Part shown: positions 1 through 64,000 of the stretch, one piece after another
Numbering within the stretch: the stretch's first letter is position 1
Layout of the letters: every line of letters begins with the position of its first letter
IMG/VR virus record: IMGVR_UViG_3300033076_001232
Location: 142,435-206,434 of that record
DNA: 64,000 bases
DNA from: a virus
Lineage: Duplodnaviria > Heunggongvirae > Uroviricota > Caudoviricetes
Reading direction: 5' to 3' (one strand)
Position numbers and translations under genes: made by a program
The notes under the pieces: generated by a model
Told to the model about the DNA's origin: nothing
The model's database searches: none
Seen by the model: the letters and a program-made list of their open reading frames with translations, nothing else

Positions 1-1
1 T

Positions 2-1111
2 AGATGGGATGATCTTCTGGTTTTATTTGGAACTCCATTGCAGGAGGATGCTTTCGGTTTAATTAAAACCGCACTAGAATCAGAAAATGGATTATGTGCA
101 AAGTGGATGCCTAGAAAAGGTCCAATTGCGAACGAGTTAAGAAAGTTTATGAACATGACTCCGAAGGAGTATAGAAAATTGCTTGTTTCTCTAACTAATG
201 TGGTTGAGCAAAACATGTGTTTAAATAAATGGGAAGACATTAATTATTCAAATGTTCCATCGGTCGCTGCTGCAAGATACCAAAATGCTTTCTATAGAAA
301 GGATCAGAAAAGATACGCTGAGTACATTCGTCTTTTAAGCATGCCTAGTGAAGAAAGACCAAATGAAATAAAAATCAATGCTCAAGCGGTTTATCCCTAT
401 GATGTTATTAAATCTCTAAACAGAGGTAATAAGGACGTTGCAACCGAACAATGGAAGGCTCTTCCTAATTATATGGAGGGAAATACTGAAATGATTCTAC
501 CTGTAGTTGATGTTTCAGGTTCTATGATGTCCTCAGTATCTGGTGGATCTTCCTTAACTTGTATGGACGTATCAGTGTCTTTAGGACTTTATATCTCGGA
601 AAGAAATAACGGGCCTTTCCAGGATCACTTTATAACATTTAGTGAGAGCCCTAGTCTACAGAAATTATCGGGTAATCTTTATGATAGATATTGTCAATTA
701 TCCGAATCCGATTGGGGAATGTCAACTAATCTAGAATCTGTATTCAATTTGATTCTAAAGCAAGCTACTAAACACAACATCTCTGAATCTGAAATGCCAT
801 CTAAAATATTGATTCTTTCCGATATGGAGTTCGATGAATGTATAATGGACGGTGAAAGTACATCTGCGATGGAGATGATCAGAAAGAAGTACTCTGATGC
901 TGGATATAAGCTTCCTTCGATTATATTCTGGAATATCCAGAGCAGAAGAGGTGGAAATAATATACCTGTTAGATTTGATGAGATGGGAACTGCTTTAGTT
1001 TCTGGATTTTCTCCTTCGATACTTAAATCAATATTAGCTGGTTCTGAAATAAGCCCGATGGAGATAATGAACCAGACGATAAATTCGGAAAGGTATCAAA
1101 AAGTATCATAA
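2..1111 (+). CDS. vWA-domain protein, 5'-truncated at window edge (MIDAS-like VVDVSGSM; possibly Ro60/TROVE-like or DUF2828-like)
   Basis: Reading frame open from nt 2 to stop at 1109-1111; no in-window start (track begins at TTG 38); DxSGS MIDAS-type motif. Confidence 0.6.
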   Translation, partial: RWDDLLVLFGTPLQEDAFGLIKTALESENGLCAKWMPRKGPIANELRKFMNMTPKEYRKLLVSLTNVVEQNMCLNKWEDINYSNVPSVAAARYQNAFYRKDQKRYAEYIRLLSMPSEERPNEIKINAQAVYPYDVIKSLNRGNKDVATEQWKALPNYMEGNTEMILPVVDVSGSMMSSVSGGSSLTCMDVSVSLGLYISERNNGPFQDHFITFSESPSLQKLSGNLYDRYCQLSESDWGMSTNLESVFNLILKQATKHNISESEMPSKILILSDMEFDECIMDGESTSAMEMIRKKYSDAGYKLPSIIFWNIQSRRGGNNIPVRFDEMGTALVSGFSPSILKSILAGSEISPMEIMNQTINSERYQKVS

Positions 1112-1153
1112 ATAATGAAACTTCTTCTGAATAGAAATATATAAATTAAAAAT

Positions 1154-1310
1154 AAGGAATCTTTTCAGCAAAAACAACTTACATTTAACTACGCAATAAG
1201 GATAGGACTCTTCGGAGCCTCCTATCAAAAAAAAGAGATTCCGCTATTATTAAAGGATTGTTACAGCAAATACAACTACAATTGAGATAACAGAAAAAAC
1301 AATCCTGATA
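1154..1310 (+). ncRNA. Candidate structured non-coding RNA / structured 3'UTR (two hairpins incl. UUCG-capped stem) upstream of terminator
   Basis: No ORF; ggaatcttt...aaagagattcc outer stem enclosing gataggac-ttcg-gcctcctatc hairpin; second 9-bp stem aggattgtt/aacaatcct. Confidence 0.2.
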
Positions 1311-1317
1311 CTATTAA

Positions 1318-1348
1318 AGTCCGAGTGAAAGCTCGGACTTTTTTTTTC
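1318..1348 (+). terminator. Rho-independent terminator
   Basis: 8-bp stem agtccgag/ctcggact, loop tgaaag, followed by T9 run. Confidence 0.8.
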
Positions 1349-1399
1349 TTCCGGGATTATTTTTTATCTTTGTTTCATAAACCAATAAAAATCGAGATT

Positions 1400-1747
1400 A
1401 TGTTAACAAATGGAAAATTAGCAAACGAAGGATCGAATCTGGATAAACTCATTTCTAGATTTAGAAAACCAATTCTCCTAGCGGGACGTATCTTACTTGT
1501 TATTATAGCTCTTTCCTCAGGATATGCTATATCGGAGATTCAACATCGATACAAGGAATCCCTGGTAGAGGAGGAATCCCCTATGGTAACTAGACCAGCT
1601 GCTGAAATCTCAGTGGCCATCAACGAAAGAAACGAGTTGATGCTCATAGATCGTAGAAATGGAAAATATGAGATTTACCAAGATTCTACTGGAATGCAGA
1701 TCTTTAATCTTTACGCAAATAAGCTCTATAAGGACAATAATCAATAA
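1400..1747 (+). CDS. Small membrane protein (hypothetical)
   Basis: First ATG after terminator in ORF 1325-1747; one predicted TM helix (ILLAGRILLVIIALSSGYAI). Confidence 0.5.
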   Translation: MLTNGKLANEGSNLDKLISRFRKPILLAGRILLVIIALSSGYAISEIQHRYKESLVEEESPMVTRPAAEISVAINERNELMLIDRRNGKYEIYQDSTGMQIFNLYANKLYKDNNQ

Positions 1748-1750
1748 GCC

Positions 1751-2263
1751 ATGAAGAATACGATGTACATGATCATTATCGGAGTTTTAATGGCTCCTAT
1801 AGCTTTCCTTTTAATCAGTAGTTCAACTGCTAAGGAAGAAACCGTTATGCTTGCTTCTGGTAGTTCAGCTTCTATGAATTTGCCTCCATGTATCGAAATG
1901 CACAACTGCATAGAAAAGTACAGTAAAAAGTACGACATTCCAAAAAGATATGCCTATGGAGTGGCTTTCAAAGAAACCAGATATCAAGGTGCATTTCATT
2001 GGAACTATAACCCAAAACAGACCAGTTGTGTTGGAGCTGTAGGACCGATGCAAATAATGTATCCAACCGCACAGATGATGTGGAAAGACCGGGAATTTAC
2101 CAAGGTGGATCTTAAGGACAATATAGATTTTAATGTTGAGACCAGCATGAAATTACTTAGACATCTCTATGATAGGTATAAAGACTGGAAGATCGTATTT
2201 GGGTGTTATAACACTGGACGTCCGATGGTTAATCAATATGCAATCGACGTGTATAATTTTTAA
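1751..2263 (+). CDS. Lytic transglycosylase (SLT-domain) with N-terminal signal/TM anchor
   Basis: E-T/S catalytic motif (FKETRYQ) and GAVGPMQI (GLMQ-like) SLT signature; hydrophobic N-terminus. Confidence 0.65.
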   Translation: MKNTMYMIIIGVLMAPIAFLLISSSTAKEETVMLASGSSASMNLPPCIEMHNCIEKYSKKYDIPKRYAYGVAFKETRYQGAFHWNYNPKQTSCVGAVGPMQIMYPTAQMMWKDREFTKVDLKDNIDFNVETSMKLLRHLYDRYKDWKIVFGCYNTGRPMVNQYAIDVYNF

Positions 2264-2285
2264 TCCAATTCGGAATAATTTAAAA

Positions 2286-2316
2286 ATGCTCGGCTATAAA
2301 GGTCGAGCATTTTTTT
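2286..2316 (+). terminator. Rho-independent terminator
   Basis: 7-bp stem atgctcg/cgagcat with T-run 2311-2316. Confidence 0.6.
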
Positions 2317-2321
2317 ATGTA

Positions 2322-3242
2322 ATGAGAGCTGTTTATGTTGACTGGCACCTTCCCAGAAAAATGAAGGGTATAGTTTTACCGGTAAAGAAGCACTGGGAAG
2401 TTGCGATGATCATCAGAACAACATTCTTTTCCAGAGAGATAAATGGATTCTCGCCTGTTTTATATTGCGATCAGGAAACATATGATTATTATGAAAGTCT
2501 GGATCTCGTAAAGCACTTCGATGACGTATATCCTATCTTACCTAATGATGAGACAGAGGTAAATTTCGATCCTACTGTTTTCTGGGCAGCTGCTAAGTTT
2601 TTAGCAATACAGAAATGCAACGAGCCATTTATTATGATTGACCTCGATGCAGAAATAAGATTCAAGATTAATCCCGAAGAATATGATGCCTTTTTTGCCC
2701 ATTATGAGCTGGTACTAGATGATGACATTAATTACTATCCGCCACCTCAATACTTAGATCAATCCGATTATCTAGGAAAAAAGTACAATATCGATTGGAG
2801 TGATCTAGCTATGAATACGTCGATCATCTATTTTAAGGATCTCGATTTAGCAAAAGAGTTTGCAGATTCTGCCCTTGATTTTATGGAGAATGTCGATTCG
2901 ATTAATTTAAATTTCGATCCGGTTTCGTACATACTCTTGGTTGAACAGAGATTAGCTTATGAACTGTGTAAGATCAAAGAATCTAATATTGGAACTCTAA
3001 TCTCTGGAATCTACATACCAAGGGAAGCTAGGGATGGAATGGAACCAGAATTTGTCGATTCTGATGTTGATGAGATATCACAAAAGGGCTTTCTTCATAT
3101 TTGGGGATATAAAAAGGCACTAAATGCCAGTCCTGAATTGGAACAGCAGCTTTTAGGAGATCTTATCTCATCGAGAATAAATTTAAAAGATGATATCGTA
3201 GGTTCGATTTCTAAAAATTTCGAACTCTATATGAATAGATAA
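2322..3242 (+). CDS. Hypothetical protein (start set after terminator; in-frame upstream ATG at 2286 and track start 2169 are alternatives)
   Basis: Long ORF, coding-like composition; no recognisable domain. Confidence 0.5.
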   Translation: MRAVYVDWHLPRKMKGIVLPVKKHWEVAMIIRTTFFSREINGFSPVLYCDQETYDYYESLDLVKHFDDVYPILPNDETEVNFDPTVFWAAAKFLAIQKCNEPFIMIDLDAEIRFKINPEEYDAFFAHYELVLDDDINYYPPPQYLDQSDYLGKKYNIDWSDLAMNTSIIYFKDLDLAKEFADSALDFMENVDSINLNFDPVSYILLVEQRLAYELCKIKESNIGTLISGIYIPREARDGMEPEFVDSDVDEISQKGFLHIWGYKKALNASPELEQQLLGDLISSRINLKDDIVGSISKNFELYMNR

Positions 3243-3245
3243 TAG

Positions 3246-3422
3246 ATGAATGAGGGTAAAAGAATAGAAGGTGAATTCTATAACTATCTTAATGATTTTG
3301 CTAAGACTAACGGGATTAGGGTTACCGAGGTTATTAAGATGGATAAATTGGTAGAGGATCTTCGTAATCTTTATCTCTCTAAAAAAGGAAAGGAAAAAGA
3401 TCAGGAAAAAGATCCTGAGTAA
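3246..3422 (+). CDS. Small hypothetical protein (58 aa)
   Basis: Short ORF filling gap between 3242 and tmRNA; below ORF-track cutoff. Confidence 0.3.
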   Translation: MNEGKRIEGEFYNYLNDFAKTNGIRVTEVIKMDKLVEDLRNLYLSKKGKEKDQEKDPE

Positions 3423-3428
3423 TTATAT

Positions 3429-3917
3429 GGGCCCGCTTTGGATTTGACAGGCGGAGGTAGTTCTTTGAGATGCAGGCAGTCTTAGATTGGAAAGACTTTA
3501 ATTACCTATCAAACAATAAACGCAAACGTTTACAATTCTGAGGATATCATGAGTATCCCAACTTCACTTACTCGCTCTGTAGTAGCTGAAGAGGTTGAGC
3601 TAGCTGTTGCAGCCTAACCAATTGGCGGCAACTGCCAATTATAAAAGAAAGTTGCAAGCTGGCAAGAAAAAAGGTTCGTAGTATTGCCTATTTGACATTG
3701 AGTGGAACCTTGAGGATTAGTTCAATACCCATTAAGATCGTCACTATCAATGTCAGTGAAACTTGGTTAGTACCGGGGAGTAAACCAGACCGAGCATTAA
3801 GTCTGAAAGAAAAAAGAAACGCACCAAAAGTTTGTTGATGTCGAAAAATCAACTAAGCCTGTGAATGAGTCCAATGGACATTCGATCTGGACGAGGGTTC
3901 GACTCCCTCCGGGTCCA
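3429..3917 (+). ncRNA. ssrA: tmRNA (transfer-messenger RNA, SsrA)
   Basis: 5' acceptor gggcccg pairs with 3' cgggtcc giving G3:U70; 5' ggatttgacagg matches conserved GGAUUCGACGGG; T-arm gaggg-ttcgact-ccctc; internal tag ORF ending gct gtt gca gcc taa (..LAVAA*) with uagua-GCU resume context; helix after stop codon. Confidence 0.85.
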
Positions 3918-3968
3918 CTTTTTTGAAACATTTTAGATAAATACTAATATAAAAATTAAATTATTATT

Positions 3969-4340
3969 ATGACACTTACTATTACCGCTGTTTTATTAAT
4001 TGCATTAGTTCTAGGATTTTGGTACTTTTACTCAAAGGGAGCTAACAGCAATATGAAGGGATCGATCGATGTTGATCTGGATGTAAATTTGGATATCCCT
4101 TCAGAAGAAGGAGAAGCTGATGCTTCAACCACCGTATCTGTTGGATTCAATGGATCTGTTAACCAGGAGGAAGTAACTGAATCCCCAGAACCTGTTGTTG
4201 AAGAGGAACCAGTTGTAGAAGAAAAAGCACCAGAGGTTAAAAAAGCTAAGGCTGAGAAAAAGAATCAGCCAAAAAAACCAGGAGCTAAACGAGGCAGAAA
4301 ACCTAAAAAAGATAAAGGAAACGATCTACTACTAAGCTAA
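3969..4340 (+). CDS. Small membrane-anchored protein with acidic middle and lysine-rich AT-hook-like tail (KRGRKPKK)
   Basis: N-terminal TM helix; low-complexity E/V-rich and K-rich C-terminus. Confidence 0.5.
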   Translation: MTLTITAVLLIALVLGFWYFYSKGANSNMKGSIDVDLDVNLDIPSEEGEADASTTVSVGFNGSVNQEEVTESPEPVVEEEPVVEEKAPEVKKAKAEKKNQPKKPGAKRGRKPKKDKGNDLLLS

Positions 4341-4347
4341 TAAAAAA

Positions 4348-4369
4348 ATCCCTCTCAGAGGGATTTTTT
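4348..4369 (+). terminator. Rho-independent terminator
   Basis: stem atccctc/gagggat followed by T6. Confidence 0.65.
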
Positions 4370-4435
4370 ATGAGATAAATTTTTTAATCCCGCGACCAAA
4401 ATTTACATTTAGGTCAAATTACTAAAAATAACACT

Positions 4436-4927
4436 ATGCTTTTAAGAACAATTAAAAATTACGCCCTACTCCGAATTTACAAGACCTCTAGGTTTTTCAA
4501 GACTGGAAAATTCAAATCCGTAAAGAGAAGCAAAAAAGAAAGGACTCTTCAGAAGATAATCAAGGGGGTTTTAAATGATCCAAAAAGCCGAGTTTATTAC
4601 TCACCGGAAAGCTACCGAATATTCACTCACAACCAGGATAAGACATACATCATCTCGTTTGATGATCGTGAGATTAGAATCACGAATCACCGTTTCTTTT
4701 CCAGCTTCCAAGTAAATCCAGATTTTGCCCGCTCCATAATAAGAGAAGCATTTGCTCGGATAGAAAGAGATATGCAGGCATTAGAAAGCGAATCTGTTTG
4801 TAACGAGGATTTCTTCCTGAATGAGGTTTATGATAAATTTAGTTCCTCTGGAACTAATGAAGAGATGCCGACGAAGGAAACCGAGAAATACTTCGAGGAT
4901 ATTCTAAATGAGAGCACTCTGTCATAG
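4436..4927 (+). CDS. Hypothetical protein
   Basis: ORF with coding-like composition; abuts mgsA-like gene. Confidence 0.5.
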   Translation: MLLRTIKNYALLRIYKTSRFFKTGKFKSVKRSKKERTLQKIIKGVLNDPKSRVYYSPESYRIFTHNQDKTYIISFDDREIRITNHRFFSSFQVNPDFARSIIREAFARIERDMQALESESVCNEDFFLNEVYDKFSSSGTNEEMPTKETEKYFEDILNESTLS

Positions 4928-4929
4928 TT

Positions 4930-5295
4930 ATGAGAATAGCAGTAATTGCCCATGACAATAAAAAAGCTGACCTTGTAGCTTTTATTCTTAAAAGATTAGA
5001 TTTTTTTAAAGAGCATGAAATCGTAGCTACTGGAACTACAGGAAAACACATCGAGCATGCCGGCATAGAAGTGAACAAGAAGCTATCTGGTCCTAAGGGT
5101 GGAGATGCACAAATAGCAGCAGAGCTTGTAGATGGTAAAATAGATGGTGTTTTATTTTTCATAGATCCTCTAACATCGCATCCTCACGAGGTTGACGTTC
5201 AGATGCTTTTAAGATTATGTAATGTTTGGAACATTCCAATTGCTACAAATTATTCCACAGCAAAACTTTTAGTTGAAGCGATAACAAAAAAATAA
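4930..5295 (+). CDS. mgsA: Methylglyoxal synthase
   Basis: AHDNKK, ATGTTG, SGPKGGD, DPLTSHPHEVDV, LLRLCNVWNIPIATN align with MgsA catalytic/phosphate-binding motifs. Confidence 0.8.
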   Translation: MRIAVIAHDNKKADLVAFILKRLDFFKEHEIVATGTTGKHIEHAGIEVNKKLSGPKGGDAQIAAELVDGKIDGVLFFIDPLTSHPHEVDVQMLLRLCNVWNIPIATNYSTAKLLVEAITKK

Positions 5296-5302
5296 ATATT
5301 CG

Positions 5303-6055
5303 ATGATAGTATGTTTTATATCGGATACTCACTGTCAGCATTCAAGTAGAAAATTAGAATTTTATCTGGACAGAATTCTGGAGAAATATCCAGATTCTAC
5401 TATAGTCCACTGTGGCGATATTTCAAGTCGGGGTAGATTTACAGAAATAGAAGATTTTCTTTCGTGGTATTCAGACCTAGGGTTTAAAAATAAAATAATG
5501 ATCTCAGGTAATCACGATTTCTTCTTCGATTATGATCGTACACCAATAACTGATATGGGTAGATCTAGACACGGAAATCCGATGTATTCGAAGGAAGATG
5601 TTTACGATTTACTTTCAAAATATCCACAGATAATTTATTTGAATGATTCGGGTATCACCTTGGATGGAATAAACTTTTGGGGTAGCCCAGTAACCCCGTG
5701 GTTCCATGACTGGGCTTTTAATAGGACTGAGGAAACGATAATAGATCATTGGAAAATGATTCCTGATAATACGAACATCCTGATAACTCATGGTCCTCCA
5801 AGAGGTATATTAGATCTTACCTACAATGGATACACCAATGTAGGTTGTATAGAACTAGCTGGAAAAACTTTTGATTTAAAAGAACTTATGGTCCATGCTT
5901 TCGGACATATTCACGAGGCATTTGGTATTGAGACTGTCGATGAGGTAACCTATATAAATGCTTCGTTTCTGAATTTCAACTATCAGCCTTTAAATTCACC
6001 GATAATATTTGACACTGAGAGTAAAAAATCTTATATTTTTTCGATTCAGGATTGA
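5303..6055 (+). CDS. Calcineurin-like metallophosphoesterase
   Basis: GD (CGDISS), GNHD, THGPP, GHIHE metallophosphatase motifs in order. Confidence 0.7.
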   Translation: MIVCFISDTHCQHSSRKLEFYLDRILEKYPDSTIVHCGDISSRGRFTEIEDFLSWYSDLGFKNKIMISGNHDFFFDYDRTPITDMGRSRHGNPMYSKEDVYDLLSKYPQIIYLNDSGITLDGINFWGSPVTPWFHDWAFNRTEETIIDHWKMIPDNTNILITHGPPRGILDLTYNGYTNVGCIELAGKTFDLKELMVHAFGHIHEAFGIETVDEVTYINASFLNFNYQPLNSPIIFDTESKKSYIFSIQD

Positions 6056-6100
6056 AATTTTATCGGACATGTTTCATAGAAAGATAAAAGAAAATTATTA

Positions 6101-6877
6101 ATGAGAACATTCCAATACCCTTCCGATGCTATAAAATGGACTAAGGAAAGGTTATCAGATCACGGTTACGTTGTTAAAACAGAGAAATGGCAGGGCATAG
6201 AAGCTCCTGATGACATGTATGAAATAATGAACCATTCTTTTCAAATGGTTATACCGAAATCTATGGAAGAACTTGTTGATGAGGTAAAACCAAATTTACC
6301 TTGGGCTAATGAGCATTTCTTAGAAAGGGTTGGTGGACTTCCGCTCAATCCCCCGCCATCTCATGTTAACTGGCCATTCGCTCAGAAGAATAACGAGCAG
6401 TTTGGTGGCAATGATAGATTTTCCCACACATATCCGGAGAGAATTTGGCCTAAATACGCTTCCGAAGTTCCAAATTCTTCTATGGAAGGTATTAGATTTT
6501 CCTATGGTGATTTTGGTGATGTGCTGGATCTATTAGAGAAGGAGCCTTTTACGAGACAGGCATTCCTCCCGATCTGGTTTCCCGAAGATACCGGGGTAAC
6601 TCACGGAGAAAGAGTACCCTGCACCATTGGTTATCATTTTATGAGAAGAGGTAATTTTTTCCATATCTCCTACTTTATTAGATCTTGTGATTATATAAGA
6701 CACTTTAGAGATGACATATACCTAGCCATCAGAAAGCTAATGTGGATTCTGGATGAGCTTAAAAAAAGAGATCCGGAGAGATGGGGTGATGTTGTTCCGG
6801 GTTATTTTGCAATGCACATAGTTTCGCTTCATTGCTTTAACCGTGAGAAAGGACTTTTAAAACTAAGTAATAAGTAA
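6101..6877 (+). CDS. Divergent thymidylate-synthase-family protein (dCMP/dUMP hydroxymethylase-like)
   Basis: FTRQAFLPIW (cf. DSRRIIxxAWN), catalytic-Cys context VPCTIGYHF, RSCDYIRHFRDDIY (cf. ThyA RSCD / T4 gp42 RSNDVVFGFRNDY) with ThyA-like spacing. Confidence 0.55.
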   Translation: MRTFQYPSDAIKWTKERLSDHGYVVKTEKWQGIEAPDDMYEIMNHSFQMVIPKSMEELVDEVKPNLPWANEHFLERVGGLPLNPPPSHVNWPFAQKNNEQFGGNDRFSHTYPERIWPKYASEVPNSSMEGIRFSYGDFGDVLDLLEKEPFTRQAFLPIWFPEDTGVTHGERVPCTIGYHFMRRGNFFHISYFIRSCDYIRHFRDDIYLAIRKLMWILDELKKRDPERWGDVVPGYFAMHIVSLHCFNREKGLLKLSNK

Positions 6878-6878
6878 T

Positions 6879-7028
6879 ATGGAAAATGAGTTTGTAAAGG
6901 ACGTACTAGATTTAGCTAATCGATATCCAAATGATTCTGAATTGGGAAAAAATGTAAGAATGCTAATCCGAAAATATAAGGAACATTCAGATACTAACAA
7001 AAAAAAGGAGGGTAGTCTCCAGAAATAA
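6879..7028 (+). CDS. Small hypothetical protein (49 aa)
   Basis: ORF exactly filling gap between stops/starts of flanking genes. Confidence 0.3.
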   Translation: MENEFVKDVLDLANRYPNDSELGKNVRMLIRKYKEHSDTNKKKEGSLQK

Positions 7029-7030
7029 TT

Positions 7031-7309
7031 ATGGATCCAAAAGCTAGTTACTTCAAGGAGATCAGAAAACCAACTGACAGTATGATGGTTTTCTACGAGA
7101 AAATGTTTAAAAGAAACCAATCCAAATTTATCAGAAGATCCAGTCTCGAGGTTTCTCATTTGGGATCTGAATTCGATTATGATGATAAAAGGATGAAACT
7201 TTTGGGAGCAATAGATTCTACCCTAATGATATCGGAGGATCTAAATGACGGTAAATGTTATATAGTCCACGGCGACACCGTTACCAATTTAATATTAAAA
7301 AATAATTAA
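7031..7309 (+). CDS. Hypothetical protein
   Basis: ORF track; tight packing. Confidence 0.45.
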   Translation: MDPKASYFKEIRKPTDSMMVFYEKMFKRNQSKFIRRSSLEVSHLGSEFDYDDKRMKLLGAIDSTLMISEDLNDGKCYIVHGDTVTNLILKNN

Positions 7310-7314
7310 TTGCT

Positions 7315-7536
7315 TTGTTAGATTTCTACGTTAAGACATATAGCCCCGAAGTACACATACAAATATGTGAGCTAATATCTTTAACTCTGACCAAGATATT
7401 AGAGGACAAAATGGGTGAAGAATCTGACGATTTTTATGGGATTTTTCTTTTGCGTAGTAGCGACGAAGTTTACGAGCTTTTCTCTGAATTTAGAGAGATA
7501 ACCTTGGAAATGCCTAAGGGGAAAGTTATCAGATAA
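7315..7536 (+). CDS. Hypothetical small protein (TTG start; first in-frame ATG near 7411)
   Basis: ORF track; start uncertain. Confidence 0.3.
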   Translation: MLDFYVKTYSPEVHIQICELISLTLTKILEDKMGEESDDFYGIFLLRSSDEVYELFSEFREITLEMPKGKVIR

Positions 7537-7614
7537 CTCCTTTATCTGATTTCTCGTTGATATATAGTTTGTACTTATGTCTATTTGTAATTGGGCAATA
7601 AAACAAATTGATAT

Positions 7615-7998
7615 ATGGACGAGAATAACATAAACCAAACATTCTTGATGAAGCAAATACTGGATGAGCTAGCTAAGCTTAAATCCAATATGCCTAACGG
7701 TGAACTGAAACACCTCCAGGATAGCATAGAGGATTTAAGGAAGGACCAAAAAGTGCTCAAGGATGACATCTCAGATATCAAAAGAAAATTGCTAGACCCC
7801 GAAACTGGTGTTATAGTTAGGGTTAATGAAAATACAAAATTTAGATTACAGGAGGAAGACCGATATGAAGATTATCTGGAATTCAATGCTGATCTCCGAA
7901 GTCTAAAGAAATGGCAGGGAGGAATAAACAAAGCAATGTGGATAATTTTCACTGCCATTGCAGCCATCGCACTCAAAGTTATTTTTGGAGTGGGGTAG
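7615..7998 (+). CDS. Coiled-coil protein with C-terminal TM helix
   Basis: Heptad-like charged sequence then MWIIFTAIAAIALKVIFGV. Confidence 0.5.
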   Translation: MDENNINQTFLMKQILDELAKLKSNMPNGELKHLQDSIEDLRKDQKVLKDDISDIKRKLLDPETGVIVRVNENTKFRLQEEDRYEDYLEFNADLRSLKKWQGGINKAMWIIFTAIAAIALKVIFGVG

Positions 7999-8021
7999 GC
8001 CACCAAAAAAAATATTGGACC

Positions 8022-8318
8022 ATGGAATCGGGAAGTTTCAAAGAATTCATGGATATGCAGGACAACGAAGGTCCATTTCTGGGGGATTTAATTTACCCGA
8101 AGGTAAAGGAAGCTATCCTAGAAAATTTCGAAGAGGCAAATCTCTTCACTCTAATTCCCACTGACAATGAGGAATATCCAGATGGCATTGTTTTTAGCCT
8201 AGATCGAAATCAATTTTCTATATTTCTTGAGCACTACCTAAAAATGTGTGAAGAGAACGAGCTCTACGAGAGATGTTTAGAAATACTTGATCTCCAGGAA
8301 CTTATTACAGAATGCTAA
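8022..8318 (+). CDS. Small acidic protein, UVR-like C-terminal motif (paralog 1 of 3)
   Basis: Internal ATG after upstream gene; C-terminal ELYERCLEILDL motif. Confidence 0.45.
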   Translation: MESGSFKEFMDMQDNEGPFLGDLIYPKVKEAILENFEEANLFTLIPTDNEEYPDGIVFSLDRNQFSIFLEHYLKMCEENELYERCLEILDLQELITEC

Positions 8319-8505
8319 TGTCATGAATGGGGACGAAAAGAAAATATACGACCGTGCACTCATAAAATATTCTATGATTGTAAGATGCGGTGGAAATTCC
8401 ATAGAGGAAATTAAAGAATGTATCGAGATCTTCGAAGAATTTGAAGATTATGAAAAATGTGCAGATTTACTCGAAATTTTAAAAGCCTATGAGTCTAAAA
8501 AATGA
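8287..8505 (+). CDS. Small acidic protein, UVR-like C-terminal motif (paralog 2; alternative start 8323)
   Basis: FEEFEDYEKCADLLEIL motif. Confidence 0.45.
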   Translation: MISRNLLQNANVMNGDEKKIYDRALIKYSMIVRCGGNSIEEIKECIEIFEEFEDYEKCADLLEILKAYESKK

Positions 8506-8526
8506 GTAGAGAAGAAAGTAAAAATA

Positions 8527-8760
8527 GTGAAGACGATAAATAGGCAAGTTTTTGAGAATGCTTTAAAAAGCATGGAGATATATGGTCTGGATGGAATGAA
8601 ATCCCCTAGAATATTATCTAAAAGAAATCTCATTAGAGAATCACTAATTAAATATTATGAATCCACTGAGGAATTTGAAAAATGCAAATTCATAGTAGGA
8701 TTTTTCGAGGATTTGGAAAAAAATATTTCCGAGACAAAATCCACCAGGAAAAAGCAATAA
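8527..8760 (+). CDS. Small acidic protein, UVR-like motif (paralog 3)
   Basis: TEEFEKCKFIVGFFEDL motif. Confidence 0.45.
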   Translation: MKTINRQVFENALKSMEIYGLDGMKSPRILSKRNLIRESLIKYYESTEEFEKCKFIVGFFEDLEKNISETKSTRKKQ

Positions 8761-8840
8761 TAGGTTCCACGATTTTGGTGTTTTTGAAACCTTTAGTTAC
8801 ATATAAGGTATAATTAACATCAAAAACAAACAAATAATTA

Positions 8841-10415
8841 ATGAAGTTTTCAGAATTATCTCCGGATCAAATTTATGAGATTTCCAGAATATACTGGGAT
8901 CGAAAAATGGGATGGGATGACAGAATGGAAGCTCTCAGTGAATACCTAGGTAAATCAGAAAGAACCGTCCAGAAATGGATATCCAAGTTAGGTATTACCG
9001 AGAAATCTATTCAGGAATCTCCACAGCTAATTAGAGCTAAAGAAAAGAAATTTAATAAAAGAAAAAAGAGATTCATTGTTACATGGGCTCAGAACGATAC
9101 TCCAGTTCACGAGAACTTCATCTGTAACATTGAGGCATATGCGAATCATATCAATGCAGATATTCACGTTATAGCAGGAAGGTACAAGAATCCAACCTCA
9201 GTGTTTACAGACAAGAAATATGAGCAATGGTCAGATCGGATTATAAAGTACTTGGATGCTAACCGTCACGAAATCCACAAGTATATGTGGATAATGTCAG
9301 ACGTAAAAATCCAACCGACGGCAGTTGATCCTATGACAGGATTACAGGGAATGACCGGTATTAATTCCTGTATTTTTGGATCCCCCAAAGTTCAGTTGGA
9401 AACAATCCCAGTACTGGAGGGGAATTTACCGAAAATAATGATGACCACTGGAGCCTGTACGGTCAAGAACTATACAGATTCTAAATCTGGTAAAAAGGGA
9501 GAATTCCATCACACATTAGGTTTTGTCGTAGTAGAAATAAAAGACGATGAAACCTTTTTTGCTAGACAGGTGACCGCAAATGATTCTGGTGATTTTACTG
9601 ATCTTTATTACAAAGTTGAGTATGATCCTGACGAGGATCAAAGTAAAGTAGATAAGATCAACAGAATATCTGCAGCTATCTTAGGAGACGTTCACTATGG
9701 ACAGCATGACGAGGAGGTTTTAAATAAAACCCTAGAGATGTTTAAAAACATCAATCCAGATTATGTTGTTTTACATGATGTTTTCGATGGATTATCTATA
9801 AACCACCACGAGTCCAACGATCCATTTGTTCAATACAAGAGAGAGATGGAGGGAACAAACTCCCTTAGAAATGAGATCGATGCGATGTTAAATGGATTGG
9901 AGGTATTCAAGGATTATAAAACTGTAATAGTTAGAAGTAATCACGATGATTTCTTGGATCGATGGTTAAAGAATACTGATTGGAGAAAAGCTACCACCAT
10001 GAAGAACTCTATTGAATATATGGAGTTCAGTACCCTGCTATTAAAAGGAGAAGCACCGAAAGGGATTATACCTTATCTCATTAATCAGAAATTTCCAGAA
10101 TTTGTTACGCTAGGACGCAGTGATAGCTTTGTAGTTAGAGATTGGGAACTTGGACAACATGGAGATATTGGGTCCAATGGTGCAAGAGGATCTCTGTTAC
10201 AATTTAGAAAGCTTAATAGAAAATTGGTTGTTGGTCATTATCATTCACCGGGTAGGAAAGATGGAGCTTTGGCAGTTGGAACATCAACTAAACTTAGAGT
10301 TAATTATAACCTAGGACCAAGCGGTTGGCTACATTCTCACGTTATTATACATGATGATGGAAAAGCTCAGCATATCAATTTTATAAAAGGTGACTTCACA
10401 ACACTAAAACCATAA
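8841..10415 (+). CDS. HTH-containing protein fused to calcineurin-like metallophosphoesterase domain
   Basis: N-terminal SERTVQKWISKLGI HTH-like; C-terminal GDVHYG, VLHDVFDG, SNHD, GHYH motifs. Confidence 0.55.
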   Translation: MKFSELSPDQIYEISRIYWDRKMGWDDRMEALSEYLGKSERTVQKWISKLGITEKSIQESPQLIRAKEKKFNKRKKRFIVTWAQNDTPVHENFICNIEAYANHINADIHVIAGRYKNPTSVFTDKKYEQWSDRIIKYLDANRHEIHKYMWIMSDVKIQPTAVDPMTGLQGMTGINSCIFGSPKVQLETIPVLEGNLPKIMMTTGACTVKNYTDSKSGKKGEFHHTLGFVVVEIKDDETFFARQVTANDSGDFTDLYYKVEYDPDEDQSKVDKINRISAAILGDVHYGQHDEEVLNKTLEMFKNINPDYVVLHDVFDGLSINHHESNDPFVQYKREMEGTNSLRNEIDAMLNGLEVFKDYKTVIVRSNHDDFLDRWLKNTDWRKATTMKNSIEYMEFSTLLLKGEAPKGIIPYLINQKFPEFVTLGRSDSFVVRDWELGQHGDIGSNGARGSLLQFRKLNRKLVVGHYHSPGRKDGALAVGTSTKLRVNYNLGPSGWLHSHVIIHDDGKAQHINFIKGDFTTLKP

Positions 10416-10421
10416 TCCAAT

Positions 10422-11000
10422 ATGGATCAAAAAATATACAATTTCATTGCAGGTGTAGATGAGGTAGGACGTGGGTGTCTCTCGGGTCCAGTCGTAGCTG
10501 CAGTAGTAATTCTTCCCGAAGGATTCTATGATTCTAGAATAAAAGACAGTAAGTTAATCAAGAGTCAAAAGAAAAGGGAAGAGGCTGAAGCACTTATCAA
10601 ACAGAACGCAATTTCTTGGGGTATAGGAGCAAGTTCCCCACAGGAGATAGATCAGATGAATATTCTGCAAGCAACTTTTTTAGCTATGAGAAGAGCTATT
10701 GATGCTTGTTCAAAAAGACCGGATTTTCTTTATGTTGATGGTGATAAATTCCCTGGCCATAATGGAATACCGTACGAGTGTGTAATAAAAGGAGACTCCA
10801 AAATACACTCTATATCTGCAGCATCTATTTTAGCCAAAGTTCATAGAGACAAGCTAATGAGACAGATTGGACTAGAACACCCATCTTATAAATGGGAGAC
10901 CAATGTTGGTTATGGAACAGCAGATCACATTAACGAGATAAAAAAATCAGGGCTAACCAAGCACCACAGAAAAACTTTTTGTTTAAACTTTATAAAATAA
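10422..11000 (+). CDS. rnhB: Ribonuclease HII
   Basis: GVDEVGRGCLSGPVVAAVV active-site motif and overall RNase HII-like length. Confidence 0.8.
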   Translation: MDQKIYNFIAGVDEVGRGCLSGPVVAAVVILPEGFYDSRIKDSKLIKSQKKREEAEALIKQNAISWGIGASSPQEIDQMNILQATFLAMRRAIDACSKRPDFLYVDGDKFPGHNGIPYECVIKGDSKIHSISAASILAKVHRDKLMRQIGLEHPSYKWETNVGYGTADHINEIKKSGLTKHHRKTFCLNFIK

Positions 11001-11004
11001 TAAA

Positions 11005-11340
11005 ATGGAATCACAAGAATTTGAAAAAGAAAATGTCATGTCTGAAAGCGAAGAATTGAAAATATTAGGTATAGATCAATTCGATAGAGCTGAATGGGTA
11101 TTTCAATTTGATGACGAGGAACCCATAGTTATGGCCTGGAGTACTTCCAAGGATGAAGCTGGCGAACTCTCCTTTATTCTTAAGGCAAACAGTGGAAGTA
11201 ACATAACTTTCAGATCCAAGGACGGTACGAAATCTCTTCAGATATTCGCCAGAAGAATGTCCGACGAGAGAAGAGCTGAATTGGATCAGATCCAAAAAAA
11301 TGAGGAAGAATTAATCGAGAAGATTAATAGTCCCGAATAA
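11005..11340 (+). CDS. Acidic hypothetical protein
   Basis: ORF track. Confidence 0.45.
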   Translation: MESQEFEKENVMSESEELKILGIDQFDRAEWVFQFDDEEPIVMAWSTSKDEAGELSFILKANSGSNITFRSKDGTKSLQIFARRMSDERRAELDQIQKNEEELIEKINSPE

Positions 11341-11353
11341 AAAATAAAACCCC

Positions 11354-12421
11354 ATGCGGAACAACACAAAATTCGACTTTGACGATATTCTAATCCAGCC
11401 TGCTGTAGTTAGTAGCATTTCCTCCAGAAGTGAGATCACTGTTACTTATGAGGATGGACATCTTCCTCTTTTCACAGCTCCTATGGATACTGTTGTTAGC
11501 TCTTCTAATGTTGAGATCTTTCAAAAACACGGGATAAGAGTTGTAAAGCCGAGGACAATGAATAATCAATACGATTACTCTGGATCTAATTTCAATGAAT
11601 TTTTATCGTTGGGATTAGATGATTTCAATACCATATTCTTAGATAAAGACCGATTTGAATCCGAGGATAAGCTATATGTTCTTATAGACATTGCAAATGG
11701 ACATATGCTAAAACTAATCGACTCAGTAAAGAAATCTAAAGAAATATACGGTGACAGATTAATTCTAATGGTTGGTAATGTTGCTAATCCCAAGACTTAT
11801 TCCGATCTATCAGATGCTGGAGCAGATTACGTAAGAGTCGGAATAGGTAATGGAGGTGGATGTCTCACTACGGTACAAACTGGTGTTGGTTATCCGATGG
11901 GATCTTTAATAAAGGAATGTTACATCGAAAGCTGTTTTATCAATAATCCTGCTAAAATAGTAGCTGATGGAGGATTTAAAAGTTACTCTGACATAATAAA
12001 AGCTTTAGCACTTGGAGCTGATTATGTGATGTTGGGTTCGATCCTTAATAAAGCCCTTGAAAGTGCAGGTGGAACTTACATGGAGGAATATACCAGCAGA
12101 TCTGAACCTAGAGAAACGATAGATCAATACTCAGAAAAAGCAAAAGAGCTTTTTGAGAATGGAACTAAGATGATCAAAAGTTTTAGAGGTATGAGTACAA
12201 AAGAGGCTCAGAAAGCTATGGGTAAAACTGTATTCAAAACTAGCGAGGGTGTTAACCGAATGCACCCAGTTGAATACACTCTAGAAGGATGGACTGATAA
12301 TTTCAGAAGTTATCTTTCATCCGCTATGAGTTATTCAAATGCTAGAAATCTAAAGGATTTTATAGGTTTGACTAAGTACAACTTCGTAACAGAGAGTTCA
12401 ATTAACAGGTATAGAAAATGA
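11354..12421 (+). CDS. guaC: GMP reductase / IMP dehydrogenase-family enzyme
   Basis: FTAPMDTV, IDIANGH, GIGNGGGCLTTVQTGVGYP, ADGG, GADYVMLGS align with GuaC motifs incl. catalytic Cys loop. Confidence 0.7.
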   Translation: MRNNTKFDFDDILIQPAVVSSISSRSEITVTYEDGHLPLFTAPMDTVVSSSNVEIFQKHGIRVVKPRTMNNQYDYSGSNFNEFLSLGLDDFNTIFLDKDRFESEDKLYVLIDIANGHMLKLIDSVKKSKEIYGDRLILMVGNVANPKTYSDLSDAGADYVRVGIGNGGGCLTTVQTGVGYPMGSLIKECYIESCFINNPAKIVADGGFKSYSDIIKALALGADYVMLGSILNKALESAGGTYMEEYTSRSEPRETIDQYSEKAKELFENGTKMIKSFRGMSTKEAQKAMGKTVFKTSEGVNRMHPVEYTLEGWTDNFRSYLSSAMSYSNARNLKDFIGLTKYNFVTESSINRYRK

Positions 12422-12726
12422 GAAAGGGTGATTTTTGTTTACTTAATTCTGAAGGGTGTCTTTTATCCTGCACTAGGCATAATGAATACATTAAGGTAAA
12501 TTCAGAAGAGGAAAAATGTAATCACGTTTTTGTTATTTATGATACTGAAGATAGTATTGTCGATATTCTAGAATCAGATAAAATGAAAGAGTTCATACAC
12601 GGGGATCTTGAAATCCACGGTGTTTCCAGAAGCTACCGATATTCAGAATTCCCTGGGAGTATGAAACCCGATCTTAAAACTCTGGATGAATTTATAGGCA
12701 TAGATACTGCTGGAAAAATATACTAG
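12418..12726 (+). CDS. Hypothetical protein
   Basis: ATGA overlap with upstream gene. Confidence 0.45.
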   Translation: MRKGDFCLLNSEGCLLSCTRHNEYIKVNSEEEKCNHVFVIYDTEDSIVDILESDKMKEFIHGDLEIHGVSRSYRYSEFPGSMKPDLKTLDEFIGIDTAGKIY

Positions 12727-12764
12727 ATGTTTTTTGGTATATAGATCAAAAAAGTAGTTTTTAA

Positions 12765-13214
12765 ATGAAGTCCGGTTATTATTTAAGTGCAGATCTAATT
12801 TCTAAGAAGAAATTTACGACCGATGATTTAGAGAGGATAACATCAGAAATGGAAATGAATGAGGATTTCTTTGATCTCTGTTCAGTTCTTTCTGGTTTTA
12901 TATCTATGAATTTTAGCAGTCATGTCGAAATCTATGCAGAGGATATAAAATTTGATTCAGACAAGATAACAGAGGTTGAACAATTTATAGAGATTCTAGA
13001 TTCTTTGATCTCAGGAGGATGGGGAAATGATTCTAAGATAGAGTGGACCTCAGATTATCCAGAGATGACATATCTTTGGTTTAAAAATTCAGACGTTTGG
13101 GAATCTGTAACCAAGGATCACGATAGAGGCATATGGAGAGAAGAGGAGGAGTGGGACAAGGATGATTCAGATTATGACTACCCGGATTATACAGATCCGG
13201 AGGATAATTGGTAA
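12765..13214 (+). CDS. Hypothetical protein with acidic D/Y/E-rich tail
   Basis: ORF track. Confidence 0.45.
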   Translation: MKSGYYLSADLISKKKFTTDDLERITSEMEMNEDFFDLCSVLSGFISMNFSSHVEIYAEDIKFDSDKITEVEQFIEILDSLISGGWGNDSKIEWTSDYPEMTYLWFKNSDVWESVTKDHDRGIWREEEEWDKDDSDYDYPDYTDPEDNW

Positions 13215-13350
13215 TTTTCTGGAACATTTCTATAAAAAGCATATATAAAAAGTAAGGAAGAGCCTTTCAAGCTTATTACTGTCTCGGGTCAAACAGGCCT
13301 TAGAGTTGTTCAAAGAGCATCGAAGAGATATTAAAAAAAGAAAAGGTAAT

Positions 13351-14217
13351 ATGAAAAACAACAAAATCGGTGAAACCAATTCACCAAAGCCACAAGCATG
13401 GATCGCCGTATCCAACAATCGACAAAAACTATACGGCACAAACAATGATCTAGTTTATCTAGATGACGACCAGGAGTTTCAAATTGAACTCTACAATCCA
13501 ACTTCCATTAAATATCTTGCTAAGATCTATGTCAATGGGGAATTAATGTCTTCTGCTGGTTTGGTTCTAAAACCAGGTCAAAGATATTTCCTTGACAGAC
13601 ACATCGATGTCAAGAAAAAATTGGTCTTCTCCACTTATGAGGTTGAAGATACTGAAGAGGTAGCGGAAGCAATCAAAAACAACGGATCGGTGAAGGTTGA
13701 GTTTTATGGGGAGTGCAAAAATTCAAATTGGCTAACTGCCAGTCCCGGAACTAGCACGCTTACAGTTTATCCAACCTGGACTACCAACCACAATCTTACT
13801 GGAAATGGAACTATTACTTTTGGAGGTTCCACCGTTAATACTCTATTCACGAGTACCTCAGGTGTTATTTCAGGATCAATTTCCGGAGGTGTGGATATTT
13901 CAGCCAGTAGGGATTACAGCTCAAGTTTCGTATACGACACCTACTCTAGTGAATACTCTAGTGAAATCAAAATGCAAAATGCTGGTTCTCTAGAAACTGG
14001 ACGTGTTGAAACGGGTAAGGATTCAAATCAGAGTTTCGATCAAGACTATGGGACTTACTCATGGTTTAGCTCATTCAATTCTGAATACAAAATCCTCCCA
14101 AGATCAACTAAACCGGTTGAGGTTAAGGAGATCAGAGAGTACTGCACAGAGTGCGGAACTAGAATAAAGAAAAAAGGCTGGAAATTCTGCCCATCATGTG
14201 GGGAGAAATTAAGCTAA
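13351..14217 (+). CDS. S/T-rich protein with C-terminal zinc-ribbon (CTECG...CPSCG)
   Basis: Start moved to ATG 13351 (MKNNKIG); CxxC-x11-CxxC at C-terminus. Confidence 0.5.
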   Translation: MKNNKIGETNSPKPQAWIAVSNNRQKLYGTNNDLVYLDDDQEFQIELYNPTSIKYLAKIYVNGELMSSAGLVLKPGQRYFLDRHIDVKKKLVFSTYEVEDTEEVAEAIKNNGSVKVEFYGECKNSNWLTASPGTSTLTVYPTWTTNHNLTGNGTITFGGSTVNTLFTSTSGVISGSISGGVDISASRDYSSSFVYDTYSSEYSSEIKMQNAGSLETGRVETGKDSNQSFDQDYGTYSWFSSFNSEYKILPRSTKPVEVKEIREYCTECGTRIKKKGWKFCPSCGEKLS

Positions 14218-14295
14218 ATTAAAAGTTTGGGGCTCTTCCTTTTTTTTAGAGAACTATTTTCTAAATCACCCATATAACTTTAAAATCTTTTATAA

Positions 14296-16233
14296 GTGAA
14301 GGTATTTTTCATAGTCCCGCATTTGTCTACTGGAGGAATGCCGGAATATCTAAAGAATAAGATAGAGAAAATAAAGGACTCCTGTGAAATATGGGTTTTT
14401 GAAAAATCACACGAGAGGACTTATAACACAATCAGGAAAAGAATAGAATCTTTAATAGGACCAGAACGTATAATTACATTGGGTGCTAAGAAAAAGATAC
14501 TATTGGAATCCATAAGATCGATTGGTCCGGATGTTATACATTTCGAAGAACCCTGCGAGCATTTTCTTTCTGACGATATTCTTGAAGAGATATTTTATAG
14601 TGAAAGAAAATATCGTATCCTAGAAACTTTCCATGATTCGTCAATGCAGCCAGAGGAAAAAAAATTCTTGCCTGATAAATTTATAGTGGTTAGTCCATGG
14701 CAGGTTAAGTTGTTGCAGAAGTTAAAAATCCCTATGGAAGTTATTGAACATCAATTAGAGAAAAGGGAATTTAGAAATTCCGATGCAGCCAAGAATAAGC
14801 TAGGGTTAGATACCGGGCATAAACACGTGGTTCAAATTGGAATATTCACGCCAAGAAAAAACCAATCAGAGACAATTAATATAGCCAGATTAACCCCACA
14901 GATACAGTATCACTTCATTGGTACTTTGGCGGATAATTTCAAATGGTACTGGGAACCTTTGCTGAGAGATCTTCCCCCCAACTGTAAAATTTGGGGTGAG
15001 CGTGATGATGTTGATCTTTTTTATGAGGCTGCAGATCTTATCATATTTCCTTCCATAGAAAGATTCAACGATAAGGAAACAAGCCCTCTCGTTTTAAAGG
15101 AAGCTATCTCTTGGAAGACACCTCTTTTGATGAAGAACACCGATGTTTATTCAGACATGTATCAAGAATCAGATACGGTTCATTTCATGGGGGGTTCAAT
15201 AAATTATAATTCTAGAAAAATTTTACAAATATTAGGAGAAATGGAAACAGGAGGACAAAAATTCTCGGCTAGATTTGAAGCCGATGAAAATAAATTAATA
15301 GTGGGTCTTATGGAAAATGAGATAGGCGATGTTACCGTATCTATTAAGGATAGGGATTCTAACACCTGCATATTTTCATTTTCTCTAGATGCACAGTATG
15401 CGGGATCCGAATGGTGGTGTATCCCGATACCTAAGCCATACTTTGATTTTATGGGTGATAGAAACTTTAGTGGTTTCTTAGTCGAGTTTTACAAGTCATT
15501 GAACGAGGATCCAATCGAATCTTTGATTGTAGACCTAGATAAAAAACCCATCATGAAAAAAATGATAAACTCCGGTGGTCCTATTAACTTCGATCCTATT
15601 TTCGTAAATTACACACAGTTCTTTGTTGATGGAATTTATAACCAATTCTTTGCAGGCACCCGAGTGACAACTGCCATCGACATAGGAGCTAATGTTGGTC
15701 TTTTTACCGAATGGGTACTTGATAGATTCGGAAGCGACACGAAAGTAATTTCGGTTGAGCCAAATAGCAAAGCATGCGAATCATTCAGTTACATGCACTC
15801 AGGAAAAGAGAATGTTATTTTAGAAAAGCTTGCAGTCACTTCCACTGATAACGATGTGATCAAACTTTTAGTAAATCCGGAGAATACCCTAATATCTAGT
15901 GTAGAAGGTACTGGAGATGGCTACTCAGATTCAGAGGAGATCGGTACCATATCTCTCCTTAGTTTATTGGAAAAGCATGGTCTCTCTGAGGTTGATCTTC
16001 TTAAGGTTGACGTGGAGGGAGCAGAATATGATATATTTAGCGTTGTTTCACCGGAGGATCTCAGAAGGTTTAAGCACATGCTAATTGAATTTCATAACAA
16101 TAGAGGCAGAGCATCCGATTTGATATCAAAGATAATCTCTGCTGGTTTTGACGTGGATCTTAGAGACGACGATACAAGGTATCAAGTGGATCAGAACAAC
16201 GATAGAGGAACCATATTTGCAACAAGAAAATGA
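14296..16233 (+). CDS. Bifunctional glycosyltransferase (GT-B fold) / FkbM-family methyltransferase
   Basis: GTG start; GT-B C-terminal half motifs (EAADLIIFPS..E..PLVLKEA); C-terminal TAIDIGANVGLFTEWVL FkbM-like SAM motif. Confidence 0.6.
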   Translation: MKVFFIVPHLSTGGMPEYLKNKIEKIKDSCEIWVFEKSHERTYNTIRKRIESLIGPERIITLGAKKKILLESIRSIGPDVIHFEEPCEHFLSDDILEEIFYSERKYRILETFHDSSMQPEEKKFLPDKFIVVSPWQVKLLQKLKIPMEVIEHQLEKREFRNSDAAKNKLGLDTGHKHVVQIGIFTPRKNQSETINIARLTPQIQYHFIGTLADNFKWYWEPLLRDLPPNCKIWGERDDVDLFYEAADLIIFPSIERFNDKETSPLVLKEAISWKTPLLMKNTDVYSDMYQESDTVHFMGGSINYNSRKILQILGEMETGGQKFSARFEADENKLIVGLMENEIGDVTVSIKDRDSNTCIFSFSLDAQYAGSEWWCIPIPKPYFDFMGDRNFSGFLVEFYKSLNEDPIESLIVDLDKKPIMKKMINSGGPINFDPIFVNYTQFFVDGIYNQFFAGTRVTTAIDIGANVGLFTEWVLDRFGSDTKVISVEPNSKACESFSYMHSGKENVILEKLAVTSTDNDVIKLLVNPENTLISSVEGTGDGYSDSEEIGTISLLSLLEKHGLSEVDLLKVDVEGAEYDIFSVVSPEDLRRFKHMLIEFHNNRGRASDLISKIISAGFDVDLRDDDTRYQVDQNNDRGTIFATRK

Positions 16234-18542
16234 GAATAGCACAGATTACCCCTGGTGTAATTCCGATCCCACCAAATGGATGGGGTGCAGTTGAAAAAAT
16301 AATATGGGAATACACTAAAGTACTTAGATCATTAGGACATCATGTAGAGATATTATATTCAAGTGAGGTCAATCCGGACGAATGGGACATAGTACATGTT
16401 CATATGGCAAATCTTGCCCTGGATCTAAAGTCAAGAGGAATACCTTACATCTTCTCACATCATGATCACCATGCCTATCACTTTGGTAAAGAATCTCACA
16501 CTTACAAAGAAAACTTGGAAGCTATCCAGGGATCAATTGTGAGCTTCGTACATGCTAAATATTTAGTTGATTATTTTGGAGGCGGGGATAAATTAAGGTA
16601 CTTGGGTCACGGGGTTAATATCTGGGACTATGAGTTTAATGATAAATCCAGAAGCATTAAAGAGGGAAACATCTCATTGCTAATGTTAGCTAATAACGGC
16701 CTGGGCGGTGATAAGATGTACGATAGAAAGGGATTCAAATACGGAATAGAATCCGCAAGAAGATTGAATCTACCAATAACGATAATATGTCCATCCGATA
16801 ATTCCGATTTGATAGAATCAGTAGATCCCTACGAGAAGCTAACTCTCAAATATAATCTGGGCTATTTGGACACCCTGGAGGAAATAAGAAATCACCACAT
16901 TTTTTTGAATCCTTCGATGTTAGAGGCTGGACACCCAAACCTCACTGTTACTGAGATGTTGTCTCTGGGAATTCCAGTGATCGGTACGTGTGAGTCGGAA
17001 ATCCCAGGATTGGTGAGATTGCCACTAGCATCGGATCTTAGTATAGATTTAGATAATCTATGTGAATCTATAGAGAAAGCAATTAGAACTTATCCGCAGT
17101 TAGTTTTAGAATGTAAGAGAATCAGGGAATCACTTTCATGGGAGGTGGTTGTATCTAAGATGCTAATGGAGTACTCGTCATTCGCTAAGATCGATCAAAA
17201 GGAGCTTATTTTAAGCTCGTATAAGACTCCAATTAGAAAAGACATATTAACAGATGTTCGGGGGTTCGATTGCTCGTTTAATGGCTCTATTTACGCTTAC
17301 AAATCAGCCAATACACCTTCGATAACTTCAGTTTCATTTAAAGATAGAGGAACTAACCAGATAATATATAAATCCAAGTTTTCTAAATCGTCTAAATCCT
17401 GGATTATGTATGGCGATTCACCTAATAGATTCATAGACTGGGAGGTTGTTTTTAAGGTTGGAGACATTGAGGTATTTAAAAAATCGATGGATCTAAGGGA
17501 CAATCATGTTCTTGTTATTGGCGAGATTGGATCTGATAAATCCGAAATGTTATCGGATTTTGAGAAAACTACCGGATGTATACTATCATTAAGAGATTCT
17601 GAAATTAGTGGATTTTTCAAATCCGATGGATCCGATGATCTATACTATAGAAAGCTAAACCCAGAACAAATCTTAGATTTTTTCTCCCCCAAGGATAAGA
17701 TCACTAGCCGAACATTAATTACTCTGGAAACTGGATCTCTGGGTGACAATATAGCTTTCATTCCCTATGCTAATGAATATGGTAAGAAGATAGGTGAAAA
17801 AGTCGATGTTATCATGCCACACAAGGATCTATTTACCGATGTATATGAATGGGTAAACTTTGTAGATTCAGATGGATTGCATCCTTATACTAACTATGTA
17901 GCCATTGATTACATTTTCGAAAAACCCCTACAAGAGGGTGCGGCATACCAGCTAGGATTAGATTATCAAGAGATAAGACCGGAAATAAAACAGAGACAAT
18001 CCTTAGATATACCTTCGGGCAAATATGTGTGTTTCTCCATGCACAGCACAGCACAGGCTAAGCATTGGAATTATGACAAAGGATGGTCAAAACTATGTAA
18101 TGAATTGAAGTTAATGGGTATTACTCCAGTTTGCATAGATCGATACGAATCATTTGGTACAGAGGACAATTGGAATCCTATCCCTAAAAATTGTGTCAAT
18201 ATGACTGGGGGTGACCTAACAAGAATGATAGAAATAATTAGTGGGTGTGAATACTTTATAGGACTTTCTAGCGGTTTATCTTGGTTGGCACATGCACTAG
18301 GAAAGAGAGTGGTGATGATATCGGGGGTCACTTCTCCAGAAAATGAATTCACAATTGATTGCCTAAGAATACACGATTCCAGCGTTTGTAATTCGTGTTT
18401 TAATAAGTGTAAGGATTACGAGTTCGATCCCGGAGATTGGATGTGGTGTCCTGAATTTAGGGGAACCTCTAGACAGTTCGAATGTACTAAAGGTATATCT
18501 GCACATAGAATAATATCAGAAATAAAGAAAATCGGGTGGTAA
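16230..18542 (+). CDS. Multidomain glycosyltransferase: N-terminal GT4-like, C-terminal GT9 (heptosyltransferase-like)
   Basis: GWGAVEKI..HVH N-terminal GT4 features; C-terminal ETGSLGDNIAF and GGDLTRMIEIISGCEYFIGLSSGLSWLAHALG GT9 motifs. Confidence 0.6.
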   Translation: MRIAQITPGVIPIPPNGWGAVEKIIWEYTKVLRSLGHHVEILYSSEVNPDEWDIVHVHMANLALDLKSRGIPYIFSHHDHHAYHFGKESHTYKENLEAIQGSIVSFVHAKYLVDYFGGGDKLRYLGHGVNIWDYEFNDKSRSIKEGNISLLMLANNGLGGDKMYDRKGFKYGIESARRLNLPITIICPSDNSDLIESVDPYEKLTLKYNLGYLDTLEEIRNHHIFLNPSMLEAGHPNLTVTEMLSLGIPVIGTCESEIPGLVRLPLASDLSIDLDNLCESIEKAIRTYPQLVLECKRIRESLSWEVVVSKMLMEYSSFAKIDQKELILSSYKTPIRKDILTDVRGFDCSFNGSIYAYKSANTPSITSVSFKDRGTNQIIYKSKFSKSSKSWIMYGDSPNRFIDWEVVFKVGDIEVFKKSMDLRDNHVLVIGEIGSDKSEMLSDFEKTTGCILSLRDSEISGFFKSDGSDDLYYRKLNPEQILDFFSPKDKITSRTLITLETGSLGDNIAFIPYANEYGKKIGEKVDVIMPHKDLFTDVYEWVNFVDSDGLHPYTNYVAIDYIFEKPLQEGAAYQLGLDYQEIRPEIKQRQSLDIPSGKYVCFSMHSTAQAKHWNYDKGWSKLCNELKLMGITPVCIDRYESFGTEDNWNPIPKNCVNMTGGDLTRMIEIISGCEYFIGLSSGLSWLAHALGKRVVMISGVTSPENEFTIDCLRIHDSSVCNSCFNKCKDYEFDPGDWMWCPEFRGTSRQFECTKGISAHRIISEIKKIGW

Positions 18543-18560
18543 TTGGGGATATATAAAACC

Positions 18561-19157
18561 ATGAGAGGATTTTTATTTTTAGTCACCCTCGTATCTCCCT
18601 TATTCATATTTTCGCAAACTAAATTAAGGGACTCTGTTTTTGTTAAAACCGAGATATATGAGGTTATTTATAGCGAAATTTTGGAACAACCCAGAATGGT
18701 TAAATATACGGTTTTATGTCCGAATGGTAAAGCTTCCAGAAGTGGTATGGATTTTTACGTCAATGACTCCATAAAAACATCAGATAATCTGGATTATGTT
18801 AGTAATGTCTATGACAAAGGGCATTTAGCTCCAGCCGCTGATTTTAATTGCACTAGAGAGATGCTTCTTAAGACTTTTAGTTATCTAAATTGCTCTTTAC
18901 AAAATCAATATCTAAATAGAGGCGTATGGAGAATGTTAGAGGAGCATGAGAGAACTCTTGCATCTAAGGAAAATGTTGTTGTTACCATAGAGATCGTTTT
19001 TAGTAAAGCATCAAAAAAACTTCCCAGTGGAGCTACCGTGCCTGACGGGTATTACAAAACTATTTATTTAGAGAAATCTAAAAAGACTATAAAATATTAT
19101 TTTCCTAACGTTAAACCGGATAAGGCTACATTCTCTAGTTATGAAATAAAGGCATAA
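18561..19157 (+). CDS. Secreted DNA/RNA non-specific endonuclease (NUC / Serratia-nuclease family)
   Basis: Signal peptide MRGFLFLVTLVSPLFIFSQ; DKGHLAPAADF catalytic motif. Confidence 0.65.
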   Translation: MRGFLFLVTLVSPLFIFSQTKLRDSVFVKTEIYEVIYSEILEQPRMVKYTVLCPNGKASRSGMDFYVNDSIKTSDNLDYVSNVYDKGHLAPAADFNCTREMLLKTFSYLNCSLQNQYLNRGVWRMLEEHERTLASKENVVVTIEIVFSKASKKLPSGATVPDGYYKTIYLEKSKKTIKYYFPNVKPDKATFSSYEIKA

Positions 19158-19206
19158 TCCAGGAACAATATTTAAAAATGGATATATAACAAAAAAAAGA
19201 AATAAA

Positions 19207-19767
19207 ATGTCAAGAATAGTTTCATTTGATCAATTCAAAAGTAAGGCTGACAAAATGTCTGAAAAGAATTACAACACTAAAGAATCTCACAACGAAGGGC
19301 ATGAGCATGGCCACGAAGGGAGAGACCACCAACACTACATGTTTTTCCAAAACCTGCTTTCGATTAAACATCATATAGAAGAAATCCTTAATATGGATCC
19401 AAACCAAATTGATGAGTTATTGAAGAATGGTCACGATTGGGCTTGCGATCATATTGCAACCTCTAAGGATGACATTCAGGAAGTAGCTGAATGGGCAAGA
19501 AACGAGATGGAAATGGCAGGAGGTGAATCTCCAGAGCACACCGAAGAAGAGCCAGAAAACGTTATCGTTGATATCGAAGGAGACAACGATGAAGTTGAAG
19601 TAGAAGACGACGAAGAAGGTGAGGAAGACGAGGAAAGCGAAGAAGGTGAGGAAGAGGAAGAAGATAGCGAAGACGAAGAGGAAGAAGAGGAAGAAGAGGA
19701 ACAATATAACGAGGATGATGAGTACAACCTTGGTGAAGATTTCTCTGATGAAAACTACGAAGAATAA
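19207..19767 (+). CDS. His-rich then highly acidic (poly-E/D) protein
   Basis: HNEGHEHGHEGRDHQH then >60-aa E/D-rich low-complexity tail. Confidence 0.5.
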   Translation: MSRIVSFDQFKSKADKMSEKNYNTKESHNEGHEHGHEGRDHQHYMFFQNLLSIKHHIEEILNMDPNQIDELLKNGHDWACDHIATSKDDIQEVAEWARNEMEMAGGESPEHTEEEPENVIVDIEGDNDEVEVEDDEEGEEDEESEEGEEEEEDSEDEEEEEEEEEQYNEDDEYNLGEDFSDENYEE

Positions 19768-19790
19768 TACCTAAAACTAGATAAACTAAA

Positions 19791-19820
19791 AGCTGTCAAT
19801 CTGATTGACAGCTTTTTTTG
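19791..19820 (+). terminator. Rho-independent terminator
   Basis: 10-bp stem agctgtcaat/attgacagct, loop ctg, T7. Confidence 0.8.
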
Positions 19821-19854
19821 TGAAACAAAGTCCAGTAAAGAGTATAGGAGTTAT

Positions 19855-20502
19855 ATGGAAATAAAATTTGCAGATAGCTTCTCAGAAAGTCTAAAAGTAC
19901 TTAGAAGACATAACACGTGGTGGTATAAAACCTATGATTTTTTCCGAAGAGGAATACCCGGGTTTATAAAGAACATAATTAAATATCGTGAAGCATTATG
20001 GAATGATCGATGGTGGGATCACCACTTCTCCCTTAAATTTCTAGAGATTTCTCTTAGGGACATGGCTGACAAGACCGAAAAACACGGACTTGAAGTTGAT
20101 TCCAGCAGACTAAAAAAAGTTTCAGCAATGAGACGAGCAGCTGATCTAATAAGAAACTACAATGAGGATCTATATTTAGAGATGGCTGAAGCAGAGCTTG
20201 GAGAGATTAACTACAAAAAGCCACTGTTTGAAAAGGATGAGAATAATCCAGATTATTATGTAATGGCGGATAACGACACACCTGAAGAGAAGGAGCACAA
20301 AAGGAAAGTCTATGATAGAACCAGAGAGTTAGAGGAATCCGAATGGAATGAACTCTGGACGATCATAAGGGGTCAGGACATGGATGAGTTTAGAACTTTC
20401 TATAAGAAAGTCAAATCCGGAGAAGCAGATGATTTCGAAAAGGAGAATGGTGAATGGGAAAACTGGTTTGATGGATCAGGCATGAGAGGATGGTGGGATT
20501 AA
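19855..20502 (+). CDS. Hypothetical protein (W-rich)
   Basis: ORF track. Confidence 0.45.
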   Translation: MEIKFADSFSESLKVLRRHNTWWYKTYDFFRRGIPGFIKNIIKYREALWNDRWWDHHFSLKFLEISLRDMADKTEKHGLEVDSSRLKKVSAMRRAADLIRNYNEDLYLEMAEAELGEINYKKPLFEKDENNPDYYVMADNDTPEEKEHKRKVYDRTRELEESEWNELWTIIRGQDMDEFRTFYKKVKSGEADDFEKENGEWENWFDGSGMRGWWD

Positions 20503-20589
20503 TCCAATTAGCTATGGGTTTCATTAAAAGAATAAAGAAAGCGATATCCTCATGGATTTCTCGACATATAATAGCAGAACTCTCACCCG

Positions 20590-20943
20590 ATGAGGACGAG
20601 GAGTTTTCTGAAAAATACAGAAATTGATTTTATGGATAAAATTATAATTGTCTACTATCTAAATGTAGATGGACTTTCTCCTGAAGATGTAGCTAGATTT
20701 TGCTCGGAGACTGCCAGATCTTTGGAAAAAAAATTTGGCTCTAATCAGTACACCAATATAATTCTTCCGGTAAGAAATCGGGAAACCAGAGTTGATTGCA
20801 TAAATCCCAAACTTATCTCTGCAGAGGAATATAAAAATGTGGAAGAAATTTTAAAGAGAAACGAGCAAATAGTTAATATGGTTCTAAAGTCTGAATTAGG
20901 AAGACTTGGAGAAGAACTTGAATTTGAACAAATAAACAAATAA
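20590..20943 (+). CDS. Hypothetical protein (alternative start 20632)
   Basis: ORF track. Confidence 0.4.
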   Translation: MRTRSFLKNTEIDFMDKIIIVYYLNVDGLSPEDVARFCSETARSLEKKFGSNQYTNIILPVRNRETRVDCINPKLISAEEYKNVEEILKRNEQIVNMVLKSELGRLGEELEFEQINK

Positions 20944-20945
20944 AA

Positions 20946-21218
20946 ATGAATTACACAAATCCAAACGATCCGGATCACGTAGATGATCCAAAAGACTGGT
21001 TAAACTCGTCTCTTATATTTTCTAATGCACTTTCTCTAATATTAAGAGAGGGAGAAGGTATAGTTGTTGACATTAAGGGAGATATGAATTTCCCAGGAGA
21101 CGAATCTATAGAGAAGGTAATAGTTTTCCATAGAGAGAAAATGGTCAGAGTAATAGAATGTGAGGATGATTTAAAAGAGGGTACATGGGTAATCGTCCAT
21201 GATATAAATCCAAATTAG
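20946..21218 (+). CDS. Hypothetical protein
   Basis: ORF track. Confidence 0.45.
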   Translation: MNYTNPNDPDHVDDPKDWLNSSLIFSNALSLILREGEGIVVDIKGDMNFPGDESIEKVIVFHREKMVRVIECEDDLKEGTWVIVHDINPN

Positions 21219-21252
21219 GATTTTTAATCTCCGTACATCAAGAGTACTTTTG

Positions 21253-21367
21253 TTTCGTTAGAAGTCATTTCTGAATTGCTCTAGTAGATCTACTAGAAAT
21301 TATGGGACAAATCCTAGAAATTCTAGGATTTGTCCTAGAATTCAATCCGATATGAGTTTCTAACGAA
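21253..21367. promoter_or_regulatory. Nested palindromic region upstream of prs-like gene
   Basis: outer tttcgttagaa(21253-63)/ttctaacgaaa(21357-67); perfect 16-bp palindrome ctagtagatctactag (21281-96); 15-bp arms ggacaaatcctagaa / ttctaggatttgtcc (21305-35). Confidence 0.6.
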
Positions 21368-21425
21368 ATTTTTTTTATATCTTTATCTAATACAATGGAA
21401 CTAAAACAATTGTAAAATCAAAAAA

Positions 21426-22391
21426 ATGGCAGAAATACTAAATCTGGTAAATCCGAAAGATAGCTTATCCTTTAAATATGAGATAAGCAGGTTCCCTGAC
21501 GGCCAGCAATCATTAAGACTGATTGAGGATGGTTACAACACATTCAATTCACTAAAGAATGCGGCGATCAAAATAAAGTCAAGACTAAACAATTTCCAGG
21601 ATTTGGAAATTATCATTTGCGCAACACAAGCTCTTAGGGAGGTTGGAGTGAATGATATCAGTCTTTACATTCCTTATTGTGTTGGTGCTAGAAGCGACCG
21701 AAAATTTTCAGAGGGTGGAATCAATTATGTTAAGACGGTGATTGCACCTATTATCAATTCACAGGGCTACTCGAGTGTCACAATACTTGATCCACATTCT
21801 GATGTGCTTGAGGCTTGCATTAACAATTTCAAAAAGATAAACAATTTCAATTTAGTCAATTTTTCTTTGAAAGAAATCCTACTTGAAGATTGGAGAAAAA
21901 CTTCGGACGATATTGGTTTCGAAGGGTGGTACAAATACGACTGGCTAAAGAACCCGGACATTGTCCTAGTTTCACCCGATGCAGGTGCTTATAAGAAAAT
22001 TTTTGATGTTGCAGAAAATTTCAGAATTAAGAGCATAGCAACAGCGGTCAAAGTTCGAGATTTGGAAACTGGAAAGATCCTGAGAACGGAGGTTCCAAAT
22101 TTACCCATTAGCACAACAGGAAAAGAATTTAGGTATGTAATTATCGATGACATTTGTGATGGCGGTAGAACATTCATTGAATTGGCAAAAGCGATCAAAG
22201 CTAGTCGCCCAACTGCTGAGATCTATTTAGTGGTCACTCATGGAATCTTCAGTGCTGGGTATGCTGAATTAGGAAAATATTTTAATGGAATCTATTGTAC
22301 AAACTCGGTAAAGGACATCGTACACGATCCAGAAGACACCGACCTCGAAAGAGAAATGAAGGAAAAAGTAAAACAATTAAACGTATTCTAA
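21426..22391 (+). CDS. Ribose-phosphate pyrophosphokinase-family protein (Prs-like; possibly ADPR-pyrophosphate synthase type)
   Basis: FPDGQ, IPYCVGARSDRK (cf. IPYFGYARQDRR), ILDPHS, VSPDAGA, VIIDDICDGGRTF PRPP-binding loop. Confidence 0.7.
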   Translation: MAEILNLVNPKDSLSFKYEISRFPDGQQSLRLIEDGYNTFNSLKNAAIKIKSRLNNFQDLEIIICATQALREVGVNDISLYIPYCVGARSDRKFSEGGINYVKTVIAPIINSQGYSSVTILDPHSDVLEACINNFKKINNFNLVNFSLKEILLEDWRKTSDDIGFEGWYKYDWLKNPDIVLVSPDAGAYKKIFDVAENFRIKSIATAVKVRDLETGKILRTEVPNLPISTTGKEFRYVIIDDICDGGRTFIELAKAIKASRPTAEIYLVVTHGIFSAGYAELGKYFNGIYCTNSVKDIVHDPEDTDLEREMKEKVKQLNVF

Positions 22392-22747
22392 TGAGTAGCA
22401 TGGAATCGCACGTAGGTAAGCTACGTAAGGTACAAAGAAACGAAGGTCAGTCAGTTGAGGATTGGTGTAGAGAAAAATGTGAAGATAGAGGAGTTCCAAG
22501 TATGTTACCTGAGTTATATGACTCTTGGAAAGAAACCTTGAAGTATCATTTAGATCTATATGAGACTTACTTTTTTATTAACGATGAGATATGGGAGGTT
22601 TTTGATCATAAAGAGTTAGGTGATGATGACATCTATGAGATGACACCAAACCCAGATGGGACCATTTCATTTACGATGAGATTTTACAATGGTGGTACTT
22701 GCTTAAGTGAATGTATTGAGGAAGGTTTAGAACAATTAAATAAATAA
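22391..22747 (+). CDS. Hypothetical protein
   Basis: TAATG overlap with prs-like stop; MSSMESH start. Confidence 0.4.
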   Translation: MSSMESHVGKLRKVQRNEGQSVEDWCREKCEDRGVPSMLPELYDSWKETLKYHLDLYETYFFINDEIWEVFDHKELGDDDIYEMTPNPDGTISFTMRFYNGGTCLSECIEEGLEQLNK

Positions 22748-22753
22748 AAACAT

Positions 22754-23149
22754 ATGACACTTACAGAAATTTTATCGATCATCTTTATCCATTGGGTAGC
22801 TGATTTCATTTTTCAAGCTGAAGTATGGGCAGAGAATAAAAGCAAGAGTCTAAAACCACTTCTAAAACACACCTACACGTACTCTGCAATATGGCTAATC
22901 GTCGGATCACTTGCTAAAGCGACCGGAGCTATCCATTTGGAACCGGGAGTTCTCAGTCTTTTTGTCCTGATAACCTTTGTGCTTCATACAGTCACTGACT
23001 ATTTCACGAGTAAGATCGTTTCCAAAAGATTTGCTAATAAGCACTACGGAAGTCCTATACCAAATTTCGGAGCGTTTACAGTTATTGGATTTGATCAGGT
23101 TCTCCACTACACGCAATTATTTTTAACCTATTATCTTCTAACAAAGTAA
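22754..23149 (+). CDS. Small polytopic membrane protein
   Basis: 3-4 hydrophobic helices. Confidence 0.5.
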   Translation: MTLTEILSIIFIHWVADFIFQAEVWAENKSKSLKPLLKHTYTYSAIWLIVGSLAKATGAIHLEPGVLSLFVLITFVLHTVTDYFTSKIVSKRFANKHYGSPIPNFGAFTVIGFDQVLHYTQLFLTYYLLTK

Positions 23150-23694
23150 TGGAACAAACAGCAATAGAAACAGGATACAACGAGATTGAAGGAGATTTAA
23201 TCGAGTTTGCAAAACAGAGGATGTTTGATGTGATAGCACATGGATGCAATTGCATGAGCACGATGGGAGCTGGTATTGCTCCGCAAATGGCAAAAGCTTT
23301 CGGATGCGACCGATTCGAAATGGAAATGTGGGGGTCAACAATTGAAAAGCTCGGTAACATAGATTACCAGACTTTCGTAATTGGAGAATTTGCAATCTGG
23401 AACCTGGAAGATGCCAAGAATAATCGAAATGAACACGAACTAACTGTGGTTAATGCCTACACCCAATATAATTACGGTAGAAATCACGCAGATGGTCACG
23501 CAGCACCTTTTGATTATGATGCTTTCACTATTTGTGTCAGAAAGATGAACGAGGTGTTTAGAGGAAAGCATATTGGACTTCCGATGATAGGTGCAGGACT
23601 AGGAGGAGGTAATTGGAATAGAATCAAAGAGATCATTCGTTACGGACTCAGAGACTGTAAAATAACAGTTGTAATCTATAAACCTAAACAATAA
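23149..23694 (+). CDS. Macro-domain (ADP-ribose binding/processing) protein
   Basis: VIAHGCNCMSTMGAGIA and IGAGLGGGNW glycine-rich loops typical of macro domains. Confidence 0.55.
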   Translation: MEQTAIETGYNEIEGDLIEFAKQRMFDVIAHGCNCMSTMGAGIAPQMAKAFGCDRFEMEMWGSTIEKLGNIDYQTFVIGEFAIWNLEDAKNNRNEHELTVVNAYTQYNYGRNHADGHAAPFDYDAFTICVRKMNEVFRGKHIGLPMIGAGLGGGNWNRIKEIIRYGLRDCKITVVIYKPKQ

Positions 23695-24209
23695 TGAAAG
23701 TAATCAAACCTACAACCGAAAACCAATCAGTAAGATCCAACGATGTCTCGGTATTTTTAGCTGGCTCGATCGAAATGGGATCTGCTGAGGATTGGCAATC
23801 TAAACTCGAAGCCAAGTTAAAGGAAACTTTAGACCACGAGGATATTGTCCTATTCAACCCTCGGAGGGAATCCTGGGATTCCTCATGGGAGCAAAGAGAA
23901 ACAAATCCTGAATTCAATTACCAGGTTAATTGGGAATTATCAGCATTAGAAATGGCTGATATTATATTCTTGAATTTCTTACCCGACACAAAGTCTCCGA
24001 TATCTCTATTGGAGCTTGGAAAGTTTGCAAATAGCGGAAGAATGATTGTTTGCTGCCCTGATGGATTCTGTAGAAAAGGAAACGTCGAGATTGTCTGCAG
24101 TAGATATAACGTTCCTTTTTACGGATCTCTAGACGAAGCAATAGGATCATTGGTTACACGAATACACAAAACAAGAGTTTCTAAAAATTCTTTTTTTCTT
24201 TTACCCTAA
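23694..24209 (+). CDS. Nucleoside 2-deoxyribosyltransferase / Rcl-family protein
   Basis: VFLAGSIE N-terminal motif and SLLELGKFANSGRMIV catalytic-Glu motif. Confidence 0.55.
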   Translation: MKVIKPTTENQSVRSNDVSVFLAGSIEMGSAEDWQSKLEAKLKETLDHEDIVLFNPRRESWDSSWEQRETNPEFNYQVNWELSALEMADIIFLNFLPDTKSPISLLELGKFANSGRMIVCCPDGFCRKGNVEIVCSRYNVPFYGSLDEAIGSLVTRIHKTRVSKNSFFLLP

Positions 24210-24219
24210 ATACTAAACT

Positions 24220-24771
24220 ATGAAATTAAAATTTAACAGCTTAACAGCACGTTTATACAGATGGTTCTATATGGAATCAGGAATGCCGGAAAATCTATGT
24301 CCATATTTTTGGAAGCTAGTGTTAATGTGGCTATTAATGGTCCCTACCGTTATTCTCACACTCCCTGTTATTGTAACCAAGCAGAAACCAGATCATACTC
24401 TTTCCCGATTAATCTTAGGTTTTGCCTTATGGGTTTTTTTCGGAATTATAATTGTCGCTTTAGCCCCTATTACAATATTCTTTTGGGGATTTCTAGGTGA
24501 AAAATCAGTAATCGGAAACCTTCAATCTTTTGGTATTTTTCTTTGGGTAGTGATTCTGATGATTTCTATAATCTTTGGTGTGGTTCACCTTTTAAAAACG
24601 ATTAAAGATAGAAGAAATCATATAAGGAGAGAGTGGATTTGGGACCATAATGGTGACTATGTTAAAAATCCAGACTATATTCCTTATGAACCACAGACAA
24701 GCATTATAATTGAATTCATCAAGGCAAAGTATAAAAAGTACTGTCCAAAGATAGAATGGTCTAGAGACTAA
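24220..24771 (+). CDS. Polytopic membrane protein
   Basis: Multiple TM helices. Confidence 0.5.
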   Translation: MKLKFNSLTARLYRWFYMESGMPENLCPYFWKLVLMWLLMVPTVILTLPVIVTKQKPDHTLSRLILGFALWVFFGIIIVALAPITIFFWGFLGEKSVIGNLQSFGIFLWVVILMISIIFGVVHLLKTIKDRRNHIRREWIWDHNGDYVKNPDYIPYEPQTSIIIEFIKAKYKKYCPKIEWSRD

Positions 24772-24789
24772 CCTAAAATCAGAATAGAA

Positions 24790-25035
24790 ATGAATACCGA
24801 AAATCAGAAAGTAAACAAGGAATATCAAATGTTAACCGTCCGTGAGCACTTCGCAGCTATGGCAATGCAAGGAATGCTGGCTAATATCGATCAATCATAC
24901 GGTAAACCGAACGTAAATCAATCATCGATGGAGGATTCTTTAAGAAGAGAACAGCAGTTCATTGATGACGTAGCAATTAAAGCAGTTAGATATTCCGATG
25001 CTTTATTAAGAGCATTAGAAACTAAATCAGAATAA
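24790..25035 (+). CDS. Small hypothetical protein
   Basis: ORF track. Confidence 0.4.
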   Translation: MNTENQKVNKEYQMLTVREHFAAMAMQGMLANIDQSYGKPNVNQSSMEDSLRREQQFIDDVAIKAVRYSDALLRALETKSE

Positions 25036-25036
25036 A

Positions 25037-25504
25037 ATGAAAAGGTTAAGTAATAAAATAAAATATTCAGATAAAATTTTAGATAATTTATCTTCATTAA
25101 ATAACAAAGGTGATGGTGAGTTTATGGATGCTGAATGTGTTGACTTGTGTGATGCACTCAACTCAATGAAGGGAGTCACAACAAATGAATCTTGTTGTGG
25201 ACACAATCATCAACCTTATCGTATTTGGTTTAAGTGTGATTCATTAGAACCTTTAACATTTATTCAATCTTGTATTGATAGAAGGTATTGGGAATATGGC
25301 AATGAATGGTACATTGAACCTTCCATTTCAGATACAAAACCATTTCTAAACTTTGCCTTGACTAGCAAGTCTACTGATTTGAAAACCATCGTGTCACAGG
25401 TTGAAAGTATGATTGATATTTTCAATTACTATTTAAACCACGAGAATAGATTTGAAATGCTGGGTCAAAAATATGAGAATTTTATTTTTACCGAAGCTGA
25501 ATAA
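25037..25504 (+). CDS. Cys-rich hypothetical protein
   Basis: ORF preceded by aataaaATGa context. Confidence 0.45.
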   Translation: MKRLSNKIKYSDKILDNLSSLNNKGDGEFMDAECVDLCDALNSMKGVTTNESCCGHNHQPYRIWFKCDSLEPLTFIQSCIDRRYWEYGNEWYIEPSISDTKPFLNFALTSKSTDLKTIVSQVESMIDIFNYYLNHENRFEMLGQKYENFIFTEAE

Positions 25505-25531
25505 AACACTAACTAAATAAATCACAATAAG

Positions 25532-25834
25532 ATGAAAATACCACAGAAGATTAGAGTCAACTATTTTGACCTGGAAGTTCTAATGGCTCAAATGCTGGGA
25601 AAAGCTGAGCAATTCGAAAATGATGATATTGAAAATTTAGAAGAGGAATTCTACGAAAAATTTGATGTTGATTCAGAGCAGTTTCAAAAAATAGTAGAGC
25701 ATCTGATGCCATACACCGTATTATCTAAATCTGATCTTTCTGATGAAATAAGAATAGGATTCGTGAATCACAATGAGGGTGTCTATATAGTAAAAGAAAA
25801 TATCCAGCTAGAGAAGGTCATCAAGGAAGCTTAA
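25532..25834 (+). CDS. Hypothetical protein
   Basis: aataagATGa context. Confidence 0.45.
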   Translation: MKIPQKIRVNYFDLEVLMAQMLGKAEQFENDDIENLEEEFYEKFDVDSEQFQKIVEHLMPYTVLSKSDLSDEIRIGFVNHNEGVYIVKENIQLEKVIKEA

Positions 25835-25877
25835 AAATAGGAACATTGGAAGAAGTTTATAACGAAATCAAAATAAG

Positions 25878-26153
25878 ATGATAAAAACAAGAGAAAAATT
25901 ATTGAATGGAAATAATTGGTGTCATATCTATGTAGATGATGATGGGATAACTAATTATCATAATACTAAAACAAACGAAACCTATAGGGTAATACCTGAT
26001 AAATCGGCTTTTGGTTTTCATTTAGAGTATTTTAAAGATGCTGAATTAAAAGCAAGAAATAGTGTTTCGTTTGATGAGATGAAATGTATTGCTCTGTTAG
26101 CAGGTAGCAACAATCTGCTGAAAAACTTAGTCGGTGGAGAAAAAACTGTTTAA
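25878..26153 (+). CDS. Hypothetical protein
   Basis: aataagATGa context. Confidence 0.45.
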   Translation: MIKTREKLLNGNNWCHIYVDDDGITNYHNTKTNETYRVIPDKSAFGFHLEYFKDAELKARNSVSFDEMKCIALLAGSNNLLKNLVGGEKTV

Positions 26154-26163
26154 TTAGAATAAG

Positions 26164-26337
26164 GTGGAAAAAATACAAGATGTTAAGATTGGTCAAAAAA
26201 TAATCTCTCCGAGAAACGGTAAAGGGATCATAACCTCCAAAACAAAAAGAACAATAACCGTTGTTTTCGAAAATGGAAATACTTCGAAAGTAACTTACAA
26301 ATATAATGATGCGTATTTTTACGCATCAGATTTTTAA
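26164..26337 (+). CDS. Small hypothetical protein (57 aa, GTG start)
   Basis: Gap-filling ORF; contains 8-bp hairpin gatgcgta/tacgcatc near 3' end. Confidence 0.25.
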   Translation: MEKIQDVKIGQKIISPRNGKGIITSKTKRTITVVFENGNTSKVTYKYNDAYFYASDF

Positions 26338-26354
26338 CCTTCGATCGGAATAAA

Positions 26355-26507
26355 ATGGCAGGACTATTTTTATTTACCTTTATTTTTATCATCGCACAAT
26401 TTTTTGAGAAGTCAGATTATGAAAGAATGAAAGATGCTCAAAAGCTAACTTCGTTTACTAAACAAGAAGCAGAAAATTACTACATCAAAACATTTAAATC
26501 AAAATAA
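26355..26507 (+). CDS. Small TM peptide (50 aa)
   Basis: ggaataaaATGg context; hydrophobic N-terminus; stop abuts next start. Confidence 0.35.
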   Translation: MAGLFLFTFIFIIAQFFEKSDYERMKDAQKLTSFTKQEAENYYIKTFKSK

Positions 26508-26508
26508 G

Positions 26509-27180
26509 ATGAAAAATATACACTTATTACCAACAGAAAATTATAAACAAGATTACACTTTACAAAGTGGAGAAGTTGTAGAAGTCGTTAGATTAGGTCA
26601 GTTAATAAAAAATAGTGAAACTAATGAATTATTAATAAATAAAAATTCACATTGGGCAGCTTCATGTGATACTGACGTTCTGGTTCCTCATCATATTTAT
26701 ATTACTTCGGATGAACAAATTAAAGATAGAGATTGGTACATTTATATAAAAGATGGTTTATTAATACAATATAAAAAAGAATTTAATCCGTCTGCCGCAA
26801 GTGCTTCATACAATAAAAAAATTATTCTAACAACAGACCAAGACTTAATTAAAGATGGTGTACAACCTATTGATGATGAGTTTTTGGAATGGTTTGTTAA
26901 AAATCCAAGTTGTGAAAAGGCTGAGATTGAAAATGGCTGGGGTTTAGAAGTCGACATTCAAACTCCTTATTACAAAATAATTGTCCCAAAAGAAGAACAA
27001 TTACCAACAAAGTGGTTCAATACAGAAGAAATTGAAACATGGATTGGTAATTCAGATGAAGGTGGTAGAGGTAAGTTGATTGTACTTCATCAGTGTGGTG
27101 AAAATAAAGAAGAACTTATCAGTCAGTTAACTACAATGATTGATGGTTTAAAAAATGGATTTGAATACTTCGCACAATAA
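26509..27180 (+). CDS. Hypothetical protein
   Basis: ORF track. Confidence 0.5.
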   Translation: MKNIHLLPTENYKQDYTLQSGEVVEVVRLGQLIKNSETNELLINKNSHWAASCDTDVLVPHHIYITSDEQIKDRDWYIYIKDGLLIQYKKEFNPSAASASYNKKIILTTDQDLIKDGVQPIDDEFLEWFVKNPSCEKAEIENGWGLEVDIQTPYYKIIVPKEEQLPTKWFNTEEIETWIGNSDEGGRGKLIVLHQCGENKEELISQLTTMIDGLKNGFEYFAQ

Positions 27181-27191
27181 ATTAAAATAAT

Positions 27192-27638
27192 ATGAAACAA
27201 ATTAGTAAATCAGAATGGTTTGTATTAGACAGACCACTTGCGGAGCCAAATGTAAAATGGAGTGACGAGGATGGTGAATATCACATAGAAAGATACGTTT
27301 ATCAAGATGGTGCTGTCATTTGGTTTGGTTGTGATACTAATTGGAAGAAAGAGACTGGTGGTAATTGGACAGTACTCGCAACAAATACTGATGCTAAACC
27401 ATTAGAAAAATACTTACCCGAAATAGTGTATGGTAATGATAGAACATATTGGAAAGAATGTGAAATGCCGATATACGAGAAACTTTATTTAGGATTAAAA
27501 TCGGAATCTTGTTCTTGTAATAACGGGATAATAGTATGTCCAGGATGCGAGGGTGAGAAAAAATCGGAATTCGGCGTGTGTGCCGGGTGCCTCGGAGAAG
27601 GTAATGTTACGTGCGGTAAGTGCGGCGGAAATAATTAA
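27192..27638 (+). CDS. Protein with DnaJ-type CxxCxGxG zinc-finger repeats at C-terminus
   Basis: CPGCEGEK..CAGCLGEG..CGKCGG. Confidence 0.5.
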   Translation: MKQISKSEWFVLDRPLAEPNVKWSDEDGEYHIERYVYQDGAVIWFGCDTNWKKETGGNWTVLATNTDAKPLEKYLPEIVYGNDRTYWKECEMPIYEKLYLGLKSESCSCNNGIIVCPGCEGEKKSEFGVCAGCLGEGNVTCGKCGGNN

Positions 27639-27649
27639 ATTTGGATAAG

Positions 27650-27769
27650 ATGAGAAAAACATTAATAATAATTTCACTACCATTTAGATGGTTAGCTTAT
27701 CAGTTCCTTCAGTGGCTATTAAGAAGACACGATGACTATAACGAGAACTTTAAAAAGTATAACCTTTAA
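27650..27769 (+). CDS. Micro-ORF (39 aa)
   Basis: ataagATGa context; gap-filling. Confidence 0.25.
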   Translation: MRKTLIIISLPFRWLAYQFLQWLLRRHDDYNENFKKYNL

Positions 27770-27781
27770 AATCGAAATAAT

Positions 27782-27973
27782 ATGAAGATAGTAAGCTTAT
27801 ATCCATATGATGATGTATACCAAGTAGTAAGTGAAGATGAAGAAACAATTTACTATCAAGGTAGCAAAAAGGATTGTGAAAATAGGATTAAAAAAATTGA
27901 GCTAAATGAGCAAATGAGAGATAACTTAAAAGCAAAACTTTTTCTCACATCTATACTACACCGAAACATTTAA
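27782..27973 (+). CDS. Small hypothetical protein
   Basis: aataatATGa context. Confidence 0.4.
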   Translation: MKIVSLYPYDDVYQVVSEDEETIYYQGSKKDCENRIKKIELNEQMRDNLKAKLFLTSILHRNI

Positions 27974-27984
27974 ATCGGAATAAA

Positions 27985-28092
27985 ATGACAATAGATATAA
28001 TTTTGATACCAATATGGTTGTTTTCATCAGGTGTTTTGGTAGGTATATTAATTGCTGAAAGCATTATTAACAAAAAGAAAAACAAATCATAA
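27985..28092 (+). CDS. Micro-ORF TM peptide (35 aa)
   Basis: ggaataaaATGa context; single TM helix. Confidence 0.3.
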   Translation: MTIDIILIPIWLFSSGVLVGILIAESIINKKKNKS

Positions 28093-28096
28093 TAAG

Positions 28097-28225
28097 ATGA
28101 CGGCAATACTTATTAAAGCTGAAATGACCGATGAACAGCTAGAGGCTCTCGTTTCGGAGATCACGAGAATAGCAGAAGGAATAGGAATTAACTTAACAAT
28201 ACAATCGAAGGAAGATGAGCTTTAA
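28097..28225 (+). CDS. Micro-ORF (42 aa)
   Basis: aataagATGa context. Confidence 0.25.
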   Translation: MTAILIKAEMTDEQLEALVSEITRIAEGIGINLTIQSKEDEL

Positions 28226-28373
28226 AGCAATTAAAACCATATTTTGGTTCCGATTTTTTTCAGTATTTGACGTGCTGTTCTCGGAAAGATTCGAACTAAC
28301 TACTTGGGATAAAGAAGGTAGACAAACTTCTAAAACAAAATTCTCCAGAAGGGAGATAAAAGAAAAACTTTAA
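28215..28373 (+). CDS. Micro-ORF (52 aa)
   Basis: Gap-filling ORF overlapping previous by 11 nt. Confidence 0.25.
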   Translation: MSFKAIKTIFWFRFFSVFDVLFSERFELTTWDKEGRQTSKTKFSRREIKEKL

Positions 28374-28387
28374 TTAAAATACAGAAA

Positions 28388-28570
28388 ATGGGATTTTTAT
28401 CAAACTTAGTAAGCGCAACAGTAAAGACAGCACTAACCCCAGTGGCAGTCGTTAAGGATGTTGTTAATGTAGTAAAAGGGGAAGAAGCTGATTCAACTAA
28501 GAATCTTTTAAATAGTGCAGGAGAAGATCTTAAGGATGCAGGAGACGATTTAGTTGACGGCAACGTCTAG
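28388..28570 (+). CDS. Small hypothetical protein (60 aa)
   Basis: ORF track. Confidence 0.35.
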   Translation: MGFLSNLVSATVKTALTPVAVVKDVVNVVKGEEADSTKNLLNSAGEDLKDAGDDLVDGNV

Positions 28571-28641
28571 ATCAATTTTTTTCCCCCGTAAAGCAGTTTT
28601 AATTTTGGGTTCTAAATTAGGAATCCGCTAAAAAATAAAGA

Positions 28642-29046
28642 ATGAAATCTTTCAGTAAATTAGATGTAGATAAAGTCATCAGGATCGAATTAATCGAGCC
28701 GAAGTTATCTAGTTATAAATGGCTACCAAAGAAACAAAAAACATTTCTCTTTGGTCTCATCAAAAGAAACCGATGGAACTCCGAAGGCTTTTATCGTCAT
28801 GGATGCTATCAAGAATGTTACGAAAGCGGTTGCTTTGACGCAACCCCGGACAGCGAGAGGTGGCTTACAGAAAGAGGATACTATGTCTACCCAGATAAGA
28901 GTGTTTGGCATCCTGCTACCGTCCACGTAGATCTTGATCACGGGGTAAGATCTACAATAGCCTTTGGTAATACGGATGAAGCAAAGGAGTGGATTTCAAA
29001 ATTGGAGGAAATGTGTGGCAAAAAGTTTATCAACTACGGAAAATAA
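28642..29046 (+). CDS. Hypothetical protein
   Basis: ORF track. Confidence 0.45.
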   Translation: MKSFSKLDVDKVIRIELIEPKLSSYKWLPKKQKTFLFGLIKRNRWNSEGFYRHGCYQECYESGCFDATPDSERWLTERGYYVYPDKSVWHPATVHVDLDHGVRSTIAFGNTDEAKEWISKLEEMCGKKFINYGK

Positions 29047-29050
29047 AAAA

Positions 29051-29422
29051 ATGGAGATATTATTTAATCACGCCTTTATAAGAGTATTAGTTTACCCTAA
29101 AAAGAGATACAATGGCTCATGTCTCTATATCAAAAAAGGTTATAAAAATCTAGTCGGCCGCAAGTTTTGGATTTTTCCGGAATATGAAAAAATAGACTAT
29201 GCAGTTTTAACAACTTGGCCGGAGAGATTTGTATGTAGTGTTGAAGACTATGAGAGCGATGAAAAATACATTGAGAACAACGTAATCTATTACAAGCCTC
29301 ACTGCACAATAATCATGAATGACAAATCTGCCAGATCTGTAATTTTTGATACCCCCGAGGAACTGGAAAACTATGTGTCCGAACTTAAAGGAGGAATTCC
29401 ACACCTAGTGATAGAAGAATAA
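29051..29422 (+). CDS. Hypothetical protein (start trimmed to ATG 29051)
   Basis: In-frame ATG immediately after upstream stop. Confidence 0.4.
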   Translation: MEILFNHAFIRVLVYPKKRYNGSCLYIKKGYKNLVGRKFWIFPEYEKIDYAVLTTWPERFVCSVEDYESDEKYIENNVIYYKPHCTIIMNDKSARSVIFDTPEELENYVSELKGGIPHLVIEE

Positions 29423-29448
29423 AAAGTAAAATCGTAAATTCAAGTTAT

Positions 29449-31020
29449 ATGAAAGGAATAAACCCAGCCCTTCTAACCGACGGTTATAAAACAGGGCACC
29501 ATCAGCAATACCCGGAGGGAACAACTCTAGTGTATTCTAACTTTACCCCAAGAAGTAACAAGTATGCACCTAAGGGATGCGATCATGTTGTTTCTTTTGG
29601 TCAGCAACTTATCATGAAGCAGATTCACGAGAGCTTCCAAAAAGATTTCTTCGATCAGCCTAAAGATGAGGTGTGCTCGGAAATTAAGAGAGAGCTTTCT
29701 CTTTATCTAGGAGTCGATTACGATGTTAGTCACTTCGAAGCCCTTCACGATCTTGGATATTTACCTATTAAGGTTAAAGCAATCAAAGAGGGAACTTTAG
29801 TGCCAATCAAGGTTCCTGTCTTGACTATCTATAATACGGATCCCAACTTTTACTGGGTAACCAACTATTTGGAAACACTAATCTCAAATCTTCTTTGGAA
29901 GCCAATGACTTCCGCAACAATTGCTTACCAATACAAGAGAGTTCTTACCGATTGGGCTCTTAAAACCGACAAGGAAAACAAAACATTTGTTCAGTGGCAA
30001 GGTCACGATTTCTCTATGAGAGGTATGGATTCAGTGGATGCTGTAATTTCTTCCGGTCTTGGACACCTAACATCTTTTACTGGAACAGATTCCCTTCCTG
30101 CAATTTACGGAGCTCGTAAGTATTACGGAGCGGAAGGATTTGTCGCAGCGTCAGTGCCAGCAACAGAACACTCGGTAATGTGTGCTGGCGGGAAAGAGGA
30201 TGAGATTGAGACATTCCGAAGACTGATTAAGACTTACCCTGCTGGTATCTTGTCAGTAGTATCTGATACTTGGGATTTGTGGAAAGTGTGTACGGAGCAT
30301 GTGGTTACTTTGAAAGAAGAGATTTTGGCTCGTGATGGTAAGTTGGTTATTCGTCCTGATAGTGGTGACCCGGTTGATATCCTTTGCGGTACAGAAGATT
30401 ATACAAAATCTAAATTACCTTATGATGAGGTTAAAGATGTAGAAGTTATGCACCCTAGCCAAAAAGGTGTAATTGAACTTCTTTGGGATGTATTTGGAGG
30501 AACTGTTAACGAACAAGGTTACAAAGTACTTGATCCACATATCGGAGCAATCTATGGCGATAGCATTACTATCGATCGTGCTGAGCAAATCTGCAGCAGA
30601 TTAGCTTCAAAGGGATTTGCATCAACAAACGTAGTGCTTGGGGTAGGATCTTTCACTTACCAGTACAACACCCGCGATACATTTGGTTTTGCAATGAAGG
30701 CAACTTATGTTGAGGTTAAGGTTCCTAAATATGGTGATTTTGCGGACCAAGGGTTGAATACCGAAATTGAAGGTAGAGAAATCTTCAAAGATCCAATCAC
30801 CGATGATGGAACGAAGAAATCTGCAACTGGCTTACTAAGCGTAGTTAGCCGTCCAGGTGAAGGTTTAACCCTAGTTGATAAGTGCGACTGGAAACATGAA
30901 AATGTCGGAGCATTGGAAACAATCTACCACGACGGAAAATCTAGCTCCGAGATCACTCTTTCTGAAATTAGAAACAATCTTGAATTTTCTTTGATTAAAG
31001 AGAGAGAAATTATTTTTTAA
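29449..31020 (+). CDS. Nicotinamide phosphoribosyltransferase-family protein (NAMPT/NadV-like; possibly Namat-type)
   Basis: VPATEHSVM, SFTGTDS, IRPDSGDPV motifs conserved with NAMPT. Confidence 0.7.
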   Translation: MKGINPALLTDGYKTGHHQQYPEGTTLVYSNFTPRSNKYAPKGCDHVVSFGQQLIMKQIHESFQKDFFDQPKDEVCSEIKRELSLYLGVDYDVSHFEALHDLGYLPIKVKAIKEGTLVPIKVPVLTIYNTDPNFYWVTNYLETLISNLLWKPMTSATIAYQYKRVLTDWALKTDKENKTFVQWQGHDFSMRGMDSVDAVISSGLGHLTSFTGTDSLPAIYGARKYYGAEGFVAASVPATEHSVMCAGGKEDEIETFRRLIKTYPAGILSVVSDTWDLWKVCTEHVVTLKEEILARDGKLVIRPDSGDPVDILCGTEDYTKSKLPYDEVKDVEVMHPSQKGVIELLWDVFGGTVNEQGYKVLDPHIGAIYGDSITIDRAEQICSRLASKGFASTNVVLGVGSFTYQYNTRDTFGFAMKATYVEVKVPKYGDFADQGLNTEIEGREIFKDPITDDGTKKSATGLLSVVSRPGEGLTLVDKCDWKHENVGALETIYHDGKSSSEITLSEIRNNLEFSLIKEREIIF

Positions 31021-31067
31021 TTCCGTAAACGGGTTATTAATTTGCATAAATTTTTAAAATATAATAC

Positions 31068-32939
31068 ATGAACACAGCTTTAATTTTTGACTACTGGTGG
31101 ACAATCATACCAGTTTTAGCGTTGATCTTCTATAAGTTCACGCTTCGATTCTTCTTCGGTATGGTAATAGTACCAGAGGACAAAATTGGTTTAGTTACCA
31201 AGAAATTCGTACTCTTCGGAGCTAACAGATCACTTCCCGATGGTAAGATCGTAGCTCTAAATGGTGAACCTGGTTACCAGGCAGACACATTAGCTCCTGG
31301 TCTATATTGGGCTTTCTGGGTTTGGCAATACTCTATAGAGATGCAGAATCTGGTAGTTATCGAGAAGGGAAAACTTGGTTTAGTAACAGCGAAGGACGGT
31401 GTTCCATTACCTACTGGATCAATTTTAGCTAGACACGTAGAGTGTGATAATTTCCAAGATACTCGTGCATTCTTAACCAATGGAGGTCAAAGAGGTAAGC
31501 AGGTTGGATATCTTAACAACGGGGTATATCGTATCAACACTCAACTCTTTGATGTATACCACGCTGATATTACATACATCGAAGATGGTATGGTCGGTGT
31601 TATTACAACTCTAGACGGACGTCCATTAGATCAAGGTAACATCGCAGGTTCTCTGGTAGAAGGACACAATAACTTCCAGGATTTTGATTCATTCTTAGAG
31701 AATGGAGGACAAAGAGGTCTACAGATTCAGGTGATCCAGGCCGGTAGCTATTCATTAAACCCTTGGGCTATTGAGGTAGAGAAAAAAGAAATGACCTCAA
31801 TTCCTATCGGTCACGTTGGTGTTGTTATCTCCTACGTTGGCGATGAAGGTATTGATCAAACCGGTGACACTTTTAAACATGGTAACATTGTTAAGAAAGG
31901 ACAAAAAGGAGTTTGGATCTCTCCGCTAGATCCTGGTAAATATGCAATCAACCCCTACACACAAAAGATCGAAGTTGTCCCAACAACTAACCTTGTTTTG
32001 AACTGGGCAAATGCAAGAACAGAGTCTCACGCATTAGATAAGAACCTAAGCACAATCACGGTTCGTTCTAAAGACGGTTTCCCATTCAATTTGGATGTAT
32101 CCCAGATTATCCACATTCCTTCTACTGAAGCACCTAAGGTAATTGCTCGATTTGGTTCTATGTCAAACCTTGTCTCTCAGGTACTTGAGCCAACTATCGG
32201 TAACTACTTCCGTAACTCTGCACAGGATTCAGATGTTATTGCTTTCTTAAGCACACGTCAAGCCAGACAAAATGCTGCTAAAGATGCAATCAGCAAAGTT
32301 CTTGACGAGTACAACGTACACGCTGTAGATACTCTAATTGGAGACATCACACCTCCTGCAGAACTTATGAAAACTCTAACCGATCGTAAGATCGCTCAGG
32401 AGGAAGAGGTTACATTTGAAACTCAGAAGAAAGCTCAGGATCAACGTAAAACTCTAGAGTCAGCTAAAGCTCTTGCAGATATGCAGGGACAAATGGTACA
32501 AGCTCAACAATCGGTAGAGATCTCACAGAGACAAGCCGAGGCAGAGGTTAAGAAATCAGAAGGTGAAGCCAAAGCGATGGAGCTTAAGGCTGGAGCTCAG
32601 GCAAAAGCTAAAAAGCTGATGGCTGAAGCCGATGCTTCTCAGATTAAACTTACCGGTGAGGCTGAAGCAAGCAAGATCGAGAAAATCGGTAGAGCAACAG
32701 CAGAAGCTTATCAATTACAGGTACAAGCAATGGGCAACGACAACTTTGCTAAGCTTAAAGTTACTGAGGAGATAGGTAAAAATGGAATCAAGATTATTCC
32801 AGAAATCCTAATCTCAGGAAGCGAAGGTGGCAATGGCCCAATAAGCGGATTGCTTGGAATGGAGCTTCTTAATCAAATAAGAAACAGAGAGGCTGACACT
32901 TCCTCCGGACAAGACAAAATCCAAGAGGATAAAAAATAA
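31068..32939 (+). CDS. SPFH/flotillin-like membrane protein with internal repeats and A/E/K-rich coiled-coil tail
   Basis: N-terminal TM helix; repeated NFQD..FL.NGGQRG.Q units; flotillin-like AEAE/KAK-rich C-terminus. Confidence 0.5.
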   Translation: MNTALIFDYWWTIIPVLALIFYKFTLRFFFGMVIVPEDKIGLVTKKFVLFGANRSLPDGKIVALNGEPGYQADTLAPGLYWAFWVWQYSIEMQNLVVIEKGKLGLVTAKDGVPLPTGSILARHVECDNFQDTRAFLTNGGQRGKQVGYLNNGVYRINTQLFDVYHADITYIEDGMVGVITTLDGRPLDQGNIAGSLVEGHNNFQDFDSFLENGGQRGLQIQVIQAGSYSLNPWAIEVEKKEMTSIPIGHVGVVISYVGDEGIDQTGDTFKHGNIVKKGQKGVWISPLDPGKYAINPYTQKIEVVPTTNLVLNWANARTESHALDKNLSTITVRSKDGFPFNLDVSQIIHIPSTEAPKVIARFGSMSNLVSQVLEPTIGNYFRNSAQDSDVIAFLSTRQARQNAAKDAISKVLDEYNVHAVDTLIGDITPPAELMKTLTDRKIAQEEEVTFETQKKAQDQRKTLESAKALADMQGQMVQAQQSVEISQRQAEAEVKKSEGEAKAMELKAGAQAKAKKLMAEADASQIKLTGEAEASKIEKIGRATAEAYQLQVQAMGNDNFAKLKVTEEIGKNGIKIIPEILISGSEGGNGPISGLLGMELLNQIRNREADTSSGQDKIQEDKK

Positions 32940-32954
32940 AAAACACAATTTAAA

Positions 32955-32982
32955 AGATAGGTCTTCGGACCTATCTTTTTTT
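32955..32982 (+). terminator. Rho-independent terminator (UUCG tetraloop)
   Basis: 9-bp stem agataggtc/gacctatct, loop ttcg, T-run. Confidence 0.85.
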
Positions 32983-32995
32983 AATTTAATTCGAT

Positions 32996-33154
32996 ATGGA
33001 GAAGCAGAAAAAAATTGATGCAGCAATCAAGGACACAAAGTTAAGATTGAATCATACAGAGCAAGAGATTATGCTCTTACTTCGTGAGAAGGAAACTCTA
33101 AAGAAACAATTAGATGCTTTAGAGTGTATAAGAGACGACAAAAATCTTGAATAA
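32996..33154 (+). CDS. Small coiled-coil protein (52 aa)
   Basis: Gap-filling ORF; stop abuts next ATG. Confidence 0.3.
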   Translation: MEKQKKIDAAIKDTKLRLNHTEQEIMLLLREKETLKKQLDALECIRDDKNLE

Positions 33155-33538
33155 ATGAACAAGCTTGAAAAGAAAGATATCCAAGCTATGCACGGATTAA
33201 CAGTAGGAGAACTTAGAAGATTTCTGATGGATCATCCCGAAATAGAGGATGATCAACCTGTTTTAATTGAGAGAGTCGAGGATGTCTACTTTGAAAAAAA
33301 TGGTTGGGGTGTTTATCTCAAAGAGGGTGAAGCCTATCATAATGCTCTCTCATTCAGCAGTAAAATGAGGGAGGAAATCGAAAGACGAAAAAGAGGTGAA
33401 GAACCTGAATATGGTATGGAGGATCCATCTCTTTATATCAAGGATCCGACCGAGGAAGACATGAATCAATATGTACGTGCTTGGTGCTGTGTTAAGTATA
33501 AAGACGACAACGCTTTATTTATAGATTTACATTATTAG
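33155..33538 (+). CDS. Hypothetical protein
   Basis: ORF track. Confidence 0.45.
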   Translation: MNKLEKKDIQAMHGLTVGELRRFLMDHPEIEDDQPVLIERVEDVYFEKNGWGVYLKEGEAYHNALSFSSKMREEIERRKRGEEPEYGMEDPSLYIKDPTEEDMNQYVRAWCCVKYKDDNALFIDLHY

Positions 33539-33539
33539 G

Positions 33540-33713
33540 ATGTCTGTCAAAGAAAAAGAAATACCTTGTCATTTCGACCACAACGGTGAATGCCTTATTT
33601 GTGACTGTTGGCCTGACAACTGTGCCTATGATAGATTTCTAAATGAAGACTATAAATGGGAAACGAAAGAGGAACTGGAAGAGATGTTTAAAGATTACAA
33701 AAAAGAAAAATAA
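33540..33713 (+). CDS. Small Cys-rich (zinc-binding-like) protein, 57 aa
   Basis: CHFDHNGECLICDCWPDNC; gap-filling. Confidence 0.35.
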   Translation: MSVKEKEIPCHFDHNGECLICDCWPDNCAYDRFLNEDYKWETKEELEEMFKDYKKEK

Positions 33714-33714
33714 A

Positions 33715-34065
33715 ATGAGCGGAGCAATTACAGAAACACCAGAAAGATGGTCGATTGTTAAAATCACTTCGGAGGGAAAAACATACTACAAGGTTTTCGG
33801 AAGCTGGAGAGGTGGATATCTCAGCGGCGATAGCTGGAGAATGAACAGTGGAATCGTTAAAGTTGAAGAAGACGAAGAGGCATTCTATTTTCTAGGTGAA
33901 TCTGGCTCCAAGTATAAGTGTGGCAAGGATCTCTATGGAACAGCTAGTTCTTACACCGAGGGGATTCTTTACACCATCAAGGATAAAGCACCAAAAGCAA
34001 ATGCTATTCTTGAAATCATGTCAGAGGAAACCGATTGGATCAACCTTCTAAGTGAATCCCAGTGA
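33715..34065 (+). CDS. Hypothetical protein
   Basis: Start trimmed to MSGAIT. Confidence 0.45.
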   Translation: MSGAITETPERWSIVKITSEGKTYYKVFGSWRGGYLSGDSWRMNSGIVKVEEDEEAFYFLGESGSKYKCGKDLYGTASSYTEGILYTIKDKAPKANAILEIMSEETDWINLLSESQ

Positions 34066-34412
34066 AAATAAAAATAGACCAGGAATACATTCTTTGTGCT
34101 GCTATCTGGTACAAGGATCTGCCGTTGAAAAATACGGAGATTCTGGATAGGAGAGGATTTCGACCTGTTAATACTGATCGTGGGGTTGTTATCTCCGGAT
34201 GGAGACACGGTAATTGCATTTATCAGGTGGTGGCAATCACCGGATTAAGAAGTGTACCTGCAGAAGTTGGTGAGTCGGTGCAGGGATTCCTAACCAATAA
34301 GAACCGATTCGTTGATAGGGAGGAGGGTTACGAGATTGCTGAAGCTGCTGAACAACTAAATAGCAGAAGTAGAGGGGGAAGCCGCATACTTTATAGCGAA
34401 GATTTATATTAG
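34062..34412 (+). CDS. Hypothetical protein
   Basis: ORF track; GTGA overlap. Confidence 0.4.
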   Translation: MKIKIDQEYILCAAIWYKDLPLKNTEILDRRGFRPVNTDRGVVISGWRHGNCIYQVVAITGLRSVPAEVGESVQGFLTNKNRFVDREEGYEIAEAAEQLNSRSRGGSRILYSEDLY

Positions 34413-34415
34413 AAG

Positions 34416-34733
34416 ATGGAAGAGGTAAACAAAGAAACGCTAAACATATTAATTGATGCCCTATCTGATTCGGATTGGGAACAATTGAGATTAAAAGCAG
34501 ATGTTAGAAGAGCATTTCAAAAAGCAGAAGTACTCAGAGCTAAACAGCAATCTGCGGAATCTTTTGCTGAGTGGATTCTCGAACATGAGGTGAGACCAGG
34601 ATTTGACGATAATATGAATCCAAGATGGTACACACAATTTGGAGACGACTACACGTATTATACCTCGACAGAACTTTATAGAATCTACATTACAGGAGAA
34701 TGGGAGATCTCAGAAGACGAAGAAGAAATTTAA
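34416..34733 (+). CDS. Hypothetical protein
   Basis: ORF track. Confidence 0.45.
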   Translation: MEEVNKETLNILIDALSDSDWEQLRLKADVRRAFQKAEVLRAKQQSAESFAEWILEHEVRPGFDDNMNPRWYTQFGDDYTYYTSTELYRIYITGEWEISEDEEEI

Positions 34734-34744
34734 ATTTAGAAATC

Positions 34745-35041
34745 ATGATAGAAATTAATTCATCCAATAGCCTTACCGTAAACGCCAAGCCCATCGTCAA
34801 GACAATTACAAGCATTGAAATTGCAGGCACCGGAACAGAATTACCCGTTGAGGTAGTAGCGGATTTTTCAAACGTTCCTACGGATCTCCATGGGGCTTAC
34901 CTGGAGGCTTTTAAGTACAAGTATCTTCCGACCACAAAAGTTTTTGATTGCACACAAGAATCCGAAGAGGAAGTTACTTCTAGGAGCGGGAGATTAAACA
35001 GATTAGCAGACATTTTCCTTTCCGCAATCAAAAAGAGATGA
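34745..35041 (+). CDS. Hypothetical protein
   Basis: Start trimmed to MIEINSS. Confidence 0.4.
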   Translation: MIEINSSNSLTVNAKPIVKTITSIEIAGTGTELPVEVVADFSNVPTDLHGAYLEAFKYKYLPTTKVFDCTQESEEEVTSRSGRLNRLADIFLSAIKKR

Positions 35042-35295
35042 TCTACCAATTTACAAAACTATCAATCAGCGATAAGAAGTTAAGCAATTTTCTGTACGCT
35101 ATCTTCATGACTAAAGCTGAACTTCATTCTTACCACCATTTAAATCTTGAAAGATTTAACAGAAAGCAAAATTCCGGTCACATGGTAAATGTTATCATCA
35201 AGATCAGTGAGGATAAGGTAGAGGAATTTGAGCAGTTGTCTGGTGTTAAACTTCAGACAAGCAAAGATTTTCAAGGTGAAATGAGATTAAATTAG
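35038..35295 (+). CDS. Hypothetical protein
   Basis: ATGA overlap. Confidence 0.4.
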   Translation: MIYQFTKLSISDKKLSNFLYAIFMTKAELHSYHHLNLERFNRKQNSGHMVNVIIKISEDKVEEFEQLSGVKLQTSKDFQGEMRLN

Positions 35296-35301
35296 TAAAC
35301 G

Positions 35302-35745
35302 ATGGCGACGAACCCGAAAATAAAAAGGCTATGGACCAAACAGGAGAAAAGAATAGTCAGACTCTTATATCGAAAAGGACTCTTAAAAGATTTTAAGATT
35401 AAGGATTTATATTGGGCCGAGTATAATTGGCTAGGTAAAAAGAAATATAAATCTAAACGAAGCAAATACTCATATCCCGTTTATATGCCGGAAGTTCATT
35501 ACTTTACTACCGATTATTGGGGTGAATCTGATGAGCACAGTGTTGTTGGAACAATAAAAGAACATTTATGGTGGGATCATGCTGATACTGAAAATTGGGA
35601 CGATACTTCAGGGGAATGGCCAAAATCAAAATTTCCAAGGATGAACAGAGAGCAGTTCATTAAATATCTCGAGAAATTACCAACAAAGATAAGCGACAAT
35701 AAAATCAATCGGGTACTTAAAACTCAAAAAATAGATGAAGAGTAA
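35302..35745 (+). CDS. Hypothetical protein
   Basis: ORF track. Confidence 0.45.
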   Translation: MATNPKIKRLWTKQEKRIVRLLYRKGLLKDFKIKDLYWAEYNWLGKKKYKSKRSKYSYPVYMPEVHYFTTDYWGESDEHSVVGTIKEHLWWDHADTENWDDTSGEWPKSKFPRMNREQFIKYLEKLPTKISDNKINRVLKTQKIDEE

Positions 35746-35850
35746 AAAGAAAAAAACCTACCCCGCCACCCCCAATTCAAATAGGTCCTTTTAGCCCTAG
35801 AATAGCAAAAATCTTTCAAGAAGAACTTAACAAAGAAAAAACTAAAAACA

Positions 35851-36216
35851 ATGAATAAAGAAAAATACAACCAGATTATTGATGAGGCGTATGAGAATTA
35901 TGTTCAAAAATGTAATGAGGATAAGTGGATGAAAGAAATTGTGTTAGATTTACCGTTACCAAATAAAAGTTATGGTTTATTCACACAAGAAGAATTCATC
36001 AACAAAATCAAAACAGATGATGGGTTTTCTAATACATGGGGGTTAAAGATTGAAGAAAGAGATATGACCTGGGAGGAGAGGGTTCAGTGGGTTATGAAGT
36101 ATACCGACGTTGAACTTGAGAATCTATACATTGTAGAGGAAGCACACAAGGAAACATCTCCTACGAGAATCTCTACAATAATTACAGACAAGGAAAGAAT
36201 TTCTATTTACCTATAA
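35851..36216 (+). CDS. Hypothetical protein
   Basis: ORF track. Confidence 0.45.
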   Translation: MNKEKYNQIIDEAYENYVQKCNEDKWMKEIVLDLPLPNKSYGLFTQEEFINKIKTDDGFSNTWGLKIEERDMTWEERVQWVMKYTDVELENLYIVEEAHKETSPTRISTIITDKERISIYL

Positions 36217-36217
36217 C

Positions 36218-36829
36218 ATGGAAGATAAAGAAAAATCGAATTTGAATATTCTAGAACTAACAGACGAGCAACTTTGGATTGTTCAGAGGGCTTTAGATTT
36301 CTATTCCAGAGTTGGAATAGGCCAATTTGATGAGATTAAAAATCATCCAACATTTGAAGAACATTTAGAGGATGTATGTAGACCTAAGAGAGATCCACAG
36401 GTCGGAGATAGAACACCGCAGGGAGAAATCCTTGAGATCAAAGGCAAAAAAGCTTTAATCGATGGCAGTGTAGGAAAGGATGGTCACTGGGTTAAGACTC
36501 AAGCATGGAAACCACTTAAGGATGTGAAGCTAAGCACTGACTATTCGAGATATCATGAAATAAGAGATGCGGTGGATATGATGTTGGTTCAGCCAAGAAA
36601 TATGCTATGTAATGAACCAACACTTACCAGAAACGGTAGCTGGGGAATTTATAACAGCTCAGTCCACGATTCATGTCGGATTGCTTTTGATATTATCCAG
36701 GTGATAAGACACGAAAAATGGAAAAGAGATCATAAGAGATCCTCAGTAACCGTTGATTCGCATATCCATTTTAGCCACACCAAAGATGGATCTTCTTCTA
36801 AGATAAAATGTAAACTAAGAGAAAAATGA
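36218..36829 (+). CDS. Hypothetical protein
   Basis: ORF track. Confidence 0.45.
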   Translation: MEDKEKSNLNILELTDEQLWIVQRALDFYSRVGIGQFDEIKNHPTFEEHLEDVCRPKRDPQVGDRTPQGEILEIKGKKALIDGSVGKDGHWVKTQAWKPLKDVKLSTDYSRYHEIRDAVDMMLVQPRNMLCNEPTLTRNGSWGIYNSSVHDSCRIAFDIIQVIRHEKWKRDHKRSSVTVDSHIHFSHTKDGSSSKIKCKLREK

Positions 36830-37062
36830 GGACTATTAAAATAAGATTTATCGAGACAAAGGGCACCTATTACATTCAGAGAAAAACTTGGTTTGGATGG
36901 AAGGATATAGGATACAGCATCGACATGGGATATGGCGGATTTTGGGAAAGATACTCTGCAAAAAATAAGGAGGATCTTCTGAAAGATGTTTTAGAAAATT
37001 ACTATAGAGTGGATAAGAGATTCGTTCAGATTATCGAGCACTCTACTGTTAAAATCTATTAA
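36826..37062 (+). CDS. Hypothetical protein
   Basis: ATGA overlap. Confidence 0.4.
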   Translation: MRTIKIRFIETKGTYYIQRKTWFGWKDIGYSIDMGYGGFWERYSAKNKEDLLKDVLENYYRVDKRFVQIIEHSTVKIY

Positions 37063-37065
37063 AGC

Positions 37066-37371
37066 ATGGACAAAGAAAGTCGCAGAATAAAAATTAAAGG
37101 CTCCGAGGGAACACCAGTGGATATGTCTAACTGGTACGAGAATCAAAAAAAGAGAGAGAATGCAGAGAGGGAGAGGAAAATAAGGGAAAGAGAAGACGAG
37201 AAGAAAAGAATTGAATCTATAGAGTGTCCGTTCTGCAAATCAACAGACAAGATACATCACATCAAAAGACAAAGCAATGGAATCTATGGTCCAGGTCACA
37301 GTAGCAGGGTAACCGAAGATTATTTGATTTGCAAGGGATGTGGGATTCACTATAGCGATATAAACAAATAA
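37066..37371 (+). CDS. Zinc-ribbon protein (CPFCKS...CKGCG)
   Basis: Two CxxC pairs. Confidence 0.45.
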   Translation: MDKESRRIKIKGSEGTPVDMSNWYENQKKRENAERERKIREREDEKKRIESIECPFCKSTDKIHHIKRQSNGIYGPGHSSRVTEDYLICKGCGIHYSDINK

Positions 37372-37383
37372 AAACAGAATAAC

Positions 37384-37932
37384 ATGGAAACAAAAATTGA
37401 TCCTAGAGAGATTGAAAAAATCGAAAAATTAACAGGGGGTAAAATCGGAACTCATACCTTTGGTCCAAACCAAGAACACACTTTGGAGAATTCCTTTCTA
37501 TCTCAGGATGGAACATATATTGGAGACTTCGAAAGAGCTCAATGGTACGTTGAACAAAAATTGATGGTCGACGAGGAATACCCACATGGAGTTGCTGCCG
37601 TTATTAAGGACGAAACCTACGGAACAGAAATTCCGGAAATAGAAGGCATGTATGGTTACACTCACAGAGGGGGTCAAATGTTTAAAATCGGTGATCGATT
37701 ATTTGACGAAAGTTACAAACCACAGAAGGAGGACTATCCCGAGGATGAATGGTCGAAGTATGAGGAGAGCTTTAAAAAATCTTACGATGAGGCAGACGAC
37801 CTAAATAAAAAATGGATGGATAACGACGGAATCTCTTATGTTATCCCATTTAAAATGAGAGGGAGAAAGAATATCGAAACTATGAGGGAGGCTTTCGAAG
37901 CAGCTAGAAACATGTCAAAGTATTTAAGTTAA
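37384..37932 (+). CDS. Hypothetical protein
   Basis: ORF track. Confidence 0.45.
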   Translation: METKIDPREIEKIEKLTGGKIGTHTFGPNQEHTLENSFLSQDGTYIGDFERAQWYVEQKLMVDEEYPHGVAAVIKDETYGTEIPEIEGMYGYTHRGGQMFKIGDRLFDESYKPQKEDYPEDEWSKYEESFKKSYDEADDLNKKWMDNDGISYVIPFKMRGRKNIETMREAFEAARNMSKYLS

Positions 37933-38108
37933 TGAGGAATCTTCTAGAAAAACTATATTGCTTCTTTGGATGGCATAAATTCACTTCGTCAATCCAAGAT
38001 TACATAGATGAATTCGGCTACGTTCCGCTGGACAATAGGATTGCTAAAAATGCAAGATGCTCCAGATGTAATTCTAAATATGGAGCCGAATAATTTAAAA
38101 CACAAAGA

Positions 38109-39044
38109 ATGAAAAAAAATTTATTATCGACCTCATACAATATGAAGTCTGACCTTGTTTCTATCACCATACCTTATTTAGATTTAGATCTGACTGATCT
38201 AACCCCGGAGATTTTGAATGAGCCTGAAATTTTCTCACAACCTAGAAATTTATCGGCTTATAGTAAATTTGTTCAGCTAGAGAGGTACCAGATTTCAACC
38301 AAATTTTCGAATGACCTAGTTTCGGATCTCCAGCATTTCCACGGGGTCGATGCGGGATCGATGATTAATAATGTCATCTCAGAGGAATTCTTAGTCAAGA
38401 AAGAATCTTTGCTTTATTCTCTCTATCTTGAAAATGCAAAGATAAAATTAGAACCTCGTGAATCTAAATTTGGAGGATGGATTAGGAAAAAACTATTTTC
38501 AGGAAGGGATTTCCCACATTATATTAATATTGAAACCCAAACGGGATCTTCTAAGGTGGTTGATTTGATTTATGAAGCATCCTTCAGGATCAATGACTCC
38601 TGTGTGTTTGGTCCTGGTAATTTTGTTGTCTGCTCACCTCGAATATGTTCTCTAATTAGTAACGATAGAAGATTTGTTTCGGACAATGATCACTCTTTCT
38701 CTCCAATAAATACTGAACTGCTGGGACATTTAAATTCGAATAACAGAATAGATGTGTACGTCAATCCAAAATTAACTTGGGAAGACACTACAATAATAGT
38801 TGGCAGATCCAATTGGGAATCATTAGAAAATGGAACCTATATTGTTGAGAAGAATGATTCACCAACGATCGAGACAATGGAATCGTTACATCAAGGTTTA
38901 GAGAAAGTCACAAGGGGTGTTCATTATATGACAGTGGGTAACCTTTCAAGAGAATCTACATATTCGAGATTTGTAAGGATAGACATAGCGACTGGAAAAA
39001 AACCTTTCTGGAGGAAACTATTGTACTTGTTTGGAGTTGAATAA
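38109..39044 (+). CDS. Hypothetical protein
   Basis: ORF track. Confidence 0.45.
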   Translation: MKKNLLSTSYNMKSDLVSITIPYLDLDLTDLTPEILNEPEIFSQPRNLSAYSKFVQLERYQISTKFSNDLVSDLQHFHGVDAGSMINNVISEEFLVKKESLLYSLYLENAKIKLEPRESKFGGWIRKKLFSGRDFPHYINIETQTGSSKVVDLIYEASFRINDSCVFGPGNFVVCSPRICSLISNDRRFVSDNDHSFSPINTELLGHLNSNNRIDVYVNPKLTWEDTTIIVGRSNWESLENGTYIVEKNDSPTIETMESLHQGLEKVTRGVHYMTVGNLSRESTYSRFVRIDIATGKKPFWRKLLYLFGVE

Positions 39045-39055
39045 GAAAAAATAAG

Positions 39056-39316
39056 ATGAAAAACATAGAGGGAAAAAAGGAACTTATTATCAAATGTGTA
39101 GATAACTGCTGTTGTCTTTCAGTCGACAAATATGATGACTGTGGAGACCACTACATAACCCTATATAAAAGCTACGGGAGAAAGAGCTTTTGGTTTAGAC
39201 TAAAAGATATCTGGAAGATATTGACAGGAGATCAGATCTCCTCATTTGATATAGTCTTATCCGAGGAGGATTTCAATAAAATAAAAAGATTCAACAGTGA
39301 GAAGGAGAATTTATAA
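39056..39316 (+). CDS. Small Cys-rich protein
   Basis: CVDNCCCLSVDKYDDCGDH. Confidence 0.4.
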   Translation: MKNIEGKKELIIKCVDNCCCLSVDKYDDCGDHYITLYKSYGRKSFWFRLKDIWKILTGDQISSFDIVLSEEDFNKIKRFNSEKENL

Positions 39317-39393
39317 GATTCTCTTCTTACTATCTGAACTTTTTAAACGTAGGAGGAAAAGAAAAACAATTTGGGAACTGGAAGATTAGGTTT

Positions 39394-39939
39394 ATGACTT
39401 GTATAGTTGGATATTTAGATAAGAAAAACAAGAAAGCATTTGTTGGCGGGGATTCTGCGGGAGTCGCAGGATTAGATATCACCATTCGTAAGGATGTAAA
39501 GGTCTTTAAGGTTGATGATTTTGTCATAGGATGCACTTCTTCCTTCCGCATGATACAACTATTGAGATTTTCATTTAGTCCTCCTAAACTTAAAAAAAAG
39601 GATGTCTACGAGTATATGTGCACCGACTTTATAGATGCTGTAAGAGAATGCTTTAAAAAGGGTGGATTTTTACAGAAGTATACCGAAGGTGACGAGAAGG
39701 GTGGAACATTTATAGTAGCTTACAAGGACCGATTGTTTGAAATAGACGATGATTTTCAGGTTGGTGAAAATCTGAACGGCGTTTCTGCAGTTGGCTGCGG
39801 TAAGAACTATGCTCTTGGCGCTCTTCATGCTCTTCGGGAAAAGGAGGGGGATCCAGAAAAGATAGTATTAGCTGCATTGTCAGCAGCAGAGTTTTATTCA
39901 GGAGGTGTCTCATCTCCTTTTATAATAGAAAAAACATGA
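39394..39939 (+). CDS. HslV/proteasome-beta-like Ntn-hydrolase peptidase
   Basis: N-terminal M-TCIVG (Thr nucleophile after Met removal), GGDSAG, KDVKVFKVDDFVIG, AVGCGKNYALGALHAL align with HslV TTIVS..GDGQAT..KKVRRLYNDKVIAG..IGSGG. Confidence 0.55.
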   Translation: MTCIVGYLDKKNKKAFVGGDSAGVAGLDITIRKDVKVFKVDDFVIGCTSSFRMIQLLRFSFSPPKLKKKDVYEYMCTDFIDAVRECFKKGGFLQKYTEGDEKGGTFIVAYKDRLFEIDDDFQVGENLNGVSAVGCGKNYALGALHALREKEGDPEKIVLAALSAAEFYSGGVSSPFIIEKT

Positions 39940-40280
39940 GTAAATTAGTTTACATAGCATCTCCATATTCTAGTCCGGATGATAGAGTAAGACATGAGAA
40001 TTATTTGATTGTTACCAAGATAGCAGCGGATCTTGTTTCGCGTGGTCAGGTTGCAATCTCACCGATCACTTATGGTCACATGTTATTAGAGCATGCGTCG
40101 ATGCCAACCGACTGGGAATTCTGGGAGAACTTTTGTATCACACTCCTACGGAAGTGCGAGAAAATGATAGTCTGCAACAATATGGTCGGTTGGGATAAAT
40201 CCCGAGGTGTTGCCGCAGAGATTGAGTTCGCAAAACAGAACGGGATCGAAATAGAATATCTGATTAAACCAAAAGAATAA
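39936..40280 (+). CDS. Nucleoside 2-deoxyribosyltransferase-like (DUF1937-type) protein
   Basis: VYIASPYS and SRGVAAEIEFAKQNGIEI catalytic-Glu motif. Confidence 0.5.
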   Translation: MSKLVYIASPYSSPDDRVRHENYLIVTKIAADLVSRGQVAISPITYGHMLLEHASMPTDWEFWENFCITLLRKCEKMIVCNNMVGWDKSRGVAAEIEFAKQNGIEIEYLIKPKE

Positions 40281-40283
40281 AAA

Positions 40284-40991
40284 ATGGACGGTAGATTTTC
40301 TTGGTGTGGACATGAATGGATAACTTCAGAGAGATGGGGTTTAATCCACCAGAATAAACCCTACTGCTGGTATGACAACTCAGCTGTTCATATGAACTCC
40401 GATAAGTCAATAACTTTAAAGACTCATAAGAACCCAAGATACTTTGAGAATTTGAAAATCTCATCTCCTGTTGGTGTGGGTCTAATTTCATGTACAACAA
40501 AATTTGGGCACGGTAGATTTTCTTTAGAAGCTAAACTTCCATCTGGTCCTAATCTATGGCCAGCATTTTGGATGTGGAGCTGGGATTCTTGGCCTCCGGA
40601 AATAGATGTGTTTGAGGGGTATACCAATTCTAAGGGAAGTTATTTTAAAATGAGATTTCCGGAGATATTGGGATTTTGGAATCTACAGAGCAATGTGCAT
40701 TACATCGAAGACGGGAAGGGAAAAATGGCAGGTCCTAAGAATCATTGGATAGGATTAAAGAGTCCGCACAAAGATTTTATTAAATATGAGGTTGAATGGA
40801 GACCCGATCGGATAGATTTTTTCTGGAACGGTAAAAAGGTAAGATCTATCAAGGATAAGATGATACTGGACCAAATGAATTCAACCACTATGAATGTTGT
40901 TATAAACAACAGTATCACAGCGGAAACCGACACTGATAATCCTCCGGTATCTGAGTTTGTTGTTAGAAATTTCGAGTATTATAAATTATAG
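40284..40991 (+). CDS. Glycoside hydrolase family 16-like (beta-glucanase/laminarinase fold)
   Basis: WPAFWMW and EIDVFEG (ExDxxE catalytic motif); no signal peptide. Confidence 0.55.
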   Translation: MDGRFSWCGHEWITSERWGLIHQNKPYCWYDNSAVHMNSDKSITLKTHKNPRYFENLKISSPVGVGLISCTTKFGHGRFSLEAKLPSGPNLWPAFWMWSWDSWPPEIDVFEGYTNSKGSYFKMRFPEILGFWNLQSNVHYIEDGKGKMAGPKNHWIGLKSPHKDFIKYEVEWRPDRIDFFWNGKKVRSIKDKMILDQMNSTTMNVVINNSITAETDTDNPPVSEFVVRNFEYYKL

Positions 40992-40996
40992 CATAT

Positions 40997-41584
40997 ATGT
41001 CATTCGCTAACGATACAAAATTACAAGAATATCTTTCCCCTGTATTTTTCGAAACTGGTACATTTTTAGGTGAAGGCACAAAAAAAGCTTTAAGTAGCGG
41101 ATTCGAGAAAGTTATAACAATCGAACTCCAGGAATATCTATATAACCAATGCGTAAACGGGGATCTTTCCGGAGAAAATAAGGATTTAGTCGAAGAGATA
41201 AAAAGTGGGAGGGTTGATATTCACTTAGGAGATTCTAAGGATCTTATGTGGAGACTAATTGAAAATATAGATGAGAGGATAACATTCTGGTTAGATGCAC
41301 ATATAGATGGTGGGAATTATATCCAGGAGGTAACCCCCGACATTCCAATGTGTCCACTTTATGAGGAACTTAGAATAATCAAGAAGCATAAGAGAAATGA
41401 TCATATCATATTGATTGACGACATAAGAATAATGGGAAATTTCGAGAAGAGTGGTCACGGTTGGGGAACTTATGTCAGTCTGGATATGATTAAAGATCTG
41501 ATAATAGATATTAATCCGAATTATGTGTTTAAATTTGAGGATGGGGTTGAGCCTGATGATATATTAGTCGCTTACCTGCCTTAA
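40997..41584 (+). CDS. Hypothetical protein, possible SAM-dependent methyltransferase-like N-terminus
   Basis: FETGTFLGEGT glycine-rich motif. Confidence 0.35.
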   Translation: MSFANDTKLQEYLSPVFFETGTFLGEGTKKALSSGFEKVITIELQEYLYNQCVNGDLSGENKDLVEEIKSGRVDIHLGDSKDLMWRLIENIDERITFWLDAHIDGGNYIQEVTPDIPMCPLYEELRIIKKHKRNDHIILIDDIRIMGNFEKSGHGWGTYVSLDMIKDLIIDINPNYVFKFEDGVEPDDILVAYLP

Positions 41585-41600
41585 AATATATTAATAAAAT

Positions 41601-41921
41601 ATGGCGAGAAAAGTAACGTGGAAATGTGATATTTGTGAATCTGTACAGGAATCATACTCAAATAAAAGATGGGATATGGATGTTTGCGAATGTGGCAAAT
41701 CTGGATATGACCTGGAAGAATGGTATTCCCGAACTATGGGTAAAATATCGATAATATCGGAGGAAGTAATTCCCGCGGAGGGTGAGATTAAATTATCTGA
41801 GGATGATTCTAAAATTTTTATAGATTCGATTTTAAATCCGGCGGAGCCGAATGAAAAATTGAAAAAAGCTTTCGAAGATTACAAAAATAATTCAAATGAG
41901 ACAGACGGGGAGAACATCTAG
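41601..41921 (+). CDS. Zinc-ribbon protein
   Basis: CDICES...CECGKSG. Confidence 0.45.
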   Translation: MARKVTWKCDICESVQESYSNKRWDMDVCECGKSGYDLEEWYSRTMGKISIISEEVIPAEGEIKLSEDDSKIFIDSILNPAEPNEKLKKAFEDYKNNSNETDGENI

Positions 41922-42186
41922 AATAGTTGATTTTGTAATAGATCAGCTGCATCAGAACCTAGAATGCGTTGCCACAGATCATACTGCTTATGAATTCGGG
42001 GCTAGAGCTGACGGGACACTTAGAAATTTCATAGATAGAGTTAAGAGGAGGTTGCATGAAACTTCGAATGGAAGAATGACATGTGAGGGTGAAATAATTT
42101 CTCTCGGAAGAGGGTCTAGACTTTCAGTAGTTCACTTTACAGCTAAGATGAAAGAAAAAGAAGTTGAATTTTTTCAAATTAAATAA
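41896..42186 (+). CDS. Hypothetical protein
   Basis: ORF track; overlaps previous by 26 nt. Confidence 0.35.
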   Translation: MRQTGRTSRIVDFVIDQLHQNLECVATDHTAYEFGARADGTLRNFIDRVKRRLHETSNGRMTCEGEIISLGRGSRLSVVHFTAKMKEKEVEFFQIK

Positions 42187-42355
42187 AAATAGATTATGAA
42201 AAGAAGTACAATAGAAGATGAGATCAGATGGAGATCTTTCCTACATGGTAGCATAGTTGGCATTCTGGCAGGAATAGGAATATGCGGGATTCTCTTTATC
42301 TTAGGATTGGTCTAATTTTTAGGTTATATACCATAAAATTAGAAGATAGAGGAGA

Positions 42356-42688
42356 ATGAAAGCTCAAATGTTTAATCACTCGGAATGGGTGTCGGAGACA
42401 GATCCGTTTAAATTAAGAACCACGTATAATGAACTTCTGAAAGACAGTGGATTTGGAATCCTAAGTTTTATGGAATATTCTTTCGAACCGCAGGGTTACA
42501 CTGCAATATGGTTGCTATCAGAAAGTCATTTTGCTATACACACCTTTCCAGAGGAGGGTAAATCATACATAGAATTATCTTCCTGTATTGAGGATCAATA
42601 TAGAAAGTTTATGCAGATTTCGGATCAATCTCTGAATGCTGAAATAGCTGTCATTAAATCTGATCTAGAGTCAAGCATCGATATATAG
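42356..42688 (+). CDS. speH: S-adenosylmethionine decarboxylase proenzyme (small pyruvoyl-dependent class)
   Basis: GYTAIWLLSESHFAIHTFPEEG contains the E-S self-cleavage site and HTFPE motif. Confidence 0.65.
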   Translation: MKAQMFNHSEWVSETDPFKLRTTYNELLKDSGFGILSFMEYSFEPQGYTAIWLLSESHFAIHTFPEEGKSYIELSSCIEDQYRKFMQISDQSLNAEIAVIKSDLESSIDI

Positions 42689-42691
42689 GGT

Positions 42692-43597
42692 ATGAAAAAT
42701 CTTATAAATTTCGAATCCTGGATTTCTTTGAATGAAGCTATAGTGATGCCTCCGGAAATATACGGAGTAGATCCAGACAAATATGGGGAAACTATAGGAA
42801 TTATTGACAAGACAGCCAAAAATTATAAGATAAATGATCTGAATTTACCACCAGAGAAACCAATTGGTGATATAGCTAAGTCTGCATGGGCTAATTTAAA
42901 TGTACCAACTCGAGCAATTTCAAATACGGAAGGGGGAAATTTAGGTTGCGCTGCAGCAACTTCCATTATGTTCTATAGAGCAACTGGTCTTCCGATCGTT
43001 AAGGAGTACTCAAAAAATCCAATAGTTCTTGGAACCTCTGCACTTTGGAGCGCATTTACAGGGAAGGATAAGGATAGATGGGAAATTATTAAAAATTGGA
43101 GAACTGACTATAAGCCGGGTGACATAATATTAACAAGTAGAGGTCCAGGTGGAGCCGGACACGTTGGTGTGGTTGTTGAAGACGGGAAGATAATATCAAA
43201 TTCGTCAGGAGGATTTAACGGAGATAAGAAGGGCCAAATTGAGCTAAATTATGATATAAAATCCTGGGAAAGTATTGCCAAGAAAAATCCAACACAAACA
43301 GCTTGTTTCAGATACAAAGGGGACTATTTGGACAAATGGGGAGGATCTCCTATTATGACCCCAATAGGGACCAATGATTCCGATGCTAATAAGAAATCAG
43401 AGGAACTTCCTAATTCTGTAATTAAATACAATGAAATTCTATATCTAAAACCACTGGATGCAAAAGAAATGTATTCAGTTCTAGGCGATCAGAGAACCAT
43501 GGATAAGTTAATTATCAAATCCGTTGAGAATGAGGAACCTGCTAAAAAGAAAAGAATTCTAGGATTAATCAAATCCAAAAAATATAGCGATAAATAA
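42692..43597 (+). CDS. CHAP/NlpC-P60-like cysteine peptidase domain protein (cell-wall hydrolase candidate)
   Basis: Cys in GNLGCAAATS and His in GAGHVGVVVEDG with CHAP-like spacing. Confidence 0.5.
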   Translation: MKNLINFESWISLNEAIVMPPEIYGVDPDKYGETIGIIDKTAKNYKINDLNLPPEKPIGDIAKSAWANLNVPTRAISNTEGGNLGCAAATSIMFYRATGLPIVKEYSKNPIVLGTSALWSAFTGKDKDRWEIIKNWRTDYKPGDIILTSRGPGGAGHVGVVVEDGKIISNSSGGFNGDKKGQIELNYDIKSWESIAKKNPTQTACFRYKGDYLDKWGGSPIMTPIGTNDSDANKKSEELPNSVIKYNEILYLKPLDAKEMYSVLGDQRTMDKLIIKSVENEEPAKKKRILGLIKSKKYSDK

Positions 43598-43653
43598 TTT
43601 TAAGATCGGAGAGAACATTCCATATCTAATGGAATAGAATCATAAAAGTCCGA

Positions 43654-44016
43654 ATGAGAAAAATTAAGATTCTTTACGATTTTCTTAGATTGTGGATTAT
43701 GTGGGGAGATAGGAAGGAAGCATGGCAAGACGCAAATTCTATAAACGATCCTAATTTCCAGAAAGAACTGGAAGAGATATCCAATAAGTTAGATCAGGTT
43801 CTCTTAGAAAAGAATCCAAATTTTAAAGAAGTCTGTCTTGAGATATCTCAAAGACTTTCCAATTTACCTTACGATAATGGAGACATATCAGACATCGGTA
43901 ACGAGATAGGTATTGTTCTGGGTAAACATATCCAGGATGGGTCTTTCGGATGGGAAAGAGGAGATTTAAATTCTGGACTAAATCATGGTATATCAATAGC
44001 TAATGGAACACACTAA
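43654..44016 (+). CDS. Hypothetical protein
   Basis: ORF track. Confidence 0.4.
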   Translation: MRKIKILYDFLRLWIMWGDRKEAWQDANSINDPNFQKELEEISNKLDQVLLEKNPNFKEVCLEISQRLSNLPYDNGDISDIGNEIGIVLGKHIQDGSFGWERGDLNSGLNHGISIANGTH

Positions 44017-45163
44017 GAATATGAATAACATAGACAAGCAGTACTTAGATCTACTCCAGGATATATTGGACAATGGAGTAGAAAAAAGAGATAGAACCGG
44101 AACGGGGACTATCTCAGTTTTTGGTAGACAGATAAGACATAAGATGTCGGAAGGATTTCCTTTGCTTACGACGAAGAAGATGTACTGGAAAGGAATCGTA
44201 ACCGAGCTACTTTGGTTTTTAAGAGGTGATACCAATATTAAATTCTTGGTCGATAACAACTGCCACATCTGGGACGGCGACGCATACAAGAACTATCAGA
44301 GCAAACAAAAGAAACCTAAGGTCGGAGACTGGGAAAATTACATAGATTGCTACTGTGGACATACCGATACATGTTCTTGCGGAATTATGTCAAAGACAGA
44401 ATTTATAGAAAAAATTAAATCAAGCAAAGTGTTCTCAGATAAATGGGGAGAGCTCGGTCCTATTTATGGAAAGCAGTGGAGATCATTCGGTCCATCTGAC
44501 GAATACTATAATGGAACAGAGTGGGTTTATATAAGCCCAATAGATCAGATAGCTAAAGCTATAGAAATGATAAAGGAGGATCCAGATTCTAGAAGAATTA
44601 TGGTTACCGCATGGAATCCCTCAGATTTGCCTAAATCTGTACTCCCACCTTGCCATTATGGATTTCAATTTTATACAAGAGAGTTGAGCGATGAAGAAAG
44701 AGTAAAGTTATATGAACAAAAAACAAACACAGATACTTCATTCTTTCCAGTACTTACAGAAACCTTAGCTTTCCATAATATACCAACCAGAGCAATCTCT
44801 TTAATGTATAATGCCAGAAGTCAAGATGTTCCTCTAGGAACACCGTTTAATATAGCTTCATATGCTCTTCTTCTTTCGATAATTGCAGAAATAACTAACA
44901 CTGTACCGGAAGAAGTTATAGCTAACATGGGGGATTGTCACATCTATCTAAATCAGATAGATGGCATAAAGGAACAGATAAGCAGGTCTCCAAAAGAGTT
45001 GCCTCAATTGCAGATCAACAAGGAACCATTTGACAATTATCTTTTCGCCTCACATTCAGAAAAAACGTCAATCAATCATTTAATTAACGATTTGAAGCCG
45101 GAACACTTTAATATTTCGGGATATGATCCACATCCAACGATAAAGATTCCATTGAGTAATTAA
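44003..45163 (+). CDS. thyA: Thymidylate synthase (ThyA) with two internal insertions
   Basis: DRTGTGT, LLWFLRGDTN, DLGPIYGKQWR, DPDSRRIMVTAWN, PPCHYGFQFY, PFNIASYALL, GDCHIYLNQ, YDPHP all in ThyA order; ~45-aa Cys-rich insert and ~30-aa insert. Confidence 0.85.
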   Translation: MEHTKNMNNIDKQYLDLLQDILDNGVEKRDRTGTGTISVFGRQIRHKMSEGFPLLTTKKMYWKGIVTELLWFLRGDTNIKFLVDNNCHIWDGDAYKNYQSKQKKPKVGDWENYIDCYCGHTDTCSCGIMSKTEFIEKIKSSKVFSDKWGELGPIYGKQWRSFGPSDEYYNGTEWVYISPIDQIAKAIEMIKEDPDSRRIMVTAWNPSDLPKSVLPPCHYGFQFYTRELSDEERVKLYEQKTNTDTSFFPVLTETLAFHNIPTRAISLMYNARSQDVPLGTPFNIASYALLLSIIAEITNTVPEEVIANMGDCHIYLNQIDGIKEQISRSPKELPQLQINKEPFDNYLFASHSEKTSINHLINDLKPEHFNISGYDPHPTIKIPLSN

Positions 45164-45180
45164 TTTTTAAACTTAAGAAA

Positions 45181-45669
45181 ATGCCAGTAATGATAAAGGA
45201 TTCACGTTTCTATAATAACGGATCATCAAATAGAGCCTTTGGAACTTCCGGAATGGCTGGAATACCAGGAATTCCCGGGGTTTCTGGATTTGTCTCAATC
45301 ACGGAAGGTCTCCCAGTTTCATATGAAGAAATTCCCAGAACTGCCAAATTAGAAAGCAGATTTGTAGATTTGTACGACGATTACGATTTCTCACTATATT
45401 CCGCCGAATTAAAGAATCAATCCAGTATAATTGATGTGGTAAGCAGGGTGTCTTCTGAAGTAAGCGATTCAAATCCAGTAGGGAGCAAAGGAAATGTCGG
45501 AAAGGTAAAAAATGAAGTTGTCGGTATTAACACACAGATCTCTAAGAAATCTAAAAATCTTAAAGGAAGTAGTATTAAGAAAGAAAAAAATCAAATTTTA
45601 AAAACTGTTCTGCAGAACTTTTTCCCAGTAAGCGCATTTACTTCTATTTACGAAAAAATTAGAAGATGA
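45181..45669 (+). CDS. Hypothetical protein
   Basis: ORF track. Confidence 0.45.
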   Translation: MPVMIKDSRFYNNGSSNRAFGTSGMAGIPGIPGVSGFVSITEGLPVSYEEIPRTAKLESRFVDLYDDYDFSLYSAELKNQSSIIDVVSRVSSEVSDSNPVGSKGNVGKVKNEVVGINTQISKKSKNLKGSSIKKEKNQILKTVLQNFFPVSAFTSIYEKIRR

Positions 45670-46091
45670 AGACCGGTATAATAGCAGGTAATTTTGATGT
45701 AATCCATCCAGGCTACATTGAGATGTTTAATGAGTGTAAGGAGCATTGTGAATCCCTAGTAGTTTTATTGCATGAAGATCCTAGTCTGGAACGTCCGGAA
45801 AAAATGAAGCCAATTCTATCTTTGGATGATCGTATTAAGATTTTGAATTCTCTAAAACAAGTGGATGGTGTTATGACATATAAAACGGAGAGAGATCTTT
45901 ATAAGATAATAAGCTCCGGGATAAGATTAGAATTCTTTACTGTCAGGTTTCTTGGAGATGATTATAAGGGGAAATCATTTACCGGCGATGATCTTAATAT
46001 CCCGATCCACTATCTGAATAGGGATCATGGCTGGTCTACAACAAAATATAAAAAATTGATAGCGGAATCGATAACTGCTAAATATAATTAA
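45666..46091 (+). CDS. Cytidylyltransferase-like nucleotidyltransferase (HxGH-superfamily; NMNAT- or RfaE-domain-II-like)
   Basis: GNFDVIHPGY motif near N-terminus; ~140 aa. Confidence 0.45.
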   Translation: MKTGIIAGNFDVIHPGYIEMFNECKEHCESLVVLLHEDPSLERPEKMKPILSLDDRIKILNSLKQVDGVMTYKTERDLYKIISSGIRLEFFTVRFLGDDYKGKSFTGDDLNIPIHYLNRDHGWSTTKYKKLIAESITAKYN

Positions 46092-46303
46092 TAGTTCCTA
46101 TCCGGAAAAAGAGGATCCGGTTCTATGACTGTTTCTTTCTTATTCTTCAAATAATGTAAAGCTGTTTGCCCCATCTGATCCATGATTGAGGGCATCTGAA
46201 AAGGCTCGTTACATTCCACACCTCTCGATCCAGTTAAATGTGGATTCATTGCTTCTAATCTTTTGGAAATCTGATCTAGATATTCTTTACTAGGCATTGA
46301 CAT
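46088..46303 (-). CDS. Hypothetical protein, lone minus-strand gene
   Basis: Only ORF in a ~280-nt stretch lacking + strand ORFs; divergent from 46371 gene. Confidence 0.35.
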   Translation of the reverse strand: MSMPSKEYLDQISKRLEAMNPHLTGSRGVECNEPFQMPSIMDQMGQTALHYLKNKKETVIEPDPLFPDRNY

Positions 46304-46370
46304 ATTTTATATATCGCAGATTTTTTTTTGTCGATTCTTTTGATTATCTTTAGGTTCAAACCAAGCTAAA

Positions 46371-46856
46371 ATGACATTTGATAAATTTTCTAAAATCATA
46401 GAGAGATTGAAGAACCACTCTGAAAGGGTTCATACCGCTTACTCTCTTAAGATTGACCTTATAGATTTCGACGACGATCTAAATAGAATTATAGACGACC
46501 TCATTAAGGAGATATACGGAGAAACTGGGTATGATTGGTTTTCCTGGTTCTGCTTTGAAAATGATTACGGAAATAAAGATTGGAAATCCCTTCCTATATT
46601 AGGGACATCTAGGAAAATAGACGGTAAGGTAGCAAACATCGGCAGAATCAAAAACGGAAAGATCGGTATAGGAGCATGGGACGAGAACGGTAATCCCATT
46701 TGCTATGATGTAAGATCAACCTGGGAGTTCTTGGAAAAAAACTACTCCAGGGTACAAAAAAATGAAGGAGTAGATCCTCAGATTTGGGAAACAATCAAGG
46801 AAAGCGGGGATAAGATAAATCAGAAAACAAATAAAAACAATAAAAAAGAGGAATGA
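46371..46856 (+). CDS. Hypothetical protein
   Basis: ORF track. Confidence 0.45.
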   Translation: MTFDKFSKIIERLKNHSERVHTAYSLKIDLIDFDDDLNRIIDDLIKEIYGETGYDWFSWFCFENDYGNKDWKSLPILGTSRKIDGKVANIGRIKNGKIGIGAWDENGNPICYDVRSTWEFLEKNYSRVQKNEGVDPQIWETIKESGDKINQKTNKNNKKEE

Positions 46857-47155
46857 AAAAGTTTTACTTAACCGTCGGAATTGCTTTTTTGACAACAAGT
46901 CTTTTTTCTCAGAAATCAAAAAATCCAGAGGAAAGAAAAGTAGTTTATGCCGACTTCGCTTATGCAACCCCGAGCAGAGACACGCTATTTTTATCCAAGG
47001 ATGACACCATCTCTATGAATACCTATCGAACATGGGAGATGGATCCCACATGGAAGGGAGTCAATCCAGTTATCCTTTTTGTACCTCAAGAATTTATCAA
47101 TTCTAGAAAATCACAGGGAGTAATAACTTCGGGTGATACCGGATCTAGAAATTAA
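46853..47155 (+). CDS. Small secreted/lipoprotein-like protein
   Basis: MKKFYLTVGIAFLTTSLFSQ signal peptide. Confidence 0.45.
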   Translation: MKKFYLTVGIAFLTTSLFSQKSKNPEERKVVYADFAYATPSRDTLFLSKDDTISMNTYRTWEMDPTWKGVNPVILFVPQEFINSRKSQGVITSGDTGSRN

Positions 47156-47158
47156 AGG

Positions 47159-48115
47159 ATGAGAAAGATAAGAAAGATAATTATAATGAGGAACGAGAGA
47201 ATTTTAGAAAGAACAGAAGAACCTATGGAAGAGGATAAGAACAATTGTGACTTCGTACAGTGGACGATTATAGGAGACGGCAGTTTTGCACCATCCAACA
47301 AAACACTAGAAATTTTAGATCCAGGTTTATATGAACCCGCCTACAATAATAGGATGGGTGAATGGACACTTATGAAGATGAAGGTTAATACCGATGAATT
47401 GTTCGAGTTACCAACTCCAGAGATTGCTGAGATCCTAAATGATCTTAAGAAATTCTGGGAAAGAAAGGATGAGTATAAGAAATTTAAGATTCTTCATAAG
47501 AGAGGCATTCTTCTATACGGAGATCCTGGATGTGGTAAATCTGGAATTCTCCAGCTTTGTATGAAGCACATCATAAAAGATCTTAATGGTCTGGTTATAA
47601 ACCTTAAGGACGAGGAAACAGTAAGAGGTTACATAGGTATGGTTGATCGTCTAAGACAGATAGAGCCAAACAGACCAATTATAGTTATCCTTGAGGATAT
47701 AGATTCTATAGCATCGGAGGGCAATTTCGTAACTTCTCAACTTCTAAATATGCTGGATGGTATAAAGCAAACTGAAAATGTTGCTTATATAGCCACAACC
47801 AACTATCCAGAAAAATTGGAAGAGCGTATTACAAATAGACCTTCCCGTTTCGATAGAAGATATTACGTTTCACCTCCATGTGATCAGGTTAGAAGATCTT
47901 ACCTTGAGAGAAAAACTAATGGAGAAATGGGAGAAGAAGAAATTGAAATGTGGATCAAAGACACTGAAGGTATGTCTCTATCGCATCTGAAGGAGCTTCT
48001 TATTTCAGTGAAGGTTTTAGAAAATCCTTATGATCAGGCGATAGATCATCTAAAAGGTATGAAATCAAAGCCAAGAGGTAAAGGACAAAAACAAGTAGGA
48101 TTTGGTAGCAATTAA
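47159..48115 (+). CDS. AAA+ ATPase (classic AAA clade)
   Basis: Walker A GDPGCGKS, Walker B IVILEDID, second region of homology NRPSRFDRR. Confidence 0.75.
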   Translation: MRKIRKIIIMRNERILERTEEPMEEDKNNCDFVQWTIIGDGSFAPSNKTLEILDPGLYEPAYNNRMGEWTLMKMKVNTDELFELPTPEIAEILNDLKKFWERKDEYKKFKILHKRGILLYGDPGCGKSGILQLCMKHIIKDLNGLVINLKDEETVRGYIGMVDRLRQIEPNRPIIVILEDIDSIASEGNFVTSQLLNMLDGIKQTENVAYIATTNYPEKLEERITNRPSRFDRRYYVSPPCDQVRRSYLERKTNGEMGEEEIEMWIKDTEGMSLSHLKELLISVKVLENPYDQAIDHLKGMKSKPRGKGQKQVGFGSN

Positions 48116-48118
48116 TTT

Positions 48119-48334
48119 ATGGAACTCACAAAGGATCAAATAAAGCACATAGACGAAGCTTTAGACTTCTACCCAGATCTAACCATGGATACCATTGACG
48201 AAATCCACGAGGAGATACTAGACAACATGATAGACGATTTTATAATCGATCTATCAGACGACGAGGAAGGGGATTTGCACATGACATACTCTAATTTGGT
48301 TTACGAAAACCTGGAGTCAAGAATATCTCAATGA
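48119..48334 (+). CDS. Small acidic protein
   Basis: ORF track. Confidence 0.4.
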   Translation: MELTKDQIKHIDEALDFYPDLTMDTIDEIHEEILDNMIDDFIIDLSDDEEGDLHMTYSNLVYENLESRISQ

Positions 48335-48355
48335 TACCGGATCTAAACTTTTAAA

Positions 48356-48565
48356 GTGGGAACAAGAGACCATTTAATTGGATGTAAGGTAACTACTGAT
48401 TATTACGAGAACGAGGTTTTTAAAATAGTCGATGTCCGAGTAGGAGAATTCCTGCTAAGAGGAGATTGGAGCGGAGGTACTCACAGTGTTTGCCAGGAGA
48501 GCTGGTATCCAGAAGAAAAATGTAAATTTCTATTAGTAGAGGTTGAATGGCTAAAAATAAAATAA
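48356..48565 (+). CDS. Small hypothetical protein
   Basis: ORF track. Confidence 0.4.
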   Translation: MGTRDHLIGCKVTTDYYENEVFKIVDVRVGEFLLRGDWSGGTHSVCQESWYPEEKCKFLLVEVEWLKIK

Positions 48566-48575
48566 AAAGTATAAA

Positions 48576-49445
48576 ATGAAAGATGCACTAGGCGACAGAA
48601 TGAAGGACTTTTACGAAGACCGAACACGTTACAAGTTGGCACGTCGCACCAACACGATTATCCGCATTGACGGAAAAGCTTTCCACACTTACACAAAGGG
48701 TTTAAAGAGACCTTTTGATGAAGGTTTAATGGAGGACATGAATAAGACAACTGAGTTTCTATGTCAGAATATTCAAGGAGCAAAATTTGGATACGTTCAA
48801 TCAGATGAGATTTCTATTCTCATCACTGATTACGATGATATGAGTACACACGCTTGGTTTGATGGTAACCTACAAAAGATGTCATCCATTGCTGCATCAT
48901 TGACAACTGCAAAGTTTAACCAATTAAGAATGGCAAGATTCTGTAGGAATGAAGGAATCGAGCCAAAGTATAGAGAAGATTCTTACATCAGTAACTCTCA
49001 AATCGGGGATTTCAAACTTGCAATGTTTGATGCACGTGTTTTTCAGATTCCTTACCAAGAAGAAGTGATTAACTACTTTATCTGGAGACAGCAAGATGCT
49101 ACAAGGAATTCTATCTCTTCTGTTGCCCAATCTTACTTCTCACCAAAAGAACTCCATGGTAAGAAAACAAGTGAAATGCAGGACCTGTTAATGTTACAAA
49201 AGAATATTAACTGGAACGATTTTACCCCAAGGGAGAAGAGAGGATCATTGATTAGAAAAGTTGAGAAAAAATTTGTTAGAACTAATCCTATCGACGACGG
49301 TAAGACCTATCCAATTGACACGAACCAAACTTATACAAGAAATGTTTGGGAAGCTGATGTAGAGACTCCAATCTTTTCCCAAGAAAAGGGATATCTTCGT
49401 TGGCTAATGCCACAAACACAGGACGACAAAACTCCAATCTTGTAA
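48576..49445 (+). CDS. Thg1-like protein (tRNA-His guanylyltransferase family, 3'-5' nucleotidyl transferase)
   Basis: IIRIDGKAFHTY, GYVQSDEISILI, WRQQDA align with Thg1 VVRLDGRNFHRF / GQSDEYS / WRQAD. Confidence 0.7.
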   Translation: MKDALGDRMKDFYEDRTRYKLARRTNTIIRIDGKAFHTYTKGLKRPFDEGLMEDMNKTTEFLCQNIQGAKFGYVQSDEISILITDYDDMSTHAWFDGNLQKMSSIAASLTTAKFNQLRMARFCRNEGIEPKYREDSYISNSQIGDFKLAMFDARVFQIPYQEEVINYFIWRQQDATRNSISSVAQSYFSPKELHGKKTSEMQDLLMLQKNINWNDFTPREKRGSLIRKVEKKFVRTNPIDDGKTYPIDTNQTYTRNVWEADVETPIFSQEKGYLRWLMPQTQDDKTPIL

Positions 49446-49447
49446 TT

Positions 49448-50083
49448 GTGAAAGTTATATTTTTAGATATCGATGGAGTAATGAACTCCCAAGTTTTCTA
49501 TAAAGAAAGATACGATCGAAGATGGAGGAAACCAATAACTTATTGGTTCGAGTTGAGAAGATTGTTTAGAAAGGCTTTTGGAATAAAACCGAAAGCCACT
49601 TCTATGGCCGATTATGTTATCCCCGATTCACACTTTGAATTTGATTATCAATTTGAAAGATTGAAAGAGGAAACCTGCAAAGAAAAATGGGGATGGCTTA
49701 GTGAATGGTGTAACGAAACTGGAACTAAGATATGTGTTTCATCAACATGGAAAAATCACTTCGGAACTAAAGAATATGTTTCGACCCCTGAAAAATGGGA
49801 AGATGCTCTTCAACTTTTAGGATTTCTACCAGGAACATTTGTCGGAGTTACTGGAAATAGAAGGAACATAAGGGGCGAAGAAATTGCCGAATGGTTAGAA
49901 CAAAATCCCAACGTGGAAGATTATGCAATTTTAGATGATGACTCAGATATGTTACCCGAGCAATTTAAGAAATTCCACCATTGCGACAGCTGGTTTGGAC
50001 TATCTCCAAATCATCTCTACCGAATAGATAGACAGTTTGAAGGTAAGTCTAACTACGAAAAACTAACAAAAACAATAATATGA
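49448..50083 (+). CDS. HAD-superfamily phosphatase (RNA-repair-associated HAD type), paralog A; GTG start
   Basis: MKVIFLDIDGV motif I; start chosen by identity with paralog B 5' end. Confidence 0.55.
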   Translation: MKVIFLDIDGVMNSQVFYKERYDRRWRKPITYWFELRRLFRKAFGIKPKATSMADYVIPDSHFEFDYQFERLKEETCKEKWGWLSEWCNETGTKICVSSTWKNHFGTKEYVSTPEKWEDALQLLGFLPGTFVGVTGNRRNIRGEEIAEWLEQNPNVEDYAILDDDSDMLPEQFKKFHHCDSWFGLSPNHLYRIDRQFEGKSNYEKLTKTII

Positions 50084-50301
50084 GAGCGGAAGAAGCAAGA
50101 AAAATAGCGGAACAATTCACACCAGATGTAAAGGAAGTTCTTGAAATAGTAAAGAAAGAAGCAACGAATGGTGGATTATCCACTTCAGGAGCCTCAAGGT
50201 TTCTTTTTAACGAGAGGGTAAGAAAATATCTCGAAAAATTAGGTTACCGGATAAAATTTGTGGAGGCTCAGAGAGACGGATACTGGGAAATTAGCTGGTA
50301 A
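50080..50301 (+). CDS. Small hypothetical protein
   Basis: ATGA overlap. Confidence 0.4.
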   Translation: MRAEEARKIAEQFTPDVKEVLEIVKKEATNGGLSTSGASRFLFNERVRKYLEKLGYRIKFVEAQRDGYWEISW

Positions 50302-50302
50302 G

Positions 50303-50848
50303 ATGAAAGTTATATTTTTAGATCACGATGGCGTGATATGTCTTGCCGACCAATGGGGAGGAAGATACAAGAAGAAGGGATACGATAGTAATCCAGAAAC
50401 ACCCATGGATATCAGAATGGATAGCTTTGATAAAAAAGCTGTTAATGTACTAAACAAGATCATAGATAAAAGTGGGTGCGAGATAGTTATCTCGTCGGAC
50501 TGGAAAAGATGGGGAACTTTGGAGCAGATTCAGGAAATGTATCGAACCAGGGGAATAAAAGAACCCATTGGACTAACCCCATTTTTCTCGGATCTTCTAA
50601 AAGAAAGAAAGGTTCCTATGGCAGCAGAGTTTACCATGAGGGATTCTTTAGAAATTGAGAGGCACTATGAAATATTAGATTGGCTGAAGAATCACCCTGA
50701 GGTAACCCATTGGGTCTCGGTAGATGATCTTGATATGTCTAAGAGAGATTGGTGGGGGTTAGAAAATTTTGTTCTGTGTAAAAGACCACATAGAGAAGGG
50801 ATAAAACAGTGTGGACTTAAGGATAAAATACTAGAGTATCTACTCTGA
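50303..50848 (+). CDS. HAD-superfamily phosphatase, paralog B
   Basis: MKVIFLDHDGV motif I, ISSDWK motif II-like. Confidence 0.55.
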   Translation: MKVIFLDHDGVICLADQWGGRYKKKGYDSNPETPMDIRMDSFDKKAVNVLNKIIDKSGCEIVISSDWKRWGTLEQIQEMYRTRGIKEPIGLTPFFSDLLKERKVPMAAEFTMRDSLEIERHYEILDWLKNHPEVTHWVSVDDLDMSKRDWWGLENFVLCKRPHREGIKQCGLKDKILEYLL

Positions 50849-50887
50849 TATCATATATGAATAGTATCAGGGGAGATATATAATAGT

Positions 50888-52408
50888 ATGGAAAATATCA
50901 TACCTTTTAGCACATACTCATCTTTAAACGAGTCAGTAGATCCAAATGCTACTAATATCATTATAGGTGATTCTCAATCACCTCTGATGGCTTTAAATAT
51001 CAAGAACGCAAGTCTTATTTCTAAACAACAGGGGGAATCTTCTCTATGGAAAGGAGGAATGGGCGTAAAATGGTTAAAGGATGCGGTTTCAAAGTATCCA
51101 GTTTCACCAAGAATACAAAACGTTGTGATCAACATTGGTACAAATGGAGGATTTAACAAGAGAGATGATATTAAAGGTCTATACGATCAACTAAAAAGAG
51201 CATTTCCTAACGCTAGATTTTTACAATTACAAGGAACATGGGGATGGGGTGGTAATAAAAACGTAACCGAATCCCAGGTTAAAGATTATTACAAGGAGTT
51301 CGAAAAACAGGGAGCAATAATAGTTTATCCTGCTAAGGGATACGTAGCAACAGATAGAGAAGCACATACAAATAGACCGATTCTAGCCAAACTTGGTGCT
51401 GAGGTTGATAGATTGATAAATACCCCAGGCAAATCTGTATCTTCTGCGGTTTCATATTCATCAACATCGAGCAGTCAATCAACAAACACACAGCAATATT
51501 CAGCTGGGTCATCTAATGTTATTGGAGGTATAATTTCTAGACCCGGTGATCCCTACAAATACAAGGTAGAGAATGATCACTGGATGGCTAAAAGGGACGA
51601 TCACACCCGATGGTACGAAATTACAGGTAAGGACTTCAAACCTGGATACCAGGTGTCTATAGATATTTTAGATACCGAGAACCCAAATGCAAGGACAGAA
51701 AAAGCTCCAAAAAGAACCGTTAAGAATAACGGAGGTAATGTTAACAATGGTGGTAATGTTAACAATGGTGGTAATATTAATAATGGAGGTGGTAGCGAAG
51801 AGGATAACATAGATCAGGTTCTTCTTCCTTTTGGAAAGGGTGCGGATCCAGAAAAATTAGATCCTAAAATATCTAAAGAATTTAATTTTCATCTTATCCC
51901 GGATGGGAAAGATACCAACTATAGAAGTGCTCAGCTCCCTATGAAACACCTGAAAGACATGTACATCAAATACGGAGTTAAGAGAGTAATTAGATTAAAC
52001 GGGGACGGGAAAGATGCTAAGCATCATCTACTTAATAAGCCAGTAACTATCCAACAAGAAAGAGATCTATGTAAAGAGATCGGATGTGAATTTCATAAGT
52101 TATCAGCAACTAAGGATCAGGAAAAAATAAATCAGTTACTTGCACAGGGAAATACTCTCATCCACTGTGCTCACGGAGCAGACAGAACAGGAGGAACAGT
52201 TGGTGGGTATTTCTATGATACGAAGGTTAATCCGAGTCTAACTACAACTGATGCAATATGGAAGTACACTACCCAATATAATAACTGGAACTCTATGGCT
52301 AAGAATAGACCAAAGAAATTTGCAGATGGTGGTTACTTAACATTGGCTCAAAAATTTGGAGTGGCCGATCTAGAAACAGCAAACAAATTAGCAAAAAAAT
52401 ACAAATAA
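50888..52408 (+). CDS. Fusion protein: N-terminal SGNH/GDSL-like hydrolase, G/N-rich repeat linker, C-terminal cysteine phosphatase (HCxxGxxR; RNA 5'-phosphatase/PTP-like)
   Basis: IIIGDSQS block I; NNGGNVNNGGNVNNGGNINNGGG linker; LIHCAHGADRTGG P-loop. Confidence 0.55.
   Translation: MENIIPFSTYSSLNESVDPNATNIIIGDSQSPLMALNIKNASLISKQQGESSLWKGGMGVKWLKDAVSKYPVSPRIQNVVINIGTNGGFNKRDDIKGLYDQLKRAFPNARFLQLQGTWGWGGNKNVTESQVKDYYKEFEKQGAIIVYPAKGYVATDREAHTNRPILAKLGAEVDRLINTPGKSVSSAVSYSSTSSSQSTNTQQYSAGSSNVIGGIISRPGDPYKYKVENDHWMAKRDDHTRWYEITGKDFKPGYQVSIDILDTENPNARTEKAPKRTVKNNGGNVNNGGNVNNGGNINNGGGSEEDNIDQVLLPFGKGADPEKLDPKISKEFNFHLIPDGKDTNYRSAQLPMKHLKDMYIKYGVKRVIRLNGDGKDAKHHLLNKPVTIQQERDLCKEIGCEFHKLSATKDQEKINQLLAQGNTLIHCAHGADRTGGTVGGYFYDTKVNPSLTTTDAIWKYTTQYNNWNSMAKNRPKKFADGGYLTLAQKFGVADLETANKLAKKYK
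51731..51793 (+). repeat. 18-nt tandem repeat (ggtggtaatgttaacaat x ~3.5) encoding GGNVNN units
   Basis: Direct reading of sequence. Confidence 0.9.
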
Positions 52409-52409
52409 A

Positions 52410-52697
52410 ATGAAAGTAGAAGTTATCGATTTTTACGCCGATTGGTGTAATCCTTGCAAGGCTATGAGTCCTGCAATTCAAGCACTCCAAGAAGAGTTTC
52501 CGGAAGGAAATGAATCGGGTGTTACAATCACAAAAATTAATGTGGATTCAAATCCAGAAGAAGCAAAGAAATACAATATTAGATCTATCCCAACACTAGT
52601 TTTTTTAAAGGAGGGAATAGAGAGCGAGAGAGCATCTGGTGCTAAAACTAAAGATTTTATCAAGGAAAGAATCAATGAGATTATTTTAAACAACTAA
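52410..52697 (+). CDS. Thioredoxin
   Basis: YADWCNPCK (CxxC) active site; ~95 aa. Confidence 0.8.
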   Translation: MKVEVIDFYADWCNPCKAMSPAIQALQEEFPEGNESGVTITKINVDSNPEEAKKYNIRSIPTLVFLKEGIESERASGAKTKDFIKERINEIILNN

Positions 52698-52717
52698 GAG
52701 ATATTTCACAATATTAT

Positions 52718-52756
52718 AATCCCGGAGTTATTAACAACTTCGGGATTTTTTTTTGG
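52718..52756 (+). terminator. Rho-independent terminator
   Basis: 10-bp stem aatcccggag/cttcgggatt (one G-U), T9. Confidence 0.7.
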
Positions 52757-52838
52757 TTTTTTTCTTAAATTCTTAAACTTTTCCAAAACCTTTGCATATA
52801 AACTAGTATAAAATAAAAACAAAAAAAAAACAAAAATT

Positions 52839-53312
52839 ATGGAAAACTTAAAAGCTATTGCAGAACTGGCTAACGCCTTAAAAAATGACATTCGTGTAAA
52901 ATCGTGGATTGCTCCAAACCAGCCTCTTTTCGTGAATAGCGAGGAGAACAGCGATATGTTCTTAACAACTTATCGAATAAGAAACTCATATGAGATACTT
53001 TTAAATAAGCTGGATCTATATGAGGAGATTACTGATGAGAAAGATATGGTTCTTATAAATCGATTATTCGAAATGGATTTTTATCCTCCTAGAAAAATGA
53101 GTCTTAGCGATTGGAAGAACGGAAGAGATCCAATCGTCAGAGTTACAAAGGCATATAAGGATTTAAGATGGAAGGGAAACCGAAGAAGGAGATATGAAAT
53201 TACTTTAGAATTAGATAACGGAAAAAAACATCAGATAAATCCAAATAATGTTTTAAATAAGTTCTTATCCATTAGAAAATCGTTACCTGCATTAGCAGAT
53301 TCAAACCTATAA
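52839..53312 (+). CDS. Hypothetical protein
   Basis: ORF track. Confidence 0.45.
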   Translation: MENLKAIAELANALKNDIRVKSWIAPNQPLFVNSEENSDMFLTTYRIRNSYEILLNKLDLYEEITDEKDMVLINRLFEMDFYPPRKMSLSDWKNGRDPIVRVTKAYKDLRWKGNRRRRYEITLELDNGKKHQINPNNVLNKFLSIRKSLPALADSNL

Positions 53313-53316
53313 AAAA

Positions 53317-53342
53317 GGAGACCTTTGGGTCTCCTTTTTTTT
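53317..53342. terminator. Bidirectional rho-independent terminator between convergent genes
   Basis: stem ggagacc/ggtctcc, loop tttg, A-run before and T-run after. Confidence 0.8.
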
Positions 53343-53481
53343 ATTTACCTTGTCCTCTATATCCTTTTACATACTTCTTAGACCTCTTATTGCTAGAGGT
53401 CTTACTTTTAGCGTGACGATCACATGAATTTCTGTTTTTCTTAACGAAATTGTTAGATGCTTGTACTTTTGCCTTTGCCAT
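53341..53481 (-). CDS. Very basic 46-aa protein (MAKAKVQASNNFVKKNRNS...)
   Basis: Gap-filling minus-strand ORF downstream of 53498 gene; K/R-rich. Confidence 0.3.
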   Translation of the reverse strand: MAKAKVQASNNFVKKNRNSCDRHAKSKTSSNKRSKKYVKGYRGQGK

Positions 53482-53497
53482 TGTTATTAAGGTTATT

Positions 53498-54106
53498 TTA
53501 GATTATATCTGTTGACTCCAACAGAGTGTACGAGAAAGCATTCCCGTGTATTTTAGCAGCCTTCTTACAGATAGCCATAAATTGATCGAAATCTTTGACT
53601 CTTTTAAAGACCTGACATCCTTCGCTCCAATTTTCTACCCATGCTGAATCGGTTCCAGCCTTATGAATATTAATACCAAACATTCCTGTGTCTGTTACCT
53701 TTTCTTCGAAAAGTAGGTCTCTGTTCTTGTCTCTCCATACCGTTACGTTTCCGTTTCTTTGACATAGAGCTTCATACTTACCCTGGTGTTTGTCAATCTT
53801 CCAAACTCCTCTATATTGTCCTGGCACCAATCTAGCTACACCTTTATTGTTATGGAACTCCATAACACCTTTTTTACCCGGATCGCAAGTACCAGCCCAA
53901 CAAAAGAATTGCCAGTTACCAGATTCATCTTTGTATGATATAGTTAAGTGATCGTCGAAAACGTTTGTAACTTTGTCTGCGACACTAGGAGCATTATTTC
54001 TTACCCCAACAATGTTTACATCATAGGTTTTATTAGAAGAATCGTCAAACCATTTGTAACCTTTACTTGTAACAGCCTTTTCAATCTGTTCTCTTGTGTA
54101 ACTCAT
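53498..54106 (-). CDS. YkuD-like (L,D-transpeptidase fold) protein; cell-wall peptidase candidate
   Basis: H(x16)SEGCQV resembling YkuD H..S.GC.R catalytic arrangement. Confidence 0.35.
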   Translation of the reverse strand: MSYTREQIEKAVTSKGYKWFDDSSNKTYDVNIVGVRNNAPSVADKVTNVFDDHLTISYKDESGNWQFFCWAGTCDPGKKGVMEFHNNKGVARLVPGQYRGVWKIDKHQGKYEALCQRNGNVTVWRDKNRDLLFEEKVTDTGMFGINIHKAGTDSAWVENWSEGCQVFKRVKDFDQFMAICKKAAKIHGNAFSYTLLESTDII

Positions 54107-54155
54107 AATTTATTTATTTTTTTTCCTGCTAGGGTTTTTCAAACCCCCGTTTTAT

Positions 54156-54632
54156 TTATCGTTTTTCGTCCCTGATTTTTGCTCTATAATAGAGAAGTTT
54201 ATTGACAGTGCTCATGAACAACCAGTCTTCAACATAAGGCAATTTGCATATAAAATTATATTCTCTAAGATAACACATATACTCTTCCTTATTTGGATCT
54301 TTAATGTAATACATGTTATTGCTTAAATATAAGTGATATGATTCATGAACTAATACGCAAGCTATATTGTTGATTGATCCAATCTTCATATCACTCACGT
54401 TAATAGCTATAGTGTGTGGTAATTTGGTGGACGAGTGATCAGATACTATAAATTCTATCTCCTTGCAATTCTCCATAAGAATCCTGTATGATAATGTATC
54501 AGTATCTTTTATTAACCTGATTGCGGAGTCTACTGAATATTTCCATCCATCTCCAACATCAGGTATTTTTATTTGAGCTCTTAAATGAAATATGGATAAG
54601 ATGAATATGATCAGGGTAGCTGCAATACGCAT
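54156..54632 (-). CDS. Secreted small protein with HExxH motif
   Basis: Signal peptide MRIAATLIIFILSIFHLRAQ; VHESYH. Confidence 0.4.
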   Translation of the reverse strand: MRIAATLIIFILSIFHLRAQIKIPDVGDGWKYSVDSAIRLIKDTDTLSYRILMENCKEIEFIVSDHSSTKLPHTIAINVSDMKIGSINNIACVLVHESYHLYLSNNMYYIKDPNKEEYMCYLREYNFICKLPYVEDWLFMSTVNKLLYYRAKIRDEKR

Positions 54633-55060
54633 TGTTCAATTGCTTTTTTTAATGCTGACGATACAGTCATTTTTTGGAAAGGTATTGATCCCTCGACAAC
54701 TTCTAGCATGATGGTTTTTATCTCAGTATCAGATTCACCATAAGCTTCGTACTTATTTCCTTTATAATATAGTCTAACCCCTACCTGTGTTATTTGATTT
54801 GTCTTTTCTATACCTACCACTCTTATAGTGGTTTTAGGTAACCCAAAGAAAAATATCTCAACATCTATTTTTTCGCCGGATTCTGATATACAATATTTTT
54901 CAGAAAGCATATCTTCGGTCATTTGTTTAACGCCAAATCTTATATCTCTCTTTCCTAAATCCTTAAATTTAGCTGTAGAATAAACTGAATCCACAGTCAA
55001 ACATGTTTGACCAAGAGAGATGGCCGGAATAATCAGTAGGAAAAATAATAATCTTTTCAT
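54611..55060 (-). CDS. Secreted hypothetical protein
   Basis: Signal peptide MKRLLFFLLIIPAISLGQ. Confidence 0.45.
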   Translation of the reverse strand: MKRLLFFLLIIPAISLGQTCLTVDSVYSTAKFKDLGKRDIRFGVKQMTEDMLSEKYCISESGEKIDVEIFFFGLPKTTIRVVGIEKTNQITQVGVRLYYKGNKYEAYGESDTEIKTIMLEVVEGSIPFQKMTVSSALKKAIEQCVLQLP

Positions 55061-55065
55061 GTCTA

Positions 55066-56745
55066 TTAATAATTTACTTGTCCAGCATATCCAGGAGCTA
55101 TTAAATATAAGTTTAATGAACCCCCACTTACTGGTGAATTTATTGTATATGAACTTAAACCTGGGTACGTGGACTTGAGATTCGTTGTACCGTTATTTAA
55201 TGCAGTATACTGGGATGACGTATAAAAAGCAGAAGGAGGAGTAGATACCCAGGAGTTAAATCTTCCTTGCTTTTTAGCACTTACATAATATTTGTCAGTA
55301 ACAGTAAGTCGTCCGTCATTATTTACATCATACATATTCCAGTGTAAACTCTTACGAGGAGTAAGCCCAAGAACTACACTTCCTATCGAAGTTAGATCAG
55401 ACTGCTGGATGGAAGTTATTGGGGTAGGCGCATCAAATTGGATATACCATTCGGTTGCCGGATTGGTAGATTGTGAGACACTCCAATAACCAGATGAATT
55501 AGTATAAACTGTTTGTTGTAAAACCCAAGGGGTAAATCCCATGATATAATCAAACTCTATCACATATGGTAGCGAAGTGTTAGGTAAATCGTTCCATTTA
55601 CCACCTCCTACAAATTGTGTATAATCCTCTCCTCCTGCATCGTTTGGTTCTCCACCGTTCCAATTGGTGTATTGATTTAATTTATATCTGTACGCATATA
55701 GATTATATGTTCTATCTATTTCATCCGCAGTTAGAGCTCTATTGAAAACCTGAAAGTCACCCAATCTAAATGAGCCATATCCTCCATGACCCATATTAGT
55801 AAGATCAGATAAACCTAAAGCAAAATATTCACCGTTTCCTGCGTATAAATGAGCAGCTTCTCTCTGAAAGTTAGCGGATCCAAAGTTAACATTATTTAGA
55901 TATCCCCTCATGGTAGTACCATCGTAGGTAATTGCAACTAAGTGCCATGAATTCAAAGTAATTAATGTACTTAATTGAGCAATTCCAGACCCGGTCCAAA
56001 AACCTATCCGTAGAGTGTTATTTCCAGTAATTTCCATAACCGATTCATGCCATCCTGAGGAAGGCGAGGGTGCACCTAGTTCGCTAGCAATAACCCCATT
56101 GCCCGTCGGGTAAACCCACGCAAGAAGAGTAATAACATTTGTGCTTCCAATCTTGGTGGCTAAGTTTCCAGTGATTGCATATGTGCTGGATCCATTGAAT
56201 GTTAAGTATTTACCTCCGGTGCTTGTATATGTAGGGGAGTTATATAAAGTAGCGTTAGTAGGAGAAGCTGTGATGTCAGGTAGAGTTGTTCCTCCAACGT
56301 AAGAAGAAACATCATAATCAGCTTGGAGGTTCGTTGTTACTTTACTTTCAGTCCATCTATAACCTCCTGATGGTTCCGAATATGTGTAACCTGCAATTCT
56401 GTCCTGATAATAACCAATCCATCCGGAAGGCCAAGTATTAAAAAGGAAGTTATTTTCAGCTAGATTGGAAACAGTAGCAAGGTGACCTCCCATGTTTTCA
56501 CAAGCAGCTTTTGCTGCAGTCCATGTCATAGATCCGGTTGATCTATAATAAGAATGACCATTGTAATTAGTTTGTGATGTGAATCCTGTTAGTGTTGGTG
56601 TTGTTCTCTTATAAAGTTTAACCGGAACGTTTACAGCACCAGTTCCATTTGCATTGTAAACGTAACCTGAATATGTAAAAGTCTGACCCAAGACTACGTC
56701 AGCAAAAAAAATCAATAAAGTCCATATAACCGATCTTAATCTCAT
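55066..56745 (-). CDS. Secreted C-type-lectin-like protein with LamG/concanavalin-like domain inserted
   Basis: Signal peptide; WTAAKAACENMGGHLATVSNLAENNFL ... GGEPNDAGGEDYTQFVGGGKWND (EPN/WND CTLD motifs) flanking LamG-like LNSWHLVAITYDG segment. Confidence 0.5.
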   Translation of the reverse strand: MRLRSVIWTLLIFFADVVLGQTFTYSGYVYNANGTGAVNVPVKLYKRTTPTLTGFTSQTNYNGHSYYRSTGSMTWTAAKAACENMGGHLATVSNLAENNFLFNTWPSGWIGYYQDRIAGYTYSEPSGGYRWTESKVTTNLQADYDVSSYVGGTTLPDITASPTNATLYNSPTYTSTGGKYLTFNGSSTYAITGNLATKIGSTNVITLLAWVYPTGNGVIASELGAPSPSSGWHESVMEITGNNTLRIGFWTGSGIAQLSTLITLNSWHLVAITYDGTTMRGYLNNVNFGSANFQREAAHLYAGNGEYFALGLSDLTNMGHGGYGSFRLGDFQVFNRALTADEIDRTYNLYAYRYKLNQYTNWNGGEPNDAGGEDYTQFVGGGKWNDLPNTSLPYVIEFDYIMGFTPWVLQQTVYTNSSGYWSVSQSTNPATEWYIQFDAPTPITSIQQSDLTSIGSVVLGLTPRKSLHWNMYDVNNDGRLTVTDKYYVSAKKQGRFNSWVSTPPSAFYTSSQYTALNNGTTNLKSTYPGLSSYTINSPVSGGSLNLYLIAPGYAGQVNY

Positions 56746-58427
56746 AATAAAAATCTTGTTCCCATCATAACGGTGTAGTTCAAAGCATTTTCTTTAATTG
56801 CCCATGCCCCACCTCCGTTGATGTTTAGTTTAAATTTTTTAGTGATCCCAATGTTGGTACCTAAGATAGGTAAAACAACATGTGGGGATTTTAGAAGTAT
56901 ATCGTTATAGTAGCTCACGTAAGGAGCATAAACATAAAGCCCCATAAGTTTAACTTCTATTCTTTTACCGATCTTCATATCATACATAGTACCAGCAATA
57001 GCTGCAGTCCCTATGAATGGAGCACCATAAACAGAACCAGCTGAAGCGGTTAACATATAAAGAGCTTTAGCTTTTTTATCTTTACCTAAGTTCCACATTT
57101 GTCCAGCTGTGAATGTTCCATATATGGACATCCTCTGATCGAATCCGATAGTTACTGCGGTAGATATTAGATCTATTCTTCTCTTGTGTATGAAGGCATA
57201 AAATCCACTAATATTGGGTCCTTTAATTGCCGTTGTGTAATCAATAAGAAACCCATAAGATCTTGCGCCATCCCATCTCAAAGCTGTATATCCTCCTGTG
57301 AATTTTCCACCATATGAAACATCAGAGTTTTTAAAATTGAACCCTACAAAATCGCTACTCGCTATAACTGAAGGTCTGTTTCCATTCTTATTTGTGGAAT
57401 TTTGAGCTGATGTAACCGATGATCCAACTATATTTGTTTTCCCGCCTCCTTCTGTTTTATCTGGATCTGTCTGTTCGTTGGCATTAGTAGTCTCATTTCC
57501 CTGAGATCCATTAGAAGATCCTCCCTGATTGTTTCCTTGTGAACCTGATGCAGAGGTCTCGTTTGTTTGAGTACTTCCTGTTGTTCCAGATTCGGTAGGC
57601 TGACCTGCGGTTTGTGAACCTTCAGATCCAGTAGATCCAGTAGTTGCTCCTACTGTTTGGTTGTTACTCTGTTCGTTTGATGATCCAGTGGATTGGTTAC
57701 CGCTAGAAGAGCCAGATTCACCGGATTGTCCTGCAGTTTGAGAAGTCGATGAAGATGATTTGATCTCTGATGTGGTTGTTTGACTATTACCCCCCGATGT
57801 AGACTGACCTGTGGTTTGTGAACTCTGACCCCCCGATTCAGTACTTGATCCAGTGTTTGTGGATGTTTGGTTCTGAGAATTCCCTGATCCGCCGGTCTGA
57901 GAAGTTGAATTGTTCTGCTGACTATTATTAGGTGAAGAACCGGAAGAATTGTTCTGTGCAGGATCATTATTGTTCGTATTAGAAGCATTAGAATTTTTCC
58001 CCTTACTGTTACCCTTCTTTTCGCTATTACTTGCATTAGAAGCGCTATTTACGCCCGATAACATATTAGTTGATCCACCTCCGAAGCTTTGTATTGCATC
58101 CAATGAGTTTATGATGCTCACGAAATTTAGAGATGCACTTTGAGCTATATTTATACTGGTCGGAAGACCTACTATAGATGCACATGGATTATTTCCTCCG
58201 AATGACCCGTAAACCCCCTGTGCCCACGTTTCAAAATTTCCATTATAAAAGTCAGTTGATTGGAAAGTATTGACTTGACCGTAATAGGTTACTGTAATAC
58301 CGTTAGAAGGGACGTTTATTGTCTTTAAATCCCCGGTACAAGGATCGGTATAAGAATATGCAATCTGCCCATACACGGAAGAAGAAAATAAAAGTGATAT
58401 GAGTATGAGCAGATGCTTAACATTCAT
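56742..58427 (-). CDS. Secreted protein: N-domain, ~250-aa S/T/G/N/Q mucin-like low-complexity region, C-terminal beta-barrel-like domain
   Basis: Signal peptide; extreme low complexity; alternating hydrophobic C-terminus ending ..GTRFLL. Confidence 0.5.
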   Translation of the reverse strand: MNVKHLLILISLLFSSSVYGQIAYSYTDPCTGDLKTINVPSNGITVTYYGQVNTFQSTDFYNGNFETWAQGVYGSFGGNNPCASIVGLPTSINIAQSASLNFVSIINSLDAIQSFGGGSTNMLSGVNSASNASNSEKKGNSKGKNSNASNTNNNDPAQNNSSGSSPNNSQQNNSTSQTGGSGNSQNQTSTNTGSSTESGGQSSQTTGQSTSGGNSQTTTSEIKSSSSTSQTAGQSGESGSSSGNQSTGSSNEQSNNQTVGATTGSTGSEGSQTAGQPTESGTTGSTQTNETSASGSQGNNQGGSSNGSQGNETTNANEQTDPDKTEGGGKTNIVGSSVTSAQNSTNKNGNRPSVIASSDFVGFNFKNSDVSYGGKFTGGYTALRWDGARSYGFLIDYTTAIKGPNISGFYAFIHKRRIDLISTAVTIGFDQRMSIYGTFTAGQMWNLGKDKKAKALYMLTASAGSVYGAPFIGTAAIAGTMYDMKIGKRIEVKLMGLYVYAPYVSYYNDILLKSPHVVLPILGTNIGITKKFKLNINGGGAWAIKENALNYTVMMGTRFLL

Positions 58428-58428
58428 T

Positions 58429-59151
58429 TTAGTTTTTAAATATTCCTTTTTTAATCATTCTTTGAACTATCCTAGCAGATGCTGTTTCTAATGATTTTTT
58501 AGTTGTTATTCCTATATGGGATTGATTGAATTTAATCTCAGATTCATCTATACCATCTAAGATGGAAACTGTTTTAACTGTATTAGCTTCGCCGAGACCA
58601 GATCCCATTATAATTTCTCCGGTTTCAGCATCTACAAATTTTATCTGTAGACCAAGACGGGTAATCTGGGTTGTCTGGGATTTACCGTCTATCTTTACAA
58701 CTTCGTCATCTGAAACTGAGAAATCATAAACCTCAATATAGACAAAATATTTAGCTAGCATAACCTTGCCTCTCCCGTCCATCGTATTAGCTGTGAATCC
58801 CTTATCCGAAGCTTTAAATTGTTGAACCATTCTTTCTTTGATCTCCAACTTATCCTCAGTAAATACAAAACGGTTAGTGTATTCCAGATACTCTAGAACG
58901 ATGTTTGTTACCCCGAGTCCAACTCTCTTATCTTTTAACTCCGGATACATCTCATATAAATCCTCATTGATTCCTATTTTAAGAATCTGTATAGGGATCT
59001 TGATAGTATCCATATACTCGGGTACTGAATCAAGAGACATTTTCTTTTCGAATCCAGCCTGATATTGCTCAGTCTTAATTGATCCGACAGGCTGAGCAAT
59101 AGATTTAGCTGATATTAGGATAAAAATAATTATTGATAAAAACCTTTTCAT
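58429..59151 (-). CDS. Secreted hypothetical protein (start MKRFLS)
   Basis: Start set at ATG in taagATGa context immediately after upstream stop; signal peptide. Confidence 0.45.
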   Translation of the reverse strand: MKRFLSIIIFILISAKSIAQPVGSIKTEQYQAGFEKKMSLDSVPEYMDTIKIPIQILKIGINEDLYEMYPELKDKRVGLGVTNIVLEYLEYTNRFVFTEDKLEIKERMVQQFKASDKGFTANTMDGRGKVMLAKYFVYIEVYDFSVSDDEVVKIDGKSQTTQITRLGLQIKFVDAETGEIIMGSGLGEANTVKTVSILDGIDESEIKFNQSHIGITTKKSLETASARIVQRMIKKGIFKN

Positions 59152-59152
59152 C

Positions 59153-59551
59153 TTATTCTTCATTAGGTTCTTGAGGAGTTGCTGTGTAGTCGTTATTAGC
59201 AACATTAGATAAAGAAACACCATCTTCCTCGTCTACCTTTTGGATAAGCATCTTATCTCTATCCTCAGAGTTAAACCAATAGTCAACAACTTTATTAAGG
59301 TTACCAACAAATGCTCCTAATAGAATCAATAGCATTTCTTTCCAATCTTCTTTAATTTCTACACCAAAGAAAACTGCGGAGTTTATTCCTGCGATGATGA
59401 AGAAAAATAATCCCAATACGATCGCTGTAATTCTCCATCTGTTTGCCTGCATTTGTTGAAGCATATAGTAGAAACGATTTTTGCTTTCTACCTTTACGAA
59501 ATCTTCTTTACCGAATCCCATAAATTTTTTAAAAGTATTTTTTACTGACAT
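59153..59551 (-). CDS. Small membrane protein
   Basis: Two TM helices. Confidence 0.45.
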   Translation of the reverse strand: MSVKNTFKKFMGFGKEDFVKVESKNRFYYMLQQMQANRWRITAIVLGLFFFIIAGINSAVFFGVEIKEDWKEMLLILLGAFVGNLNKVVDYWFNSEDRDKMLIQKVDEEDGVSLSNVANNDYTATPQEPNEE

Positions 59552-59571
59552 TTTATTTTAATTTATTTTGT

Positions 59572-59916
59572 TTACCATGGAGCATCTGTGCTCTCACTTT
59601 TTTCTTCTTTTTTCTTCTCATCTTTAGCTGGTTTTTCAACAACTCTTTCTTTAATTACAGTTGTACTTCCACCATTAGCATTAGATGAATTGCTCTCAGA
59701 TGAATTATCTACATTAAGATTGATAACCGGTTGTTGAGCTGGTGCAGCTTGTTCGGTTTTCGTTTCTTCCTCGTGTTCACCTCCTCCATTAAATAGAGCA
59801 ACACCTAGCCAAGTTCCACCACCAGCGATAAGTGTGGTTATTGTGCCGATAATGGTCTTTCTTAATCCTGACCAAGTTCCGTCGTTGTGATCTGTGCTTG
59901 TTGTTTCTTCAGACAT
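59572..59916 (-). CDS. Small membrane protein
   Basis: TM helix; K/E-rich tail. Confidence 0.45.
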   Translation of the reverse strand: MSEETTSTDHNDGTWSGLRKTIIGTITTLIAGGGTWLGVALFNGGGEHEEETKTEQAAPAQQPVINLNVDNSSESNSSNANGGSTTVIKERVVEKPAKDEKKKEEKSESTDAPW

Positions 59917-59926
59917 AATTATTAAT

Positions 59927-61849
59927 TTATTTTTGTTTTATTATTCTCAATCCCTCCGATTGATTCTGTGATTGAAGCGTTGCAATATAAATTCCCGATG
60001 CAAGATTTTGTATGTTAGAATAGTAAGTGTAATTTCCAGCTGGCATATTCTTTTCTAATATGATATGTTCAATAGAACCTTGAGAGTTCATAACGTATAT
60101 TTTTACGTTACCTGATTCTTTAACCGTAAAGTTGATGTAAAATTCTCCGGTTGTTGGGTTAGGATAAACTAAAGCCTTATCTGTACCATTCTCTATGGTT
60201 GCCATCTTGGCTACTATAAGTATACCATTCGTTGGAGTTATTGACATATCCTTGGATGCTAAATCCCCCGAGAATTTCCTCGTAGTGTATAGAGGAGAAG
60301 TTTCCCATTCTCCCTGTGGTTTCTTGGCAACGAATTTTAGAGTAAATACGTTATAGTTATCGGGTATCATATATTTCTTATCTGCAGATGGATCATATCC
60401 TGTCCATTCCACTATCCCATCCATTGGATTGATTGAAGAAATCCAAAACATAGATTTATCTGAATTCTGTAATTCCTTGAATTCAAGAAGATCTTCATCG
60501 TAAATCATACCCAGTTGGAGGGATGAGAGCATCTCACCGTTTGTTTTAACTGTAATAGGAAGTTCAACTAGATTGCCCTCGTTTACTTTTATAGTTGGCA
60601 TATTAACCTCCATAGTTTTTGTAGGAAAGTCGTATTCGACGTTCATATCGATTACATTTTCCATTGCTGATGGATAATTGGGATCAGGGTTAGGTAATAT
60701 GGTGATTGGTGTCATACGTGCCATATGATAACCAGTTGCGTTAGCGTCACCAGGAACAAGTACATAGAAAGTAACCGAATCTGGTTGGCCAGGTAGGATG
60801 TTATAGTAGAAGTTTGTTGTTCCTGCTATGGTAGAAGTGTAGTTAGTAGATGGAGATCCTGTAATTGTGTTATATTCTGATACGGTAAAGAATTTAACAT
60901 CTTTAACGTTGTTTGGCCAGAATGAGAATCTCCCCGATATTCTACCGAAAACTCCATAAGCGTCAGTGATAGTTAGATTGTTTGATCCATTAACGTCACC
61001 AGTATAAAAGTCCCATCCAGTAGGAGTAGCACCTCCTAGAATCCATTGATTTATTAATTGAGCATCTGCTGACGAAATAACGTTACCCACTCCCATTGTA
61101 TCACCTTTAATAGCTAAGCGTACATCATAGTATGTGGTATCAATTATTTCACTGAATGAGAAATCTCCATTTATGTCAGTAAGATAAGTTGCATGTTGAG
61201 ACCAAACTGAACCAGTTTTAACTTTTTTCTCTAAAGCGAGAGGTAAGTTTTTTGCTGGTGATCCTGTTACGTTGGTAAACGTACCATGGAAATCTAAATT
61301 AGGCTGATCCCATGCACCGCCGTAGCTGTATAGTGTTAAAGTGGTATCTGTTCCTGGTTGTGATGCAGCGTACTGATTATAAACCTGTGCACCCGTCCAT
61401 TTTAAAGAATCGATTGATGGTAGGGCGTAGAAAGATGCAGCTTGAACGTGGTTAAATGTTACCAAGAATCTTTCGCCGTCTGGTATAGTATATGTTGCGC
61501 TACTCCCGGTATAAACAAGAGTAATTGTTACATTTCCATTCACGTTGTTGTCTAAGAATTGTAAATCCAAATTGGAAGGAGATCCAATTAGAGAGACAGA
61601 TGCCGAAGAGAAAGCGTTTTTATCATAGAAAACTCTAAATTGGACACCAGTATACTTAGTAGCAGTGGTGTTCTTTAAAGTTATTCTAGCCTGAGATTGG
61701 TTTTGGGTAAAAGTACCTAATTGATAAGTGGTATCAATTAGGGCATAAATTCCATTTCCTGGTGCAGGCGGACCTGACTGCGCGAAGATGGTATTCACCG
61801 AAATTGAAAGCAAGCTTAGTAGCAATGCTAAGATAAAATTGTTTTTCAT
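59927..61849 (-). CDS. Secreted protein with type IX secretion system (T9SS) type-A C-terminal sorting domain
   Basis: Signal peptide; C-terminal LVYPNPTTGEFYINF..VKIYVMNSQG..GNYTYYSNIQNLASGIYIATLQS..RIIKQK matches Por_Secre_tail pattern. Confidence 0.7.
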   Translation of the reverse strand: MKNNFILALLLSLLSISVNTIFAQSGPPAPGNGIYALIDTTYQLGTFTQNQSQARITLKNTTATKYTGVQFRVFYDKNAFSSASVSLIGSPSNLDLQFLDNNVNGNVTITLVYTGSSATYTIPDGERFLVTFNHVQAASFYALPSIDSLKWTGAQVYNQYAASQPGTDTTLTLYSYGGAWDQPNLDFHGTFTNVTGSPAKNLPLALEKKVKTGSVWSQHATYLTDINGDFSFSEIIDTTYYDVRLAIKGDTMGVGNVISSADAQLINQWILGGATPTGWDFYTGDVNGSNNLTITDAYGVFGRISGRFSFWPNNVKDVKFFTVSEYNTITGSPSTNYTSTIAGTTNFYYNILPGQPDSVTFYVLVPGDANATGYHMARMTPITILPNPDPNYPSAMENVIDMNVEYDFPTKTMEVNMPTIKVNEGNLVELPITVKTNGEMLSSLQLGMIYDEDLLEFKELQNSDKSMFWISSINPMDGIVEWTGYDPSADKKYMIPDNYNVFTLKFVAKKPQGEWETSPLYTTRKFSGDLASKDMSITPTNGILIVAKMATIENGTDKALVYPNPTTGEFYINFTVKESGNVKIYVMNSQGSIEHIILEKNMPAGNYTYYSNIQNLASGIYIATLQSQNQSEGLRIIKQK

Positions 61850-61896
61850 GATGTAAGATGTTTGTTTTGGTTTTGGTTCTGGTTCTTTTTTAAGTC

Positions 61897-62727
61897 CTAC
61901 ACGGAGGTAAGAGCTTTATAGTATTCTTTGAAGTGTTTGATTCTATCAGCTAGACCTATAGTTCCTCCATTTACTCTTTTAGTAACTGCGGTAACAGTAG
62001 CATCATCTGCACCTCTATCGCATATTGACCACAATTTGTTTGAATCGAAGAAAAATGCTGCAGAAGCCAGAGGATATTTCGTTGCAACTAAATCCGGATT
62101 TGCCACACAATCTTCTCCAATGAACTTAGTAAAGTTAGTGTAGTTTGATTTTCCAGTTAATTGAATATAACCTCTACCTCTAAATTTGAAACCTTCTTTA
62201 GAAGCTTCGTCTCCATTACCCATTCTTGATGCGTAAACCCTGGATGCAATCTTCTCAGGTTGACGAGCATAAGATTCATTTAGATTTCCAGGAAAGTACT
62301 TACCGAATATCTTTTTCAAACCATCAGCAGAATAATTTAGGTTTTCTGTAACTGCCTTAAATCCTCCTGATTCGTGACCGCACTGCGCTAAAAAGTGGGC
62401 TAGTCTTAGGTTATTAGTGATGTTGAATTTTTTTGCAGTGTCTGGGATTTGTGCTAAAACTGCATCAGGAACGTGTCCTCTCAGACCTTCTAAATTTAAA
62501 TTTTCCATCTTAGGTACTGCTACCGGAGCTGATGCAGGCGCAGATTCACCAAACATTTTACTCCAGGTTCCAGGTCCTACAACACCGTCGGCTGTTAAAC
62601 CATTAGCTGCCTGCCACTCTTTTACCTTAGCCTCCGTTCCCGCTCCAAATACTCCGTCTGCACTTAATCCTAGTTTTTGTTGAAGCTTTTTCACTTCTTC
62701 TCCATTGGATCCTTTCTTTAGTAACAT
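61897..62727 (-). CDS. Endolysin: two PG_binding_1 repeats + GH19 (chitinase-like lysozyme) catalytic domain
   Basis: LQQKLGLSADGVFGAGT / LTADGVVGPGT repeats; HFLAQCGHESGG and FRGRGYIQLTGKSNY GH19 motifs. Confidence 0.75.
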   Translation of the reverse strand: MLLKKGSNGEEVKKLQQKLGLSADGVFGAGTEAKVKEWQAANGLTADGVVGPGTWSKMFGESAPASAPVAVPKMENLNLEGLRGHVPDAVLAQIPDTAKKFNITNNLRLAHFLAQCGHESGGFKAVTENLNYSADGLKKIFGKYFPGNLNESYARQPEKIASRVYASRMGNGDEASKEGFKFRGRGYIQLTGKSNYTNFTKFIGEDCVANPDLVATKYPLASAAFFFDSNKLWSICDRGADDATVTAVTKRVNGGTIGLADRIKHFKEYYKALTSV

Positions 62728-62832
62728 ATTTTTGATTTTTTTATTTATATATCCCCCCTTAAATTAAAAATCTCCCCTTAATTTTTTAATAACCGAATCT
62801 TTTTGATAACTTTAGGTATATAAAAATAAAGT

Positions 62833-63114
62833 ATGCACGAAAAACCACTTCTCCAAGATTTTAAAGCAGAGGCTGAAGGAGAAAATTGCATAAAGGTAAC
62901 AGTAGATCCGGACCTCAATCTCGAAGGAGCACATCTTAGAATACTAGGTCCATCCAGGAATTTACTCGTCACAATAAAACCCGTCAATATCGTCAACGAG
63001 ATCTGTCTTTCGACAGATAATCCGATGTTTGTTGAGCTTATAACTCCAAGCGGGGTTTCGGTCCATTATGTTTTTGGATCGGGTAAGGATTTTTACATTA
63101 AAAACTTAAACTAA
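62833..63114 (+). CDS. Hypothetical protein
   Basis: ORF track. Confidence 0.45.
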   Translation: MHEKPLLQDFKAEAEGENCIKVTVDPDLNLEGAHLRILGPSRNLLVTIKPVNIVNEICLSTDNPMFVELITPSGVSVHYVFGSGKDFYIKNLN

Positions 63115-63488
63115 TGGCAGGATACGATTTATTCCCTGATGAATTCGTTGCTCGATACAATGGATTCAAAGAGGGACAGTCCGGATTTTTCTATGATCCA
63201 TATTTGAAAACTCTTATCATCGGAAAAATAGTCGATCATAAATTGAAAGGCCGTGTTATACACAACGGGGTAACTCAAAAAGACATTGACCAGGGAAGAT
63301 ACCTCGCTGCTTGGAGAAACGGATATACCTACGGTGACTGGGATAAGCACGGTATGTTCTATGTGGGAAGACTCAGAAATTACACTAGTTTATCCGGGTA
63401 CATGGAGATACTAGAAACATTCGACGTAGAATCCGCAAAAAATTACTTTAAGACCAAGGAACTACTTCTTGATAATAAGCTCATTTAA
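63114..63488 (+). CDS. Hypothetical protein
   Basis: ORF track. Confidence 0.45.
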   Translation: MAGYDLFPDEFVARYNGFKEGQSGFFYDPYLKTLIIGKIVDHKLKGRVIHNGVTQKDIDQGRYLAAWRNGYTYGDWDKHGMFYVGRLRNYTSLSGYMEILETFDVESAKNYFKTKELLLDNKLI

Positions 63489-63540
63489 TTTTTTTATCCC
63501 GTAGTCAATAGTTATCTTTGTAATTATAAAATCAAAGAGA

Positions 63541-64000
63541 TGGGAAACAGAGAAAAAATAGATTGGGTCATAGCTCAGCACAGAGATACCAATCACATGT
63601 ACGATCAGTATCTTCCGTATGAATTTCATTTAAGAATGGTCGTAAATGCTGCTGGTCAATTCGAGCGTCTGCTATCCTCACAGGAACCAGAATTCATAGA
63701 GAGTATTAAACTTGCATGTTGGGGTCACGATCTAATTGAGGATACGAGAGTTTCCTACAACGACGTTAAGAATATTCTCGGATACAAGGCGGCGGATATG
63801 ATCTATGCTGTTACCAACGAGAAGGGAAGAAATCGAGAGCAGAGGGCAAACCCAAAATACTATGAGGGTATCAGAAATACCAAAGGAGCGGTTTTTGTTA
63901 AACTCTGCGACCGTATAGCAAACGTTCAGTACTCAAAGATGACAGGATCTAGAATGTTTGAAATGTACAAGAAGGAGAACGAGTCCTTCGGGAAATCCCT
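63541..64000 (+). CDS. HD-domain phosphohydrolase-like protein, 3'-truncated at window edge
   Basis: ACWGHDLIEDT HD motif; ORF runs off end of window. Confidence 0.5.

Follow-up and report, generated by a model that had tools for sequence, protein, structure and literature searches.

A one-piece tmRNA gene with a predicted 31-residue tag in a large, probably jumbo phage

The locus described here lies in a 64,000-nucleotide (64 kb) stretch of a Caudoviricetes record, which we call the window, and it raises two questions: does the phage possess a complete tmRNA gene of its own, and if so, which peptide does the RNA encode? Our answer to the first question is that a large, probably jumbo phage, whose host most likely belongs to the Bacteroidota, very probably carries a functional one-piece tmRNA (ssrA) in a block of early or accessory genes. 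The answer to the second question differs from the one given initially.

The initial annotation, made from the sequence alone, had placed a complete tmRNA gene of about 489 nt at this position, and had proposed ARAGORN and a tmRNA covariance model as a check. Both were positive. ARAGORN called a tmRNA at 3429-3918, and the Rfam model RF00023 matched 3429-3920 with 87.3 bits (E 1.7e-32; gathering cut-off 47 bits), the match being untruncated and covering model positions 1-374 of 374. It was the sole Rfam match at the gathering threshold in the whole 64 kb. Counted to the discriminator A, the mature tmRNA is 489 nt, as first estimated. The gene and the parts of its tRNA-like domain are the following.

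3429..3917, plus strand: complete one-piece tmRNA gene (ARAGORN; full-length match to RF00023; identical copy in Logan contig L122)
3429..3435, plus strand: 5' strand of the acceptor stem (P1), GGGCCCG, with G3 of the G3:U70 alanine identity pair (sequence)
3440..3451, plus strand: D-loop-like element GGAUUUGACAGG (Rfam consensus GGaUUCGACggg; posterior probability of the alignment high)
3893..3909, plus strand: T arm GAGGG-UUCGACU-CCCUC (sequence; UUCGANY-type loop)
3910..3917, plus strand: 3' strand of the acceptor stem, CGGGUCC (3910-3916), and discriminator A (3917) (sequence, relatives)
3919..3924, plus strand: run of six T, terminator-like 3' end after the acceptor stem (terminator-like call at 3895-3916 plus tail)

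These elements had been recognized in the initial annotation, and they hold: 3429-3435 pairs with 3910-3916 in a 7-bp acceptor stem, the 5' motif agrees with the Rfam consensus, the T arm reads as described, and the gene ends in a T run, the stem being followed by ACUU and not by an encoded CCA. The variants of the acceptor stem, the T arm, P2 and PK1 were collected by anchor-based helix tabulation over 56 unique family members. The acceptor stem occurs in 11 real 7-bp variants, which covary and all have G3:U70, and the T arm in 17 variants. The latter have about 10 distinct stem sequences, and in 16 of the variants all 5 bp are formed. The D-loop-like element, of the GGNUUCGAC type and without an anticodon arm, is represented by GGAUUUGAC at 3440-3448; in known tmRNAs the D-loop-like region of the tRNA-like domain is the region that binds SmpB. 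Two close relatives, with identities of 98% and 95.5%, encode CCA. Since it is absent from the window gene, a host CCA-adding enzyme would be required.

The remainder of the RNA is highly structured.

3448..3477, plus strand: 5' strand of the P2 connector helix, CAGG, GGA, GUUC, GCAGGC (pair counts, alignment A3)
3478..3510, plus strand: pseudoknot PK1 (helix variants in relatives)
3542..3558, plus strand: hairpin within the tag frame, GGAUAU-CAUGA-GUAUCC, over codons E-D-I-M-S-I (MFE and centroid fold)
3620..3655, plus strand: PK2 (stem covaries; loop pairing compensatory)
3661..3711, plus strand: PK3-like pseudoknot (93-96% of cells paired on A3; double changes few)
3714..3853, plus strand: further structured region, typical of the ~490-nt class (hairpins 3714-3723, 3762-3777, 3786-3805 and 3834-3853)
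3857..3889, plus strand: 3' strand of the P2 connector helix, GCCUGU ... GGAC ... UUC ... UCUG (pair counts, variants of relatives)

Single-sequence MFE folds were inconsistent. When composite 5'+3' sequences were given to MAFFT and RNAalifold, the alignment went wrong in the variable D-loop region, and neither P1 nor P2 was recovered. Helix tabulation and a hand-built structure took the place of both approaches. The hand-built model was scored on alignment A3, which contains 15 relatives. It had 93.9% of cells paired, compared with 26-50% when the partners were slid, 19 pairs changed on both sides, and the covariation score was 0.165 against 0.081 in shuffles (0.165 was reached in 0 of 500 shuffles). 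The P2 segments were 97-99% paired in A3, and the terminal segment GCAGGC/GCCUGU is replaced by GCAAGC/GCUUGU and GCAUGC/GCAUGU in relatives. Stem 1 of PK1, AGUCUU (3478-3483) with AAGACU (3492-3497), has 7 fully paired variants, and stem 2, GAU.GG (3485-3490) with CC.AUC (3505-3510), is nearly invariant. The helix that the initial annotation had seen after the stop codon exists as a hairpin at 3620-3640: AAUUGGC (3620-3626) pairs with GCCAAUU (3634-3640) directly after the stop, and the loop GCAAC (3628-3632) pairs with GUUGC (3651-3655), for which L003-type relatives have the fully compensatory GGAUC/GAUCC. The next pseudoknot combines GGCAA (3661-3665) with UUGCC (3684-3688) and AAGGUUC (3671-3677) with GAACCUU (3705-3711). 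It is at most a putative counterpart of PK3 or PK4 of E. coli. The hairpin inside the tag frame is invariant in A3, and analogous hairpins are found in sister tag groups.

Downstream of the tag frame the Rfam alignment is poor, with a 149-nt insertion. The extra length of about 130 nt consists of covarying helices common to the ~490-nt class, with compensatory changes in helices 3762-3777, 3786-3805 and 3834-3853. A group I intron as the source of this length was rejected, as Rfam scans found no match to intron families, either at the gathering threshold or at E<=1. The circularly permuted two-piece tmRNAs (RF04321 and relatives) were dismissed as well: the gene is colinear, and RF00023 alone matches in the window. 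An RF04321 match was obtained for one relative, L002, unlike the window. The covariance model score, acceptor stem, T arm and D-loop, P2 with PK1, tag frame and downstream pseudoknots are all those of a one-piece tmRNA (RF00023).

The tag is a more delicate matter. The initial annotation was right that the internal frame ends in LAVAA and a stop, UAA at 3615-3617. It proposed GCT 3585 as the resume codon and 'uagua' as the preceding resume signal, which would give the 'canonical-looking' 10-aa tag AEEVELAVAA, and mentioned the open stretch of 31 codons from GCA 3522 only as an aside. The comparative data place the resume point at GCA 3522, so that the aside describes the actual tag frame.

3515..3524, plus strand: resume site, AAUAAAC and then the predicted resume codon GCA (3522-3524) (relatives; the Rfam consensus resume codon aligns here)
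3522..3617, plus strand: predicted tag frame, 31 codons ANVYNSEDIMSIPTSLTRSVVAEEVELAVAA and UAA (stop 3615-3617) (translation, frame tests)

The comparison covered 24 unique relatives on viral contigs and some 65 in metagenomes. The tag frame is stop-free in 24 of the 24 viral relatives, while both other frames contain stops in every one of them, and its pN/pS is 0.51 compared with 0.95 and 1.23 in the shifted frames; the tag core was left out of these tests because the core pattern had been used to collect much of the family. Synonymous changes are seen in the frame (CCA/CCG/CCC/CCT, TAC/TAT, CGC/CGT/AGA), and all indels are multiples of three (3-nt and 15-nt), giving tags of 28-39 aa, the same range as in the ~65 further unique in-frame tags from metagenomes. 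This is the evolutionary signature of a translated frame. The conserved module of the tag is xNxYNxEDxMSIPTS(L/I)T, the 19-mer invariance being partly by construction since much of the family was collected by a tag-core pattern. At the resume site, which lies 11 nt after PK1, the U at -5 and the A at -4 and -3 do not vary among the 24 unique relatives, with the motif UAAA(C/U) upstream, and the resume codon is GCA in 14, GGC in 6, GAC in 3 and GGA in 1. The region from -6 to +1 is known to set the resume point (PMC3985003). Because the frame from GCA 3522 is open, its indels are in frame, its pN/pS is 0.51, UAAA(C/U) is invariant and GCT 3585 is unconserved, we infer that the tag is ANVYNSEDIMSIPTSLTRSVVAEEVELAVAA, a peptide of 31 aa and about three times the usual length.

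A real phage tmRNA with a short tag, beginning at GCT 3585 (AEEVELAVAA) or GAA 3588 (EEVELAVAA) and preceded by 21 codons of untranslated spacer, would agree with the most common length of tags, 10 aa (PMC11915505), and with the ARAGORN output, which is EEVELAVAA for the window, L003, L010, L026, L027 and L048; in addition, the UAGUA before GCT 3585 in the window resembles UAGUC of E. coli. We consider it improbable. Relatives have GCT, GCA, ACT (L010), AAA, GTT, GTA, TTT, AAC or CCT at 3585, the bases upstream of it, including those of 'uagua', vary among them, and the short-tag sites are 74-77 nt after PK1 compared with ~11 nt for GCA 3522. Moreover, the 21 supposed spacer codons share the stop-free frame, the low pN/pS, the synonymous third-position changes and the restriction to in-frame indels. 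The tag calls of ARAGORN are inconsistent within the family: the window receives a tag of 9 aa, and L049, L053, L065 and others, some close relatives among them, receive the long form. An internal start (SD-like GAGGA and AUG within the tag frame) was rejected since it is absent from sister groups, and a small hairpin at the resume codon (UAAACG/CGUUUA) is not kept in relatives.

The conserved frame also bears on whether the gene might be a decoy or a decaying copy, which binds SmpB or AlaRS and blocks trans-translation of the host. There is a precedent in the RNA of mycobacteriophage DS6A, which consists of the tRNA-like domain (TLD) only; a TLD-only phage tmRNA was reported to inhibit the host tmRNA (PMC4131195). 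That phage SmpB was not found in the window or in related loci would suit such a role. The window gene, however, is not a TLD-only RNA: it has the full mRNA-like domain with the conserved 31-codon frame, PK1 and the resume site, and purifying selection on the tag frame across dozens of variants would be needless for a decoy. We regard this explanation as very improbable.

Is the gene really that of the phage? The initial annotation had located it among phage genes and not at an island junction, and this view was upheld. The ORFs around the gene share one strand with it and lie close together, the GC content is uniform (0.31-0.41, mostly 0.35-0.39), and the gene order at the tmRNA locus is shared by four independent assemblies. 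The nearest neighbour upstream ends 6 nt before the 5' end of the tmRNA.

3246..3422, plus strand: 58-aa ORF (ORF list)

This ORF was also called in L122-L124, and it adjoins the tmRNA in 10 related loci; its spacing suggests co-transcription and subsequent 5' processing of the RNase P type. The surrounding genes encode a T5 A1-like DNA transfer protein, NAMPT, a Ro60-related protein, ThyA and RNase HII, and a further neighbour a Thg1-like protein plus RNA-repair HAD domains. An identical A1-like protein is also present on contigs of 0.2-1 Mb. A Tad6-like gene was noticed in the same surroundings. There are no tRNA genes in the 64 kb, and a permissive Rfam scan of positions 1-9000 gave neither a Y-RNA-like nor any other RNA in the vicinity of the Ro-like gene. 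Searches with SmpB of E. coli and of B. subtilis (phmmer, tblastn) found no SmpB in the window or in the related viral loci, which cover part of each genome. A Por_Secre_tail (T9SS) domain is present, and the best matches are to phages of Flavobacteriia; a Bacteroidota host is therefore likely.

Integration often occurs at tmRNA genes, and fragments of ssrA can be carried by prophages (PMC11915505, PMC9004378). One could think of a chromosomal ssrA of the host that adjoins an integrated prophage or island. This is hardly credible for the window. The 64 kb contain the 3' end of the tmRNA just once, even with up to 3 mismatches allowed, and lack an att-like repeat; the ORFs scanned with Pfam gave no integrase. 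Both flanks are co-oriented with the gene, have the same GC content and carry phage hallmarks. Furthermore, a 17-mer scan of 185,579 species-representative genomes detected zero bacterial members of the family; family members recur on viral contigs in varied phage contexts, some within tRNA arrays. The bacterial tmRNAs containing the family 17-mer were cyanobacterial only, and the likeness extended over the 3' ~70 nt only. Matches of the 17-mer in Bacteroidota MAGs, considered as a bacterial source, were due to chance, with no tmRNA at the match, and those of a first 16-mer scan (GGTTCGTAGTATTGCC) were mostly chance.

The family comprises at least 56 unique full-length variants. Pattern matches in metagenomes numbered at least 120, and ~65 unique tag frames of these belong to the family. 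Close relatives are on IMG/VR viral contigs of 42-290 kb, and the wider clade on contigs of up to 434 kb. Searches of 50,697 deposited phage records with the tmRNA and with 20 kb of the window (blastn and megablast) found no family members, only ~40-nt matches to the tRNA-like domains of other phage tmRNAs at E up to 10. No gene was found that always accompanies the tmRNA, the largest neighbour cluster being present in 13 of 69 loci, mostly of close relatives. The long-tag tmRNA family is widespread and so far uncultured.

If the gene works as its features suggest, the tmRNA would be transcribed along with the plus-strand gene array, its 5' end would be cut in the manner of a tRNA, and its 3' end would be trimmed and receive CCA from the host enzyme. 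Host AlaRS would charge it with alanine via G3:U70, and host SmpB, on which we assume it to depend, would with EF-Tu bring it, in the infected cell, to ribosomes that have stalled on mRNAs which are broken or lack a stop. Translation would resume at GCA 3522, adding the 31-residue tag, and terminate with release at UAA 3615. The product would have a hydrophobic end, ...LAVAA, that resembles the usual protease degron and may direct it to proteolysis. At a time when RNAs of both host and phage are being cut, the phage could in this way keep up its capacity to translate.

It is instructive to compare the window gene with known tmRNAs. With the bacterial one-piece tmRNA (SsrA, RF00023; E. coli 10Sa RNA) it shares the G3:U70 acceptor stem, the T arm, the D-loop-like element and a long P2, PK1 ~11 nt upstream of a resume codon starting with G, with U and A at -5 and -4, as well as a tag that closes with hydrophobic residues and AA, structured RNA beyond the stop and the full-length covariance model match. 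It differs from it in being phage-encoded, in its length (489 nt versus about 360) and in not encoding CCA. Its predicted tag has 31 aa where 10 aa is the modal length (PMC11915505); a module inside this tag is conserved, and the ORF contains a hairpin. The hairpin after the stop doubles as the first stem of PK2.

The novelty implied in the initial annotation was overstated, since phage tmRNAs are already documented: in the mycobacteriophage Bxz1 group and Bacillus phage G (PMC4131195), in huge phages (PMC7162821) and, as a two-piece form, in Methylophilales phage Melnitz (PMC9004378). About 2% of phage genomes carry a tmRNA. Like those, ours is a complete ssrA in a large genome of lytic type with genes of translation or RNA metabolism, its function being presumed. 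Nucleotide similarity to them was detected only over ~40 nt of the tRNA-like domain. The predicted tag is far longer than the 13-aa tag ANSNVASAYALAA annotated in Streptomyces phages, the RNA is one-piece in contrast to the permuted Melnitz tmRNA, and no phage SmpB was seen here, unlike in some huge phages. What is new, to a modest degree, is the family with the long conserved tag.

The tags of Mycoplasma and Mesoplasma, of ~27 aa, are likewise unusually long. [quoted passage not shown] There the extra length, which is conserved as it is here, goes with a protease switch and multipartite recognition. The window tag has no sequence similarity to them, and it ends in ...LAVAA like ClpXP-type tags, whereas theirs end in AFA.

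This work adds a well-supported case of a phage with its own ribosome-rescue RNA, and shows that automatic annotation mis-reads the tag in the long-tag family. The predicted 31-aa tag, its N-terminal module and the intra-frame hairpin are targets for experiments, and metaproteomes can be searched for the peptides SIPTSLTRSVVAEEVELAVAA, ANVYNSEDIMSIPTSLTR and SVVAEEVELAVAA. We put forward, as a speculation that we think rather unlikely to be correct, that the extra 20 residues of the tag serve as a phage-specific address (for an adaptor, a different protease or a phage factor), with the hairpin as a second layer of control, and that this freshwater phage family re-routes the products of stalled ribosomes. 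If this were true, the tmRNA could, alongside the Ro-like, Thg1-like and RNA-repair genes, help to cope with RNA-cleaving defences of the host, and would do more than top up host trans-translation. The genes for the Ro60-related protein, the Thg1-like protein with RNA-repair HAD domains, NAD+ salvage and the Tad6-like protein suggest that the phage invests in RNA repair and counter-defence, and this neighbourhood makes a role of the tmRNA in translation under RNA-targeting host immunity testable.

The one tRNA-like gene that ARAGORN called across the 64 kb is a tmRNA at 3429-3918 (+), and RF00023, the tmRNA model of Rfam, matched 3429-3920 with 87.3 bits (E 1.7e-32, gathering score 47) over model positions 1-374 of 374, i.e. 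not truncated. This was the sole Rfam match at gathering threshold within the window, and a permissive Rfam scan of window positions 1-9000 added nothing credible. The two programs agree with the initial annotation, which had placed a complete tmRNA here with coordinates that are exact for the 489-nt body. The 7-bp acceptor stem with G3:U70, the T arm, the 5' motif, the internal ORF ending in LAVAA-stop, the helix after the stop codon and the T-run end without encoded CCA, all described there, were found in place; CCA is not encoded because a C and six T come next.

Elements of the window tmRNA
3429-3435 / 3910-3916, +, acceptor stem GGGCCCG / CGGGUCC, 7 bp with G3:U70, read from the sequence
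3440-3451, +, 5' element GGAUUUGACAGG, aligned to the consensus GGaUUCGACggg
3542-3558, +, 6-bp hairpin GGAUAU-CAUGA-GUAUCC in the tag core, over the conserved E-D-x-M-S-I codons
3615-3617, +, stop codon UAA after ...LAVAA, read from the sequence
3620-3640, +, hairpin after the stop codon, first stem of pseudoknot PK2, from covariation in relatives
3628-3632 / 3651-3655, +, PK2 loop pairing GCAAC / GUUGC; GGAUC / GAUCC replace both sides in relatives of the L003 type
3661-3711, +, second pseudoknot, from the hand-built structure scored on 15 relatives
3762-3777, 3786-3805 and 3834-3853, +, covarying hairpins in the same 15 sequences
3893-3909, +, T arm GAGGG-UUCGACU-CCCUC, read from the sequence
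3917, +, discriminator A, read from the sequence
3918-3924, +, C and six T downstream of the gene, where a terminator-like site was called

While the location and the main interpretation of the initial annotation stood, its tag assignment did not. It had read AEEVELAVAA, with GCT 3585 as resume codon, and ARAGORN gives EEVELAVAA from GAA 3588 on the window. The consensus resume codon of Rfam aligns with GCA 3522, from which the predicted tag is ANVYNSEDIMSIPTSLTRSVVAEEVELAVAA (31 aa). Comparison with relatives decides in favour of GCA 3522 as the probable resume codon. At the position of GCT 3585 they have GCT, GCA, ACT, AAA, GTT, GTA, TTT, AAC or CCT, and the preceding bases vary. At the codon equivalent to GCA 3522 the 24 unique ORFs from viral contigs have GCA (14), GGC (6), GAC (3) or GGA (1), and U at -5 and A at -4 and -3 never vary, the search filter having been looser than that. 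GCA 3522 lies 11 nt past PK1, a spacing that fits the rule that the resume point is set by positions -6 to +1, read by SmpB (PMC3985003). In four relatives (L026, L048, L054, L059) in-frame stops just 5' limit the start to a few codons around the proposed site, and ARAGORN itself called the long tag in L049, L051, L053, L054, L057, L059, L065, L066, L069 and L070.

The tag frame also shows an evolutionary signature of translation at the sequence level. It is open in 24/24 ORFs between the equivalent codon and the stop, and each of the other two frames contains stops in all 24 (totals 100 and 57). Tag lengths of 28 to 35 codons, with the frame kept, mean that indels come only in multiples of three (e.g. 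in-frame insertions of 3 nt in L048 and 15 nt in L319). With the collection pattern excluded, pN/pS was 0.51 in the tag frame vs. 0.95 and 1.23 in the shifted frames, and synonymous series were seen (TAC/TAT, AAT/AAC, CCA/CCG/CCC/CCT, TCA/TCT, ACT/ACA, CGC/CGT/AGA). Metagenomes yielded at least about 65 more unique in-frame tags of 28-39 aa, the exact tag of the window among them.

To collect the family, IMG/VR was scanned for exact matches to patterns taken from the 3' end, the 5' end, the long connector helix P2 and the tag core; the tag-core scan of metagenomes gave at least 120 loci. Full-length members, defined by an ARAGORN call plus the core motif, number at least 56 unique sequences of 361-502 nt, and at 488-502 nt the class of the window tmRNA is the longest. 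CCA is encoded by 15/56 of the full-length members, about one in four; among them are L251 (147-638) and L262 (1509-2000), whose identity with the window tmRNA is 98% and 95.5%. The window tmRNA itself reads ACUU at 3917-3920. In one member, L064 107-597 (-), the acceptor pair seems to be G3-C70 rather than G3:U70, and the T arm, GTGGGTTTAACTTCGGACCC, looks degenerate; decay of this copy or an error in the assembly may explain it.

Because the RF00023 alignment was poor past the tag frame (low posterior probabilities, 149-nt insertion), the structure was studied on the relatives. Among the 56 members the acceptor stem occurs in 11 real variants, each of 7 bp and all with G3:U70, and the T arm in 17 variants (~10 distinct stem sequences), 16 of which form all 5 bp of the stem. 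In the terminal segment of P2, GCAGGC/GCCUGU gives way to GCAAGC/GCUUGU and GCAUGC/GCAUGU, and the seven variants of PK1 stem 1 are fully paired. A hand-written secondary structure of the whole window RNA was scored on an alignment of 15 sequences of the ~490-nt class. Standard pairs filled 93.9% of the cells vs. 26-50% with the 3' partners slid by 1-3 columns, a comparison biased against the slid versions because the structure came from one of the aligned sequences; some of the cells scored as unpaired in the acceptor stem and in stem 2 of PK2 come from register errors of MAFFT. Both sides changed in 19 pairs vs. 1-11 when slid, and the covariation score of 0.165 (0.081 in column shuffles) was reached by 0/500 shuffles. 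The second pseudoknot and the three covarying hairpins take up the rest of the RNA, so that the extra length belongs to the structured tmRNA and is neither an intron nor an inserted element.

Some other tmRNAs share parts of the sequence. The P2 17-mer is also present in a broader clade of viral tmRNAs whose tags differ (IMG/VR loci L074, L077, L079, L084, L089, L105, L078, L082 and others), on contigs of up to 434 kb; their tags include ANVDYSTEYYAVAA (14 aa) and ANVELSTMTFEDAMSFVGVDLAVAA (25 aa), and for a group reading GKTNVWDTINQFGAPVAQVEFAVAA ARAGORN gives the last 8 residues only, or nothing. An unrelated IMG/VR contig, L002, has the exact 29-nt tmRNA 3' end in common with the window at 4623-4908, in a permuted (two-piece) tmRNA (RF04321, 56.8 bits) within an array of 16 tRNA genes. 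At ~26804-26837 of Cellulophaga phages phi38:1 (KC821614.1) and phi40:1 (KC821612.1), 34 nt match the window tmRNA at 91% over its T arm and the 3' strand of its acceptor stem; the stretch has no annotated feature and could be a tRNA-like or att-type fragment. Among the 185,579 species-representative genomes scanned, the only bacterial tmRNAs with the 17-mer TAAGCCTGTGAATGAGT were cyanobacterial (L126-L205). They resemble the phage family in no more than the last ~70 nt, which may reflect ancestry or convergence. These cyanobacteria are filamentous (Leptolyngbya, Nodosilinea, Phormidium), with the tag ANNIVPFARKAAPVAA.

Genes are tightly packed in the window: they lie on the + strand up to ~53.3 kb and from there to ~62.7 kb mostly on the - strand, and the GC content is 0.31-0.41 (mostly 0.35-0.39).

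Selected genes of the window
38-1111, +, Ro60-related protein (DUF2828/DUF7788), C-terminal 357 aa (476 aa in the related locus L122), 2.3 kb 5' of the tmRNA
21426-22391, +, PRPP-synthase-like protein
29449-31020, +, NAMPT
37384-37932, +, Tad6-like protein (Thoeris inhibitor), 52 bits
45666-46091, +, cytidylyltransferase-like protein (possible NMNAT)
47159-48115, +, AAA ATPase, just upstream of the Thg1-like gene
48576-50848, +, Thg1-like protein (tRNA-His guanylyltransferase family, 95.8 bits), then two HAD_SAK_2 ORFs
53498-62727, -, block with a LamG/C-type-lectin protein, a 561-aa Ser/Gly/Asn/Gln-rich protein, a cohesin protein and a PG_binding + GH19 lysozyme

The Thg1-like and HAD_SAK_2 genes look like a tRNA/RNA 5'-end repair module (HAD_SAK_2 is the 'Swiss Army Knife RNA repair' domain). 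The PRPP-synthase-like, NAMPT and cytidylyltransferase-like proteins resemble an NAD+ reconstitution set, which together with the Tad6-like gene makes candidate counter-defence genes. Further annotated products are RNase HII, an IMPDH/GMP-reductase domain, ThyA and glycosyltransferases. Many large phages have homologues of the Ro60-related protein (KVP40, Cronobacter S13, mycobacteriophages); Rfam found no Y-RNA-like RNA near the gene. The T5 A1-like DNA transfer protein had its best matches in Maribacter, Cellulophaga and Flavobacterium phages (43-45% identity), and the minus-strand cohesin-domain protein carries a T9SS Por_Secre_tail sorting signal. The T9SS tail, as the main clue, and the best matches to phages suggest a Bacteroidota host. 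The window phage is probably a jumbo phage, since contigs of 0.2-1 Mb also encode the identical A1-like protein and a 97%-identical tmRNA lies on a 290-kb IMG/VR contig. The tmRNA-bearing locus was present in four independent Logan assemblies, the tmRNA sitting in a gene-free gap. That the gene lies among phage genes and not at an island junction, as originally proposed, was borne out: the tmRNA 3' end occurred just once within the window, and there was no integrase among its Pfam-scanned ORFs and no bacterial family member with the family 17-mer among 185,579 species-representative genomes. Some relatives lie within phage tRNA arrays, the window has no tRNA genes, and no gene co-travels with the tmRNA across the family loci.

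Phage-borne tmRNAs are already known: they have been listed since at least 2014 (Bxz1-group mycobacteriophages, Bacillus phage G; PMC4131195), reported in huge phages (PMC7162821) and counted in 402 of 18,146 phage genomes (2.3%; PMC9004378), and deposited Streptomyces phages have annotated tmRNAs with a 13-aa tag. What seems to be new is this particular family. Blastn found no member in the deposited phage collection, and the family is common in metagenomes, the names among the listed matches including a Trout Bog Lake hypolimnion sample and one marine assembly. Its tags are conserved and three times as long as the modal tag of 10 aa (PMC11915505); our search of the published literature found no paper on them. 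The closest functional analogy is the extended Mycoplasma tag, without sequence relation, which is read by Lon as cited in PMC3985003.

The best-supported reading, drawn from tmRNA anatomy at every step, is a phage-encoded RNA that would run ordinary trans-translation. It would be processed like a tRNA, receive CCA and alanine from host enzymes, and be delivered to stalled ribosomes with host SmpB and EF-Tu; translation would resume at GCA 3522, add the 31-aa tag and end with release at UAA. SmpB was not found in the window or the relatives' loci, which are partial genomes searched with approximate query sequences. Suggested uses of phage tmRNAs are to keep up translation during takeover, to recycle amino acids and to sense the host state (PMC7162821; PMC9004378), and the nearby RNA-repair and counter-defence genes are circumstantially in line with the first.

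In the tag, the N-terminal module, xNxYNxEDxMSIPTS(L/I)T, is conserved, the linker that comes next is variable, and the last part is an acidic patch with a hydrophobic ...L(A/L)(V/L)AA end. It must be noted that the invariance of the 19-mer core is partly by construction, because many members were collected with GAGGATATNATGAGTATCC; the core is also invariant in members found via patterns outside the tag. Tags of the sister viral groups include GNTSTFTYEDALAFVGADFAVAA and AEVSNFTYEDAIAFVSSEYAVAA besides the 25-aa tag, and have in common an E-D-x-hydrophobic-S/A-hydrophobic motif written in different codons (Ser AGU or UCU, depending on the group). Their tag frames fold to a hairpin at the matching place, with z between -1.1 and -2.8 (L084, L089, L076, L116, L088). 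A shared motif from different codons, with a hairpin at the same place, suggests that in the tag core both the peptide and the RNA may be under constraint, and the long conserved tag and the hairpin within its frame are features worth following up.

Follow-up and report, generated by a model that had tools for sequence, protein, structure and literature searches.

The window analysed here is a 64,000-nucleotide stretch of viral DNA from a genome larger than 200 kb. Near its start resides mgsA, a short open reading frame (ORF) whose product resembles methylglyoxal synthase (MgsA), within a tightly packed string of genes that share its orientation (Table 1). As the initial annotation had stated, the gene is located between a hypothetical ORF, which has no assigned family, and a gene for a calcineurin-like metallophosphoesterase.

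Table 1. Features of the mgsA locus, including the conserved motifs of its product and the E. coli MgsA residues to which they correspond
Feature	Position	Strand	Remarks
tmRNA, phage-encoded	3429..3920	+	ARAGORN; Rfam RF00023, 87.3 bits versus a gathering score of 47
Upstream ORF, 163 aa, no assigned function	4436..4927	+	Stop 2 nt before the mgsA ATG
mgsA coding sequence	4930..5295	+	ATG..TAA ORF of 121 codons/aa plus stop; predicted short-form methylglyoxal synthase
AHDNKK motif	4948..4965	+	H8, D9, K12 = E. coli H19, D20, K23; alignment to 1B93
ATGTTG loop	5026..5043	+	T34, T36, T37 = E. coli T45, T47, T48
SGPKGGD segment	5086..5106	+	S53, G54, D59 = E. coli S65, G66, D71
DPLTSHPHEVD segment	5164..5196	+	D79, P80, H86, D89 = E. 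coli D91, P92, H98, D101
RLCNV segment	5212..5226	+	R95, V99 = E. coli R107, V111
Calcineurin-like metallophosphoesterase, MPPED2-like	5303..6055	+	Starts 7 nt past the mgsA stop
Divergent thymidylate-synthase-fold protein	6101..6877	+	phrog_160, E 2e-24; same tightly packed gene string

The upstream ORF (family f28) yields no Pfam match, has only 13 metagenomic homologues, and gives a low-confidence AF2 model (pLDDT 66.5) for which Foldseek returns no match better than E 0.1. It is the conserved upstream partner of mgsA in window-like phage lineages, and the two genes probably are co-translated because they are separated by a gap of 2 nucleotides. The assignment of the downstream gene draws on matches to Pfam Metallophos (E 2e-14) and to MPPED2 in the PDB (3RL4, E 6e-45), and a metallophosphoesterase gene directly follows mgsA also in lineages L002, L009, L018 and L022. 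The thymidylate-synthase-fold protein encoded next matches TIGR03283 weakly (E 6e-5, below the cut-off) and exhibits 74-88% identity to its counterparts in related phages. The tmRNA gene, 1 kb upstream of mgsA, belongs to a block that is conserved in related phages, and a tmRNA likewise lies upstream of mgsA in L002, L009, L015, L018 and L022.

A consensus scan of the plus strand revealed no terminator-like sites between positions 3916 and 9000, which suggests, but only suggests, that mgsA is co-transcribed with its neighbours. Promoter-like sites are about as frequent as in shuffled sequence (19 versus 19.7 expected) and carry no information, which was anticipated for a Bacteroidota-type system. 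The ORF at 11354..12421 was considered as a possible methylglyoxal reductase or other detoxification partner, and this candidate was discarded since Pfam assigns it an IMPDH/GMP-reductase domain; its PHROG label is ‘dehydrogenase’, and homologues adjoin mgsA in L063 and L066. Glyoxalase, DJ-1 and aldo-keto-reductase domains were absent from the scanned ORFs of at least 120 amino acids in the window, which represents 64 kb of the more than 200 kb genome.

The initial annotation attributed the gene to a phage, and the window bears this out by its hallmark and accessory phage genes, its lack of cellular housekeeping genes, and its synteny with other IMG/VR contigs. The genes present include those for a T5 A1-like DNA transfer protein (phrog_1745, E 2e-149), a virion structural protein, an endolysin and a Tad6-like Thoeris inhibitor, as well as a Thg1-like gene. 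Nucleotide and NAD supply is represented by a Prs-like gene, NAMPT, two thymidylate-synthase-fold genes (among the window genes is ThyA), GMP-reductase-like and deoxyribosyltransferase-like genes, and a non-specific endonuclease. The closest cultured relatives are phages of Flavobacteriia, at about 44% amino acid identity, and a T9SS Por_Secre_tail sorting domain encoded in the window points to a Bacteroidota host. The host probably is a Flavobacteriia-like member of the Bacteroidota, and the phage itself probably is a large (jumbo, over 200 kb) phage of lytic type.

Synteny with IMG/VR contigs of 290-373 kb covers at least 14 genes around mgsA. The exact protein and gene order also occur on at least 24 contigs, some longer than 200 kb, from several independent sequencing runs, and this recurrence in independent assemblies rules out an assembly chimera. 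The gene is a homologue of a cellular enzyme of central carbon and phosphate metabolism and stands outside the virion, replication and lysis machinery, with viral genes on both sides. It could be proposed that mgsA is not truly viral and derives instead from mis-assembled host DNA, a prophage flank or a mislabelled bacterial contig. Such a proposal could invoke the 22 matches in INPHARED, which include unverified scaffolds and fragmentary records among those examined, and a 1.9 kb contig within the clade (L081) that was binned in a Flavobacteriaceae metagenome-assembled genome. However, L081 nearly matches the viral L064 group in sequence, and the simplest explanation is that a phage fragment was binned with this genome. 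Phage genes flank mgsA at spacings of 2-7 nucleotides, the shared gene order and the synteny described above extend across independent assemblies, and the closest cellular sequence is only ~55% identical, versus viral relatives on 133 contigs, the best 80 at 62-95%. The GC content of mgsA (35.8%) also fits the mean of window ORFs (37.2 +/- 2.4%). A non-viral origin is thus exceedingly improbable. As a test for recent transfer, GC content gives no signal because the phage gene and Flavobacterium genes are alike in this respect.

Family assignment, active site and fold

The product of mgsA exceeds the cut-offs of two NCBIfam equivalog models, NF003559 (164.9 bits, cut-off 84) and TIGR00160 (158.5 bits, cut-off 146.9), and matches the Pfam MGS family (PF02142) with an E-value of 7e-15 and a score of 55.3 versus a cut-off of 24.1. 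All 11 matches from a PDB sequence search are methylglyoxal synthases (E 1e-29 to 1e-33). This family match is far beyond chance.

The initial annotation had pointed to three motifs, and each is found in the protein: AHDNKK (residues 7-12), GGD (residues 57-59) and PHEVDV (residues 85-90). The protein was aligned with E. coli MgsA, whose reference sequence was checked against 1B93, and 14 E. coli residues were evaluated (H19, D20, K23, T45, T47, T48, S65, G66, D71, D91, P92, H98, D101 and R107). The window protein and each of 40 distinct viral homologues retain all 14. Loss of the catalytic Asp or His, which the initial annotation had named as grounds for rejecting its assignment, has not occurred, as H8, D9 and D59 are all retained.

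We take E. coli Asp71, the equivalent of D59, to be the catalytic base and His19, Asp20, Asp91, His98 and Asp101 to be active-site residues, following the structures of Saadat and Harrison, with partial support from PMC4133812. The equivalents of these six residues are invariant in 40 of 40 viral and 68 of 68 cellular sequences, as is the entire H8, D9 and K12 set of the AHDNKK motif. Phosphate is bound by E. coli Lys23, Thr45, Thr47, Thr48, Ser65 and Gly66, and this set is fully kept in the window protein (K12, T34, T36, T37, S53 and G54). The three threonines are unchanged across every viral and cellular sequence compared, and S53 and G54 are invariant in the 40 viral sequences.

The AF2 model of the protein (pLDDT 89.1, pTM 0.83) agrees with these assignments. 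Foldseek superposes it on the B. subtilis, Thermus and Borrelia enzymes with TM scores of 0.90-0.92 (the range for 6F2C, 1WO8 and 2X8W) and an rmsd of 2.0 A. The top 26 PDB matches are all MgsA structures (TM 0.86-0.92), and the next fold relatives, the MGS domains of CPS, reach a TM of about 0.7 only. Together, the equivalog matches, the 14 retained residues and the predicted fold uphold the earlier identification of an MgsA protein with an intact active site.

The allosteric features of the protein differ in part from those of the E. coli enzyme. In the latter, an inter-subunit salt bridge between Asp20 and Arg150 serves phosphate allostery, and P92, R107 and V111 constitute a second proposed allosteric path (PMC4133812). 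The equivalents of P92, R107 and V111 are kept in the window protein. The C-terminal helix that carries Arg150 is missing from every one of the 40 viral sequences aligned, as it is from 29 of 68 cellular sequences; the Asp20-Arg150 bridge is a trait of the E. coli-type long form rather than a defining feature of the family. Cooperativity towards phosphate declines when the Arg150 tail is lost (PMC4133812), and because this helix is missing, the phage enzyme is predicted to respond to phosphate less cooperatively than E. coli MgsA.

We therefore consider it likely that the ORF encodes a phage methylglyoxal synthase (EC 4.2.3.3) that is catalytically competent, as predicted from its sequence and structural model. 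This estimate covers an active, phage-encoded MgsA, and the physiological role is considered separately below.

A phage-specific clade and its gene neighbours

Relatives of the window protein are encoded on at least 133 IMG/VR contigs, many of which are 200-373 kb in length. Judging from sample identifiers, many related contigs apparently come from freshwater lakes. Two proteins of 70-72% identity (P0074 and P0115) have phage-like contexts, and in a group at 63% identity (L080) mgsA is located beside genes identified by Pfam as a T4-type DNA alpha-glucosyltransferase (AGT) and PolB. In distant viral loci, the large ORFs close to mgsA had no PHROG matches, and by Pfam those outside L080 are mostly ORFans.

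Cultured phages offer few counterparts. A megablast search of window positions 1-25000 against INPHARED gave no match, indicating that there is no close cultured relative, and MgsA falls into no PHROGs family and thus is unrepresented among cultured-phage families. A tblastn search of INPHARED with MgsA produced the 22 matches mentioned above, all below 50% identity, and no close copy in a cultured phage. These matches were rejected as examples of cultured-phage mgsA; one that was retrieved is an unannotated human-faecal scaffold marked ‘UNVERIFIED’. The description of mgsA as an uncommon auxiliary metabolic gene (AMG) is thus apt with regard to close copies in INPHARED, but it does not extend to viruses more broadly, where the gene is recurrent, is ancient within a phage-specific clade, and occurs on the many contigs noted above.

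The initial annotation had also proposed a phylogenetic comparison with cellular mgsA. In a neighbour-joining tree built on 124 columns, viral sequences are monophyletic in 357 of 500 bootstraps (71%), and Flavobacterium MgsA is the sister of the viral clade in 285 of 500 (57%), both of which are moderate values. Cellular sequences were sampled non-exhaustively by pattern matching to the query, from 185,579 species represented by one genome apiece, and the best matches to the window protein in this set are from Flavobacterium, at about 55% identity. The Flavobacterium sister set is narrow (93-99% identity) and the viral clade spans 54-99%. Transfer between phage and Flavobacterium in either direction would fit these set widths, and one possibility is that Flavobacterium acquired its uniform short-form mgsA from the more diverse phage pool. 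Substitutions that distinguish the viral clade from most cellular sequences are confined to window residues 22 (R versus N), 26 (F versus L) and 67 (V versus A), none of which is among the checked catalytic, phosphate-binding or allosteric positions.

Purifying selection on mgsA is strong. Comparison with the closest relative (L001) gives a pN of 0.039 and a pS of 0.74, the latter being saturated, and dN/dS ranges from 0.01 to 0.15 across the clade wherever dS is unsaturated. Few proteins encoded nearby are as well conserved as MgsA, as observed in two comparisons (95% versus 48-92%, and 81% versus 41-81%), and the gene is kept across phage lineages whose surrounding genes are entirely different. 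This retention amid reshuffled neighbours, together with synonymous change that has reached saturation and an active site that has stayed intact, argues that mgsA makes a genuine contribution to fitness. The same observations render it extremely unlikely that mgsA is a recently acquired, decaying passenger that is functionless for the phage; this is the generic null explanation for host-derived phage genes, and nothing specific favours such decay.

Certain neighbours recur with mgsA. Of 38 distinct viral lineages, about 20 have the gene within a few genes of one or more members of a set made up of two metallophosphoesterase families, a cREC domain protein (PF20274, E 1e-20), RNA ligases of two families (PF09414 and PF09511) and an XPD/DinG-like helicase, often directly upstream of them. 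However, a search of the window for the cREC, metallophosphoesterase and RNA-ligase families turned up only the adjacent metallophosphoesterase, and five lineages (L161-L165) have no cREC, metallophosphoesterase or RNA-ligase neighbours near mgsA. These absences weaken the case for an obligatory linkage.

One interpretation of this pattern is that the MgsA clade forms part of a phage phosphate/cyclic-phosphate module with the metallophosphoesterase, cREC and RNA ligase, in which it might act on a substrate other than dihydroxyacetone phosphate (DHAP), or in which its methylglyoxal or phosphate output might be coupled to RNA-end repair or to NAD/ADP-ribose conflict. We judge both the module and these variants of its function to be improbable. 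A more radical version, in which the MGS-fold enzyme of the phages has been neofunctionalised to serve RNA-end healing or ADP-ribose/cyclic-phosphate processing together with the products of these neighbours, and eliminates or binds phosphate on a non-DHAP substrate, is very improbable. Its proponents could cite the recurrent neighbours, the tmRNA or tRNA arrays near mgsA in several lineages, and the jumbo-phage modules of Iyer, Burroughs and Aravind that combine cREC with RNA ligase and calcineurin-like genes, although no MGS partner is mentioned for these modules as published (PMC7824862, PMC9503650). Contrary to this view, every checked residue that contacts DHAP or phosphate is unchanged, the few clade-specific substitutions fall outside the checked functional residues, and equivalog-level cut-offs are passed. 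Furthermore, in the window the Thg1/HAD RNA-repair genes are 43 kb away, and L015, in addition to the lineages listed above, lacks one of the expected neighbours, the phosphoesterase. A common accessory-gene island is a simpler account of the linkage.

Proposed mechanism and role in infected cells

The analyses above place the protein in the MgsA family with an intact active site and the family fold, and they show that its gene has a phage context, belongs to a phage-specific clade and is under strong purifying selection. The most likely mechanism, predicted from sequence, is the conversion of DHAP to methylglyoxal and phosphate. In this scheme, mgsA would be transcribed together with the surrounding plus-strand early and auxiliary genes, and its product probably would assemble as a homohexamer, as do its cellular relatives. 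Asp59 would take a proton from DHAP, phosphate would then be eliminated, and the released enol would tautomerise to methylglyoxal.

According to published physiology, MGS serves mainly to replenish inorganic phosphate when phosphate is limiting or carbon is in excess (PMC5790435), and it is inhibited allosterically by phosphate at 0.3-0.5 mM (PMC11850910). We tentatively propose that the phage enzyme provides a phosphate-releasing bypass of lower glycolysis during phage replication. Replication of a very large genome would tie up phosphate in nucleotides, and the resulting drop in free phosphate could stall glyceraldehyde-3-phosphate dehydrogenase. DHAP would then build up from blocked glycolysis and as sugars of host nucleic acids are degraded. 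Phosphate could be given back by the phage enzyme, and carbon could reach pyruvate via host methylglyoxal detoxification. The nucleotide- and NAD-supply genes that crowd the window and the phosphoesterase gene directly downstream of mgsA are in keeping with this role. Methylglyoxal also harms DNA and proteins and would place phage replication itself at risk, which speaks against it. The phosphate yield of the phage enzyme would hinge on DHAP flux in infected cells.

The main rival to the phosphate role is host poisoning, in which methylglyoxal itself is the purpose and phosphate release is incidental. Its accumulation could arrest host growth, DNA replication or translation, drain host thiols, or render the infected cell inhospitable to competitors and to superinfecting phages. 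The evidence for an active enzyme from profile matches, residues and fold serves this explanation equally well, and methylglyoxal is known to modify guanine, Arg, Lys and Cys (PMC5790435). The setting of mgsA amid takeover-type early genes (those for the A1-like protein, the non-specific endonuclease and the Tad6-like inhibitor) and the lack of a visible detoxification gene within the window also would suit a poison, and the missing Arg150 tail could relax control by phosphate. However, methylglyoxal is indiscriminate and would strike phage DNA and proteins during what presumably is a long jumbo-phage cycle, and hosts such as Flavobacterium possess mgsA themselves and so presumably detoxify its product. 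We therefore consider poisoning unlikely as the principal function. The sequence features fit both roles, which are compatible with each other. The initial annotation had raised rewired triose-phosphate flux and poisoning of host macromolecules as possibilities.

If the phage enzyme is active, then widespread uncultured large phages deliberately engage a methylglyoxal bypass in infected cells and divert carbon to methylglyoxal and D-lactate. This would constitute a new type of manipulation of central metabolism by phages, wherein triose phosphate serves as a source of free phosphate and a toxic electrophile is the price paid, and would create a testable link between the phosphorus demand of the phage and host glycolysis.

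Comparison with known systems

Viral mgsA genes have appeared previously in the literature only as entries in gene catalogues. A 120 kb viral scaffold with mgsA from Lake Baikal accounted for up to 8.8% of the reads of one sample (PMC8066274), and the gene is included in the viral AMG catalogues of plastisphere viromes (PMC12397222) and of deep-sea brine pool viruses (bioRxiv 10.1101/2024.01.25.577265). These are automatic KEGG listings under propanoate or methane metabolism, which do not imply that the scaffolds belong to the clade described here, and they lack analysis of the active site, phylogeny, selection, genomic context or mechanism of mgsA.

Among cellular enzymes, the closest relative is the short-form MgsA of Flavobacterium (F. 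johnsoniae, F. aquidurense and F. hibernum; 124 amino acids), which is 45-58% identical to the viral clade. It is of the same length class, likewise lacks the C-terminal Arg150 helix, and has identical catalytic residues, whereas it differs in being encoded by bacterial chromosomes and in the uniformity of the sampled set. The short enzymes of B. subtilis (6F2C), Thermus thermophilus and Thermus sp. GH5 (1WO8, 2X8W, 2XW6) and Borrelia burgdorferi (8U2V) exhibit 48-50% identity and share the compact alpha/beta MGS fold and active-site residues of the phage model. The Thermus enzyme, which has no Arg150 tail, is an active hexamer whose phosphate cooperativity is reduced, with a Hill coefficient (nH) of 1.5 versus 3.4 (PMC4133812). 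These proteins serve as cellular housekeeping or overflow enzymes, whereas the oligomeric state and phosphate response of the phage protein are predictions. E. coli MgsA (1B93, 1EGH, 1IK4; 152 amino acids) shares 55 of 121 aligned residues with the phage protein, including V111 in addition to the 14 residues checked, but the phage protein lacks its 11-residue N-terminal extension and the ~20-residue C-terminal Arg150 helix.

Phages are well known to reshape the carbon or phosphorus supply of their hosts, as exemplified by cyanophage talC, CP12 and zwf/gnd, and by pstS and phoH. Phage mgsA resembles these AMGs, as generally understood, in being a host-type metabolic gene that is under selection in a lytic phage whose genome is rich in nucleotide-supply genes. 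It differs in the reaction catalysed, in the host group, and in the production of a toxic electrophile. Moreover, phage mgsA would free phosphate inside the cell, whereas these other genes import phosphate or redirect flux to the pentose phosphate pathway.

Identity and active site of the phage MgsA

The initial annotation placed a methylglyoxal synthase (MGS) gene at 4930..5295 of the window, and an ORF (mgsA) occupies exactly these coordinates; all three motifs quoted for it are found in its translation (see table). The identification is correct: the protein passes both NCBIfam equivalog models for methylglyoxal synthase (NF003559, 164.9 bits, cut-off 84; TIGR00160, 158.5 bits, cut-off 146.9), Pfam assigns it an MGS domain, and 11 of 11 matches in a PDB sequence search are methylglyoxal synthases (E 1e-29 to 1e-33). 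Loss of a catalytic Asp or His was looked for in an alignment with E. coli MgsA (reference sequence identical to PDB 1B93) and distinct homologues from viruses (40) and cells (68). H19, D20, D71 (the catalytic base), D91, H98 and D101 (E. coli numbering) are all retained and, together with K23, T45, T47, T48, S65, G66, P92 and R107, are kept in the window protein and in 40/40 viral sequences. The protein carries each testable defining feature of MgsA and, judged from its sequence, is predicted to be active.

Features annotated in the window
Feature	Coordinates	Strand	Details
DUF2828/DUF7788 protein, cut by left window end	2..1111	+	phrog_850 'RNA-binding protein', E 1e-117
tmRNA	3429..3920	+	Rfam RF00023, 87.3 bits (gathering score 47); ARAGORN
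mgsA ORF	4930..5295	+	ATG-to-TAA, 121 codons
AHDNKK motif	MgsA residues 7-12
GGD motif	MgsA residues 57-59
PHEVDV motif	MgsA residues 85-90
Metallophosphoesterase, calcineurin-like, MPPED2-like	5303..6055	+	PDB 3RL4, E 6e-45
Divergent thymidylate-synthase-fold gene	6101..6877	+	phrog_160, E 2e-24; under NCBIfam cut-off
Two giant ORFs (645 and 770 aa)	14296..18542	+	Glycosyltransferase family 1, FkbM methyltransferase, heptosyltransferase-like GT9
Prs-like ribose-phosphate pyrophosphokinase	21426..22391	+
NAMPT	29449..31020	+	phrog_448, E 2.5e-191
Tad6-like Thoeris inhibitor	37384..37932	+	PF25188 (Tad6 type I Thoeris inhibitor), E 7.7e-14
ThyA (clear)	44003..45163	+	phrog_160, E 5e-108
Cytidylyltransferase-like protein	45666..46091	+
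Thg1-like tRNA-His guanylyltransferase, then two HAD 'Swiss army knife' RNA-repair proteins	48576..50848	+	PF18143, E 1.6e-19 and 5e-24
Cohesin-domain protein with T9SS C-terminal sorting domain (Por_Secre_tail), 640 aa	59927..61849	-
T5 A1-like DNA transfer protein			phrog_1745, E 2e-149
Virion structural protein
Endolysin
RNase HII
Non-specific endonuclease
GMP-reductase-like protein

Phage genome, host and gene neighbourhood

The window carries genes typical of phages (see table). No cellular housekeeping genes were seen in it, and Megablast of positions 1-25000 against INPHARED found no match to a cultured relative. At least 14 genes around mgsA keep their order on IMG/VR contigs of 43-290 kb (48-95% amino acid identity), and more distant collinearity is seen with contigs of 270-373 kb. 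Independent runs yielded at least 24 contigs, some of them 0.2-1 Mb, on which an identical MgsA is embedded in an unchanged gene order. Because of these collinear viral contigs and the gene order shared between independent runs, contamination or chimerism is very unlikely. The A1-like protein is closest (~44% identity) to those of Maribacter, Cellulophaga and Flavobacterium phages, and this affinity, together with a T9SS sorting signal that to our knowledge is specific to Bacteroidota, points to a Bacteroidota host. The sorting domain, helpful for assigning the host, is strange in a phage protein. A TonB-dependent-receptor-like gene (CarboxypepD_reg and Plug domains) is found on related phage contigs.

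Other window genes suggest additional functions. The Prs-like, NAMPT and cytidylyltransferase-like products look like a phage pathway for NAD+ salvage and reconstitution, in which the last may be an NMN adenylyltransferase. The Tad6-like product is a candidate anti-defence protein, and the giant ORFs may encode enzymes of surface-glycan or DNA-sugar modification. The DUF2828/DUF7788 gene, near the tmRNA, possibly encodes a TROVE/vWA-type RNA-binding protein of the Ro kind, and the RNA-repair cluster lies 43 kb away from mgsA.

The gene itself resides in a tightly packed plus-strand string comprising the tmRNA, two small ORFs, mgsA, the metallophosphoesterase and the thymidylate-synthase-fold gene. 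A 163-aa ORF ends 2 nt ahead of the mgsA ATG, the metallophosphoesterase that the initial annotation named as a neighbour starts 7 nt past the stop codon, and no terminator-like sites were found on the plus strand between 3916 and 9000. The tmRNA, whose tag peptide is predicted by ARAGORN as EEVELAVAA (probably an unusual tag), is retained 1-3 kb ahead of mgsA at the viral loci L002, L009, L015, L018 and L022, and the tmRNA-to-mgsA block is conserved in related phages. Since the MPPED2 family includes cyclic-nucleotide phosphodiesterases, the phosphoesterase could break down immune signals made of cyclic nucleotides, or it could heal RNA ends; other mgsA phages carry a second, unrelated metallophosphoesterase family at the same position. 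The divergent thymidylate-synthase-fold product may be a pyrimidine hydroxymethylase, which, if true, would hint at modified DNA bases.

Neighbours of mgsA differ among 38 distinct viral lineages. In about 20 of these, the gene lies within a few genes of at least one member of the linked families counted, namely two metallophosphoesterase families, cREC (PF20274), two RNA ligase families and an XPD/DinG-like helicase. The phosphoesterase alone is present in the window, L015 lacks even this gene, and the lineages L161-L165 have no metallophosphoesterase, cREC, RNA-ligase or helicase neighbours. The linkage is a regularity and not universal, and its simplest explanation is a common accessory-gene island. 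Jumbo-phage modules of cREC, RNA ligase and calcineurin-like genes have been described with no mention of an MGS partner (PMC7824862, PMC9503650). Other jumbo phage contigs that carry mgsA also have arrays of 6-8 tRNA genes within 1-8 kb of it (L008, 14206..15132; L028, 1901..2582), the former including a tRNA-Sec-like match barely at the gathering score (47.9 versus 47).

A phage-specific clade under constraint

A scan of IMG/VR recovered 133 viral contigs with MgsA relatives, the best 80 of which are 62-95% identical to the window protein, many on contigs of 200-373 kb. Among 185,579 bacterial and archaeal species (one genome per species), the top match has 61% identity and derives from a 1.9 kb contig (L081, CBFHOD010000112.1) in a 'permissive' Flavobacteriaceae MAG bin. 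Its MgsA hardly differs from those of the viral L064-L080 group and is placed within the viral clade, and the contig is probably a piece of phage DNA that was binned with the MAG; the next cellular matches are from Flavobacterium (~55%). The best 120 matches in a collection of 5.8 billion proteins are each at least 69% identical to the window MgsA; two of these (P0074 and P0115) have phage-like surroundings, with Clp protease, ThyA and SLT genes among strings of small unannotated ORFs; their contigs reach 292 kb. The most distant viral group (63%) has T4-type DNA alpha-glucosyltransferase and family B polymerase genes next to it, neighbours that mark a different phage type.

In a neighbour-joining tree of only 124 columns, with a cellular sample collected by pattern matching, the viral sequences form a single clade (357/500 bootstraps) whose sister is a Flavobacterium set (285/500). 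Identities span 54-99% (median 67%) within the viral clade versus 93-99% within the Flavobacterium set; because the former is far more diverse, transfer in either direction is possible. No member of the clade was found among INPHARED cultured phages.

Against its closest relative (L001, 95% amino acid identity), mgsA has pN 0.039 and pS 0.74 (saturated); in the comparisons that allow an estimate of dS, dN/dS is 0.01-0.15. MgsA ranks with the most strongly conserved proteins of its neighbourhood (95% versus 48-92% for neighbours in the L002 comparison; 81% versus 41-81% for L018-L022), and its GC content of 35.8% is in line with the window ORF mean (37.2 +/- 2.4%). The gene is an old resident under constraint rather than a passenger.

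The enzyme family and the category of phage auxiliary metabolic genes are known already; what is new is the large, ancient, phage-specific MgsA clade to which the window gene belongs. Viral mgsA has been listed without analysis in three metagenomic gene catalogues (PMC8066274, PMC12397222, bioRxiv 10.1101/2024.01.25.577265), one of which includes an mgsA-bearing 120 kb scaffold from Lake Baikal that recruited as much as 8.8% of the reads of one sample (PMC8066274). Methylglyoxal was not mentioned in any of the jumbo-phage papers that a literature search listed, and no published account covers the strict conservation of MgsA across diverse large phages, the toxicity of its product or the recurrent phosphoesterase and RNA-repair neighbours.

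Possible role and comparison with cellular enzymes

The best-supported mechanism would be the canonical reaction, in which dihydroxyacetone phosphate is converted to methylglyoxal and phosphate. Cellular MGS replenishes inorganic phosphate under phosphate limitation or triose phosphate build-up (PMC5790435) and is subject to phosphate inhibition at 0.3-0.5 mM (PMC11850910). A phage genome of >200 kb would lock much phosphate in nucleotides; nucleotide and NAD-supply genes are abundant in the window, and a phosphoesterase adjoins mgsA. Following accepted MGS physiology, we tentatively suggest restoration of inorganic phosphate as the most likely role of the enzyme. The main rival, that methylglyoxal itself is the agent of host shut-off, seems to us improbable as the role of the gene; the two functions can coexist. 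None of the window ORFs scanned (those of at least 120 aa, from 64 kb of the genome) had a glyoxalase, DJ-1 or aldo-keto-reductase domain.

The enzyme itself is ordinary. With 50 homologues as input, AlphaFold2 gave a model (mean pLDDT 89.1) that superimposes on the B. subtilis, Thermus and Borrelia enzymes with TM 0.90-0.92 and rmsd 2.0 A; the closest folds after these belong to MGS domains of carbamoyl-phosphate synthetase (TM ~0.7, 15-20% identity). P92, R107 and V111, a second proposed allosteric route, are retained. The sole structural departure from E. coli MgsA is the missing C-terminal helix with Arg150, the single MgsA feature that the window protein lacks and one that does not define the family. 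In E. coli, an Asp20-Arg150 inter-subunit salt bridge serves phosphate allostery; the Thermus enzyme, in which this tail is likewise absent, is still an active hexamer, with reduced phosphate cooperativity (nH 1.5 versus 3.4; PMC4133812). Flavobacterium MgsA (124 aa) resembles the phage protein in having no Arg150 tail.

Follow-up and report, generated by a model that had tools for sequence, protein, structure and literature searches.

The window, a 64 kb stretch of viral DNA, contains two genes of the thymidylate synthase (TS) family (Table 1). The first encodes a divergent TS-like protein whose start, length and coordinates agree with those given in an earlier note on this DNA. The second encodes ThyA, which the note had called canonical, and its Pfam match and residues confirm this. 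Two insertions account for the length of ThyA. With ThyA present, the TS-like gene is unlikely to be a redundant dTMP synthase, and a non-redundant function is favoured.

Table 1. Positions of the genes discussed and the basis of their assignment
Position	Strand	Product	Basis or remark
4930..5295	+	Methylglyoxal-synthase homolog	-2 neighbour, conserved in ~24 loci
5303..6055	+	Calcineurin-like metallophosphoesterase	Directly upstream of the TS-like ORF
6101..6877	+	Divergent TS-fold enzyme, 258 aa, ATG start; dCMP C5 modification predicted	Key residues assigned by homology: C174 nucleophile; R152' and R194/S195 phosphate/deoxyribose; D205 cytosine discriminator; D197, Y111, H244
14296-16233		GT1 + FkbM methyltransferase	Domain calls
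16230-18542		GT9-like protein	Domain call
44003..45163	+	Canonical ThyA, 386 aa, dUMP to dTMP	PF00303 4e-94; N177, L143, R21, E58, RR and C-terminal tail present

The metallophosphoesterase is the commonest -1 neighbour of the TS-like gene in the jumbo-phage lineage, occurring at 33 of ~92 loci. It may be a nucleotide-pool enzyme, such as a nucleotide phosphatase, which is only a guess. It was also considered as the counterpart of the 'hypothetical' neighbour found in small phages, and this was rejected, the two proteins being unrelated. The methylglyoxal-synthase homolog is context only and has no known tie to a TS-like enzyme.

Fold and active-site register of the TS-like protein

The TS-fold core claimed for the ORF was recovered far above chance level. 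The protein scores 13 bits against Pfam PF00303 (E 0.056), below the cut-off of 24.3, and matches PHROG 160 'thymidylate synthase' at 2e-24. A family profile of 111 sequences retrieved solved TS structures from the PDB at 5e-6, with the L. casei TS N229D mutant as the best-scoring entry. The AF2 model of the protein has a pLDDT of 92.6 and a pTM of 0.91. Foldseek with this model matched TS-family structures at a probability of 1.0, and MilA, a phage dCMP hydroxylase, ThyA and T4 dCH were retrieved at 5e-14 to 1e-10 (TM ~0.7). The top match was MilA (5e-14, TMq 0.70), and the dCMP hydroxylase AfhB, also among the top matches, gave the highest target-normalised TM (0.76). The hallmarks of the TS superfamily, an alpha/beta fold whose central sheet bears the catalytic Cys and an R-S-x-D motif, are all present. 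The gene is genuinely related to thymidylate synthase, though only distantly, and the window contains a second, highly divergent TS-family gene alongside canonical ThyA, as the earlier note had proposed.

That note had named an out-of-register alignment as one refuter of its reading. All the motifs that it quoted were found, and all lie in the register of the ThyA active site. R152 of FTRQAFLPIW corresponds to E. coli (Ec) R126, C174 of VPCTIGYHF to C146, and R194, S195 and D197 of RSCD to R166, S167 and D169, respectively. D205 of FRDDIY corresponds to N177 of E. coli and D179 of T4 gp42. The likeness of FRDDIY to T4 gp42 also holds, with the Asp of RSxD and D205 eight residues apart, the same spacing as in T4 (RSNDVVFGFRNDY).

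D205 is Asp in all 111 family members and R152 is kept in all 111, while C174, R194, S195 (110 of 111) and D197 are invariant across the family. Despite an identity of only ~40%, the family has 36 invariant positions, including the Cys nucleophile and the equivalents of R166, S167, D169, Y94 and H207, which indicates selection for catalysis. This conservation speaks against an inactive or regulatory TS-fold protein, such as a nucleotide-binding subunit or an inhibitor of the host TS. Such a protein would explain why the canonical catalytic and phosphate-binding residues E58, R21 and R127 are missing, but it is highly improbable.

The residue three positions ahead of the catalytic Cys (Cys-3, Ec position 143) is R171, an Arg in 111 of 111 members. 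R171 and H201 (Ec position 173) are invariant and clade-specific, and their alignment to the E. coli 6-A shell predicts that both adjoin C5. At Cys-4, an acidic residue (E170) is constant in the jumbo-phage subgroup alone. The S/T-x-Y position is occupied by H109-T110-Y111, with the family pattern H-T/S-Y-P-E-R. The C-terminal TS lid, a tail that closes over the folate in ThyA, is absent; only 14 residues follow H244 (family median 11), whereas 57 come after the equivalent His in the E. coli enzyme and 63 in the 5mdCMP synthase of PaMx74. Of the four Arg that bind phosphate in ThyA (R21, R126', R127' and R166), R127 is represented by Gln153, and Leu143 is lost in the clade. R21 is absent, and the alignment sets Asn65 of this subgroup, and Asp of the other subgroups, against the folate-activating Glu (Ec E58, T4 E60), in an N-terminal region where residue mapping is uncertain (R21, E58 and W83 shift among MAFFT runs). 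Equivalents of several folate contacts are kept, namely W91 (W80), D197 (D169) and a basic residue at 203. The family also has the T4-like traits FRND, T at position 147 and SLH(V/C)(Y/F).

Predicted substrate and proposed reaction

Almost every pyrimidine hypermodification known from phage DNA begins with a TS homolog, and at present three or four residues serve to predict what such a homolog makes. At Ec position 177, Asn selects uracil and Asp selects cytosine (Liu & Santi, Graves et al., summarised in PMC13326640, PMC8670742, PMC6400193). Deoxyribonucleotide enzymes have Ser/Arg where MilA has A176/K133' (PMC5175136). The combination expected of a T4-type dCMP hydroxymethylase, Asp177 with Ser167/Arg126' (PMC6400193, PMC5175136), is found here as D205, S195 and R152. 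By these published residue rules, dCMP is the predicted substrate, and dUMP is disfavoured. Throughout the family, Asp occupies the position that sets base specificity, and in this it agrees with T4 dCMP hydroxymethylase. As the active site reads as deoxycytidylate-specific, the gene probably makes a modified cytosine nucleotide for phage DNA. The invariant Asp discriminator, the N229D mutant as best profile match and the lack of a lid together make a modified-cytosine role the most reasonable reading.

We tentatively place first, at somewhat less than an even chance, a tail-less dCMP one-carbon transferase whose most likely product is 5-hydroxymethyl-dCMP. This member of the TS superfamily would act on the free nucleotide dCMP, presumably as a homodimer like all TS-fold enzymes, with R152 supplied across the interface. 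By homology, C174 occupies the site of the nucleophile that attacks the pyrimidine at C6, R194/S195 and R152' occupy the sites that hold the 5'-phosphate and deoxyribose, and D205 lies at the Asn/Asp site that selects between uracil and cytosine. The one-carbon unit of methylene-tetrahydrofolate would be transferred to C5 of dCMP, as suggested by the retention of W91, D197 and the T4-like helix start F202-R203-D204-D205; R177 of T4 binds the folate glutamate tail. The exocyclic methylene would most likely be quenched by water to give 5-hydroxymethyl-dCMP, since there is no C-terminal lid to close the active site during hydride transfer. T4 dCH likewise lacks the tail, and there water attack takes the place of hydride transfer (PMC6400193). 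Water may be activated by residues other than those of T4, with E170/R171 ahead of the Cys, H109/E113/R114 around Y111, and H201 as candidates. After phosphorylation, the modified nucleotide would be built into DNA by the phage polymerase, and dTMP would come from the separate canonical ThyA.

The earlier description of the protein as hydroxymethylase-like is borne out in part, by the Asp discriminator and the absence of a lid. The published hydroxymethylase signature is an Asp or Glu three residues ahead of the catalytic Cys together with Ser/Thr-x-Tyr, and the D145N mutant of T4 dCH, which lacks the Cys-3 acid, is inactive (PMC6400193). This T4-type signature is absent from the clade, and the name 'hydroxymethylase' is not established because of the invariant Arg at Cys-3 and the H-T/S-Y-P-E-R pattern. 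A product other than the hydroxymethyl form is possible, either 5-methyl-dCMP or a new product.

Distribution of the clade and its gene neighbourhoods

A search for near-identical DNA among 50,697 phage records gave no match for the region. The clade itself is annotated as 'thymidylate synthase' in >130 cultured phages, including Muddy, at ~45% identity. The gene is no peculiarity of one phage; small siphophages carry members of this large clade, which routinely receive that annotation. Cultured carriers include Muddy, FF47, Zuko, Serbin, PMBT14 and the C. perfringens phage CPAS-15. The family is virus-restricted, with only 15 matches in 185,579 species genomes, all on MAG contigs.

In relatives, the gene lies in nucleotide-pool cassettes of two forms. 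The first consists of a P-loop kinase, dUTPase_2/MazG, the TS-like gene, a dCMP deaminase and Pol A, and the second of NrdJ, a P-loop kinase-like gene, the TS-like gene, a dUTPase and Pol B. At one locus (L084), a trimeric dUTPase adjoins the TS-like gene. These settings, like the restriction of the family to viruses, favour the reading as a dCMP-modifying enzyme. The 64 kb window yielded neither a dCTPase nor a dNMP kinase nor a dCMP deaminase, which counts against that reading. A six-frame HMM search of the window for P-loop kinase, dUTPase_2, MazG, deaminase and gp47-like proteins was empty at E<=1, and Pfam detected no cassette partners on ~70 window ORFs. In Muddy, the TS-like gene (gp46) has as its partner another TS-fold gene, a cryptic one (gp47), and no other TS was found beside the clade gene. 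The gp47-like partner shares with the TS-like family a fold visible only by structure prediction, the hhalign probability of sequence homology being just 0.1-0.2%. DHFR was detected neither in the window nor in Muddy.

The small-phage cassette can be read as a dTTP pathway, in which a dCMP deaminase and a dUTPase supply dUMP to a TS followed by thymidylate kinase. Together with the uniform annotation, the dUTPase at L084 and the lack of another TS in Muddy, this would fit a second, divergent thymidylate synthase (EC 2.1.1.45) converting dUMP to dTMP. Such a function is nevertheless quite improbable. Asp is invariant at the uracil/cytosine discriminator in place of the Asn177 of ThyA, and the lid, R21/R127 and Leu143 are all missing. 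In addition, the protein falls below the Pfam TS threshold, and a fully canonical ThyA is already present in the window.

The earlier note had also drawn attention to large glycosyltransferases 8 kb downstream. They are present as domain calls, but their distribution does not support a link to the TS-like gene. As pathway partners they were rejected, since of ~92 related loci only 16 have GT1+FkbM and only 2 have GT9. On a 373 kb contig, a relative with 75% identity has the same local gene order but neither glycosyltransferase gene. In the window, unrelated RNase HII and GMP-reductase-like genes separate them from the TS-like ORF.

If a modified cytosine is made, the DNA of many sequenced phages, including Muddy, is modified in a way so far overlooked, which would affect phage engineering, sensitivity to restriction and CRISPR, and artefacts in sequencing. 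No measurements of DNA composition were found in the literature for carriers of the clade (Muddy, GTE2, Serbin, PMBT14, CPAS-15, Zuko or any actinobacteriophage of the group).

Comparison with characterised enzymes

Read from its residues, the clade matches the signature of no enzyme class with a known product. It breaks the residue rules, in that it reads as dCMP-specific, has no methylase, hydroxymethylase or hydroxylase pattern, and is called 'thymidylate synthase' in databases.

The dUMP hydroxymethylase of SPO1/SP82G shares the unusual motifs Y-x-E-R and T-R-Q-A with the TS-like protein. Both have an acid-Arg pair ahead of the catalytic Cys (D-R-P-C in SP82G, E-R-V-P-C here), and the SP82G enzyme scores 26 bits against the family profile, a likeness that favours the one-carbon transferase reading. 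Unlike the TS-like protein, which has D205 and R171, the SPO1 type has the uracil-specific Asn177 and an acid exactly at Cys-3. It also has R21, E58 and a long C-terminal extension (159 residues past H207). MilA, a CMP hydroxymethylase (5JNH/5B6D), resembles the protein in its Asp cytosine discriminator as well as in structure. It differs in Ala/Lys at S167/R126', which accounts for its ribonucleotide preference, and in an Asp at Cys-3; the TS-like protein has S195, R152 and Arg at these positions.

A 5-methyl-dCMP synthase like that of Xp12/PaMx74, with the same covalent chemistry finished by hydride transfer and leading to 5mC-substituted DNA, is possible but not likely. PaMx74 gp52 is the best characterised scorer against the family profile (27 bits). 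It shares with the clade Asp177, a non-acidic Cys-3 and G-x-R before the Cys. Asp177 with a non-acidic Cys-3 is the pattern that others use to predict 5mdC. Both gp52 and the relatives of the TS-like gene adjoin a dCMP-deaminase-family gene. The cassette of small phages (MazG/dUTPase_2, TS-like, deaminase, Pol A) fits a neighbourhood of deaminase, Asp177-TS, PRA-PH and Pol A that is reported to be strongly enriched on modified-cytosine metagenomic contigs, which also counts for the one-carbon transferase placed first. Five of the seven deaminase-linked Asp177 TS homologs tested from such contigs made 5-methyl-dCMP, although they may not belong to this clade (preprint 10.1101/2024.12.05.627091). 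In small phages, some of the 5mdCTP would be converted to dTTP through the adjacent deaminase, consistent with the lack of another TS in Muddy. In the window, however, canonical ThyA is present and no deaminase lies nearby, so this dTTP-bypass logic does not apply. Moreover, gp52 is a full-length TS with a lid (63 residues past H207), R21, E58, RR and an adjacent DHFR, all of which are absent in the clade, and loss of the lid abolishes the TS reductive step (established TS enzymology; PMC6400193). The Xp12/PaMx74 enzyme was rejected as a clade member, since gp52 is a TS of canonical architecture.

The 5-hydroxy-dCMP synthases (RB69 gp48, DLP3 gp80 and HY126 AfhB; 9IQU/9IQC) are similar in small size, the 14-residue tail past H207, F at 209, T at 147 and D at 177. 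These likenesses, seen in RB69 gp48, and the structural match of AfhB are consistent with a different chemistry at C5 of dCMP. This would be either flavin-dependent 5-hydroxylation of the RB69/DLP3/HY126 type or the capture of the exocyclic methylene by some nucleophile that is neither water nor hydride, placed by R171/H201. By either route, the resulting base would be one that has yet to be reported in this clade. The folate-activating Glu is not conserved, and the two invariant clade-specific residues, charged or polar, map by alignment into the C5 6-A shell. This chemistry is unlikely, however, as D169N, the sole published diagnostic of 5-hydroxy-dCMP synthases (PMC13326640), which accompanies a Glu at Cys-3, contrasts with the invariant D197 and R171 of the family. 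Several folate-contact equivalents (W91, D197, basic 203) are kept, and no positive sign of an alternative cofactor or nucleophile was seen.

It is doubtful, though conceivable, that the clade forms a distinct functional class of TS-fold enzymes making a C5-modified deoxycytidylate undescribed for these phages. Its features would be the missing tail, Asp177, invariant Arg at Cys-3, invariant His at Ec 173 and H-T-Y-P-E-R, and in its chemistry the exocyclic methylene would possibly be trapped by neither water nor hydride but a further nucleophile. If so, these Bacteroidota jumbo phages would carry an unrecognised DNA base, as would >130 cultured siphophages, including the therapeutic phage Muddy.

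For the tail-less one-carbon transferase placed first here, a close known system is T4 gp42 deoxycytidylate hydroxymethylase (dCH, EC 2.1.2.8; 1B5E/6A9A), an enzyme type that yields 5-hydroxymethyl-dCMP and THF rather than DHF. Both proteins have the TS fold, a Cys followed by Thr (PCT here, MCT in T4), the eight-residue spacing from RSxD to Asp, an F-R-N/D-D opening of helix J and the SLH motif. Both lack the C-terminal TS lid, and in both cases a canonical TS is encoded in the same genome. In contrast, Cys-3 is Asp in T4 and Arg in the clade, S-N-Y-G in T4 is replaced by H-T-Y-P-E-R, and Ec position 173 is Gly in T4 and His in the clade. The TS-like protein further differs in having Gln for the second Arg of RR, no Lys/Arg at R21 and no conserved equivalent of E60, and T4 gp42 scores just 14 bits against the family profile.

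Fold and distribution of the TS-like protein

The TS-like open reading frame described in the earlier note was recovered with the same coordinates, strand and length. Its product is barely recognizable as a thymidylate synthase (TS) with single-sequence methods: its PF00303 score of 13 bits (E 0.056) falls short of the 24.3-bit Pfam cut-off, and a phmmer search of PDB sequences reaches only E about 0.1. Stronger methods establish beyond doubt that it is a TS-fold protein. It matches PHROG 160 'thymidylate synthase' at 2e-24, and A2, a family profile built on 111 sequences, matches solved TS structures at 5e-6. The AlphaFold2 model (pLDDT 92.6, pTM 0.91) retrieves TS-superfamily structures with Foldseek (E 5e-14 to 1e-10, TM about 0.7), and a viral structure library gave the same outcome. 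Alignments against ThyA and T4 gp42, the T4 deoxycytidylate hydroxymethylase (dCH), place the previously noticed motifs in the right register. R152 (in FTRQ) corresponds to E. coli R126, C174 (in VPC) to C146, R194-S195-x-D197 to R166-S167-x-D169, and D205 (in FRDDIY) to E. coli N177 and T4 gp42 D179. Spacing is identical between T4 gp42 (RSNDVVFGFRNDY...SLHVY) and this protein (RSCDYIRHFRDDIY...SLHCF).

The protein is a member of a wide family, not a peculiarity of one phage. By tblastn, 138 cultured-phage records carry a member at 24-46% identity, including Mycobacterium phages Muddy and FF47, 74 Gordonia phages, Streptomyces phage Zuko, Serratia phage Serbin, Pseudomonas phage PMBT14, and Brevundimonas and Clostridium perfringens phages. 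Metagenomic copies number in the thousands (3,869 clusters at 90% identity, E<=1e-5; 174 in a stricter set at 50% identity, E<=1e-30). The 185,579 species-representative genomes of bacteria and archaea contain only 15 copies, all on short MAG contigs and none in an isolate genome; the family is therefore effectively virus-restricted. Members of about 390-640 aa (P0299, P0315-P0320 and others) match the profile in two stretches, which suggests insertions (perhaps an intein or homing endonuclease) or fusions inside the gene.

The phage and its gene neighborhoods

The window belongs to a jumbo phage. Contigs of up to 250 kb carry a protein identical to the TS-like one, viral contigs of 290-430 kb carry relatives with 75% identity, and no near-identical DNA to the region was found among 50,697 phage records. 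RNase HII and a GMP-reductase-like protein are also encoded. The PRPP-synthetase-like protein, NAMPT and the cytidylyltransferase-like protein suggest a set for NAD+ salvage or reconstitution; together with the Tad6 homolog, they likely serve anti-defense functions. The cluster at 47159-50848 (+) is possibly RNA-repair or tRNA-related. MilB-type N-glycosidases, of the same clan as the PF15891 protein, partner with MilA, a CMP hydroxymethylase, in mildiomycin biosynthesis; no linkage of the two genes of this clan to the TS-like gene was seen in the window. Strand and GC skew flip at about 52 kb, and the minus-strand block at 53498-62727 encodes secreted or host-like proteins. Because this block includes a T9SS sorting domain and one 69%-identical copy of the TS-like protein was binned with a Saprospirales MAG, the host is probably among the Bacteroidota.

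Features of the window and of related loci carrying a TS-like gene (L numbers)
Feature	Position	Strand	Remarks
DUF2828 + DUF7788 (TROVE/vWA, Ro-like) protein	38-1111	+	listed start near window edge; full-length L007 counterpart, 476 aa
tmRNA	3429-3920	+	ARAGORN tag peptide EEVELAVAA*; Rfam RF00023 full length, 87.3 bits (gathering 47)
Methylglyoxal synthase (MGS) homolog, genuine	4930-5295	+	matches solved MGS structures at E 3e-33; motifs of the catalytic region conserved
TS-like gene	6101-6877	+	ATG start, 258 aa
GT1+FkbM and GT9-like glycosyltransferase-domain genes	14296-18542		
PRPP-synthetase-like	21426-22391	+	
Nucleoside 2-deoxyribosyltransferase-like	23694-24209	+	PF15891, 3e-32
NAMPT	29449-31020	+	
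Tad6 (Thoeris inhibitor) homolog	37384-37932	+	
DUF1937/DUF7768 protein	39936-40280	+	same clan as PF15891 protein
Canonical ThyA	44003-45163	+	PF00303 4e-94; 386 aa, not about 264, owing to two large insertions of which one is Cys-rich (CYCGHTDTCSCG)
ORF after ThyA	45181-45669		no Pfam match; no DHFR after ThyA
Cytidylyltransferase-like, possible NMNAT	45666-46091	+	
AAA ATPase	47159-48115	+	
Thg1-like tRNA-His guanylyltransferase	48576-49445	+	
Two HAD_SAK_2 'Swiss Army Knife RNA repair' HAD domains	49400-50083, 50258-50848	+	
C-type lectin/LamG protein	55066-56745	-	
Ser/Thr/Gly/Asn-rich protein	56742-58427	-	561 aa
Cohesin + T9SS Por_Secre_tail protein	59927-61849	-	
PG-binding + GH19 lysin	61897-62727	-	
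TS-like gene with flanks	L084:9483-11197		P-loop kinase-like (173 aa), trimeric dUTPase; NrdJ, Pol B, GroES/GroEL nearby
gp47-like genes	L001:5045-5938 (Muddy gp47); L002:3889-4950; L003:4192-5001; L004:4208-4957		

Across jumbo-phage loci the neighborhood is syntenic yet variable. The window has methylglyoxal synthase, metallophosphoesterase and the TS-like gene in this order; the metallophosphoesterase occurs in 33 of about 92 loci and the methylglyoxal synthase, two genes upstream, in 24, while GMP-reductase-like or endonuclease genes lie upstream elsewhere. The glycosyltransferases that the earlier note had connected with the TS-like gene are real, but they are not conserved partners (GT1+FkbM in 16 of about 92 loci, GT9 in 2), and a 373 kb relative lacks both genes. 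In a sub-lineage at 60% identity (L083-L092) with the same active-site signature, the TS-like gene has a P-loop kinase-like gene on one side and a trimeric dUTPase on the other, adjoined by NrdJ and Pol B; the kinase-like protein of L084 had no Pfam or PHROG match.

Small siphophages that infect Actinobacteria, Proteobacteria or Firmicutes share a strikingly conserved cassette, in which a P-loop 'thymidylate kinase' is followed by dUTPase_2 or MazG, a protein of 250-350 aa, the TS-like gene and Pol A, often with a dCMP-deaminase-family gene just ahead of Pol A. HMM and Pfam searches found none of these partners in the 64-kb window, about a quarter of the genome. The 250-350 aa protein, always encoded ahead of the TS-like gene, is of the Muddy gp47 type (PHROGs 13667 and 34294). 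All significant PDB matches of its AF2 model (pLDDT 92.7) belong to the TS superfamily (MilA 6e-7, the phage dCMP hydroxylase AfhB 9e-7, T4 dCH, ThyA), which makes Muddy gp47 a second, cryptic TS-fold protein; profile-profile comparison detected no TS relationship for gp47-like proteins. Cys119 and a Ser137-Arg138 pair are invariant in them. These small siphophages therefore carry tandem TS-fold genes, whose products might form a heterodimer or catalyze consecutive steps. A six-frame HMM search found no gp47-like partner in the window.

Active site and predicted substrate

The active site was compared with those of six enzymes: E. coli ThyA, the window ThyA, PaMx74 gp52 (5-methyl-dCMP synthase type), the SP82G dUMP hydroxymethylase (SPO1 type), T4 gp42, and RB69 gp48 (5-hydroxy-dCMP synthase), with residue rules for class assignment taken from published papers. 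At position 177, Asn selects uracil and Asp cytosine (PMC13326640, PMC8670742, PMC6400193). D205 is invariant in the family, and the top PDB match of the A2 profile is the L. casei N229D mutant. Ser167 with Arg126' selects deoxyribose, whereas Ala with Lys selects ribose (PMC5175136, on MilA); the protein has S195 and R152. From D205, S195 and R152, dCMP is therefore predicted as the substrate. The family keeps 36 invariant positions despite a sequence identity of only about 40%. Of the 12 E. coli ThyA residues no farther than 6 A from C5, six are changed (A142E, L143R, H147T, Q165I, G173H, N177D), and R171 and H201 are invariant and clade-specific. A signature that includes E170-R171, N65 and D204 is fixed in the jumbo-phage subgroup (about 90 loci, 56-100% identity); position 170 varies among small-phage relatives.

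Nearly all 138 cultured-phage records are annotated 'thymidylate synthase', and the cassette is ambiguous at face value because a plain dTTP pathway could have the same genes. A plain second TS is nevertheless improbable: the discriminator is Asp, and the same genome encodes a canonical ThyA, as had been noted earlier. An NEB preprint, however, reports strong enrichment of the neighborhood of deaminase, Asp177-TS, PRA-PH and Pol A on modified-cytosine metagenomic contigs, with five of seven such TS homologs, which may or may not belong to this clade, yielding 5-methyl-dCMP in vivo (10.1101/2024.12.05.627091). Xp12 and PaMx74, named as examples in that preprint, were excluded from the clade by comparison.

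Comparison with characterized enzymes

A C-terminal lid of 57-63 residues, R21, E58 and an RR pair are common to E. coli ThyA and PaMx74 gp52, whose gene adjoins a DHFR gene. Unlike these methyl-forming enzymes, the family lacks the lid (median 11 residues past H244), R21 and Leu143 and has Gln at R127; a 5-methyl-dCMP synthase, the type to which the in vivo results would point, is a less likely alternative, though the strongest rival. Hydroxymethylases carry Asp/Glu at Cys-3 and Ser/Thr-x-Tyr, and the T4 gp42 D145N mutant is dead (PMC6400193), whereas in this family Cys-3 is always Arg171 and the Tyr motif reads H-T/S-Y-P-E-R. The diagnostic of 5-hydroxy-dCMP synthases is D169N (PMC13326640), whereas the equivalent D197 is invariant here. 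By these residue comparisons, the clade lacks the defining feature of each characterized class, yet keeps the catalytic core. The family occurs widely and already bears a name in databases; in the literature searched, its active site differs from those of all characterized classes, and no measurement of its product was found.

By homology, the TS fold, nucleophile, phosphate and deoxyribose clamps and Asp discriminator are kept, without the lid; an inactive protein is highly improbable. C174 would activate dCMP, and methylene-THF would donate the one-carbon unit, the equivalents of W80, D169 and T4-R177 being kept. Without a lid, the methylene intermediate would most likely be hydrated, by a residue set unlike that of T4. 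5-Hydroxymethyl-dCMP formed in this way is our tentative proposal for the product. Another chemistry, with which the clade-specific R171 and H201 could be compatible, is unlikely. The broader reading, that the enzyme supplies phage DNA with a non-canonical deoxycytidylate, is probable and considerably likelier than any one product. Of the earlier interpretation, a T4-like, cytosine-directed enzyme stands through the Asp discriminator; hydroxymethylase activity is not established, with Arg at Cys-3, and the glycosyltransferase link is unsupported. With the SPO1-type dUMP hydroxymethylase the family has Y-x-E-R, T-R-Q-A and an acid-Arg pair ahead of Cys in common; with T4 dCH, F-R-N/D-D and PCT; and with RB69 gp48, small size, F209 and a short tail.
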